Under the pieces are notes generated by a model. It saw only the letters and a program-made list of their open reading frames with translations, was not told where the DNA came from and made no database searches. DNA of 58,391 nt, counting the filler, from Nemertoderma westbladi (taxonomy: Eukaryota; Animalia; Xenacoelomorpha), in the NCBI GenBank assembly GCA_032718475.1. It is 2 parts of 2 records of this genome, joined end to end, with 100 filler letters (N's around TTAATTAATTAA, not from the genome) between each part and the next. Parts side by side here need not be neighbours in the genome. Positions count along the whole stretch, not along the records: positions 1 to 27,231 come from JAUCBJ010005504.1; 1 more part is not named here. One strand, written 5' to 3'. A program made the translations under genes and the position numbers. Below are positions 1 through 58,391 of this stretch, piece after piece (position 1 is the stretch's first letter; each line of letters opens with the position of its first letter).

Positions 1-654
1 TTTATACTTTCGATAATTCAAGCAGTTTACGGTACAGCAGTATCTATCCAAAAATGCCGGTGTTTCTGGCTTAGACAGCAATAACAACAAAGTATCAAGA
101 AAAAACAGTAAGACTGAACACTCTCCTTATGATCGGCAGGAAAGCTACACGTCGACAGGAAAAACCGCCCTGATTGGCCCAAGCCAAACAAAGAACCACG
201 CGTCCAATGGCTGTTTCCATGTCAGCAACCAGCTGCTAGATGTCGTAATATGAATCATCACGGCTAAGCTGTGAAAGGTGGTTGGTGCATTACAAGTTTT
301 TTGTCTTACCATGTCCGCTAAAACACGTATATAGCAGAATGATTTTTATGTCCGTTAAAACACCTGTAAAGGTACCTTGCGGGCGAGGGGAATATATATA
401 CAGTTAGGAAACCCTTTTTAGAGTATTCCAGCGCCTGGGGGGGAACTGGCCAGCAAAGGCAAACGTATCAGTTATCCCACAAAAGCTTTTACAATGTCGC
501 TAAATTAAGATTATTTACTTCACATAAAACACCACTGCTGTACTGCTTTTACCAGTAGGCCTACCGGTAGCAGGTATCTGGGTTTATAGATTGCAGTAGG
601 CCTATTTTGCGTACCGGTAGTTGTGTTCAATGCAGCAATGAAAGCAGTAATGTT

Positions 655-1115
655 TTATTATATTTTCTACACTGGGAACACGGGGTCAGTCGGATCGTAA
701 TGCGGGCCGCTGCCGAGTTTCTTACTCCGAGCACGCAGTGCGGCGGGAAGAGTCAGACTTGCGTCGACGTCGACGAGGAATGCGATGCGATCTGGGTTTA
801 GCGGCGGACCGGATCGCCTTGGGGGAGGGCTGAACGGCTGCGTCTGACAGACGTGTATCGCACCAGATAACAGGATTACATTCTCTGCGGCGCGAAAGTG
901 GGAGTCCAATTCCAATTCATTATCGAATTGGGTCGGAAGCTGCGACCTGCTGGACCGGGAATTCTACGGGTACGGCAGTACGGGGATAATCCGTAGTGGT
1001 CGGCGATTCCGATTACGGACGGATAACCCCCCCCCCCCCCCCCCGAGGCATTTCGATCGAGTTTCTCGTTTTCTCGAGGCGGATAGAGACTTGGTTGTTT
1101 TGGGCGGGGATACCC
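655..1115 (+). repeat. GC-rich dispersed repeat module (copy 1; copy 2 at ~35150-35600)
   Basis: Collinear shared blocks with 35150-35600: ctacactgggaa, gtcggatcgtaatgc, cgtcgacg, gggtttagcggcg, cagacgtgtatcgcacc, tttcgatcgagtttctcgt, cggatagagacttg. Confidence 0.75.
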
Positions 1116-2200
1116 GTCCCGTACCCGTACCGAGAGCTCAGTCGGGGTGGATGGGTCGTCGGCAATCTTGCAAGAAGAAATTATCGGTCCGTTACTTTCG
1201 GTTATTGGTGTCTCGTGTCTCCATTGGAAAAAGCCGTTGAATCTGTTAATATAACGCTGGCCCTGCACGCTTTCAGCTTTCTAAAAGAATCAATCAGTGT
1301 CTGCTGCCTGCTGGTGGAACCTATCTAAATTATTACTGTGTACTGTGTTAGTCGACATTACTATAGTCGACAATTAACGCTTACCTTTAGGCACAATCCG
1401 AATTGAGCATGGAAGTGAAGGAGGGTCTTATTGAATTTATTGTGTATAATTAATTAATTATTAAATAATTTAAATTTGATTGTTTGTGCTTTAATATTGT
1501 ATTGCCTTTGATTGTTACATTTTCATAGTTGTTTTTATTTTATGTTTAATAGTAAAATCTGAGTGTAATAACATTCTAAAAATCTTCTTCAAAAAAAGTT
1601 ATTTTACTCGCCGTAAATAGTTTAGTGTTTTCGAATATTTATTACGTAACTAGAGAGCCGCTTAATACTACTTTATACATAGTCGGAGTTGTTGGCAATG
1701 GGGCTGATCGCGATGGGGAATTGACCCAAATACTGTCATCGGCAAATTATTAGCATGTCTCATGGTAAATTATTTATTAAGGGAAATTAGCAGGTTACGG
1801 TGGCACGTTATTCTAACAAAAAGGAATAAATAAAGCACAATAGAACAGGTTACAGTTTTATTTTAGGAGTAAACAGCTGTTATTTGCGTCGATTTTCTCC
1901 TGGAGAGGGAAGAATCTTCTATCTGCAATTAAGTGAAAATATTTCGACAACATTTCCTTTTATCATCATGGTCGCTCATACAGTACGGTAGCCAAAAGAT
2001 ATAATTCCTTTACATTATAAATAATTATAACAGTATAAACAACAAAATTAATTATAATTCTAAGCTATTTAGTCTTTACCATTTTTATACATTGACAAGA
2101 CTTTTTGGCCTTTAAAATAATTGATATTGGTTGAATAATTATTATTAAGATCAAAATATTCGGAATTCGGAGAAAGCAGTCATCGAAGCCATAGTTTTAG

Positions 2201-2432
2201 GTTTAATAGATTCCGCCGTCATCGTCCCGGGTTTAATAGACTCCATCCAGCCGTCGCATCGTCCCGGGTTTAATAGACTCCGTCCAGCCGTCGCATCGTC
2301 CCGGGTTTAATAGACTCCATCCAGCCGTCGCATCGTCCCGGGTTTAATAGACTCCGTCCAGCCGTCGCATCGTCCCGGGTTTAATAGACTCCATCCAGCC
2401 GTCGCATCGTCCCGGGTTTAATAGACTCCGTC
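2201..2432. repeat. 37-bp tandem repeat, ~6 copies, alternating A/G variants (74-bp dimer)
   Basis: Unit gtttaatagactcc(a/g)tccagccgtcgcatcgtcccgg starts at 2231, 2268, 2305, 2342, 2379 and 2416. Confidence 0.9.
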
Positions 2433-3840
2433 GCCCTCTTTCTGATCCGGCAGTCCGGATCGGCTGATCGGCATCGTTCCGCTGTTCAGTGTTTTTAACA
2501 AACGCCAGAAATCTGTCACTACTATTTCTGTATTTATTTATTTAAATTTATTATATGCAATATTATTTATTTACCGGTAGCCTACATTTCAATTTAATGA
2601 ATTTACAATTCATTAAATTATGAATTACATTTCTGCATTTGTCATATAGGCTAGGCATATACTTCTTTACCGTGTGTACTCTGGCTTCCGGTACTGTCAT
2701 TCATTGCTGCATTGAATACAACTACCGGTACGCAAATACTGCAATCTATAAACACTATTTATTTATTTCTTATTTATTTATTTCCTCCAAAATATATAAT
2801 AAAAATAATGCACAATACCCTACAAAATTGATTGCTGGGTTGATTGGTGTGAGCTTCCGCTATAGCATAGCTAGTGTAGTTTTAGCTCACCCCTGCATCT
2901 GGAGAGTTCTAGAATGTTTAAAGGAAATTTAATTATACAGATAGGTGCGTGCAGTGCGGTGCGAGATACCTGCTACTGGTAGGCCTACTGGTAAAAGGAG
3001 AACAGCAGTGTTTTATGTGAAGAAAGTAATCTTAATTTAGCGACATATTATAAGTAACTAAATTTATAATGTATAAAAAGACCAAATGAAATTCAATATT
3101 AATTTTCACCTGTCTGCATGGATGGTTGTTTTTAGATTATCTTTCATTTGGCGGTCCAGTTCAGTCCAGTTCGCCACTCTTTCGATCCAGTTCGGTTCAG
3201 TTCGGTCCAGTTCGGTCCAGATTCGTGTACAGTACTATCCCGAACGTGTATGATCTACTGTATATATCTATATGTATGTATAACCATCCAATATCTCAAA
3301 AAATCAAGCAGGTACGCAAAAATTTCAATAACAAACTTTACATGAATTTTGGTTGCGCACAAGACTGTATATTTTTTGTGGCGTTTCGATCACCAGGTCA
3401 CTGAAAAATAGCGGTTTTGAAAATTTAAAGTCTAATTTCACCGATTTCATCTCGTCGAGTAGGCAGCAACTTTTATAATTGGGCTATTCAGTCATATGAG
3501 CAACATATTTGAGCCTTCTTTTCAAATATCGCAAATCTCGCACAGAACGTCGCCAAAATTTGTTAGTCCGGCAAAGAAACGCACAAATTCGTCTAAAAGA
3601 GTAAATTATTGGATCCAGAATAATATGATTCAACTAGAAAAGCCACGAAGCTGGTATATTGAGACCATCCATAGACAAACGTAGTGTTAGTTGGGTCAGA
3701 GTATTGTGTTTGACATGGTCATTTCGTGGAATCAGACTGATTTTGATTACAGCTAATATTGAAACGAGGATAGATGATCTACAACGGGACACTCTAATTG
3801 TATAAAGTACTGTAGGTAGTTGGTGTAATGTGGGATATCC

Positions 3841-4445
3841 TTAATTATTGGTATTGCTGAGTGCCTCAGAAAGGTCGCAAGATTTCGACATGTCAATCAT
3901 TTGTACTTTGCACGATGTGTCAGCTTGGTCGGGACCAGTAGATCGTCTTTCCCGAAACGAGGTCTGTGGTCTGTTAAACGAGTTGAAGTTTAAGCCAGAA
4001 AACTTCATGTCAACCTTTGCGGAGCAAATAGCGGTGACCTGTTTCCAGAAGGAATATCGAAACAGTACAAACAGCCAGGGGACGATGGTTGCGTATATGT
4101 ACGTGAGACCATTGAGGGACATGCTGATCGCGTAGATGTGAGGTTGCGATTCATTGATGGCGCCGTAAGCGTGGGCGAGTTGTAGCACCCAGAAAGGGCA
4201 CCACATGGTGAAAAAGGAGAAAATAATCGCAACTACCATGTATGTGACTTGGCGTTTCTGTTGCCACTCAGCAAACTTCTGTTTCCTTAGGGAATGGTGT
4301 GCCGGCCTGTGGCACAAGGAGTTTAACATTAATCCATAGCTGATCGTGGATACGATGAGAGTGGAGGGGAAGGTCAATACGAATATTGCTGTGTAGTAGG
4401 GTCGGGCCAGCCATTCTGGGAAGGTGGCGACGCAAACAGCCAGGC
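3841..4445 (-). CDS. Rhodopsin-class peptide GPCR, 3' part (ECL2 to C-terminus); urotensin-II/MCH/somatostatin-receptor-like
   Basis: The frame is open upstream of the listed ORF: GLAVCVATFPEWLARPYYTAIFVLTFP (ECL2 Cys, TM5 Pro), then TM6 FFTMWCPFWVLQL, TM7 LTYIYATIVPWLF and helix 8 SFWKQV. Confidence 0.85.
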
Positions 4446-4448
4446 CTA

Positions 4449-4798
4449 GGGATCGATTGGATACTGATAAAATTGTAATTAAATATAATTGGTGGTTTGG
4501 TGCATTTGTCGTATAAAAACACTCATATATAATATACGCCTACTAGGCAAACCAAACATTCCTGTGATTGTCGCAGGATCTTATTATGTTTGCTTTATAG
4601 TAACTATCTCATGATGGCGCATAATGTTGTATCTTATTGGATTAGTCATACAATTTTCCTTTTTAAAAAGTAAATAAGACGATTGTTGCGAGTGACTCTT
4701 GGTGGTATAATGACTCACGGAAACATTATACATTATTATGTAAATTTTAGGTGTATCTCTGATTGGCTAATGGTAACCATGGTTATCCAATCGATTCC
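4449..4798. mobile_element. 350-bp MITE-like insertion in the GPCR, coincident with its only possible intron
   Basis: TA|GGGATCGATTGGATA at 4447-4463 and TATCCAATCGATTCC|TA at 4784-4800: 15-bp TIRs with 1 mismatch and TA duplicated on both sides. Confidence 0.8.
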
Positions 4799-5302
4799 TA
4801 TATTGCCGTGACCTTTTTCGCTGGTTATCACATTTGCGTAGACAACGCCGGGTGAAGCTGTTGCCACCGCAACCAACCAAATGATAAAGTTAGTCGCTGA
4901 CGAATATTTCCTGGCATTCTGTCTTAGAAGAATAAATGGATGAGATATGGCGAGGTAGCGTTGAAAACTCATTGCTGTTAGTGTCATAGAACTCACCATC
5001 ATAGCAACTAGATCCACCAATGAAATCGCCTTGCATCCGAATCCCCCGAAAGGCCATTCTGGCATGCTGTAATAGACTCCATATAAAATTCCTCCAATGA
5101 GGAAGCTGATGTTACTGATTATGAGATTGACAACAAAGTACCAGATAGAAGTGACCTTGGCTGAAACTATAAGTAGAGTAATCGCTATAGCGTTAGTTAC
5201 AATTCCAGGAACGCAAACAATTGCTGTAAATATTGGTGCAACTACAGACATGATTACCATGACATTGTCTCTATAGCCAACAACGTCCACAGTGTTATTC
5301 AT
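4798..5302 (-). CDS. Rhodopsin-class peptide GPCR, 5' part (N-terminus to TM4)
   Basis: N-glycosylation site MNNT; TM1 GIVTN; TM2 NLIISN; ECL1 WPFGGFGCK; TM3 VDLVAM...MSFQRYLAI (DRY variant); TM4 IWLVA...SP. Joined to the 3' part it gives about 369 aa. Confidence 0.85.
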
Positions 5303-5734
5303 TTTATATATATAATACCGGTAATATTAATAATATTTAATTATTATTAGTCAGAAACAACATCAACATCTAACATTATGCGCTCATGTTTACACGATTT
5401 TGGTTAGCGGATTAATCTTATTTCAAGGACAATAACAACGTAACTAATATCTAATCTCTATTATTTATTGCGACATTCAATACATTAGGTGGTATTTCAA
5501 ATTCCAGGTCAACCTTTTGCGTTTATTGCACACCCGAAATTTTAGAACACCTCTCATCCAACTTGGACCTCAAATATGAATTTGTTGAACTGATTGAATT
5601 GATGATATTATTGCAGCAATCAGATCATTGTACAATGGTTCCATCACATTTGTGTCTACTGCTCATGGTGACACAGATCCATTCAAGTCTTATGGGGAGT
5701 CCTTCAGTGTGACACACTTGCACCATTCTTATTC

Positions 5735-7010
5735 GTAATTGTGGTTGAATATGTTCTACGCATGTCCTTAGACCATCTTAATAAAGATGGGGTGATGGTA
5801 AAACCCCAGTAGTATAAGAAGCTATTAGCTTCTTGTACTGGGTACTGCTCACCCCCTACTGGTACAAGAAGATGAGGAAATCCAGCAAAGTACCTTACTG
5901 ATCTAGACTTTGCTGATGACGTAGGGGGTACTGGAGTAAGGCAACGATTTTGAACATTTCTTCGCGATTTTCGTGATCTTCGCAAACGTCGCGATTATTG
6001 CGAAGATTGAGAAAATCGCTAAATTTCGCAAAAGTCGCTATTTTCACGAAATTTTGTGTTTACCAAAGTTTACCAATTTTGTTAGATCGCGATGTTTGCG
6101 AAATTTCGCAATCTTCGCAAAAATTGCGATGTTTACGAAGATGGCGAAAATCGCGAAGAATTGTTCAAAATCTTTGCCCTAATGGGGTACTGTCAGAATC
6201 ACTAGAAGAAGCAGCCGAAAGGCTCCTCTTCTCATTGGAGCAGGTTGCTTCTAGTGTTGATCTTTTTGTAAATTCCAAGAAGACCACTATCATGGCAGTA
6301 AACCTAGACAGCCCTCAAGAATTGTCGGATCGTAGGGCATAAGCTCTAAGGATGGCTTTTTTGAGCATGTGGATGACTTCTGCTACTTGGGATCATGGAT
6401 CACAAAGTCAGGTGAAGACCTTCTGATACATACGGGGAAGGCATAGGCAGCGTTAAATAGTCTGTCCAGGATTTGTAAGTCCTACAGAATAAAACGGATC
6501 CTTAAGGTTCGATTATTTATGGCTGTAGTAGTACCAGTACTCTTATATGGGAGTCCTTGTTGGGCTCTAACTGCAGAGGATACCAAATCTCTGGATAGCA
6601 TTTTTACAAGAATGCTGCGCCGGGTCCATTGTGTCAAGTACAATGAACACATCTCCAATCAGACTCTATACAACATTGGAGGTGTTCCATTAATCTTCCC
6701 TAGATTGACACTTGAACGGAACCGCCTCCGCTTTGCAGGACATTGCTATCGTCATAATGACCAGCCAGTGCATAATCTTGTGCTTTGGCGCCATCATGGA
6801 GCGAATAAGCATGTTGAACACCCCATGACTTTCTTGAGACGAACCTTAAAGGTCACTGGCTTTGAAATTGCAGATGATCTAGCAAATGTCATGGGTGATA
6901 GGAAGTTGTGGAGGCGCGATTTTGTCGAAAGGCTGGCACACATTCTTAAAGTATATGTAAAATATATATAATGCATCTGCAATGCAGCATGCCGATCGTA
7001 GTAGTAGTAA
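5735..7010 (+). mobile_element. RTE-like LINE family A, 5'-truncated degenerate copy
   Basis: KYLTDLDFADDV RT catalytic motif at ~5890-5923; DDFCYLGSWI; VVPVLLYGSPCW; RLRFAGHC; (TAG)n tail at ~7000; stops and frameshifts present. Confidence 0.9.
5934..6184. mobile_element. Foldback MITE with 8-bp TSD (hAT/P-like) inserted into the RT
   Basis: About 80-bp imperfect inverted arms (aaggcaacgattttgaacatttcttcgcgattttcg / cgaaaatcgcgaagaattgttcaaaatctttgccct). GGGTACTG is duplicated at 5926-5933 and 6185-6192. Confidence 0.85.
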
Positions 7011-7946
7011 GTAAAGTTGTATGCACATTAATACAGTAGTTATCGGATTTGGTAACTTTGAATTGACTCGCAACTCTTGAGTTAGTTCTAGTTTCGGTAT
7101 CTGTTTAGCAGAGGATGAAATTTATAACGAAATAGCTTCAGCATGAGCAATAATGAGCATGTGTGTGATTTCTGCTACTTCAGATCTGTGTCTGTCATGA
7201 ACTGTTATGAAATCATTTCTATAACCAACAATTACAGTAGAAATATATTGTTAAAATTAATTGTTTGACATAGCGCTGTTAGTAAAGATTAACTGTATGC
7301 AAAATTAAGAATTTTAAAAATAAGTTGTGTTCAGGTGTGTATTACTGTATATATAATGAAACACATAAAAAAAACTAAAATCAAGACGTTTCTATTGGGT
7401 GTTGCCATGGACGGTGCCTTGGGATTTGTTTGAGAACAGTATATCTGAGAAAGGAAATACAGGAACCATTTATGAGATCCAACTAGATAATCTTAATAAG
7501 CTAACTTTGAAGTCAGTTCCGTATGAGTAATAAAAATTATTTTAAAACTGTTAGGTTGAACAGGGCTTTAGGAAGCACATTTAATTAAAATGAATATAGA
7601 AATTAGATTTAAAATTCCACCGAAACAATTTAGTTTACAGAGTTTATTTGAGTTGAAGGATACCACACAATACAAAGACAGAAAAAATAAATACTGTATA
7701 GCGATTTGCAATAAATTAATTAATGTAATGCAATAATGATTTTATTTATGGTGTACGATTCCCGAACCAAATACCACTTCCACGGCCATCAACCAGTCTT
7801 CTGTTCCTTGCCAAAAATGGGGGGAGTGTAGCACAGTCTATCGTGTTTCCACATTAAGCTTGATGCTCCTTTCCTTGATGCTGTTAGTCTATCGCCTACC
7901 TCATACATTTTATTGTAACAGCATTCAAATTGCCATGATTTTTAAG

Positions 7947-8114
7947 CTGGTGCCACAGAGAGGTTGATGCCCCAGAGAGGTTGGTCTGAGAGAGGTTGGT
8001 GCCCCAGAGGGGTTGGTGCCCCAGAGAGGTTGATGCTCCAGACAGTTTGGTGCACAGAGAGGTTGGTGCCCAATAGAGGTTGGTGCCAAGAGAGGTTTGT
8101 GCCCCAGAGAGGTT
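7947..8114. repeat. 16-18-bp G-rich minisatellite, left block
   Basis: Units of agaggttggtgcccc(a)(g/t). Confidence 0.9.
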
Positions 8115-8437
8115 AGTAGTACGTATTTGGGCGGCTCGGTGACAGTTGGACCTCACTCATGACTCATCGATTAGGAATGTGACACCTAAGGTGTCATTGG
8201 CGCCAGACTGTCTGTGTGACATCTCCCAATTAGGCTATTTAGACTCTAATTGACGGGTGTCATCAATTAATTAGTACATTATAAATATAATATATATGCC
8301 CGATAATGAATACTGCTGTACGAGTCCTACTTGCATAAACTGCTGTCTGCAATATCTGAATATGAGTACTACTAACCTGCATTCCGTCAGTGATCTTCAG
8401 AAGCTAAGTCAAACTGAATTACAAAAAGTAAATAAAG

Positions 8438-9180
8438 ATGAAAATGGTTAAAATAATCTTATTGGATAAGGATTCATCTACTGACTCAATAAACACAGTA
8501 TCAGAGCAAATTAAAATGTTGTCCACTGAAGTTAAAAGTATGAAAAGGGAACTGTCTTCCTTGAGCTCCTCCAGTTCGATTTCTCTAGATTCTATCTCCA
8601 GCAAGCTAGAGGCGATTGAGGAAAGCCAGACTTTCCTAGGTAGTAAATACTCCCAATAGTAAACACTCTATCTGCTGAAAATAAACTTCTAAAAGAAACT
8701 GTTAAATCCCAGGATTAACGCATTGCAAAGCTGGAGATACATAAAAACCAACACGAACAAGCCGCTCTGAATTGCAACTTAGTCATCGATGGTATCCCGG
8801 ACCAGGTTCCTAAATCCCAGTTACAGCAGTTGGTTTGCACTCTCGGTGGCAGGCTGGGAATCTCTGTTTTCCAATCTGAAATTAAATCTTGTACCCGGCT
8901 TGGGTCCGCCTCTAAATCGGGTAACCCGAGCCAGAGACCTATATTGAAACCTAGGCCAACACCTATTCTGTGTGAGTTCAATGTAAAATATGTGCGTAAC
9001 GAGTTCATGTTGAAAAAGAGAACAAAATACGATATATCTGATTTGTTCAATGGCGCTAATAATGCAACCCACACGCTCTACTTAAAGGGGCACTTATCTC
9101 AATCCAATAAGGTTATTTACAGCGCTGCCCTGCGTTTCAACTCGGATCATTCTTACCATCATATATATACTATATGATGG
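8438..9180 (+). pseudogene. Degenerate non-LTR retrotransposon ORF1 (CR1/L2-clade-like coiled coil plus RRM) splitting the minisatellite
   Basis: Across stops and frameshifts: coiled coil ...EESQTFLGSKY...ENKLLK...EQAALNCNLVIDGIP...TRLG...PILCEF...LYLKGHLSQSNK, the usual LINE ORF1p motif order. Confidence 0.7.
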
Positions 9181-9396
9181 ATCATATATAGATACGGATC
9201 ACGTCGATTTCTCAACTTACCTCCCTTCGTCAACATTCCTCCCAGACCACCACATTGGTCTCTGATACCGCCCAGAATTTCTCAGGTAAACTGGTTACTG
9301 TTGTCGATGATAAATGAATATACTTTTGCCATGGGTTTATTTGCATGGAGTTCATATATGGTAATTCTTAACTTTTTTCTTTATAAGCGGATACAA

Positions 9397-12300
9397 CCAG
9401 AGAGGTTGGTGCCCAGAGAGGTTGGTGCCCCCTTAGAGGTTGGTTCCCCATAGAGGTTGGTGCCCCCATAGAGGTTGGTGCCCCCATAGAGGTTGTTGCC
9501 CGATAGAGGTTGGTGCCCCAGAGATGTTGGTGCCCCATAGCGGTTGGTACCCCATAGAGGTTGGAGCCCCCTTAGAGGTTGGTGCCCCATAGAGGTTGGT
9601 GCTCCAGAGAGGTTGTTGCCCCAGAGAGGTTGGTACCCCATAGAGGTTGGTGCCCCAGAGAGGTTGGTGCCCAGAGAGGGTGGTGCACGTGAGAGGTTGG
9701 TGCCCGATAGAGGTTGGTGCCCCCATAGAGGTTGGTGCCCCAGAGAGGTTGGTGCCCCCATAGAGGTTGGTGCCCCAGAGAGGTTGGTGCCCCCTTAGAG
9801 GTTGGTGCCCCATAGAGGTTGGTGCCCCAGAGAGGTTGGTGCCCGATAGAGGTTGGTGCCCGATAGAGGTTGGTGCCCCCATAGAGGCTGGTGCCCTAGA
9901 GAGGTTGGTTCCCCCATAGAAGTTGGTGCCCCAGAGAGGTTGGTGCCCCCTTAGAGGTTGGTGCCCCATAGAGGTTGGTGCCCCAGAGAGGTTGGTGCCC
10001 GATAGAGGTTGGTGCCCGATAGAGGTTGGTGCCCCCATAGAGGTTGGTACCCCAGAGAGGTTGGTGCCCGATAGAGGTTGGTGCCCGATAGAGGTTGGTG
10101 CCCCCATAGAGGTTGGTGCCCCCATAGAGGTTGGTGCCCCAGAGAGGTTGGTGCCCCCTTAGAGGTTGGTGCCCCATAGAGGTTGGTGCCCCAGAGAGGT
10201 TGGTGCCCGATAGAGGTTGGTGCCCGATAGAGGTTGGTGCCCCCATAGAGGCTGGTGCCCTAGAGATGTTGGTGCCCCATAGAGGTTGTTACCCCGTAGA
10301 GGTTGGAGCCCCCATAAAGGTTGGTGCCCCATAGAGGTTGGTGCACAGAGAGGTTGGCGCCCAGAGAGGGTGGTGCCCATAGAGGTTGGTGCCCCATAGA
10401 GGTTGGTGCCCCAGAGAGGTTGGTACCCCATAGAGGTTGGTGCACAGAGAGGTTGGTGCCCCAGAGAGGTTGGTGTCCAGAGAGGGTGGTGCACCTGAGA
10501 GGATGGTGCCCCCATAAAGTTTGGTGCCCCAGAGAGGTTGGTGCCCAGAGAGGTTGGTGCCCCCTTAGAGGTTGGTTCCCCATAGAGGTTGGTGCCCCCA
10601 TAGAGGTTGGTGCCCCAGAGATGTTGGTGCCCCATAGCGATTGGTATCCAATAGAGGTTGGAGCCCCCTTAGAGGTTGGTGCCCCATAAAGGTTGGTGCC
10701 CCATAGAGGTTGGTGCCCCAGAGAGGTTGTTGCCCCAGAGCGGTTGGTACCCCATAGAGGTTGGTGCCCCAGAGAGGTTGGTGCCCAGAGAGGGTGGTGC
10801 ACCTGAGAGGTTGGTGCCCCCATAGAGGTTGGTGCCCCAGGGAGGTTGGTGCCCAGAGAGGTTGGTGCCCCCTTAGAGGTTGGTGCCCCATAGAGGTTGG
10901 TGGCCCCATAGAGGTTGGTGCCCTAGAGATGTTGGTGCCCCATAGAGGTTGGTACCCCATAGAGGTTGGAGCCCCCATAGAGGTTGGTGCCCCATAGAGG
11001 TTGATGCCCCAGAGAGGTTGGTGCCCAGAGAGGTTTGGCGCCCCAGAGAGGTTGGTGCCCAGAGAGGGTGGTGCCCCATAGAGGTTTGTGCCCCATAGAG
11101 GTTGGTGCCCCAGAGAGGTTGGTACCCCATAGAGGTTGGTGCACAGAGAGGTTGGTTCCCCAGAGAGGTTGGTGCCCCCATAGAGGTTGGTGCCCCAGAG
11201 AGGTTGGTGCCCAGAGAGGGTGGTGCACCTGAGAGGTTGGTGCCCCCATAGAGGTTGGTGCCCCAGAGAGGTTGGTGCCCAGAGAGGTTGGTGCCCCAGA
11301 GAGGTTGTTGCCCCAGAGAGGTTGGTGCCCCAGAGAGGTTGGTGCCCAGAGAGGTTGGTGCCCCAGAGAGGTTGGTGCCCCCGAGAGGTTGGTGTACCAT
11401 GAGGTTGGTGCCCAATAGAGGTTGGTGCCAAGAGAGGTTGTTGCCCCAGAGAGGTTGGTGCCCCAGAGAGGTTGATGCCCAGAGAGATTTGTGGCCCAGA
11501 GAGGTTGATGTCCCAGAGAGGTTGGTGCCCAGAGAGGTTGGTGCCCCAGATAGGTTGGTCTGAGAGAGGTTGGTGCCCCCGAGAGGTTGGTGTACAGAGA
11601 GGTTGGTGACCCATAGGGTTGGTGCCCAGAGAGGTTGGTGACCAGAGAGGTTGGTGACCCATGGAGGTTGGTGCCCAGAGAGGTTGGTGCCCCATAAAGG
11701 TTGGTGCCCCATAGAGGTTGGTGCCCCCAGAGAGTTTGGTGCCCAAGCGAGGTTGGTGCCACAGAGAGGTTGGTTCCCCATAGAGGTTGGTGCCCAGAGA
11801 GGTTGGTGCCTCATATAGTTTGGTGCCCCAGAGGGTTTGGTGCCCCAGCGAGGTAGGTGCCCCAGAGAGGTTGGTGCCCCATAGAGGTTGGTGCCCAGAG
11901 TGGTTGGTGCCCCATAGAGGTTGGTCCCCCACAGAGTTTGGTGCCCCAGCGAGGTTGGTGCCCCAGAGAGGTTGGTGCCCCAGAGCGGTTGGTGCCCCAT
12001 AGAGGTTGGTGCCCAGAGAGGTTGGTGCCCCATAGAGGTTGTTGCCCCATAGAGGTTGGTGCCCCAGAGAGTTTGGTGCCCAAGCGAGGTTGGTGCCACA
12101 GAGAGGTTGGTTCCCCATAGAGGTTGGTGCCCAGAGAGGTTGGTGCCCCATAGAGGTTGGTGCCCCATATAGTTTGGTGCCCCAGAGGGTTTGGTGCCCC
12201 AGCGAGGTTGGTGCCCCAGAGAGGTTGGTGCCCCATAGAGGTTGGTGCCCAGAGTGGTTGGTGCCCCATAGAGGTTGGTGCCAAAGAGAGGTTGATGCCC

Positions 12301-12961
12301 CATAGAGGTTGGTACCCTATAGAGGTTGGTCCCCCACAGAGTTTGGTGCACCAGCGAGGTTGGTGCTGCAGAGAGGGTGGTGCCCAGAGAGGGTGGTGCC
12401 CCAGAGAGGGTGGTGCCCCAGAGAGGGTGGTGCCCCAGAGAGGGTGGTGCCCCAGAGAGGTTGGTGCCCAGAGAGGGTGGTGCCCCAGAGAGGTTGGTGC
12501 CCCAGAGAGGTTGGTGCCCCATAGAGGTTGGTCCCCCACAGAGTTTGGTGCACCAGCGAGGTTGGTGCTGCAGAGAGGGTGGTGCCCAGAGAGGGTGGTG
12601 CCCCAGAAAGGGTGGTGCCCCAGAGAGGTTGGTGCCCCAGAGAGGTTGGTGCCCCATAGAGGTTGGTCCCCCACAGAGTTTGGTGCACCAGCGAGGTTGG
12701 TGCTGCAGAGAGGGTGGTGCCCAGAGAGGGTGGTGCCCCAGAGAGGGTGGTGCCCCAGAGAGGTTGGTGCCCAGAGAGGGTGGTGCCCCAGAGAGGTTTG
12801 TGCCCAGAGAGGTTGGTGCCCAGAGAGGTTGGAGCCACAGCGAGGACGGTGCCCCCATTGAGGTTGGTGCCCCAGAGACGTTGGTGCCCCAGAGACGTTG
12901 GTGCCGAGATAGGTTGGTGCCCAGAGTGGGTGGTGCCACAGAGAGGTTGGTGCCCATAGAG
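9397..12961. repeat. 16-18-bp G-rich minisatellite, ~3.6 kb
   Basis: Roughly 200 variable units of agaggttggtgcccc(a)(g/t) with blocks of repeated variants. It produces the GAPTSLGHQPLWGTNL pseudo-ORFs. Confidence 0.95.
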
Positions 12962-13599
12962 CCAGCGGGCAAACGAGAGTTGTCGTTGCAGCTGATGACT
13001 CATAGCGAAGTTTTTTTATATTCCGTCAAACACAACAACTAGATCACAACAAATAAGAACTAAATCTTCTTGAACTTCTAAGATAATTCATCGCTTTCAT
13101 CGCATTCATAGTTACGGGAGCAATCATAATAAAGTTCAATAAGTTTAATAAAGTTCAAGGAGATTTATAATAAAGTAAGTTGAATGTGGTCTTTATCACG
13201 TAATCGGTATATTATATAATAATAATAATGCCTTTTACTTAATGTTACATTATTTTATACGCTTTTGTTTTTTATTGAAATAAATTTCATGAAACATAAT
13301 ATTGTTGTGTTTCAGAGTTATACAAATGTAATAACAATTAAAGTAAAAGTAATTGCAGCTGCACAGTAATAAATTAGTTTACGGATTATTATAATAACAA
13401 TTTATTATTCAAGTCTTATAATCTATGACTTTATAATATTACAGTGTGAGGCGTTTTAAAATACGAGCTGCATGAAGGAGTGTCCTAATAGATCCTGGGA
13501 ACTGTAATCTTATAGATAGCGTCTTACCGTGGAGTAGAAACCGAAATATTTCATGAATGGAAATAGTTTTTTAAATATTAATTATTTTGAAAGCTCAGT

Positions 13600-14200
13600 C
13601 TTGGCTATAAACTGCCAAGAACATCTGGTTCGCAAGTCCTCAACGAAATCGTACAGTCAACTACAAGACTAGCCGATGCCTTTCATAGTCGTGGTTGGAC
13701 TACACGTCATCTGAGTTGCCAAACTGTAGGGCATCTGTGGCGCCTTGTTGCACTACCATCACTCATACATTCTCTAAAGTACACGATCGGAATGATGACA
13801 AAAGAGGAAATAGAAAAACTTGATATCTCGTACAGGAAAGCGCTGCGCAGTGTCACTCACTTAGGCCCATATGTGGACAATTTGATCATCTACAATTTAT
13901 TGGACTGTCGGCCATTATCCTGTGAACTGTTTAGGCACAATCTCGGGCAATCTTACGGATGAGAGACTGCCCAAACGGGCTGATACAATCTTCCCTCACT
14001 TACCTCGGACTAACCAGTAACGCGTCGAACAAATACGCTGGGATTTTTTCTACGGATGTTAAATCGACACTCCATTATCCTCTGCCGAAACTCTCATCAC
14101 TTTTAACCTACAGATACAGCAAAGTATCACTTTTGGGAAGAATAGATCTGAACTCTCTCACCAACCAACAGTGCATCGCCCGGAATTTTATAGTAGAATG
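13600..14200 (+). mobile_element. Degenerate LINE ORF2 C-terminal fragment (third family)
   Basis: Manual translation from ~13641: ...HLWRLVALPSLIHSLKYTIGMMTKEEIEKLDISYRKALRSVTHLGPYVDNLIIYNLLDCRPLS, resembling the post-RT thumb region of non-LTR elements. Confidence 0.55.
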
Positions 14201-14263
14201 TTACAATTCTTCATTGCCAATAACCTTGAAACATGATCGTATTCTAAATTTTTTTAATGTACA

Positions 14264-15350
14264 TACTACTACTACTACTACTAGGATCGGCATGCTGCAT
14301 TGCAGCTGCATTTTTAAGAATGCTGTGCCGGCTTGTCAACAAAATTGCACCGCCACAACTCCCTATCACCCATGACATTTGCTAGATCATCCGCATCTTT
14401 AAGGCCAGTGTCCTTTAAGATGCGTCTCAAGAAAGTCATGGGCTATCCACCATGCTTATTCACTCCATGAGGCTGCCAAAGTACAAGATTATGCACTGGC
14501 TGGTCCTCACGGCGAAAGCAATGTCCTGCAAAGCGGAGGCGATTTTGTTCTAGTGTCAAGCTTGGGGGAACCAATGAGACACCTCCAATGTTATATAGTG
14601 TCTGGTTGGAGATGTGTGCATTGTACTTGACACAATGAACCCGGCGTAGCATTCTTGTGAATGTGCCATCCAGAGATTTGGTCTCCTCAGCAGTTAGAGC
14701 CCAGCATGGACTCCCGTAGAGGAGTACTGGAACTACTGCTGCTCTAAATAATCGGACCTTAAGTTTCCGATTATTTCTCGGTGACTTCCAAATCCTGGAA
14801 AGCCTATTCAAGGCTGCCCATGCCTTTCCCTTACGTATTCGAAGGTCCTCACCTGACTTCCGGATCCATGATCCCAGGTAACAGAAGTCGTCCACATGCT
14901 CAAGCATACCATCCTTTGAGCTTATGCTCATCCGCTGAGGATCGTGCTGAGGACATTCAAAGTTAACTGTCAGAATTTTGGTCTTTCTGGAGTTAATAAA
15001 AAGACCAACACTAGAAGCAGCATGCTCTAATGAGTTGAGGAGCCGTTGGGCTCCCTCTAATGATTCTGAGAGTATCCCATGGTCCCACGACCTTTACGGA
15101 ACCCATTCTGATTTCCACGGAGCAGTCTCTCAATGGGATCCCTGATGCGATTTAATAGAATCCTATTGTATAGCTTTGCAGCAATCGAGATCAATGAGAT
15201 TCCCCGAAAAGAACCATAGAGTGTTAGGTTGCCCTTCTTCGGAACTGGCACCAACTTATTTGTTTTCATTTCTTGTGGGACTCTTGTTGTTCGGTACATG
15301 TCTACTATGATGGGATAGATGAGCTTTAAACACTCAGGTATTTTAAAGCT
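14264..15350 (-). mobile_element. RTE-like LINE family A copy with the RT core deleted
   Basis: VPKKGNL...FRGISL...KLYNRILLNRI...NQNGFRKGR joins directly to ILSESLEGA; then DDFCYLGSWI and RLRFAGHC; (TAG)n tail at 14264-14284. Homologous to 5735-7010 and 50640-51156. Confidence 0.9.
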
Positions 15351-17237
15351 CTCTCTGACAAAAAACAAAAAAAATATCACAATAAAACAAAAAAATATCT
15401 GTAAAACAGAAATCACTGTGTTTTTAAACTATCTTAGAAAGGTTATAGAGTTCCGTAAAGTCGTTGTAAGACCGCGTTGTATTCGAGCCATATTGAGTCA
15501 GTCATCACCACCGAGAAACGAAAACAATAAACAAGTTGAGTAAACACTTGGAAAAACTTTGTTAAAATACTTTTTAAAAGCCGTTTAGGAGCTCGCCGTG
15601 ACGAGAAATCCTTTTCAGTTCGATTGCTTTTCAGTCGAAATTACAGATTTATTATTCTCTTTCACCCCAAAATTTGGTGGATGTAGCTTTTCTAGAAAAT
15701 TTATTAACATTATATGCAATGCTATTTCTTGAGAGGAACTTTTTCAAACTATGTTCTTGAATTTAAAATATGCCTTTCATTTCTCGGTGGGATAAATATT
15801 TCTCCATTTGACGCAACACCGCCGCGGCCGCTATGAGGGAGGTGAATACCGCGGCCGCTCCTAAAGCCGCAGGCCATCGCTAACTATATAGGTTAACTTG
15901 GGATTCTGGGGGACTTTTCGATGAAGGAACTGACCAAATTTTTTTATTTTCTCACCAGGGGAGCGGCTCGGAATTCTAAGATATTAGCAACTCTAACATT
16001 ATTAAATCTAACCCTTCGACGGACACGGCGGACAAAAAACCGTCATTTTTTCGACAATTTTAAAATTTTTTTGAAAGGCGCTCTACAGTGGCTCGAAAAA
16101 ACCCTAGGTTATTGCTTAGCCGACGCCGGGATACGATAGAAGGGATTAATTAGTGAATTCGTTTTTTTTTTCAAAAAAGATTACCACGCCTTTTTTCCGA
16201 AAATGTCCGTCAAAGTTGAAAAAACGGACAAAATGACTTTGCGGGATCCGCTATAACTCGGCTAATATTAATCGTACGGGGACGAAAGTAACGCGGTTGG
16301 AAAGGGGAAGAGTGGTACTACCTTCGTATCGAATGGGGGTAAGATATTTATTAAAATTTCGGGTGGAAAAAGGGGCTGTAAATTTGTACGTTTTTGTCCG
16401 TCTTTTTTGGAAAACTTATTTCCGAAATGTTTAATTCGACAACGCGGGTAGGAATCCACTAATTCTTTTATGAAACTCGTAGAAGACCATTGGGGCTACG
16501 TTCCTATCGAATGGGGGTACAAAAAATATGTCGGCAATAGGGGCCAAAAAGGGCCAGAATTTGTAAAGTAGTTTTTATCGAATAATTTTTTATTTTTAAC
16601 TTTAGTTGGTTAAGGTACATTCTATACAGTCAATATCCATACGGGGAATTAAAATATGCTATCGGTTTTGCTCCAAGGATGATATTAAAAAAATGAGGGC
16701 CAAAATTATAATTTCGCGCTTCAAACTTGCTTCGCGGGAAATCGTCTAGCTCGAAAAGTACTTAACTTACGGGAGATTTGTTTACACAGACTTATAGTGC
16801 GTTAAATTATCTATCTAACAGCGTTAATCACAGCGCCGGAGGTATTATAAAACTGGAGCGACAGGCGATCGTGTGAAATATAATATTTATAAAAAGGGAC
16901 GAAAATTTTTTTTTTTTAACAAATCGCTATTCCGTTATAATTTAGCGTATTGCGCCAAAAGTACATTTAAAATTTAACAAATTACCTCCGCTATCTTTTA
17001 TCTTAACATATATAATTAAAATTACGAATTTTAAGGGTCGAAAAATATCGCGTTATTTTGGCCCTTTTTTTTAATTTTTTTGGGGCCAAAAATAACCCCC
17101 TCTCAAAAGATTAAGAAAAAAATTACGGCAAAGAATATACCAATTTTATTGAATTTGGACCACCAGAACCGAAGTTAGAGCGATTTTAGTGAAAAAATAA
17201 AAATATTTTTTTTTGCAAAAAAATTAAGAATGGTCAG

Positions 17238-17309
17238 GTCAATATTGGATTTCGAACCCGCGAACTTAGGTTTCATTAACGTGATTGATAACCACTAGAC
17301 TATGTGAAC
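17238..17309 (-). other. Degenerate tRNA-like sequence (Pol III A/B boxes; SINE head or tRNA relic)
   Basis: Minus strand reads TAGTCTAGTGGTTA (A box) ... GGGTTCGAAATCC (B-box-like) at tRNA-like spacing. The stems are poor, so it is not a functional tRNA. Confidence 0.35.
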
Positions 17310-18695
17310 AAGAGAATTTGAAATTTTCGAGTGACTATTTTTAAACATAAATAACTTCGGTTCTATAGGGCCGTTTAATCTGAAACTTTTTTCATTGGAT
17401 AGATGATAGATTGTAGTGTGTGAAATAGGATAAAACTTGGGAAAAGACTTATGTGCACTTAGTGCAAAATGCACTTAAATAGTGAACATTTTTTCGATAT
17501 TTCAAACACTATTATTTCCAATTCTATTCATCGTAGAATGTTATTTTTTGGATTAAAATGTAGTTTGGAATGATTTCTAACTATAATCGTAACATTTGTT
17601 TAACTTTTTATGTCTATAAAGTGACTTAAAATGTCCATGAATATGGTCCAAAATCGCAAATCCAGATTTATTAAATTGGATTTTTGACACTTTTAGCGAC
17701 TGACACTTGATCATACACCATCGTAGATCGGTAGAGGATAAACATAAGTTTGTTAAATAAGAGCCACCATTACGATCTGCTAAAGTGCATTTGTACAAAT
17801 AAGTGTGCAAAAGTGCAAATTTTTTAATAAGGTCAAATTATATAGTATTGGGTTCTTTTCTTTGCAGATACTTTATTTTCATATTAATATGTTGTTTGAA
17901 CCTTACTGAGCGCATTAGGGGATATGCGTACAAATAACCGGCCCTTATGAGGCTTCGATTGGGTAAATTAATAAAACATAAGGTTGTATAGTATAATATT
18001 CTAAAAACCAGTGTGATATTAAATGCACTTTAAATAATAAATAGAAATCAAATAACAATTGGACCACACAATTAAAAACTCGCACAATTTTGTACTTATT
18101 ATATCGCTTCAAATTAATTCAACAGTGTGCATTCGGGGGAAGTTTGGTGAACTGCATTTATGCAGTGAATCCAAACTTCCCCCTTTGATATATCATATAC
18201 TTAAGACATGCTAGGGTGACGGGGAAATATTTGTTACTGTCACACTTTGCTTCCATTTATCCTATCCTTTATTATTACCCCAGTCAGATAAGAGATAATA
18301 AATCAGTAAAAACCAAACTAAACTGTCTTTCATGCAAACAAATTTATAACTAAAGACGGGTGAATGACCATGACCATGGAAATAATTTTAAATATAATTG
18401 TATATCAACTATTTGGGGAGGCTTCCAAGTTAAACCCGAAAACAATTATTTTGTTACATAGTAAATAACGTTGTGTTCTTCCTCTCATAATAAAATATAA
18501 ATGAAATATCTCAGATAGCTATGCCCTGTAACATTTCACAACCAAAATATTTAAGTGTGAAAAGTGTAGGCCTACCACACTCCGCCCAAACAACCGCAAA
18601 CGCATAGCCAACAAATTTAACAAAAGGTTACATACATGTTGGGTTCATGACGAGATGAGTGAAAATTGATCGCGTAATATAAAGTAAAAAATTAA

Positions 18696-20311
18696 GGGGG
18701 GGGTACACCCCCCCTCAGGTCAAAATTTTCATTTTTTGTTTTTTTATTTCATCTAGAGTAGAATTTAATGCGGATTTCAAATCTGGAAACGGCTTAGCGA
18801 GATCTCTTTTACTTCTCGAGTAATGGCTGGTTTTCCGTCTGTATGTCTGTCTGTCTGTCCATCGAAATATTAAAAAGGGCATAAAATAAGCAATCTGAAA
18901 TGTTTACTGTTAGGATTTTTCTTAATGTCGATGTCTGTTTTAATATTTGGAATTATCTAATCACTATGTCTGTATCTCAGTCTGTCTCTCAGTTTGTCTG
19001 TCTGTCTGTTTGTTTGTATGTCTGTCTGTCTGTCAACATGTCCGTCAAATTTTGATTAATATATATTTAATAGATATTTGTGAGTTTTGTATTGCATATT
19101 GAACAGTTGTCTAATGGACTAGTTGTCTACTAGTAATAACAAATGTGAACCATCATATAACAATAGCTTGTAATAATTATTCTGGGAAACAACCATAAAC
19201 TTATTTTTTTTTTAATTCCGCAGGCTCTGAGAATAATTCACGTGCTGCGCGAAGTCTTCATGTGCAGCATGAACTTTTCATGTGCCGCGTGAAGGCTTCT
19301 CATTCTGATCAAAAAGCTTTCCGAGGTGCTCGATTAATTAACGTGCTTTATAAAGAATTTAAGTGCTACGTGAAACCTTCACCTTCTGCGCAAATGTCTC
19401 ACGTGCTGCGCGAAGGTTTCACGTGCTGCGCAAAGCTTAATGTTCTGTGTAAAGGCTTATTATAAAATTATGTGGAAATTTTTATATAATTTTGAATGTT
19501 TCTTAAGGTTGTCTCATTATTCCATGACTATTTATTACTAAATGACGAAATAGTATGAGATCAAATCACTACGCCAAAATGAAATTTGTTCACGTGCTGC
19601 GCGAAGTGTTTTTTGGCAAGCACTTTAAAATTATATTAACAGGTTGTTAAAAGTGGGTAGGGGTTTTTTTGAACCAAATTTCATGAAATCCATTGAGAAA
19701 TCACAAAATATGGATAGGGGATAACCAATGGCAAAAGAAAAGGAGATACCAGTACTGAAAATAGCGGGAACATTTGAAATATATTGTTCTTAAACTTTAA
19801 ATGCGTTTATCTCGGAATTGTATTTTTCACATTGAAAATACTACTACTCAGCCATTTCTTAACCAATTTTCGAAATTTTTTTTTTGTTTGTTTTGTTTTC
19901 GGGTTTTGATCAAAAGTTATCGGTTAGAATTTTGAATTGTGCCATATTAATTTCTTGAAATTAGTTAATATCTATTAAGTAATAATTAATATTAGTTAAT
20001 AATATTTAAAAAATATTTAAGACCTAAATAAAAAATGTAACCGATAAGTTTTGTGGAGCCGAGGATGCTGATTCAGAAAAACCAAGTTTCGAAAATTTTC
20101 GCCCAAAATTGTGAGACTAGTAGTGTTTTTAGTGAAATTAACAATTTCGCTGGTGGCCGCTAGAGGGCTACGCAAATTTGAAAATTTTTTTTTTGAACCC
20201 AATCTTTGGCCATATTTTAATCCCCCGAAAGGTATAAAATATACAAAATTACACACAAACAGAAATTATAGCCATTTGCAAAAAAGGTCCGTAGGGGGGT
20301 GTACCCCCCCC
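18696..20311. mobile_element. Non-autonomous Kolobok-like DNA transposon (1.6 kb)
   Basis: TTAA|GGGGGGGGTACACCCCCC ... GGGGGGTGTACCCCCCCC|TTAA. A TTAA TSD with RR..YY termini fits Kolobok rather than piggyBac (CCY..RGG). No transposase ORF. Confidence 0.85.
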
Positions 20312-22682
20312 TTAAGAGACGGGCTGGCTCTCCTCCACTTTCTTACCCAATGGATATGTTGTTGTAATAATCTAATATTGGGGCGGCTTTCTCTCGGTAA
20401 GATATAGTTCATGTATCTGTTTAGAGCGAATTGTGATGATTTGCTTGAATGTTCAGCTGTTTTGATACAGTAATATAGGATAGTACCGTTATACTTGAGA
20501 ATGTTAACCTGAACATTTTCCGCTGAAACAATAAGGTTAGTAGTTGTAAATATTCTGGGAAATAATGGAACATTTTGTCGAGTAATGTCCTGTCAACCAC
20601 TGGGCTGTGCTGTGCAACTAAGTAGTTGGACCTATGTAGTTTTGTACCTTTGCAAATTTTATTTGCTGTAATAAGATTGAGATTACCAAAGTATTATGAA
20701 CTGCGATGTGAAAAGAGACGCCAAGGTTTTGAAAAATATTTAATATTTGTAGTTTAATGTTTTGTTTTTGCGTATTTCCGAAATAGTTTTCCTTAATTTT
20801 GTTGTAAACAACAAAAACTAGTAAATCTGACTGACGATAGCTGGAACATCAGTCAAAAAACACTGAGAAGCGGAAATGTCATGGGAATTCACTGGACGTG
20901 TAATTAGAAGATGTACAAATAATTCTCAATAGAGTAAATGAGAGAGGGTTGTGCTGTTGTGCATTGTATTAACTATTCCAGGAAAGAAAATATACCCGGG
21001 AACAAAATCTCAAATAATAATGAGAATTTTATTTAGTAGATGTAATAGATACAGGATGTAAGCTAACAGATGAGCTACATGCGCTGGATAATGGCCGAAA
21101 AATAGCCATTACATTTTGTCATTGTATTTCTATGAGTACTGTGGAGTACAGTATTACGAAATAATAATCACTTACACTTTCATTATTATGTTTTCATATA
21201 AAAAAACATTTGAATATCATTACAATACAATAATAAAGTAGTGGTGGAAACGGTATCTACACTCTTAAAAATTATATTGCGCAGTTGGCAATTTCATGAT
21301 TGTCAAATTTTTGACAAAATGCATTTTGGCATTATAATTATATATATTGTTATTTTGTTACAAGATATAGCTAATTATATTTTATTTGAATAGTTTTGTC
21401 AAAATGACAAACTATATATTGTATATTTCACAATATAAATAAATATACAATATAAAACAACAACATTATTTTGTCATTTGTATTCCTAATATAAATATTG
21501 TTAAATCAGCAATATAATTAGATGGTTTTGCGCGCAATGCATGATGGGAAATTTTTTTACCCACAATGCATTGGGGTATTTTTTTAAGGTACTTAGCTTA
21601 CTGTGTACTTACTGACTGATGTAATGCACTAGGATTACAATTCACAATAGGCCTACAGCAATTTGCTACCGGAATGAAATAGGCCTGTTACTATACCGGT
21701 AGTTGTTATTATTTTGTATTTAATTTTTTTGGCAGGTTGCAGGTCCAGCCAGCAGGTAGAGAAATAGAGGCAAGAGGCACCGGTAGGCCTACCTGTCAGC
21801 CAGCACCGGTAGGCCTAATGCCTATCATCTCACAGTGTTATACGGTAGGCCCTAATTATTTTTATTGTATTTCAGAATTTTGTGATGGTGTGGTGATTGT
21901 TGTACAGTTGTAGGTCAGTACAGCAGTAGCCTACCGGTACCCTACCTGCCTACAGGCTACAGCGCTACAGCAGTCTGGCTCTGTCATTCTCCACACTCCA
22001 TGTCTCAGTCTGGTAATACGGCATACGGTAGGCAGCAAGCCAGGCAGTAGCCAGTAGGGGGAATCTGGAATCACACTCACTGGTAGTAGAGGCGCCACTT
22101 TTTCTCACGCCTTTTACCTTTTTACATATTGTAATTAATTGTCTGTACACGCAACTTGATCTGGCTGACTGCAACCACTAGCGCATGCTATTAGCAATCA
22201 CTCAATCAGCCAGCCTCAATCAAACATACTGATACTATCTGTGTTTATGCTATTATAATTAATTGTCTAAATCTAAATTAATTGAAGGAAATAAACATGT
22301 ATCAAGTATAGGCCTACTTATAGTCAGTCAGGGTAAGAAAAAACATTTCGGATAGGCCTACCGTACCGGTACCGGTACGTTTTAACTTAGGCACCCACAA
22401 GCTGAAAGCTGACAAGACATTATAGACATCCTGCACTGACAAACTGACAATACATTGTACCGGTAATCATTATTTCTAGGCCTAACAGTATTGTAAATAA
22501 CAATAGGCCTAAATAAATAATTATAATTTGATAAATAATTTAAGTCCCTGTATCTTTACTTTATAAATTGTAGGCTTACTATAGGCAGATAGGCGCTATA
22601 CATAGCAAAATAATATGTAATTATGTAATGTATAGAGTTCTAATATAAGATGTTATACTTTTGCTTTTATTAATAATCGCTT

Positions 22683-23153
22683 CTACTTCGTGTCGGATAA
22701 ATATACTATGAATGGAGCCAGAGATATTTCCATTGAAGCATATCGGTTAGACATTTCAAGAACCTGTCTGTCTAGTGAGGCATGATCCTCCGATGTCATA
22801 ATAAAGGAATTAAGACATTCTTCTAGAGTTGGCCGCCATATCTTACGCTTAGAAGAGCCTGGGAGTTTCACCCACGTCCTGTTACACAACTTGAATGGAA
22901 GGCCCGCTAAGGCATGTCCTACGATAGAATCCTCGGTTTTATATTGTTTCGCCATTCTGCGATGTTCTCCAGTCATTGAGTGTAATATATCAAAACACAC
23001 ATCTTCAAAGGAAGACTCAAAAAGGACATTCGGGGATACAGTAGAAAAGTTATTGGTTTCAATAAGCTTCTTGAAGTCTATTAGGATACATATCGGATCT
23101 ATCAGGAAAATACTCTGATTATGACAGTGATATACAATGTAACGATCCATCAT
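22683..23153 (-). pseudogene. Probable fragment of the EnSpm accessory ORF, inverted relative to the transposase
   Basis: 156-aa protein-like ORF inside the TIRs ending ...WRPTLEECLNSFIM...LAPFIVYL. The family call is from recollection of animal EnSpm second ORFs and is unverified. Confidence 0.4.
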
Positions 23154-23203
23154 CGACAGGTATAAAAGAATTTTCTATTTTCAACCAACTGCCTTCATAT
23201 CAT

Positions 23204-24273
23204 GTGTCTAAAAATTCCACATTTGACATTATGCATGACCTATTTGAAGGTGTATGCATTTATGTCATTTCCGCAGCCCTATACAAATTTATATTTGTTG
23301 ATAAAATGTTCTCAGTGAACAGTTTTGCGTTCGAACATTCTTCCTCTGTGCCATTTTTTCAAGAAGAAAAACTTCGAAGTAAACACATTAATTTATCTGC
23401 GGTTCAAATGCTTAATTTTACACTTGGTTTGCCGTTACTAGTTGGTGATTTTGTAGCTGTTAATGATCCTGTATGGAAGGTGTTGTTGAAACTTAGAGAA
23501 ATTGTTATTTTTAGTATGGCACCGAATTTTAACCAAAGTGAAATATCATTATTTTCTGTATTAATTTGTGAATTTCTTGAAATATATGTACGTACATTCA
23601 ACCCTGATCGTTTACAATTTAAATTTCATAATTTGATTCACTACCCTACAGCAATTATTCAGGCAGGCCCTCTTCTAGGAATGTGGTCCATGAGATGTGA
23701 GGCAAAGCACGCCCCGCTTAAGAAAACAGCTTCAGTTGTGTGTAATTTTAAGAATATAGTTAAAACCTTATCAACGCGACATCAAATGTCCCAGGCATAT
23801 AAATTCTTTAGTTGTACAGGTGTGTAGATATAAGTGGTATAAGTGGTGTAGATATGCAAATTAAACAACCAACAGCAACTCAATTGCAAAGACTAACAGA
23901 AGTTTCAGAATTAAACTCCCTGTTGCTGGATTATGGCATTATAAGGGAGATAACGTCATGTTCAGCAATAGAGTTGTATTCGGTTGACTATTGCTTAGGA
24001 GATGTTGTATGTTTTGGTTTTGATATTTCTTCTCTACCTATATTTTGTTCTATTAATAATATATTAATTACCGATTCTAATCAGTATAAGATAATTGTTA
24101 GGCCATTGTTAGTTTTAGGTTATAGTGAGCATTTTCAGTCCTATGAAGTTGAAAAGTGTCCTACTAACCCATTGTCAGTTATTGATGAAATTGAACTACT
24201 CTTATCACCGTGGCCTCTCAAACTTCGTTCTAAGAAAAATAGCTTATATATTTCTCTGCGTCACAGGCTGTAA
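23204..24273 (+). pseudogene. CACTA/EnSpm transposase C-terminal half (frameshifted at ~23820)
   Basis: Motifs DIMHDLFEGV, KFHNLIHYP and GPLLGMWSMRCEAKH. The N-terminal part is missing. A local duplication (gtgtagatat) lies at the frame change. Confidence 0.85.
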
Positions 24274-25473
24274 TGTGTCCCTTATGTTTTAAATATTCTT
24301 AAATTATAGATTTGTTATTTTTGGTTTTATATAAAATATTATTTTTCGTTGTACATTATTCGTTGTAACTTTGGAGCCGTTCATAAATTATGTCGCAGTT
24401 TCTTCTACTTTTAACCCACCTGCCACTCTCCCTTATATTTCATTTTTTAAATATAATAATTATATATTAAGTACCTCGAAATTATAAACCCCCTCGCCCT
24501 CAGCCATCACCTTTGCGGCACCCTCGATGCCACAGTTTTGTCACGAAGTTGCTGACCCTCATCGCACCGCAACATTATTTTTAGATGGTTCCTAATACGT
24601 TTTGTACTTTAGTAAGTAATGTGTTTTATATATGTATATTTTAAATAGTCATTAATTAGTTTTGCTACTTTTCATTTATTATTAGAAGTATATATACTTC
24701 TAATATTTAGCCCAAAATATTTTCGTTGCCCCTATGGGCCCTGCTTAATTGATTGTAACTTGAGAAAAATACGCCAAACTTATTGTAACTATTAGTTTTA
24801 TTTCGTTGTGAGATTTTAATTTTAAATATAATATTCAACTTGTTATTTCGCATAGATAAACTTTTTATTAACTGGGTTCTGGGTTAACTTATTTCAACAA
24901 TGGATTTTTAATTGAGGTCGCCTGGGCGTGGTGAAGCTATATTTGAGATTTGGCAATATATGTAAACTGGTTATATTAATGATTTAGCAAATATTTTGCC
25001 AAAATTATTGGCATTGTATATTGCCAAGTCACAATTGTGTATTGGCAATATAGCAAATATACAAAAACAAATTAACAATATAAGTGGATAATTTGACAAA
25101 ATTATATTAGTAAAATATTTGACAATATAATATTGTTAGTTTAGCAACACCTCTTGACAGACGCATTTGCCAATATTATATTGTCACAATGGCTTTTTTT
25201 TTTGTCAGTTTGACAATTCTTTTTTAAGAGTGCAGTTTCAATTTCACAATTTCAGCTTCGTCAGACATAATAGAAAAAATTGTTTGCAATGTATTTAAAG
25301 TTGCACTACGCAGCATAAAACAAAGGCATACATACAGTAGGCGTACACCCCTTAAACATAAAATTATACGATTCAAAATTCCCACTATAAAGCAATGGCC
25401 CTATTGTGTTATTCCATTGGATAGTCCCATGATTACTGTGGAAATATCCATACAAAGTTGTCGCTTAGGTTAT

Positions 25474-25776
25474 GGGGCAAGCCACGCAGTCAGGGCGAGC
25501 CTTCGCGCACAATTATAATTAGTAAATATGGCAAAATTTCATGTCCGTCTGTCTGTCTGTCCGTCTATAATGAAAAATTAATTCGTAAATAACTTTTGAA
25601 GAACTCTTGAATAACTTTAATTTTTATTTTTTATCAAAGTTTGTATGGGCATACTAGAGAAAAAGTTTCAATATTTTTGAAAGTTACGGGCAAATACCTC
25701 TCAAACTTTTGCTTCCAGTTCAAATCGAACTTGTTTCGAACTTGCTCGCATGCTGCGCGACGCCCTACGAACGTGT
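25474..25776 (+). mobile_element. Short Helentron/DINE-like non-autonomous element
   Basis: Starts T|GGGGCAAGCC, has a (GTCY)n tract at ~25543-25566, and ends GCGCGACGCCCTACGAACGTGT|T. Same terminal motifs as 34640-36145; no TSD. Confidence 0.55.
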
Positions 25777-26938
25777 TCTGTCACATCCAACACTACGGCA
25801 TACGCTTGTTAATAATTTCGAAGTATAGATGCAAAGCCTATGATGGGTTGTCATCTGATTCACTAAATTCTAAAAAAATAAAAAGATTGTAAACAATGTT
25901 TTAACATATTTTGGATTTTTATTTAATACTCATTAGCTGTGTTTTCTCATTGAAGACCACTCGTGGTTGAATTGTAATGGAAAATGATAATGTGAATTGT
26001 AATATGTCCAGAGTGTTCACTATAGGAAGTGTTCTATGGGTGTTTAACCATTGTGTTTAACACCATGGTTACTTTTGATATGCTGTACTTTCTACTTTAT
26101 TTGTAGTAAATAATGCTGGAGGGACCACCATCACCTTGAAATCAATACTTTGCTGTCATTCACAATGTGCACCACCCAACATCATGTTATACTGGCATCC
26201 GGTTACTTAGGTCGCCTCATACATTATTTCCGCCCACCGTCCCATTGCATGGCTTTATGTTTAAGTTACAATACTACAGTTTCAGAATGTCGGTGATGAA
26301 TTTATTTACATGAGTCAATTCTTGTGGTTTCGCTCAACAAAGTTGAACATTGACGCAACGGTCCCAGATAATATTGATTCCTATAAACTGAATCTACGTG
26401 GACGAACTGTGTTCTGTGTTGACACGTTTCTAGGCAATGGAGTGACGACAATAATAGTAGTGATAAAATTATATATTGTAATTAATGTATAACTGTTTAC
26501 AAATCAATAACTGTGATTGACAGATTATCTTGGTCCAGGTGACACAGGGATGGTGGGGCGTTTCTAGGAAATTTTGAAATCTGGTGAGATGAAAGCCTAC
26601 TATTAGGCCTACAGGCCTGTAGGAGTTGATTGCTACTGTAATTGTTTTATTCCTACTGTAGGCCCTATATAGTTAGGTCGCTTAGCAAGTTAATGTGGAC
26701 GTTCTGGATAAACTTCCCATAAATGGCACAGGTGTAGGCAATTACCATATACCTTTCATTTTTTAAGGGGAACCAACTTTGCAACATTATTTATCGGTCC
26801 CATATTACCATGACAACAGGAGGTCAATTACAAAAGTCCAGTTTCCATTAAACCTACAGTCTTCTAACCTTGTCCTACCCCCCACATATCAGCATCAGAG
26901 ATTCTATTCGCGTCATTTGTAAAACACGGTTACCATGG

Positions 26939-27231
26939 CTACTACTACTACTAGGTCGAGCAAACTCGGACAGTGGAAATGAGATCCTTCCAGGCTTCCC
27001 GATTCTCCATAGTTGTCGCAATTTCGTTTCTCCCAAGTTCAGTATCCCTTTCAAGTTGATCTATATATGTTATGGCAGGTCGTCCACGACTACGCTTTCC
27101 ATGAGTTGGTTGCCAGAGAAGTAGATCTGGTATGACCTCGTCTTTACTTCGCCAGCAGTGCCCACTGAATCTTAATCTGCGTTCACGGAGGGTGGTTGAT
27201 ACAGGTGGTATTGTACCATAAAGCTCGGCAG
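26939..27231 (-). mobile_element. RTE-like LINE family B 3' end, cut by the contig end
   Basis: Nearly identical reverse complement of ~53630-53913; (TAG)n tail at 26939-26953. Confidence 0.92.
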
Positions 27232-27331
27232 NNNNNNNNNNNNNNNNNNNNNNNNNNNNNNNNNNNNNNNNNNNNTTAATTAATTAANNNNNNNNNNNNN
27301 NNNNNNNNNNNNNNNNNNNNNNNNNNNNNNN
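27232..27331. other. Synthetic contig linker (N44-TTAATTAATTAA-N44)
   Basis: Exactly 100 nt, symmetric N runs around a six-frame stop palindrome. Confidence 0.95.
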
Positions 27332-27829
27332 TACGAACTTCCTCACTCGCTCACCTTCTTGGTGGTGCCTTACCAAGGCTCAAGTAAATGAGTGACGTTT
27401 AGTAAGATGGTCTGTACTAGTTCTGTAATGGCCTATCTCTTACAAATTCTAATTTTGTACTATATTTTTACCTATACGTCCCCCAAAGTGCCAATTTTTC
27501 CTAAATTTCCTAAATCTGTCCGTTACTTTTATTATAATTCTAGAATCCTTTACGTACTGTTACCATAATTTGTCAGATTTTACTTCTAATACTATTTTTA
27601 TTCTCTATAGTGTGCTATTATCGCTTATGGTGGGTTATTTCTTTTTTTTTTATTCCTTCCTCAGGACATTGACAGTATATTATATTATATTCATCTTTAA
27701 AAATAACGCACAAAGCACAAAAATTACTGGACAAACATAATTCAACCACCACCAGCTGTCATTACCCATCACCTAGCAACCATATAAACACAACGGTAGA
27801 ATATTACCTACAGGACTGCAATACCAGTA

Positions 27830-27881
27830 AGTACTCTGCGTTGATACCACTGCTTAAGCAGTGGTATCAACGCAGAGTACT
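27830..27881. other. Library adapter dimer (SMART / PacBio ultra-low-input amplification adapter), artefact
   Basis: Perfect 52-bp palindrome AGTACTCTGCGTTGATACCACTGCTT|AAGCAGTGGTATCAACGCAGAGTACT, which matches the known adapter sequence. Confidence 0.97.
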
Positions 27882-28562
27882 AATAAATTTCACTTTATTT
27901 TCATGAAATTCACCTACGCAAAATCTTAGAGGCAAAAAGTATACGGCTGGTCCAGTTTAGATTTTTTTTTTTTTTAAATCACAAAATTAATTTCTTTAAA
28001 CAATACGATATGCAATGAATACACGAACTCCAAAATATATAGAGTATATAAAGTGATATTAATGTAGCACAGGGTATCTCACAGGGTATTAGAATCTCAT
28101 TGTTTGATATATACTGTAAGTTTAGGCTATCCTTCCTAAACAATGGAATGTTTCTACTTTAACAATCTATTTTTTAGCCTGGCTTTGGACAACCATTGTA
28201 TGGAGACGCGTAGTAAATTAACTAAAGGCCTCGGAGAATCAGCGGTCGGAGAATCAGCGGTGCCATCCAAGGAATTAGAGGCTGCGTAGAATTCTACTCA
28301 ATGAATGGGGAATAACTGACAGAGAATAACGGACAATCGGATAATTTATAATAAACTTACGAACAAAAGGCATCGATTGAAAACATCGAGTTTTATATAT
28401 TATTCTTGTTAAACTGTAAATTTACCAAAAACATATTGAACGTAAATCGTGTTAAACTTAACATAATATGTATCTGCCTATTCCTTAGAACGAGTGTTGT
28501 TTGATGTTATTTACACACGTCATATTCGGGATTCTTACATTATTAATTATTGAAAAAAACCA

Positions 28563-29139
28563 ATAATGGTTCTATGTCACTACCCACTACTAATCAGTTC
28601 TAAGTTAATGGTTCTATGTCACTACCCACTACTAATCAGTTCTAAGTTACATTTAGTGAACCAATAATGGTTCTATGTCACTACCCACTACTAATCAGTT
28701 CTAAGTTAATGGTTCTATGCCACTACCCACTACTAATCAGTTCTAAGTTAATGGTTCTATGTCACTACCCACTACTAATCAGTTCTAAGTTAATGGTTCT
28801 ATGTCACTACCCACTACTAATCAGTTCTAAGTTAATGGTTCTATGTCACTACCCACTACTAATCAGCTCTAAGTTAATGGTTCTATGTCACTACCCACTA
28901 CTAATCAGCTCTAAGTTAATGGTTCTATGTCACTACCCACTACTAATCAGTTCTAAGTTAATGGTTCTATGTCACTACCCACTACTAATCAGTTCTAAGT
29001 TAATGGTTCTATGTCACTACCCACTACTAATCAGTTCTAAGTTAATGGTTCTATGTCACTACCCACTACTAATCAGTTCTAAGTTAATGGTTCTATGTCA
29101 CTACCCACTACTAATCAGTTCTAAGTTACATTTAGTGAA
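28563..29139. repeat. 42-bp tandem repeat, ~13 copies
   Basis: Unit taatggttctatgtcactacccactactaatcagttctaagt. Confidence 0.95.
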
Positions 29140-29146
29140 TGAAAAT

Positions 29147-32100
29147 ATTACCGTGTAATGTTGTAATTGTTATATAACACATTACTGTAATGTTGTAATT
29201 GTTATATAACACATTACTGTAATGTTTTAATTGTTATATAACACATTACTGTAATGTTGTAATTGTTATATAACACATTACTGTAATGTTATAATTGTTA
29301 TATCACACATTACTGTAATGTTGTAATTGTTGTATAACACATTACTGTAATGTAGTAATTGTTATATAACACATTACTGTAATGTTGTAATTGTTATATA
29401 ACACATTACTGTAATGTTGTAATTGTTATATAACATATTACTGTAATGTTGTAATTGTTATATAACACATTACTGTAATGTTGTAATTGTTATATAACAC
29501 ATTACTGTAATGTTGTAATTGTTATATAACACATTACTGTAATGTAGTAATTGTTATATAACACATTACTCTAATGTTGTAATTGTTATATAACACATTA
29601 CTGTAATGTTGTATATTGTTATATAACACATTACTGTAATGTTGTAATTGTTATATAACACATTACTGTAATGTTGTAACTGTTATATTACACATTACTG
29701 TAATGTTGTAATTGTTATATAACACAAAACTGTAATGTTGTAATTGTTATATAACACATTACTGTAATGTTGTAATTGTTATATAACACATTACTGTAAT
29801 GTTGTAACTGTTATATTACACATTACTGTAATGTTGTAATTGTTATATAACACATTACTGTAATGTTGTAACTGTTATATTACACATTACTGTAATGTTG
29901 TAATTGTTATATTATACATTACTGTAATGTTGTAATTGTTATATAACACAAAACTGTAATGTTGTAATTGTTATATAACACATTACTGTAATGTTGTAAT
30001 TGTTATATAACATATTACTGTAATGTTGTAATTGTTATATAACACATTACTGTAATGTTGTAATTGTTATATAACACATTACTGTAATGTTGTATATTGT
30101 TATATTGTTATATAACACATTACTCTAATGTTGTAATTGTTATATAACACATTACTATAATGTTGTAATTGTTATATTACACATTACTGTAATGTTGTAA
30201 TTGTTATATTATACATTACTGTAATGTTGTAATTGTTATATAACACATTACTGTAATATAGTAATTGTTATATAACACATTACTGTAATGTTGTAATTGT
30301 TATATAACACATTATTGTAATGTGTAATTGTTATATTATACATTACTGTAATGTTGTAATTGTTATATAACACATTACTGTAATATAGTAATTGTTATAT
30401 AACACATTACTGTAATGTTGTAATTGTTATATTATACATTACTGTAATGTTGTAATTGTTATATAACACATTACTGTAATATAGTAATTGTTATATAACA
30501 CATTACTGTAATGTTGTAATTGTTATATAACACATTACTGTAATATAGTAATTGTTATATAACACATTACTGTAATGTTTTAATTGTTATATAACACATT
30601 ACTGTAATGTTGTAATTGTTATATAACACATTACTGTAATGTTGTAATTGTTATATAACATATTACTGTAATGTTGTAATTGTTATATAACACATTACTG
30701 TAATGTTGTAATTGTTATATAACATATTACTGTAATGTTGTAATTGTTATATAACACATTACTGTAATGTTGTAATTGTTATATAACACATTACTGTAAT
30801 GTTGTATATTGTTATATTGTTATATAACACATTACTCTAATGTTGTAATTGTTATATAACACTACAGTAATTACAGTAATGTGTTATATAACAATTACAA
30901 CATTACAGTCATGTATTATATAACAATTACTACATTACAGTAATGTGTTATATAACAATTACAACATTACAGTAATGTAGTAATTGTTATATAATACATG
31001 ACTGTAATGTTGTAATTGTTATATAACACATTACTGTAATGTTGTAATTGTTATATTACACATTACTGTAATGTTGTAATTGTTATATTATACATTACTG
31101 TAATGTCGTAATTGTTATATAACACATTACTGTAATGTTGTAATTGTTATATAACACATTACTGTAATGTTGTAATTGTTATATAACACATTACTGTAAT
31201 GTTGTAATTGTTATATAACACATTACTGTAATGTAGTAATTGTTATATAACACATTACTCTAATGTTGTAATTGTTATATAACACATTACTGTAATGTTG
31301 TATATTGTTATATAACACATTACTGTAATGTTGTAATTGTTATATAACACATTACTGTAATGTTGTAACTGTTATATTACACATTACTGTAATGTTGTAA
31401 TTGTTATATAACACAAAACTGTAATGTTGTAATTGTTATATAACACATTACTGTAATGTTGTAATTGTTATATAACACATTACTGTAATGTTGTAACTGT
31501 TATATTACACATTACTGTAATGTTGTAATTGTTATATAACACATTACTGTAATGTTGTAACTGTTATATTACACATTACTGTAATGTTGTAATTGTTATA
31601 TTATACATTACTGTAATGTTGTAATTGTTATATAACACAAAACTGTAATGTTGTAATTGTTATATAACACATTACTGTAATGTTGTAATTGTTATATAAC
31701 ATATTACTGTAATGTTGTAATTGTTATATAACATATTACTGTAATGTTGTAATTGTTATATAACACATTACTGTAATGTTGTATATTGTTATATTGTTAT
31801 ATAACACATTACTCTAATGTTGTAATTGTTATATAACACATTACTATAATGTTGTAATTGTTATATTACACATTACTGTAATGTTGTAATTGTTATATTA
31901 TACATTACTGTAATGTTGTAATTGTTATATAACACATTACTGTAATATAGTAATTGTTATATAACACATTACTGTAATGTTGTAATTGTTATATAACACA
32001 TTATTGTAATGTGTAATTGTTATATTATACATTACTGTAATGTTGTAATTGTTATATAACACATTACTGTAATATAGTAATTGTTATATAACACATTACT

Positions 32101-34639
32101 GTAATGTTGTAATTGTTATATTATACATTACTGTAATGTTGTAATTGTTATATAACACATTACTGTAATATAGTAATTGTTATATAACACATTACTGTAA
32201 TGTTGTAATTGTTATATAACACATTACTGTAATATAGTAATTGTTATATAACACATTACTGTAATGTTTTAATTGTTATATAACACATTACTGTAATGTT
32301 GTAATTGTTATATAACACATTACTGTAATGTTGTAATTGTTATATAACATATTACTGTAATGTTGTAATTGTTATATAACACATTACTGTAATGTTGTAA
32401 TTGTTATATAACATATTACTGTAATGTTGTAATTGTTATATAACACATTACTGTAATGTTGTAATTGTTATATAACACATTACTGTAATGTTGTATATTG
32501 TTATATTGTTATATAACACATTACTCTAATGTTGTAATTGTTATATAACACTACAGTAATTACAGTAATGTGTTATATAACAATTACAACATTACAGTCA
32601 TGTATTATATAACAATTACTACATTACAGTAATGTGTTATATAACAATTACAACATTACAGTAATGTAGTAATTGTTATATAATACATGACTGTAATGTT
32701 GTAATTGTTATATAACACATTACTGTAATGTTGTAATTGTTATATTACACATTACTGTAATGTTGTAATTGTTATATTATACATTACTGTAATGTCGTAA
32801 TTGTTATATAACACATTACTGTAATGTTGTAATTGTTATATAACACATTACTGTAATGTTGTAATTGTTATATAACATATTACTGTAATGTTGTAATTGT
32901 TATATAACACATTACTGTAATGTTGTAATTGTTATATAACACATTACTGTAATGTTGTATATTGTTATATTGTTATATAACACATCACTCTAATGTTGTA
33001 ATTGTTATATAACACATTACTGTAATGTTGTAATTGTTATATAACACATTACTGTAATGTTATAATTGTTATATAACACATTACTGTAATATAGTAATTG
33101 TTATATAACACATTACTGTAATGTTGTAATTGTTATATTGTTATATAACACATTACTCTAATGTTGTAATTGTTATATAACACATTACTGTAATGTTGTA
33201 ATTGTTATATAACATATTACTGTAATGTTGTAATTGTTATATAACACATTACTGTAATGTTGTAATTGTTATATAACACATTACTGTAATGTTGTATATT
33301 GTTATATTGTTATATAACACATTACTCTAATGTTGTAATTGTTATATAACACATTACTGTAATGTTGTAATTGTTATATAACACATTACTGTAATGTTAT
33401 AATTGTTATATAACACATTACTGTAATATAGTAATTGTTATATAACACATTACTGTAATGTTGTAATTGTTATATTGTTATATAACACATTACTCTAATG
33501 TTGTAATTGTTATATAACACATTACTGTAATGTTGTAATTGTTATATAACATATTACTGTAATGTTGTAATTGTTATATAACACATTACTGTAATGTTGT
33601 AATTGTTATATAACACATTACTGTAATGTTGTATATTGTTATATTGTTATATAACACATTACTCTAATGTTGTAATTGTTATATAACACATTACTGTAAT
33701 GTTGTAATTGTTATATAACATATTACTGTAATGTTGTAATTGTTATATAACACATTACTGTAATGTTGTAATTGTTATATAACACATTACTGTAATGTTG
33801 TATATTGTTATATTGTTATATAACACATTACTCTAATGTTGTAATTGTTATATAACACATTACTGTAATGTTGTAATTGTTATATAACATATTACTGTAA
33901 TGTTGTAATTGTTATATAACACATTACTGTAATGTTATAATTGTTATATAACACATTACTGTAATATAGTAATTGTTATATAACACATTACTGTAATGTT
34001 GTAATTGTTATATAACACATTACTGTAATGTTGTAATTGTTATATAACACATTACTCTAATGTTGTAATTGTTATATAACACATTACTGTAATGTTATAA
34101 TTGTTATATAACACATTACTGTAATATAGTAATTGTTATATAACACATTACTGTAATGTTGTAATTGTTATATAACACATTACTGTAATGTTGTAATTGT
34201 TATATAACACATTACTCTAATGTTGTAATTGTTATATAACACATGACTGTAATGTTATAATTGTTATATAACACATTACTGTAATATAGTAATTGTTATA
34301 TAACACATTACTGTAATGTTGTAATTGTTATATAACACATTACTGTAATGTTGTAATTGTTATATAACACATTACTGTAATGTTATAATTGTTATATCAC
34401 ACATTACTGTAATGTTGTGATTGTTATATAACACATTACTGTAATGTAGTAATTGTTATATAATACATGACTGTAATGTTGTAATTGTTATATAACACAT
34501 TACTGTAATGTTGTAATTGTTATATTACACATTACTGTAATGTTGTAATTGTTATATAACACATTACTGTAATGTTATAATTGTTATATCACACATTACT
34601 GTAATGTTGTAATTTTTATATAACACATTACTGTAATGT
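29147..34639. repeat. 32-bp AT-rich satellite, left block, with a 1689-bp higher-order duplication and two local inversions
   Basis: Unit acacattactgtaatgttgtaattgttatata; inverted segments begin at ~30862 and ~32551. Confidence 0.95.
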
Positions 34640-36145
34640 GGGGCGAGCGACGAAAGTAAGCGAGCTTACCATACAGGTACCACTAACTCAATCGGTGTCT
34701 GTTGTTCTGTTGTTCTGTTGATCTGTTGTGTCCAATTTTAAACGTTAATAACTCAGCCAAATGTTAATGAAATTTAACCAAACTTGGTACACATGTAGTC
34801 TGGCAAAAGTTTAGAAATTTTCCAAGTTGAATTTGCGTGGGGTCTTCGTGCAGCATCTGTGTAACTGTCTTACAGTTATAATAAATTAATCTACCCAAAA
34901 ATTATTAGGCTTAGCATCAGCTGGTTGCTAGGAGACTACAGGATTACAGTACGGTACCGGTACTGTTAACTGTTACAGTGGTACAGAGTTACCGGTACCG
35001 TCTTCAGGTCGTTGGCAAAGCCATCTAAACAACTTCTTCATCGAAACAGCTTCCGACAGTCCGATGTATCTGGACCCGAGCAGCCGAGTGGCATCAAGAT
35101 GCGATTAAACTGAGGAATAAATACTACGGAATTGCTTGCTTGTCAGTAAGATTCTATTTACTACACTGGGAATACGGCGGTCGGTCGGATCGTAATGCAG
35201 GCCAGTGCCAAGTTCCTCATGCCTCACTCAGGCCACCCACCTTGGAGTGCGGTGGGAAGAGTCCGACTTACGTCGACGACTGGACGAATCGACGAGGATT
35301 GCGATTTGGGTTTAGCGGCGACCCGGACAGCCGGATCCTGGGATCGCCTGGGGGAAATTGTTGAAAGTCGGGCAGACGTGTATCGCACCGTATTACGTTC
35401 TCTGCCACGCGAAAGTGTGAGTCGAATTCGTTGTCGAATTGGATCGGAAGCTGCGGGAATTCTACTGTTATACGGGAATAAACCGCAGCGGTCCGGTGAC
35501 TACGGACGGATACTGGGATGAGCAGGTATTTCGATCGAGTTTCTCGTATAGAGAATCTCGGATAGAGACTTGATTGACGTGTTGGGCGGAGATACCGATA
35601 GCTCTGACGATCTGTTTATAATTATGTTTTTTTGTTATTGTTATTTATTTATACTCGGAATTTGAGGAAGTCGACATTGATGAAGTAATGAAGCGCTTTA
35701 TATTGGACATAAAATACCAGGTAGTATTCAAAGAGACCACGATGATACTTATTTTATGGATAATAATCATGGTAATTATTGGAGGACTACATTCGGGGAG
35801 GTTTAGTTATTCCTCCCGATTAGCCGATAGTCTTGTATTTTGTGTTACATTTTTATATTTCTTATACAACAGGATGTAACGCCCTTGTCATCTTGTGTAA
35901 AACAAACTGTATTTACAGCCGATATTTTTCTAATATTAACAACTGGCTGACTGGGCTCAGCTAGTGCCATCTGAATATTTAAGCAAATTTCCTCTCTTCT
36001 TTGATTTATTCTTATTGGCAGTTTGGTTAAATTTCTTATTTATTGATTTGAACTTCTTAAGTACCGATTTTTGGATTGAATTGCTCAATTTTAATCTGTA
36101 TCTGATAACTGAGCCTCGTCCTGCGCGAAGGCCCCACGAACGTGT
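34640..36145 (+). mobile_element. Helentron/DINE-like element (1.5 kb) inserted into the 32-bp satellite
   Basis: The satellite breaks at ...gtaatgt|GGGGCGAGC and resumes after GCCCCACGAACGTGT|tgtaattg, an in-register insertion between two Ts with no TSD. (CTGTT)n-like tract near the 5' end. Confidence 0.7.
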
Positions 36146-36933
36146 TGTAATTGTTATATAAAACATTACTGTAATGTTGTAATTGTTATATAACACATTA
36201 CTGTAATGTTGTATATTGTTATATAACACATTACTGTAATGTTGTAATTGTTATATAACACATTACTGTAATGTTGTAATTGTTATATAACACATTACTG
36301 TAATGTTGTAATTGTTATATAACACATTACTGTAATGTTGTATATTGTTATATAACACATTACTGTAATGTTGTATATTGTTATATAACACATTACTGTA
36401 ATGTTGTAATTGTTATATAACACATTACTGTAATGTTGTAATTGTTATATAACACATTACTGTAATGTTGTAATTGTTATATAACACATTACTGTAATGT
36501 TGTAATTGTTATATAACACATTACTGTAATGTTGTAATTGTTATATAACACATTACTGTAATGTTGTATATTGTTATATAACACATTACTGTAATGTTGT
36601 AATTGTTATATAACACATTACTGTAATGTTGTAATTGTTATATAACACATTACTGTAATGTTGTATATTGTTATATAACACATTACTGTAATGTTGTAAT
36701 TGTTATATAACACATTACTGTAATGTTGTATATTGTTATATAACACATTACTGTAATGTTGTAATTGTTATATAACACATTACTGTAATGTTGTAATTGT
36801 TATATAACACATTACTGTAATGTTGTAATTGTTATATAACACATTACTGTAATGTTGTAATTGTTATATAACACATTACTGCAATGTTGTATATTGTTAT
36901 ATAACACATTACTGTAATGTTGTAATTGTTATA
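36146..36933. repeat. 32-bp satellite, right block
   Basis: Same unit as 29147-34639, with 33-bp variants. Confidence 0.95.
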
Positions 36934-37891
36934 TGCAAACCAGTTATATAATCATTTAGCATTACGAGCTACCATCAATTAGCAGACTGTACCGGTAGCG
37001 ACACATGGAGCTTCAAACATTAAAATGACAATGACATTGGTTGATCTGTAGATTCATACAGTATTTAAAAATTTGAGAAATTCCATCAAAAATATATCCG
37101 ACTTTGTTTCACAAAAAGGTTTCAATGTAGCCGCTTCTAGAGTTTCAATAACGAAATTTTGAACCAAGTGATTTGTTAAATGTGAAATAAAAACTTGAGG
37201 TTCAAAACTCTGTAAAAAGCGATACGTTACACACTAATGGGTGAATAGTTACTTTGGAAATTGTAGGAAAGATAACTTTGGTAAAGGGAATCAATCAATA
37301 TGGCTTGAGTAACAATTACGTTCCAATATAATTATTATAATATAATGAAACAATTATTAATAAAATAGTGTAAACAAACAAACAAACACACAAACAAGGC
37401 ACCATAACACAATAAATTAGATTATAAAATAGAAACAAATAAATCAACCAGCTATACATACACACCACAATTTATACCAACTCAACAACAACTGAAGAAC
37501 CCAGTTACCAACCAACAGTAAGTACATTTAAATTATAAAAACAACCCGAAGAGATACTAAACAAATAAATAAATATATATAAATAGATCCACATACCAAA
37601 ACAGTAAACAAACAATATCATTAAAATGATAAAAATGTTCAAAAATACTAAAATATAGTAAACAAACACCAATAATTAAATAATAGAAAACTAAATAAAA
37701 AATAAAAAATAATAAACTCCTGAGAGTTGAGCCCAAAATCTATGGTTTACTTACCCTAATTGTTTGATTTATAAAGGAGATACATACAGATATAATTAGC
37801 ACCAACTATTATTATTAATTTATCTTCTTAGTGTTTCTTTGAAAAAACCTGGAAAATTATCAATCACTAACTACACCTATAATAAAAATAA

Positions 37892-40800
37892 ATTTATTGC
37901 TATAAACACAATAACACACCAATACGTATACACTCACCTCACACTGCTATATTTATTGCTATAAACACAATAACACACCAATACGTATACACTCACCTCA
38001 CACTGCTATATTTATTGCTATAAACACAATAACACACCAATACGTATACACTCACCTCACACTGCTATATTTATTGCTATAAACACAATAACACACCAAT
38101 ACGTATACACTCACCTCACACTGCTATATTTATTGCTATAAACACAATAACACACCAATACGTATACACTCACCTCACACTGCTATATTTATTGCTATAA
38201 ACACAATAACACACCAATACGTATACACTCACCTCACACTGCTATATTTATTGCTATAAACACAATAACACACCAATACGTATACACTCACCTCACACTG
38301 CTATATTTATTGCTATAAACACAATAACACACCAATACGTATACACTCACCTCACACTGCTATATTTATTGCTATAAACACAATAACACACCAATACGTA
38401 TACACTCACCTCACACTGCTATATTTATTGCTATAAACACAATAACACACCAATACGTATACACTCACCTCACACTGCTATATTTATTGCTATAAACACA
38501 ATAACACACCAATACGTATACACTCACCTCACACTGCTATATTTATTGCTATAAACACAATAACACACCAATACGTATACACTCACCTCACACTGCTATA
38601 TTTATTGCTATAAACACAATAACACACCAATACGTATACACTCACCTCACACTGCTATATTTATTGCTATAAACACAATAACACACCAATACGTATACAC
38701 TCACCTCACACTGCTATATTTATTGCAATAAACACAATAACACACCAATACGTATACACTCACCTCACACTGCTATATTTATTGCAATAAACACAATAAC
38801 ACACCAATACGTATACACTCACCTCACACTGCTATATTTATTGCTATAAACACAATAACACACCAATACGTATACACTCACCTCACACTGCTATATTTAT
38901 TGCTATAAACACAATAACACACCAATACGTATACACTCACCTCACACTGCTATATTTATTGCAATAAACACAATAACACACCAATACGTATACACTCACC
39001 TCACACTGCTATATTTATTGCAATAAACACAATAACACACCAATACGTATACACTCACCTCACACTGCTATATTTATTGCTATAAACACAATAACACACC
39101 AATACGTATACACTCACCTCACACTGCTATATTTATTGCTATAAACACAATAACACACCAATACGTATACACTCACCTCACACTGCTATATTTATTGCTA
39201 TAAACACAATAACACACCAATACGTATACACTCACCTCACACTGCTATATTTATTGCTATAAACACAATAACACACCAATACGTATACACTCACCTCACA
39301 CTGCTATATTTATTGCTATAAACACAATAACACACCAATACGTATACACTCACCTCACACTGCTATATTTATTGCTATAAACACAATAACACACCAATAC
39401 GTATACACTCACCTCACACTGCTATATTTATTGCTATAAACACAATAACACACCAATACGTATACACTCACCTCACACTGCTATATTTATTGCTATAAAC
39501 ACAATAACACACCAATACGTATACACTCACCTCACACTGCTATATTTATTGCTATAAACACAATAACACACCAATACGTATACACTCACCTCACCCTGCT
39601 ATATTTATTGCTATAAACACAATAACACACCAATACGTATACACTCACCTCACACTGCTATATTTATTGCTATAAACACAATAACACACCAATACGTATA
39701 CACTCACCTCACACTGCTATATTTATTGCTATAAACACAATAACACACCAATACGTATACACTCACCTCACCCTGCTATATTTATTGCTATAAACACAAT
39801 AACACACCAATACGTATACACTCACCTCACCCTGCTATATTTATTGCTATAAACACAATAACACACCAATACGTATACACTCACCTCACACTGCTATATT
39901 TATTGCTATAAACACAATAACACACCAATACGTATACACTCACCTCACACTGCTATATTTATTGCTATAAACACAATAACACACCAATACGTATACACTC
40001 ACCTCACACTGCTATATTTATTGCTATAAACACAATAACACACCAATACGTATACACTCACCTCACACTGCTATATTTATTGCTATAAACACAATAACAC
40101 ACCAATACGTATACACTCACCTCACACTGCTATATTTATTGCTATAAACACAATAACACACCAATACGTATACACTCACCTCACCCTGCTATATTTATTG
40201 CTATAAACACAATAACACACCAATACGTATACACTCACCTCACACTGCTATATTTATTGCTATAAACACAATAACACACCAATACGTATACACTCACCTC
40301 ACACTGCTATATTTATTGCTATAAACACAATAACACACCAATACGTATACACTCACCTCACACTGCTATATTTATTGCTATAAACACAATAACACACCAA
40401 TACGTATACACTCACCTCACACTGCTATATTTATTGCTATAAACACAATAACACACCAATACGTATACACTCACCTCACACTGCTATATTTATTGCTATA
40501 AACACAATAACACACCAATACGTATACACTCACCTCACACTGCTATATTTATTGCTATAAACACAATAACACACCAATACGTATACACTCACCTCACACT
40601 GCTATATTTATTGCTATAAACACAATAACACACCAATACGTATACACTCACCTCACCCTGCTATATTTATTGCTATAAACACAATAACACACCAATACGT
40701 ATACACTCACCTCACACTGCTATATTTATTGCTATAAACACAATAACACACCAATACGTATACACTCACCTCACACTGCTATATTTATTGCTATAAACAC

Positions 40801-42789
40801 AATAACACACCAATACGTATACACTCACCTCACCCTGCTATATTTATTGCTATAAACACAATAACACACCAATACGTATACACTCACCTCACACTGCTAT
40901 ATTTATTGCTATAAACACAATAACACACCAATACGTATACACTCACCTCACCCTGCTATATTTATTGCTATAAACACAATAACACACCAATACGTATACA
41001 CTCACCTCACCCTGCTATATTTATTGCTATAAACACAATAACACACCAATACGTATACACTCACCTCACACTGCTATATTTATTGCTATAAACACAATAA
41101 CACACCAATACGTATACACTCACCTCACACTGCTATATTTATTGCAATAAACACAATAACACACCAATACGTATACACTCACCTCACACTGCTATATTTA
41201 TTGCTATAAACACAATAACACACCAATACGTATACACTCACCTCACACTGCTATATTTATTGCTATAAACACAATAACACACCAATACGTATACACTCAC
41301 CTCACCCTGCTATATTTATTGCTATAAACACAATAACACACCAATACGTATACACTCACCTCACACTGCTATATTTATTGCTATAAACACAATAACACAC
41401 CAATACGTATACAATCACCTCACACTGCTATATTTATTGCCAATAACACACCAATACGTATACACTCACCTCACACTGCTATATTTATTGCTATAAACAC
41501 AATAACACACCAATACGTATACACTCACCTCACCCTGCTATATTTATTGCTATAAACACAATAACACACCAATACGTATACACTCACCTCACACTGCTAT
41601 ATTTATTGCAATAAACACAATAACACACCAATGCGTATACACTCACCTCACACTGCTATATTTATTGCTATAAACACAATAACACACCAATACGTATACA
41701 CTCACCTCACACTGCTATATTTATTGCTATAAACACAATAACACACCAATACGTATACACTCACCTCACCCTGCTATATTTATTGCTATAAACACAATAA
41801 CACACCAATACGTATACACTCACCTCACACTGCTATATTTATTGCTATAAACACAATAACACACCAATACGTATACACTCACCTCACACTGCTATATTTA
41901 TTGCTATAAACACAATAACACACCAATACGTATACACTCACCTCACACTGCTATATTTATTGCTATAAACACAATAACACACCAATACGTATACACTCAC
42001 CTCACCCTGCTATATTTATTGCTATAAACACAATAACACACCAATACGTATACACTCACCTCACACTGCTATATTTATTGCAATAAACACAATAACACAC
42101 CAATACGTATACACTCACCTCACACTGCTATATTTATTGCTATAAACACAATAACACACCAATACGTATACACTCACCTCACCCTGCTATATTTATTGCT
42201 ATAAACACAATAACACACCAATACGTATACACTCACCTCACACTGCTATATTTATTGCTATAAACACAATAACACACCAATACGTATACACTCACCTCAC
42301 ACTGCTATATTTATTGCTATAAACACAATAACACACCAATACGTATACACTCACCTCACACTGCTATATTTATTGCTATAAACACAATAACACACCAATA
42401 CGTATACACTCACCTCACACTGCTATATTTATTGCTATAAACACAATAACACACCAATACGTATACACTCACCTCACCCTGCTATATTTATTGCTATAAA
42501 CACAATAACACACCAATACGTATACACTCACCTCACACTGCTATATTTATTGCTATAAACACAATAACACACCAATACGTATACACTCACCTCACACTGC
42601 TATATTTATTGCTATAAACACAATAACACACCAATACGTATACACTCACCTCACACTGCTATATTTATTGCTATAAACACAATAACACACCAATACGTAT
42701 ACACTCACCTCACACTGCTATATTTATTGCTATAAACACAATAACACACCAATACGTATACACTCACCTCACACTGCTACATTTATTGC
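37892..42789. repeat. 59-bp tandem array, ~83 copies, highly homogeneous
   Basis: Unit atttattgctataaacacaataacacaccaatacgtatacactcacctcacactgctat, with only a few recurring single-base variants. Confidence 0.97.
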
Positions 42790-43744
42790 ATATATATTAC
42801 TAGAAATTTGTATTTTAATTAAAAATTAAAGTATAATAAACCAATAATCATTGACAACCTGTACACCAACTATAATAACCAAAACAACAATAATAACAAT
42901 AATAATGACATTAATTATAATAAAATATTACTAAACCCTCTGATATATATTTTTTACGTATTATTTACATATATTTCAAGATTTATATTTTTATTTAATT
43001 ATTTTACAAACATTCCATTGAATAATCCGGATCTATATGATTGCAGTTTATTTCCATCAATAAATAAGCTCTTTATTTCATTGCTCTTTATTTCGTACCC
43101 GATAATTTCAGTTCAAAAATTAACAGTTCTTAAATTCTATATTCGCCGTTGTAAAATATGACAAACAGAAAGGCTATATTTATTTGTCTCATAACATTAC
43201 TGTTCATTACAAAATGTAGAAAAAAAAACAGTGCCGAAAATTCAGATGCGCGTAAGAATTTTGGCGCTTTAAATCAAAAGAGTAAAAAAAGGGTAGCCTC
43301 ACTATTCTTTAATTTATATAAAGCTGTTGTCAGATTAATACAATATGTTCAGTCTATTCAAATTCTTTTTTTAAATTTAATGATTTAAATTTAAAACAAT
43401 AATTAATTTGTAAACTATTAAAATATTAATTGTGCGCACAAGTGCACAAAAACACAACAGACAGAGGTAAAATTTATTTAAAAAATAATACATTTGTTTA
43501 AAAAGAAATCTAAATTACAATATTTTATAAAACCAATAAAAACTAATATAATATAAACTAAACAAAACAAAATATTTTAATTAATGCAAATAAATTTGAC
43601 TAAAACAAATGTAAGATATCTGGTAAGCTCGATAGGTAAAGATAAGTTCAATAAATAAAGAGCACCGTATCACTGTATAGTGAATAATCAAAAAAGGAAA
43701 GGTAACAATAATATAAAAGAACGAAACGACACAATAAATCATTA

Positions 43745-44572
43745 CGGGGAGATATAACGGGCAAGGGAGATATAACGGGCAAGGGAGATATAATGGGCAA
43801 GGGAGATACAATGGGCAAGGGAGATACAATGGGCAAGGGAGATATAACGGGCAAGGGAGATATAACGGGCAAGGGAGATATAACGGGCAAGGGAGATACA
43901 ATGGGCAAGGGAGATATAACGGGCAAGGGAGATATAACGGGCAAGGGAGATATAACGGGCAAGAGAGATACAATGGGCAAGGGAGATACAATGGGCAAGG
44001 GAGATATAACGGGCAAGGGAGATATAACGGGCAAGGGAGATATAACGGGCAAGGGAGATATAACGGGCAAGGGAGATACAATGGGCAAGGGAGATATAAC
44101 GGGCAAGGGAGATATAACGGGCAAGGGAGATATAACGGGCAAGGGAGATATAACGGGCAAGGGAGATATAACGGGCAAGGAAGATACAATGGGCAAGGGA
44201 GATATAACGGGCAAGGGAGATATAACGGGGAAGGGAGATATAACGGGCAAGGGAGATATAACGGGCAAGGGAGATATAACGGGCAAGAGAGATATAATGG
44301 GCAAGGGAGATATAATGGGCAAGGGAGATATAACGGGCAAGGGAGATATAACGGTCAAGGGAGATATAACGGGCAAGGGAGATACAATGGGCAAGGGAGA
44401 TATAACGGGCAAGGGAGATATAACGGGCAAGGGAGATATAACGGGCAAGGGAGATATAACGGGCAAGAGAGATATAATGGGCAAGGGAGATATAACGGGC
44501 AAGGGCGATACAATGGGCAAGGGAGATACAATGGGCAAGGGAGATACAACGGGCAAGGGAGATACAACGGAC
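43745..44572. repeat. 18-bp purine-rich minisatellite, ~46 copies
   Basis: Unit gggcaagggagata(taac/caat). Confidence 0.95.
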
Positions 44573-44894
44573 ACGGATGATGACGTAGTTTATGCTTTAA
44601 AAAAATGTTAGAAAACTTCACTAGCATATAAACAAAGTGAACAGATAGAGTAAAAAGTTTCGAAGTCAATAATAAAATTATAACAAAAATACCCGGCAGG
44701 TAATTCAAACTGTTCGTTATGATCAAACAATAACTCAATCGTTGAACTAAACAGTAAATATAAACGTAAATACTCACAACACTACAATGGAGGGTCAAAC
44801 TGCTGTAGGTAGCACAACATGCTGGAAGGATATTAATTAAAGAAGATACACTACAAAGGGAGTGGGGAAGGCAATCGGAAAGTAAATGTATGTG

Positions 44895-47341
44895 GAACGC
44901 GTTCCTCACCAAACTTCGTGTTCCACGCTGCCCCTATCGGATATAGAACGCGTTCCTCACTAACCTCGTGTTCCACGCTGTCCCTATGGGATATAGAACG
45001 CGTTCCTCACTAAACCTCGTGTTCCACGCTGTCCCTATGGGATATAGAACGCGTTCCTCCCCAAACCTCGTGTTCCACGCTGTCCCTATCGGATATAGAA
45101 CGCGTTCCTCACTAAAACTCGTGTTAGACGCTGTCCCTATTGGATATAGAACGCGTTCCTCACTAAACCTCGTGTTCCACGCTGTCCCTATCGGATATAG
45201 AACGCTTTCCTCACTAAACCTTGTGTTCCACGCTGTCCCTATTGGATATAGAACGCGTTCCTCCCCAAACCTCGTGTTCCACGCTGTCCCTATCGGATAT
45301 AGAACGCGTTCCTCACTAAAACTCGTGTTAGACGCTGTCCCTATTGGATATAGAACGCGTTCCTCACTAAACCTCGTGTTCCACGCTGTCCCTATCGGAT
45401 ATAGAACGCTTTCCTCACTAAACCTTGTGTTCCACGCTGTCCCTATTGGATATAGAACGCGTTCCTCCCCAAACCTCGTGTTCCACGCTGTCCCTATCGG
45501 ATATAGAACGCGTTCCTCACTAAACCTCGTGTTCCACGCTGTCCCTATCGGATATAGAACGCGTTCCTCACTACACCTCGTGTTCCCCGTTGTTCCTATC
45601 GGATATAGAACGCGTTCCTCCCCAAACCTCGTGTTCCACGCTGTCCCTATCGGATATAGAACGCGTTCCTCACTAAAACTCGTGTTAGACGCTGTCCCTA
45701 TTGGATATAGAACGCGTTCCTCACTAAACCTCGTGTTCCACGCTGTCCCTATCGGATATAGAACGCTTTCCTCACTAAACCTTGTGTTCCACGCTGTCCC
45801 TATTGGATATAGAACGCGTTCCTCCCCAAACCTCGTGTTCCACGCTGTCCCTATCGGATATAGAACGCGTTCCTCACTAAACCTCGTGTTCCACGCTGTC
45901 CCTATCGGATATAGAACGCTTTCCTCACTAAACCTTGTGTTCCACGTTGTCCCTATGGGATATAGAACGCGTTCCTCACTAAACCTCGTGTTCCACGCTG
46001 TCCCTATGGGATATAGAACGCGTTCCTCACTACACCTCGTGTTCCCCGTTGTTCCTATCGGATATAGAACGCGTTCCTCCCCAAACCTCGTGTTCCACGC
46101 TGTCCCTATCGGATATAGAACGCGTTCCTCACTAAAACTCGTGTTAGACGCTGTCCCTATTGGATATAGAACGCGTTACTCACTAAACCTCGCGTTCCAC
46201 GCTGTCCCTATCGGATATAGAACGCGTTCCTCCCCAAACCTCGTGTTCCACGCTGTCCCTATCGGATATAGAACGCGTTCCTCACTAAAACTCGTGTTAG
46301 ACGCTGTCCCTATTGGATATAGAACGCGTTCCTCACTAAACCTCGTGTTCCACGCTGTCCCTATCGGATATAGAACGCTTTCCTCACTAAACCTTGTGTT
46401 CCACGCTGTCCCTATTGGATATAGAACGCGTTCCTCCCCAAACCTCGTGTTCCACGCTGTCCCTATCGGATATAGAACGCGTTCCTCACTAAACCTCGTG
46501 TTCCACGCTGTCCCTATCGGATATAGAACGCTTTCCTCACTAAACCTTGTGTTCCACGTTGTCCCTATGGGATATAGAACGCGTTCCTCACTAAACCTCG
46601 TGTTCCACGCTGTCCCTATCGGATATAGAACGCGTTCCTCACTAAACCTAGTGTTAGACGATGTCCCTATCGGATATAGAACGCGTTCCTCACTAAACCT
46701 AGTGTTAGACGATGTCCCTATCGGTCATCGGATATAGAACGCGTTCCTCACTAAACCTCGTGTTCCACGCTGTCCCTATCGGATATAGAACGCGTTCCTC
46801 ACTAAACCTAGTGTTAGACGCTGTCCCTATCGGATATAGAACGCGTTCCTCACTAAACCTCGTGTTAGACGCTATCCCTATCGGATATAGAACGCGTTCC
46901 TCACTAAACCTAGTGTTAGACGCTGTCCCTAACGGATATAGAACGCGTTCCTCACTAAACCTCGTGTTCCACGCTGTCCCTATCGGATATAGAACGCGTT
47001 CCTCACTAAACCTAGTGTTAGACGCTGTCCCTATCGGATATAGAACGCGTTCCTCACTAAACCTCGTGTTAGACGCTATCCCTATCGGATATAGAACGCG
47101 TTCCTCACTAAACCTCGTGTTAGACGCTGTCCCTATCGGATATAGAACGCGTTCCTCACTAAACCTCGTGTTCCCCGTTGTTCCTATCGGATATAGAACG
47201 CGTTCCTCCCCAAACCTCGTGTTCCACGCTGTCCCTATCGGATATAGAACGCGTTCCTCACTAAAACTCGTGTTAGACGCTGTCCCTAACGGATATAGAA
47301 CGCGTTCCTCACTAAACCTCGTGTTCCACGCTGTCCCTATC
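44895..47341. repeat. 51-bp tandem array, ~48 copies, overlapping the 3' end of the TNFR gene
   Basis: Unit gaacgcgttcctcactaaacctcgtgttccacgctgtccctatcggatata with several recurring variants. Confidence 0.97.
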
Positions 47342-48457
47342 ATAGGTTGACCGCGACTTGGAGCTGTTTGTGTTACCCGGGACGTCGGAATACTCGGTAA
47401 ATCTCCGTCCGTTGGTCAGCTGCGTCAACACAGACTGGTCGTCCTCGTCTATAAGGAAGTCGCTGGTCTCCTGGGCCCGCCTGAGGGCGCTGTCATTGCT
47501 ACAGCAACTGGACCGCCGGTCGAGGTGTGCGAGAGGAACGCGACAATCGAAGCGCCAACCGAGGTCGTCGCGGAGGAAGTTGATGAGCGCGGTGTGGCGG
47601 ATCGAGGTGAGAATATCGGCGAAATCCTGTACGTCGGGGTCCGTGGTGGCGAGCCAGGAGCGGAGCATCGGTGCGGCTCGGTCTGGGGTCACCCCGGCCC
47701 CGGGGGGCGGCGCCCAGCGAGCGTCGTACCCGATCGCAGCCCCGAACCCCCGCCAGTCAACCCGCAACTCGTTCTCGTCGTTCAGCACCGCGCAGATCTC
47801 CACGAACGCCGGCCGTTGGCGACGGAACGCGCGATACAGTTTAGTTTTCCCGTTGATTTCGGTTTTCGCCGGAACCCCGTCGACTCGGAGTTTATTGTCG
47901 CGATTCCGATAAACAATAAACGCGATGACAATAAGGTTAAGGAAAACGGAGAGGCAGAGGAGCAGTCCGAGAGAAATGAAGGCGACGAGGTGGTTGGAGT
48001 CGGATAAACTCCGTGGATTATCTAAGGAAGAATCAATCTTATCAGTTGAGTTTACTTTATTCGCGACTTCTCCGCACTCAGCGTCACTCCTCGTCGTACA
48101 GTCCGCCACAATTAGTAACCCTCCGGGACATTCCCGGGTACACGGTACACAGGGGGACGTGCCGTCGGTCATTTTGCTATAGGTTACCCCGAGTTCGCAA
48201 GCTACGCACCGCGTGTCCGTAGAAGGATCACATATCGCGAGCGTTCGGTCCGCATTTCGTTTCACGCCTTCCCCCGGGTAACACTCACTGCATTCGCCGC
48301 ACGTATAGTTACCGGTACTCAACGGATATTGGAATTGGCCTGCGAAGCAACTTATGTTCTGTGCGTTCGGTTCTATCGCGTCGGAGTTTACAATTGGGAC
48401 AGACAGGATTATCGGGAGAATCGCTACCAAAAGAACCTCGGATGGGGACATTTTCAT
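47312..48457 (-). CDS. TNF receptor superfamily protein with death domain (p75NTR/EDAR-like architecture), intronless, 381 aa
   Basis: Signal peptide; about two cysteine-rich domains (C..G.F...CGECSECYPGEGV...C....DTRCVAC..G.TYS......CVPCTREC........C....DAEC); TM LVAFISLGLLLCLSVFLNLIVIAFIVY; death-domain pattern ICAVLN...DWRGFGAAIG...MLRSW...FADILTSI. Confidence 0.9.
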   Translation of the reverse strand: MKMSPSEVLLVAILPIILSVPIVNSDAIEPNAQNISCFAGQFQYPLSTGNYTCGECSECYPGEGVKRNADRTLAICDPSTDTRCVACELGVTYSKMTDGTSPCVPCTRECPGGLLIVADCTTRSDAECGEVANKVNSTDKIDSSLDNPRSLSDSNHLVAFISLGLLLCLSVFLNLIVIAFIVYRNRDNKLRVDGVPAKTEINGKTKLYRAFRRQRPAFVEICAVLNDENELRVDWRGFGAAIGYDARWAPPPGAGVTPDRAAPMLRSWLATTDPDVQDFADILTSIRHTALINFLRDDLGWRFDCRVPLAHLDRRSSCCSNDSALRRAQETSDFLIDEDDQSVLTQLTNGRRFTEYSDVPGNTNSSKSRSTYDRDSVEHEV

Positions 48458-49552
48458 CTACCAAACCAACCGAAATTAAATAATTTGCGGAATAATGGCA
48501 GAATGGTGAATGTCTAGTTTCAGCACGACTGGGTAGAAATTTAGTGGATAATACTGTATGTAGGACAAGATGTATTTGAATGTGTTGTCAGGCTCAGGAC
48601 AGTCAGGTTGTGCAAACTTTCTGAACAGAAATGTGCAAAAATAAATTTAGGCCTAATTAATTAACCTTAAGTGCAAATGTGTTTGTCTTGGGCCTTCGAT
48701 ATTGTCCAAAATAACGATGTCACTCAATTATTCGACATATTTCCAAGGGTTGCGTTCGCGACCGAGTTCCTGATGTCAGCTTGTCTGCGCCTAAGTCCTG
48801 CGAGTTCAGGACTTGGCCTACTGCCAAGACGCCCCACTGCCTGTACTATAGGTTCAGTATCAGTACACGTCCCATAACTTTAGGCGTCATAACTGAGTCT
48901 CTCAGTAGGCCTGCTGGTATAGTATAGGTAGCAGATGTATAGCATACATTTACACCACTACCAATTATCTACTACTACTAACTAATATCCAATCATGGGA
49001 TGCAGAGCAAGTTGATTTATAAATAAAATGTTTTCGTATCTGTTTTCCATAAAGGTAATATGTTTGCCATCTGCGCGATGATAAAAGTAGGATATATTAT
49101 AATAATTTTACATTTTGTATAAATACAATGCAGATAGGAATAGTGTTAGATGATATTAAATATTCGATTAAAATGTTTTCTGTTGAAAGTCAATTAATTA
49201 ATATCATAAAATATTAAATTACTTTAGCGTTATCACACCCATTATTATAGTTAGTCCGTGCAAAGTCCAGCATTTTCGTCAGAACTACAGTAGGTATTAA
49301 TGAAACGAATATAATTTAGGCCTATAACATACTAAAAGAATAGTGAGACAAACCTCTTTTTATATGTATATGACCTTACAGTAGTTATTTAGTATGTTAT
49401 GTAAGTTTTATGTGTTAAATGTTGAATTTGAATAATGAACATTGTTAGTTATTATTATCGCATCTCTAAACTTTTTAGTTTTTATTGTTCTTTTTACTTT
49501 ATTTTTTACTTAAATACCATAAATAACATTAGGCCTACACATATTTATTACA

Positions 49553-50257
49553 ATGGGAAATTCCTCGGGTTCAACATCGAATGTAATACGCGATGCAAGT
49601 TTAAATATCGATGACAATGATTTACCCAGAAGCGGCATTCGGGAGAGGTTATTTATAGATGAGGTACACGATGTTGTAGACCACGTAGACCACGGTAACG
49701 CTCTTCTAGATGAAGACGTGAGGCGAAAAGAAGTCGGAGAAATTTACCGAAACCAGGCTCGGGTTCACAGACAAACGAGAGACGATAGTTACAACCAGCA
49801 TTTAAATGCGCCAACAGCTGCACTAAGGGAAGACGCTTACATCCGATACATGAGAGAAGGCGAATGTGTGATCAAAGCCAACAGAAAAGCAGCGGAACTC
49901 ATCTACAAGGCCAACAATCAGAAGAGACCACCCGATATAATTGACCTACATGGTCTTTACGTGAAAGAAGCCATAATTAAGGTGGACGATGCGATCGCTA
50001 ATTGGAGGGAGTCTGGTTTCGAGAAATGTTCAATAATAGTAGGTAAGGGGTTGCACAGTGGGGGCGGCGTATCGCGTCTTAATCCCGCTGTCATAGAACA
50101 TATTGATAATAAATATGTTGGCGGTATTAAATGCACTGTAAATGAAGCAAACAGCGGTTGTTTGGATGTCGAGATTGGAGTTTGGACGTTCAGCAGCGAA
50201 ACACAACAAACCTTAGACGAACGGAACTATTGCGGTTTCTGCTGCGTTATTTTGTAA
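49553..50257 (+). CDS. DUF1771 + Smr (small MutS-related) domain protein, intronless, 234 aa
   Basis: YRNQA...ANRKAAELIYKANN (DUF1771-like helices) followed by IDLHGLYVKEA, IIVGKGLHS, LNPAV and NSGCLDV (Smr motifs). Starts MGNSS, ends CCVIL. Confidence 0.9.
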   Translation: MGNSSGSTSNVIRDASLNIDDNDLPRSGIRERLFIDEVHDVVDHVDHGNALLDEDVRRKEVGEIYRNQARVHRQTRDDSYNQHLNAPTAALREDAYIRYMREGECVIKANRKAAELIYKANNQKRPPDIIDLHGLYVKEAIIKVDDAIANWRESGFEKCSIIVGKGLHSGGGVSRLNPAVIEHIDNKYVGGIKCTVNEANSGCLDVEIGVWTFSSETQQTLDERNYCGFCCVIL

Positions 50258-50554
50258 TAATAATTATAAACTTGTATTTATTAGGTGCTTTTTTCACTTA
50301 TTACAATATTTTTAATTTAATATTCACACATTAAACAAATAACAACATTAATGGACATGGGTTTTAGAATAATAACCTCTGTTTCCTTAGTCCTTGACAT
50401 GTATAATTGTTTTTTTTAGTTTTAGTGGCCATTTTATACTTATAAATTACAAAATGATTTATATGTGTCTCACTTTATGGTCACTATAAATAATAGAAAA
50501 GTAGTATTTCAGGAGGCCTATGTTTTGTAAATAAATAGATTTTCTCAGAGGACT

Positions 50555-50639
50555 ATTATTACTACGTCGAGCCTCGAGCGAGCTCGGACAGTGGAAATGA
50601 AATCCTTACAGGCTTCCCGATTCTCCAACTACTACTAGA
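50555..50639 (-). mobile_element. Short RTE family B 3'-terminal fragment
   Basis: Minus strand ctagtagtagttggagaatcgggaagcc...tttccactgtccgagctcg matches 53849-53904 and is preceded by a (TAG)n tail. Confidence 0.75.
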
Positions 50640-51156
50640 CGTAAGGGAAAGGCATGGGCAGCCTTGAATAGGCTTTCCAGGATTTGGCAGTCACCGAGAA
50701 TTAATCGGAAACTTAAGAGCAGCAGTAGTTCCAGTACTCTTCTACGGGAGTCCATGCTGGGCTCTAACTGCTGAGGACACCAAATCTCTGGATGGCACAT
50801 TCACAAGAATGCAACGCCGGGTTCACTGTGTCAAGTACAATGCACACATCTCCAACCAGACACTATATAACATTCGAGGTGTCTCATTGGTTCCCCCAAG
50901 CTTGACACTAGAACAACGTCGCCTCCGCTTTGCAGGACATTGCTTTCGCCGTGAGGACCAACCAGTGCATAATCTTGTGCTTTGGCAGACTCATGGAGTG
51001 AATAAGCATGGTGGACAGCCCATGACTTTCTTGAGACGCATCTTAAAGGACACTGGCCTTGAAGATGCGGATGATCTAGCAAATGTCATGGGTGATAGGG
51101 AATTCTTAAAAATGCAGCTGCAGTGCAGCATGCCGATACTAGTAGTAGTAATAGTA
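50640..51156 (+). mobile_element. RTE-like LINE family A 3' fragment
   Basis: RKGKAWAALNRL...RLRFAGHCFRREDQPV; (TAG)n tail at ~51140-51156; very similar to 14264-14835 in reverse. Confidence 0.9.
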
Positions 51157-51662
51157 GGCCAGTGTTTTTTCTTTGTCCCGTAGCCTCTATGTTAATTCCC
51201 GGCCAATCAGCACAATTTTCACTTTACGATTTCTTGAGGCCTTGTTTACATATATGAATATGCCGCAGTGCGACAAAATCATTCTTTCTGACTTCTGCCC
51301 AAGACCATCACCATATTTTATACTGTTTTATAATGTTATTCATTGTTGTTTGGTAACCTATTTAATGGATGCTTATATTTAGAGAATACGTATTAATAAT
51401 CGATAATTCCCCCTAACTTTCTTTATTATTGGGGTAAGCAGAAGGGAACATTAGCAACAATTGCTTGGCTCAAATAACAGTGGTTTGTATGAGTTCATGC
51501 TGTTTCATAGCCCCCAACGTACGTGAGCTAAATGTTTCCTTATATGTGAGTAAAATTGGTAACATCCGCCAAATTAACGTGTTTCAGTTCAGTACTCATT
51601 CATTGTCAGTAAAGTGAGTGTGAGCGAATAATTATACATTCCTAAAGAATGTAAACACTGTG

Positions 51663-51888
51663 CAGTCTCATGACCATCCGTTGTAATTAGTATAAGTCAT
51701 AACTCTTACAGTCTCATGACCATCCGTTGTAATTAGTATAAGTCAATAACTCTTACAGTCTCATGACCATCCGTTGTAATTAGTATAAGTCATAACTCTT
51801 ACAGTCTCATGATCATCCATTGTAATTAGTATAAGTCATAACTCTTACAGTCTCATGACCATCCGTTGTAATTAGTATAAGTCATAAC
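51663..51888. repeat. 46-bp tandem repeat, ~5 copies
   Basis: Unit cagtctcatgaccatccgttgtaattagtataagtcataactctta. Confidence 0.92.
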
Positions 51889-52299
51889 TATGTCTGGTAT
51901 TTAAAGCGCAGCATCTAAAGGAACTGTTGGTATTTCCCTGAAAGTAAACATAGTTTTTGGAGATTATATAGTAGAGATCAATCGAATAATACAGAGTAAC
52001 CTACCCCACTCTCTGCTATAGAATTCAGTCTCCCACACACAGTGGGTCATACGCCACGCTAGATTGGTTCGGCTGTGGTCATATTTTGTGCGGGCTGTCA
52101 CATCATAGGACACTAAATTAGCAGGTTAAACTGTCAAAGGTCTAAAAGCGCGAACACTGTGTATAAGCGTCTCCGGGCTAGAGGGGCCCCAAAAGGTTTT
52201 AATTAACAGAGACAAACCAAGCTATTTCATATTTACAATACAATACAACGTTTAAAAAATTCGCTCGCGTTTTTCTTTACGTTCATTTAAAGAATGTAA

Positions 52300-53917
52300 C
52301 GTGTTGGGAAGTGGAAAAATCACTTCAGCAACTTACTTGGGCAGCCACCAAACATCGAGGTCAGCCCTACAAGGAAAATATATGACAAGACACTACCTAT
52401 AGAAACAGGGGACTTCACACCTGCCGAACTCCAAAGAAGCATTAAAAGCATGTCCAATAATAAAGCGAGTGGATTAGATGAAATCCCAGCGGAGGTATGG
52501 AAAACCGCAGTGCTAAATAGACCATTATTGAATGTTTGCAACCGGATGTTAAAAGGGGAAAAGCCACCACCAATTTGAACTAAAGGTCAACTAAAGCCTC
52601 TCCCCAAGAAAGGAGACCTAGGCATACCAACAAACTATCGTGGGATCTGTCTGCTTGTGGTAGCTGCCAAAATATACAATAAAATGATTCTATATAGGAT
52701 TAGGCCTCACATAGAGAAACTACTGCGTAAGAGCCAAAACGGATTTCGACCAAGTAGATCAACAATAGCTCAGATACATGCACTACGGAGACTGATTGAA
52801 GGAATTAAGTCAAAGAATCTCCCCGCAGTCATGACTTTTGTGGACTTCAAGAAGGCATTCGACTCCATCCATAGAGGTAAAATGCTTGAAATCCTAAGAG
52901 CTTATGGAATACCAGAAGTAATTGTTGCTGGCATTGGATTGTTATATTGTGACACAGAAGCGCAGGTACTCTCACCAGATGGTGAAACTGAGTTTTTCTC
53001 AATCCTGGCTGGCGTACTGCAAGGTGAGACATTAGCACCATTACTATTTGTAATTGCGCTGGATTACGCAATGAGGACGGCCACAAAGGGTGAAGATCTG
53101 GGATTCACACTACAAGAACGCAGAAGTAGTAGATATCCGGCAACTACAGTCACAGACACCGACTTTGCGGATGACATCGCCCTGCTCTCTAATACGCTAG
53201 CAGATGCACAGCTTCTACTAAATAAAGTGGAGAGGGCTGCTAAGGAGGTTGGATTGCATATAAATGCTACCAAGACCGAATTCATGACCTTTAATGTTGA
53301 TGGAAACTTGACAACCATTGATAATAATCAACTAAGGAAGGTCGATGACTTCCAGTACCTTGGATCATGGATAGAGAGTAGCAAAAAGGACATAGAAGTT
53401 AGGAAAGCAAAGGCTTGGGTAGCTCTATCAAAAATGGATACCATCTGGAAATCAGATCTCTCCAGGCACCTGAAGACTAAGTTCTTTCGAGCCACAGTGG
53501 AAAGTGTATTTTTATACGGGGGTGAGACCTGGACACTGACTAAATCACTTAAACAACGAATTGATGGTTGCTACACAAGACTACTAAGGGCAGCCCTAAA
53601 CATCAGCTGGAGACAACACATGACAAACGCCGAGCTTTATGGTACAATACCACCTGTATCAACCACCCTCCGTGAACGCAGATTAAGATTCAGTGGGCAC
53701 TGCTGGCGAAGTAAAGACGAGGTCATACCAGATCTACTTCTCTGGCAACCAACTCATGGAAAGCGTAGTCGTGGACGACCTGCCATAACATATATAGACC
53801 AGCTTGAAAGGGATACTGAACTTGGGAGAAACGAAATTGCGACAACTATGGAGAATCGGGAAGCCTGGAAGGATCTCATTTCCACTGTCCGAGTTCGTTC
53901 GACCTAGTAGTAGTTGG
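52300..53917 (+). mobile_element. RTE-like LINE family B, 5'-truncated, near-intact RT domain, 9-bp TSD
   Basis: KASGLDEIP, PKKGD...NYRGI, QNGFR, FVDFKKAFDSI, GVLQGETLAPLLF, DFADD, FQYLGS; one in-frame TGA at ~52577; no endonuclease domain; (TAG)n tail; AGAATGTAA at 52291-52299 and 53918-53926. Confidence 0.95.
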
Positions 53918-54359
53918 AGAATGTAAAATAAACGGGTAAAACCTCGAGTCTTACACCCCACAAACTCGAGGTTTCACCTGTTTATTTTATATATATATAA
54001 TAGCCTCCTGTTAGTCAGTATGTCGACCTTTAATTATCAATTTAAAGAATGTGTTTGACTGTGATCCATTACTAAATTATGTAACAAACTGTATAATAGT
54101 GAATAATGAGTACTATGTTTGATTATTGATTGTGATCCACAATTTGTACATAACTGGCAGTAAACATAAACTTTTCAAAAATTAATTCTTAAACTTTTGA
54201 AAAATGCATTATTATCTTATTATCTTTTAAACACCCATTGTTATCTTTAGCAATTATAATTTATGAAAGTGCCAGAAAAATATTTAACAATTAGCATTGA
54301 CCACAAAACTGTCCTAAAAATGTAATGGTGGCCCTCACTACGGTTTTATATAATTTGTA

Positions 54360-56830
54360 TATATCACCAATGTAGTGTAGCAAACGATATACCACCAATG
54401 TAATGTAGCAAACGATATACCACCAATGTAATGTAGCAAACGATATACCACCAATGTAATGTAGCAAACGATATACCACCAATGTAATGTAGCAAACGAT
54501 ATGCCACCAATGTAATGTAGCAAACGATATACCACCAATGTAATATAGCAAACGATATACCACCAATGTAATGTAGCAAACGATATACCACCAATGTAAT
54601 GTAGCAAACGATATACCACCAATGTAATGTAGCAAACGATATACCACCAATGTAATGTAGCAAACGATATACCACCAATGTAATGTAGCAAACGATATAC
54701 CACCAATGTAATGTAGCAAACGATATGCCACCAATGTAATGTAGCAAACGATATACCACCAATGTAATATAGCAAACGATATACCACCAATGTAATGTAG
54801 CAAACGATATACCACCAATGTAATGTAGCAAACGATATACCACCAATGTATTGTAGCAAACGATATACCACCAATGTAATGTAGCAAACGATATACCACC
54901 AATGTAATGTAGCAAACGATATACCACCAATGTAATGTAGCAAACGATATACCACCAATGTAATGTAGCAAACGATATGCCACCAATGTAATGTAGCAAA
55001 CGATATACCACCAATGTAATATAGCAAACGATATACCACCAATGTAATGTAGCAAACGATATACCACCAATGTAATGTAGCAAACGATATACCACCAATG
55101 TAATGTAGCAAACGATATACTACCAATGTAATGTAGCAAACGATATACCACCAATGTAATGTAGCAAACGATATACCACCAATGTAATGTAGCAAACGAT
55201 ATACCACCAATGTAATATAGCAAACGATATACCACCAATGTAATGTAGGAAGTGATATACCCCAATGTAATGTAGCAAACGATATACCATCAATGTAATG
55301 TAGCAAACGATATACCACCAATGTAATGTAGCAAACGATATACCACCAATGTAATGTAGGAAGTGATATACCACCAATGTAATGTAGCAAACGATATACC
55401 ACCAATGTAATGTAGCAAACGATATACCACCAATGTAATGTAGCAAACGATATACCACCAATGTAATGTAGCAAACGATATACCACCAATGTAATGTAGC
55501 AAACGATATACCACCAATGTAATGTAGCAAACGATATACCACCAATGTAATGTAGCAAACGATATACCACCAATGTAATGTAGCAAACGATATACCACCA
55601 ATGTAATGTAGCAAACGATATACCACCAATGTAATGTAGCAAACGATATACCACCAATGTAATGTAGCAAACGATATACCACCAATGTAATGTAGCAAAC
55701 GATATACCACCAATGTAATGTAGCAAACGATATGCCACCAATGTAATGTAGCAAACGATATACCACCAATGTAATATAGCAAACGATATACCACCAATGT
55801 AATGTAGCAAACGATATACCACCAATGTAATGTAGCAAACGATATACCACCAATGTAATGTAGCAAACGATATACCACCAATGTAATGTAGCAAACGATA
55901 TACCACCAATGTAATGTAGCAAACGATATACCACCAATGTAATGTAGCAAACGATATACCACCAATGTAATGTAGCAAACGATATGCCACCAATGTAATG
56001 TAGCAAACGATATACCACCAATGTAATATAGCAAACGATATACCACCAATGTAATGTAGCAAACGATATACCACCAATGTAATGTAGCAAACGATATACC
56101 ACCAATGTAATGTAGCAAACGATATACCACCAATGTAATGTAGCAAACGATATACCACCAATGTAATGTAGCAAACGATATACCACCAATGTAATGTAGC
56201 AAACGATATACCACCAATGTAATATAGCAAACGATATACCACCAATGTAATGTAGGAAGTGATATACCCCAATGTAATGCAGCAAACGATATACCATCAA
56301 TGTAATGTAGCAAACGATATACCACCAATGTAATGTAGCAAACGATATACCACCAATGTAATGTAGGAAGTGATATACCACCAATGTAATGTAGCAAACG
56401 ATATACCACCAATGTAATGTAGCAAACGATATACCACCAATGTAATGTAGCAAACGATATACCACCAATGTAATGTAGCAAACGATATACCACCAATGTA
56501 ATGTAGCAAACGATATACCACCAATGTAATGTAGCAAACGATATACCACCAATGTAATGTAGCAAACTATATACCACCAATGTAATGTAGCAAACGATAA
56601 ACCACCAATGTAATGTAGCAAACGATATACCACCAATGTAATGTAGCAAACGATATACCACCAATGTAATGTAGCAAACGATATACCACCAATGTAATGT
56701 AGGAAGCGATATACCACCAATGTAATGTAGCAAACGATATACCACCAATGTAATGTAGCAAACGATATACCACCAATGTAATGTAGCAAACGATATACCA
56801 CCAATGTAATGTAGAAAGCGATATACCACC
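54360..56830. repeat. 28-bp tandem array, ~88 copies, with a ~1.0-kb higher-order duplication
   Basis: Unit accaatgtaatgtagcaaacgatatacc; the variant cluster (aggaagtgatatacccc) recurs 1007 bp apart. Confidence 0.97.
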
Positions 56831-57065
56831 GAAATGAGAATCATCAAAATTAAGCAAAACTGTGAATTTTTTTTGGCCTGCATGAGATTTTAAACATTTC
56901 ACTAAAAACACTCTTCCTATATCAGTATATTTCCCATTGATTTTCATTTTGGATAAAAAATTTTTGGAACCAGCATGTTAATTTACATATCATATAGCAT
57001 ATATAGCACTCAATATCCATATAATAATATTGATAATGATTCCCTATGTAAAACCAACACAATAG

Positions 57066-57152
57066 ATTAGCCGTTACGCTACAATTAGCCGTAACGCGAC
57101 TTTGAAAGTCGCGTTACGACTAATCTCCCAAAAAATTAGCCGTAACGCGACA
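57066..57152. repeat. Cluster of direct and inverted attagccgtaacgcgac motifs (probable DNA-transposon subterminal region)
   Basis: Hairpin attagccgtaacgcgacttt-g-aaagtcgcgttacgactaat plus two further copies of the motif. Confidence 0.5.
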
Positions 57153-57279
57153 ACACCTGCACAACAAAGTGTTTATAAGCGGTTACTGTAATGTATGTTA
57201 TTTCTTATTTTCTATTGTGCGTTTAATATAGAACTTTATTTGATTTTTCTTTGGGAATTAAATTGAATTGATTACGATT

Positions 57280-57547
57280 GTAGTCAAGTTTCTATTAACA
57301 TTAAATAAAAGACATGAATTCGGACTTGATAGCAAAATGCAATCCAACCTCCTTAGCAGCCCTCTCCACTTTATTTAGTAGAAGCTGTGCATCTGCTAGC
57401 GTATTAGAGAGCAGGGCGATGTCATCCGCAAAGTCGGTGTCTGTGACTGTAGTTGCCGGATATCTACTACTTCTGCGTTCTTGTAGTGTGAATCCCAGAT
57501 CTTCACCCTTTGTGGCCGTCCTCATTGCGTAATCCAGCACAATTACA
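57280..57547 (-). mobile_element. RTE family B internal fragment (DFADD region)
   Basis: LDYAMRTATKGEDLG...DFADDIALLSN...KEVGLH, the same peptide as encoded at ~53059-53259. Confidence 0.92.
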
Positions 57548-57839
57548 GTACAAATAGTAATCGCGCAAATAAACATGTTGGTTGAGAAACAGCTGAGATA
57601 TTGGCGTAAAAAAATTATTTGTTCTACATCTGTGCGAGGCTGTGGGATTTCAAACATTCTAGAACATAGTTGTAAAAATAAAATTTAACCAAAACATAAT
57701 TCTAGACTTGAACAACACCTACAGAACCTACATGCGCCAAGATTCCAGCATTCTACATATAGGAAGACCGATAATTGGTTCCCCCATGACATTATAATTT
57801 AAATGCATAGAACCAAGAATAAATTAAATATCACAGGAC

Positions 57840-58391
57840 ATTACTTTCGCCGTGAGGAGTAGCCCTTGCATGATCTTGTGCTTTAGCTCCTCACTGAGAC
57901 ATGGTGCACGTGCACAGCCCATAACATTCTTGAGACGCCTCGTAAAGGACACTGGCCTTGAAAATAATCTCGCGAGAAGTCATGGGTGATATGGAATTGT
58001 TCAGTGTTTAAATCTCCGAAACCCTTTTATTTATATAAAATTTATTACTTAGACTTACCTTTTCGGCGGACAAAATGTCCTATATTTTTCGTAATTTATG
58101 GGATAGCCTATTTCGTGCAATACTTACCGGAACCTGTAGTTTAGTTACTGTATGGTTTGGTGAAATTTTTCTTGTGGTAGTTGGGTTGGGTTATGTAGCA
58201 CTAAAATCGATTTGGTATTTTGTGTTTTTTGATGGGCCTAGTGCAGTAGTGCCTGAGTACTAACAGTGGCCCAAGTGGCCCTAAATGCTAGGTAGTATCT
58301 GAGAGGATAGACCCCATGTCCTATTTTATTGTTTTCATATGGAATTGTGGCGGCGCAATTTTGTCGATAAACCGCTAAATAGCATTATTAA
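57840..58391 (+). mobile_element. Degenerate RTE family A 3' fragment interrupted by a 336-bp insertion
   Basis: ctttcgccgtgagga...aaggacactggccttgaa...gtcatgggtgata matches family A. The sequence resumes at 58349 (ggcggcgcaattttgtcga) after a duplicated ATATGGAATTGT. Confidence 0.75.

What the first reader, a model, noticed from the sequence alone, without database searches (positions are those of the whole stretch)
4446..4812. Transposon-derived intron candidate (introner-like, possibly GA-AG) in a GPCR gene
Seen: the gap between the two GPCR coding blocks is exactly a TIR element (TA|GGGATCGATTGGATA...TATCCAATCGATTCC|TA). Deleting 352 nt (the element plus one TA) fuses ...GGC AAT ATA to GGC CTG GCT GTT TGC, giving an uninterrupted EKGHGNIGLAVC in ECL2, so the ancestral gene was intronless here. 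Both junctions read TAGG on the coding strand, so the same 352 nt can be excised as 4797-4446. That intron would start GA and end TAG, with the AG built from the duplicated TA plus the flanking G. Two in-frame canonical options also exist using AAG|GTCACG at 4812: to the AG at 4446 (loses 5 aa) or to ttttatcAG at 4464 (gives KVSNRSLG). Both halves have no stops or frameshifts, while the unspliced form stops at 4736. Known: Introner elements make introns by co-opting TSD or flanking splice sites, and the larvacean Fritillaria has MITE-derived non-canonical introns. Inference: this may be one member of an intron-generating MITE family.
Basis: partly seen in the sequence, partly recalled or inferred. 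Interest (0 to 1): 0.8.

Follow-up and report, generated by a model that had tools for sequence, protein, structure and literature searches.

The report
Small transposon splitting a receptor gene
A 350-base insert with the end repeats and two-base scar of a small transposon splits the coding sequence of an animal peptide-receptor-like gene; it likely cripples this gene copy, though it could be spliced out in frame, and no second copy turned up to suggest an intron-making family.

Summary
A 350-bp non-coding element (4449-4798) with 15-bp inverted ends (14/15) and TA on both sides splits a rhodopsin-family GPCR in extracellular loop 2. Removing 352 nt restores a 369-aa frame; 1 of 3000 local shuffles gives such a pair. 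It is very likely a MITE insertion into a site that had no intron.

The introner and GA-AG reading is unsupported. No second copy was found. The GA-AG register appears at 22 of 148 simulated TA insertions, and some in-frame option at 61 of 148. The GA donor pairs poorly with U1 and lies in a predicted hairpin. The best donor lies after the stop codon and gives a 188-aa truncation.

Odds: null or weak allele 0.5; one-off GT-AG intron from 4812, 0.27; SOS-type excision 0.09; exact GA-AG 0.07; older intron 0.05. Splicing is untested. The scan noted six similar exon-inserted MITEs in other genomes.

The parts
4799..5302 (-). GPCR 5' coding block (Met1 to Ile168; TM1-TM4 and start of ECL2)
   Evidence: (7tm_1 E 3.8e-20, profile 2-130)
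3841..4446 (-). GPCR 3' coding block (Gly-Leu-Ala-Val-Cys of ECL2, TM5-TM7, C-tail, stop)
   Evidence: (7tm_1 E 1.1e-08, profile 137-255)
4449..4798 (.). 350-bp AT-rich non-coding TIR element (MITE-like), GC 0.33 against 0.42 and 0.49 in the coding blocks
4449..4463 (+). terminal inverted repeat, arm 1 (15 bp)
4784..4798 (-). terminal inverted repeat, arm 2 (one mismatch, at position 3)
4447..4448 (.). TA, inferred target-site duplicate; its A plus the next G form the AG at 4447-4446 on the coding strand
4799..4800 (.). TA, inferred target site (inside the Ile168 codon)
4736..4738 (-). in-frame stop inside the element; the unspliced product is 188 aa with 4 TM helices
4807..4815 (-). weak cryptic GT donor (first intron base 4812), in frame with acceptors 4464 and 4446, outside the predicted TIR stem
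4713..4721 (-). consensus-like GT donor (first intron base 4718) inside the element, downstream of the stop; its use keeps the truncation
4464..4483 (-). T-rich acceptor carried by the element (AG at 4465-4464), just inside the TIR, with a branch-like motif 19 nt upstream

Best explanation
A 350-base non-coding element with 15-base inverted ends and TA on both sides interrupts extracellular loop 2 of a rhodopsin-family receptor gene; it is likely a cut-and-paste transposon (MITE) that landed at that TA, and it likely leaves this allele null or weak, making a truncated 188-residue, four-helix product. Shown: anatomy, the in-frame stop, and the open frames on both sides. Inferred: insertion by a TA-targeting transposase, a site without an intron before the insertion, and a recent date. 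Predicted: if the spliceosome acts, it favours the donor at 4718 and the acceptor at 4464, which removes 255 nt but keeps the stop. Any in-frame rescue would be minor and would come from the weak donor at 4812 or from imprecise hairpin-triggered excision.
For: The insertion itself is about 0.9 likely: TIR and TA pair, 1 of 3000 local shuffles, frame restored by 352 nt, colinear Pfam halves. For the null outcome: the donor at 4718 pairs best with U1 of 9 scored (-5.8 kcal/mol, against -4.1 for 4812 and -2.9 for the GA at 4797; crude duplex scores). Its use leaves the 188-aa product. In-frame options are common by chance: 61 of 148 simulated TA insertions in three coding sequences of the window have one. 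A recent knockout would still show open frames: P(intact) is 0.58-0.80 at 0.5% divergence. PMC12779559 (discussion) says exonic DNA transposon alleles in C. elegans are rare, which suggests they are purged despite RNA-level excision.
Against: Both halves are open, and the TIRs differ at 1 of 15 positions. If the TIRs were perfect at insertion and the gene has been dead since, P(no stop or frameshift) is only 0.04-0.18 (flat prior). Only 5 of 148 simulated sites have both an exact AG-ending register and an in-frame GT-AG option, as this site does (search windows were set after seeing the real site, and the two options share the same AG). All three in-frame products give a TM4-Pro to ECL2-Cys spacing (17, 22, 23) within the 16-29 of 18 of 19 relatives, so rescue would be tolerated. 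The element carries a good acceptor in the right orientation.
Confidence: 0.5

Rival explanations
1. One-off intron gain with canonical sites: the spliceosome uses the cryptic exonic GT at 4812 with the element's AG at 4464 (370 aa) or the AG made from the TA duplicate at 4446 (364 aa), so a receptor with a slightly changed loop 2 is made.
For: Both joins are in frame and stop-free. 4812 and 4464 both lie outside the predicted TIR stem. 4464 has a T-rich tract and a branch-like motif. The loop lengths fit relatives. The intact frame with a TIR mismatch is mild support. Introners that co-opt exonic sites and add or delete codons are described (PMC9860276 passages).
Against: The 4812 donor lacks the +3 purine and +5 G and scores below the competing donor at 4718. 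Such options arise at 44 of 148 random TA sites in this orientation.
Confidence: 0.27
2. Spliceosome-independent SOS-type excision: the paired TIRs in the pre-mRNA trigger imprecise cutting near the ends and RTCB ligation, and the in-frame fraction rescues the receptor because loop 2 tolerates indels.
For: 16 of 17 TA-plus-TIR positions pair with predicted probability 0.67-1.0. The region folds at z -3.6, with 0 of 100 shuffles as stable. SOS splicing is triggered by ITR pairing regardless of sequence, acts on exonic insertions and rescues only in poorly conserved regions (PMC12779559).
Against: The stem here is 15-17 bp against 54 nt for Tc1. The paper leaves the ITR requirements undetermined. 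[quoted passage not shown]
Confidence: 0.09
3. One reading: exact excision as a GA-AG intron (4797-4446), possibly one member of an intron-generating MITE family that targets TA followed by G.
For: The register restores the sequence exactly. The single TIR mismatch falls at donor position +2. GA donors occur in some Introner families (0-40%, PMC9860276 passage).
Against: The register arises at 22 of 148 random TA sites in either orientation. The donor mismatches U1 at +2, +4, +5 and +6. Both splice sites are inside or at the edge of the predicted stem. No second copy was found. Introners were found in only two animal groups among 835 animal and plant genomes.
Confidence: 0.07
4. An older ordinary GT-AG intron (4812-4446 or 4812-4464), with the inverted repeat arising by chance or through later replacement of the intron body.
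For: The 4446 acceptor falls in the Gly four residues before the ECL2 Cys, which aligns with the same Gly of the delta opioid receptor. OPRM1 has an intron between TM4 and TM5 (PMC8534031 passage). That it is the same codon and phase is my recollection and was not confirmed (search 59 found 0 papers).
Against: The TA-TIR pair arises in 1 of 3000 shuffles. Without the element only 15 nt would remain between GT and AG, too short for an animal intron (recalled). The frame is open from Met1 through TM4, so the opioid-type intron after TM1 is absent.
Confidence: 0.05
5. Assembly or amplification artefact joining a repeat into the gene.
For: No reads could be laid to exclude it.
Against: Clean TA duplication and TIR ends at both junctions are not expected of a random chimera (inference).
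Confidence: 0.02

Closest known systems
MITEs of the IS630-Tc1-mariner (ITm) type
   Same: Short, non-coding, TIRs, TA duplication (ITm elements generally make TA duplications: PMC10045372 passage).
   Different: Only one copy seen. The ends begin GG rather than the CAG or CTC I recall for many Tc1/mariner and Stowaway elements. PHIS-group elements make 0-4 bp duplications, so the superfamily is not settled.
Introners (Gozashti et al. 2022, PMC9860276; Micromonas and Aureococcus MITE introners; review PMC11282704)
   Same: TIR and TSD element in coding sequence, with splice sites available from the TSD, flank or element; GA donors and codon gains or losses are known among them.
   Different: Introner families need at least four similar annotated introns. 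Here there is one copy and no splicing evidence, and the best donor is unproductive.
Fritillaria borealis MITE-derived non-canonical introns
   Same: Animal, TIR and TSD at intron ends (review PMC11282704).
   Different: Those are mostly AG-AC and AG-AT and are handled by a changed spliceosome. Nothing tested here shows such a spliceosome in this animal.
SOS splicing of exonic Tc1, Tc3, Tc4 and HSMAR2 (Zhao et al. 2025, PMC12779559)
   Same: Exonic DNA transposon whose ITRs are predicted to pair in the mRNA, in a loop that tolerates indels.
   Different: The TIR is 15 bp against 54 nt for Tc1; machinery and junctions untested here.
Somatostatin, MCH, opioid and galanin-type peptide GPCRs; nearest amphioxus 'MCHR1'-named proteins P0003 and P0004
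   Same: 7tm_1 fold, ECL2 Cys, TM6 CWxP-like motif; 36-37% identity over the C-terminal half.
   Different: It has Asn for the TM2 Asp, QRY for DRY and VPxxF for NPxxY (motif names recalled). It keeps 21 of 30 family-conserved columns, inside the 0.44-0.97 range of 19 relatives. No orthologue was found.

Membership tests
MITE / non-autonomous TIR transposon | terminal inverted repeats at both ends | tested here: met
   14 of 15 match; 1 of 3000 local shuffles
MITE / non-autonomous TIR transposon | target-site duplication | tested here: met
   TA on both sides, and removal of element plus one TA restores the frame; no empty site seen
MITE / non-autonomous TIR transposon | short and without a transposase | tested here: met
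   350 bp; the only stop-to-stop frame of 60 aa or more wholly inside is 60 aa
MITE / non-autonomous TIR transposon | many dispersed copies and an autonomous partner | not testable with these tools
   no genome held; one copy in 58 kb; 0 paired hits in metagenome and viral contigs
IS630-Tc1-mariner superfamily | TA duplication | tested here: met
IS630-Tc1-mariner superfamily | terminal 11 bases align with a classified family (Repbase rule) | not testable with these tools
   no repeat library on hand
Introner | removed from mRNA as an intron | not testable with these tools
   no reads could be laid
Introner | at least four similar introns with similarity reaching both boundaries | not testable with these tools
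   criterion from PMC9860276; no genome; single copy in window
Introner | splice sites supplied by element, TSD or flank at the ends | tested here: inconclusive
   options exist but arise at 61 of 148 random TA sites, and the best donor is unproductive
Introner | orthologue or allele lacking the intron at this site | tested here: inconclusive
   no relative above 37% identity; no motif hit in the xenacoelomorph GPCR supplement
SOS-splicing substrate | inverted repeats that pair within an exon | tested here: met
   predicted only
SOS-splicing substrate | heterogeneous non-GU-AG junctions that depend on AKAP17A, CAAP1 and RTCB | not testable with these tools
   needs RNA and genome
Rhodopsin-family GPCR (Pfam 7tm_1) | score above the curated cut-off | tested here: met
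   72.9 and 35.4 bits against 30.5

The most novel reading that the evidence does not exclude
A TA-targeting MITE family that makes exact introns whenever it lands at TA followed by G: its own second and third bases give a GA or GG donor, the duplicated TA plus the flanking G gives the acceptor, and the TIR hairpin brings the ends together. That would be an introner family in a further animal lineage, here adding an intron to a receptor gene that had none.
Probability: 0.05. Interest if true: 0.7.

Novelty: new member of a known kind. Interest (0 to 1): 0.28.

Why it matters
As it stands this is an ordinary exonic MITE insertion. Its value is as a test locus. One RT-PCR would separate four fates: null allele, new canonical intron, exact GA-AG intron, and hairpin-triggered SOS excision. 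The site is a loop where all in-frame products look tolerable. If exact excision and further exonic copies were found, it would add an animal lineage to the very few with introners (PMC9860276). If junctions were heterogeneous, it would show SOS splicing on a natural coding exon with only a 15-bp repeat.

Tried and rejected
No genome is held for the window. The search for sequencing runs over 3850-5320, kind RNA, listed no RNA holder; this is no evidence either way, and no reads were laid. Other copies: BLAST of the element against the window gave nothing better than E 0.06. The TIR pattern with up to 3 mismatches gave the 2 arms plus 2 chance-level hits (2.31 expected). The paired-TIR pattern gave 0 hits in metagenome contigs and 0 in viral contigs. 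The single-arm pattern gave 85 metagenome loci. None of the 85 had a partner arm within the flank held (at most 2 mismatches, or 3 with TA), and BLAST matches to the element reached 37 bases at most, so I take them as chance. The inverted-repeat listing was swamped by satellites. Protein searches for an orthologue or transcript product: the N-terminal half found none at 295-2000 aa or 92-294 aa; the C-terminal half found 31 hits, best 37%; the unspliced 188-aa product is not in the collection. The supplement of PMC6188537 holds xenacoelomorph GPCR proteins (control motifs hit), but motifs of this receptor did not hit and it is not in part 7 of 12; long rows there are cut and one supplement store gave no answer. 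Rfam gave one hit at 11 bits against a cut-off of 80, rejected. Alternative parses with a 3-bp or 4-bp duplication put the arms out of register and were rejected by inspection. Loop-2 length does not discriminate between splice products. No AATAAA or ATTAAA lies on the coding strand in the element or in the 840 nt after the stop; uninformative. PMC10565955 (passages) and PMC13326754 (passages) gave nothing on GA-AG use. dN/dS could not be computed without an orthologue. Folding of spliced products was not attempted.

Full report
Observation. The minus strand holds two open blocks of a rhodopsin-family GPCR, 5302-4799 (168 aa) and 4446-3844 (201 aa). They hit Pfam 7tm_1 at profile positions 2-130 and 137-255. 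Between them lie 350 bases (4449-4798) with arms matching at 14 of 15 positions and TA on each side. Removing 352 nt gives a 369-aa frame. Five registers are equivalent, and only 4797-4446 ends in AG; it starts GA. The canonical joins 4812>4446 and 4812>4464 give 364 and 370 aa, and the unspliced frame ends after 188 aa. A TA-flanked arm pair of this quality is unique in the 36,310 unmasked bases. It appeared in 1 of 30 whole-window shuffles and 1 of 3000 local shuffles.

The element. It is short, AT-rich (GC 0.33 against 0.42 and 0.49) and has no coding capacity to speak of. A TA duplication is typical of IS630-Tc1-mariner elements (PMC10045372 passages), but the superfamily cannot be fixed without a repeat library (rule in PMC4455052 passages). 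No genome is held. No second copy was found in the window, in metagenome contigs (0 paired hits; 0 of 85 single-arm loci with a partner arm) or in viral contigs. Those collections are not expected to hold this animal, so copy number is untested rather than shown to be low.

The gene. The nearest proteins are amphioxus 'MCHR1'-named and hemichordate somatostatin-receptor-like sequences at 37% or less. PDB hits are MCH, somatostatin, opioid, angiotensin and NPFF receptors. The protein has Asn for the TM2 Asp, QRY for DRY and VPxxF for NPxxY (motif names recalled). It keeps 21 of 30 columns conserved among the 19 relatives of 300-460 aa (of 31 hits), inside their own 0.44-0.97 range. It is therefore a divergent receptor and not an old pseudogene: P(intact) at 10% neutral divergence is 0.025 or less. 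The TNF-receptor-like and Smr-domain genes in the window are also single open frames, which fits a receptor gene without introns but does not prove it. Earlier unreviewed notes point to a xenacoelomorph worm; I did not test that.

Is it spliced? This could not be tested directly, so I tested how special the signals are. I inserted the element in silico at 148 TA sites of three coding sequences of the window. An exact AG-ending register arose at 22 (GA in this orientation, GG in the other), an in-frame GT-AG option at 44 (27 reversed), both at 5, and either at 61. The windows of 15 and 21 nt were chosen after seeing the real site. The GA-AG option is thus what any insertion at TA followed by G gives. 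In crude U1 duplex scores of 9 donors, the best is 4718 (-5.8 kcal/mol), inside the element and after the stop; 4812 scores -4.1 and the GA at 4797 scores -2.9. Using 4718 with either acceptor leaves the 188-aa product. The TIRs are predicted to pair in the pre-mRNA (z -3.6, 0 of 100 shuffles; 16 of 17 positions at 0.67-1.0). The stem covers the GA donor and the tract before 4446, but leaves 4812 and 4464 outside.

Results against the null reading. Both halves are open and the arms carry a mismatch. If the arms were identical at insertion and the gene dead since, P(intact) is 0.04-0.18; if the mismatch is inborn, this says nothing. The element brings a good acceptor in the right orientation. 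All in-frame products have loop spacings (17, 22, 23) inside the 16-29 of 18 of 19 relatives; the nineteenth was misaligned at the Cys. These points keep rescue of some kind at a little over 0.4.

Mechanism and odds. I commit to a recent TA-targeted MITE insertion that leaves a null or weak allele (0.5). Rivals are a one-off canonical intron from 4812 (0.27), SOS-type excision (0.09), exact GA-AG excision (0.07), an older intron (0.05) and an artefact (0.02). The odds are my judgement and not a computed result. SOS splicing (PMC12779559, parts 1-4 of 13 and passages) removes exonic DNA transposons from mRNA when their ITRs pair, is imprecise, rarely uses GU-AG, and rescues only in tolerant regions. 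It was shown with 54-nt Tc1 ITRs among others, and the length needed is left open. The older-intron rival rests on the 4446 acceptor falling in the Gly that aligns with the delta opioid receptor's Gly four residues before the loop Cys. OPRM1 has an intron between TM4 and TM5 (PMC8534031 passages); the exact codon is recalled and was not confirmed. Without the element only 15 nt separate GT from AG, so I rate this low.

Comparison with known systems. Introners co-opt TSD or flanking splice sites, can add or delete codons, use GA donors in some families, and are defined as families of at least four similar introns. Among 835 animal and plant genomes they were found in two animal groups (PMC9860276 passages). 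Fritillaria's MITE-derived introns are mostly AG-AC and AG-AT (PMC11282704, parts 1-2 of 5). New introns in otherwise intronless fish GPCRs are known (PMC3151243 passages). This locus would work like an introner only if it is spliced, and membership fails for want of evidence rather than on a test not met. I make no claim that the element is absent from print: my ten paper searches used general terms. PMC10565955, PMC13326754 and PMC6188537 were seen as passages, the last also as supplement searches and part 7 of 12. Supplements of the other papers were not opened.

Verdict. A real transposon-like insertion in a receptor exon, a new member of a known kind. The scan has six similar notes from other genomes, and none overlapping this window was shown. 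Interest 0.28. The introner-family reading has probability about 0.05 and would deserve 0.7.

Noticed in passing
window 47312-48457 (-): Single-frame 381-aa TNF-receptor-like gene (TNFR_c6 E 1.7e-08; weak death-domain hit E 0.17, below cut-off). The exact sequence is not in the protein collection.
   Followed up: partly
window 49523-50257 (+): Single-frame Smr-domain gene (E 1.1e-08).
   Followed up: partly
window 22686-24270: Frames 23075-23824 (+), 23812-24270 (+) and 22686-23174 (-) have no Pfam hit better than E 0.2; motifs in the first recall an EnSpm/CACTA-type transposase (recalled, untested).
   Followed up: partly
window 52300-53904 (+); 14446-15428 (-); 6447-6968 (+); 50668-51180 (+); 26954-27283 (-); 57304-57684 (-): Non-LTR retrotransposon reverse-transcriptase frame (RVT_1 E 7.8e-35) and several fragments of two such families.
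   Followed up: no
window 9397-12955, 29154-34639, 37892-42794, 43747-47341, 54359-56830: Large tandem satellites; about 22 kb of the 58 kb is masked as tandem repeat or N. The 44895-47341 array begins right at the 3' end of the TNFR-like frame.
   Followed up: no
window 4774-4785: A perfect 12-bp palindrome abuts and overlaps the inner end of one TIR arm; CCAAT-like words recur in both arms and inside the element (by inspection).
   Followed up: no
window 670-1325 and 35029-35615: Two GC-rich stretches whose translations resemble each other, suggesting a dispersed repeat.
   Followed up: no
window 3841-5302 (-): The receptor lacks three activation motifs at once (TM2 Asp, DRY Asp, NPxxY Asn and Tyr) yet is open, so it may be an atypical or non-signalling receptor (inference).
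   Followed up: partly
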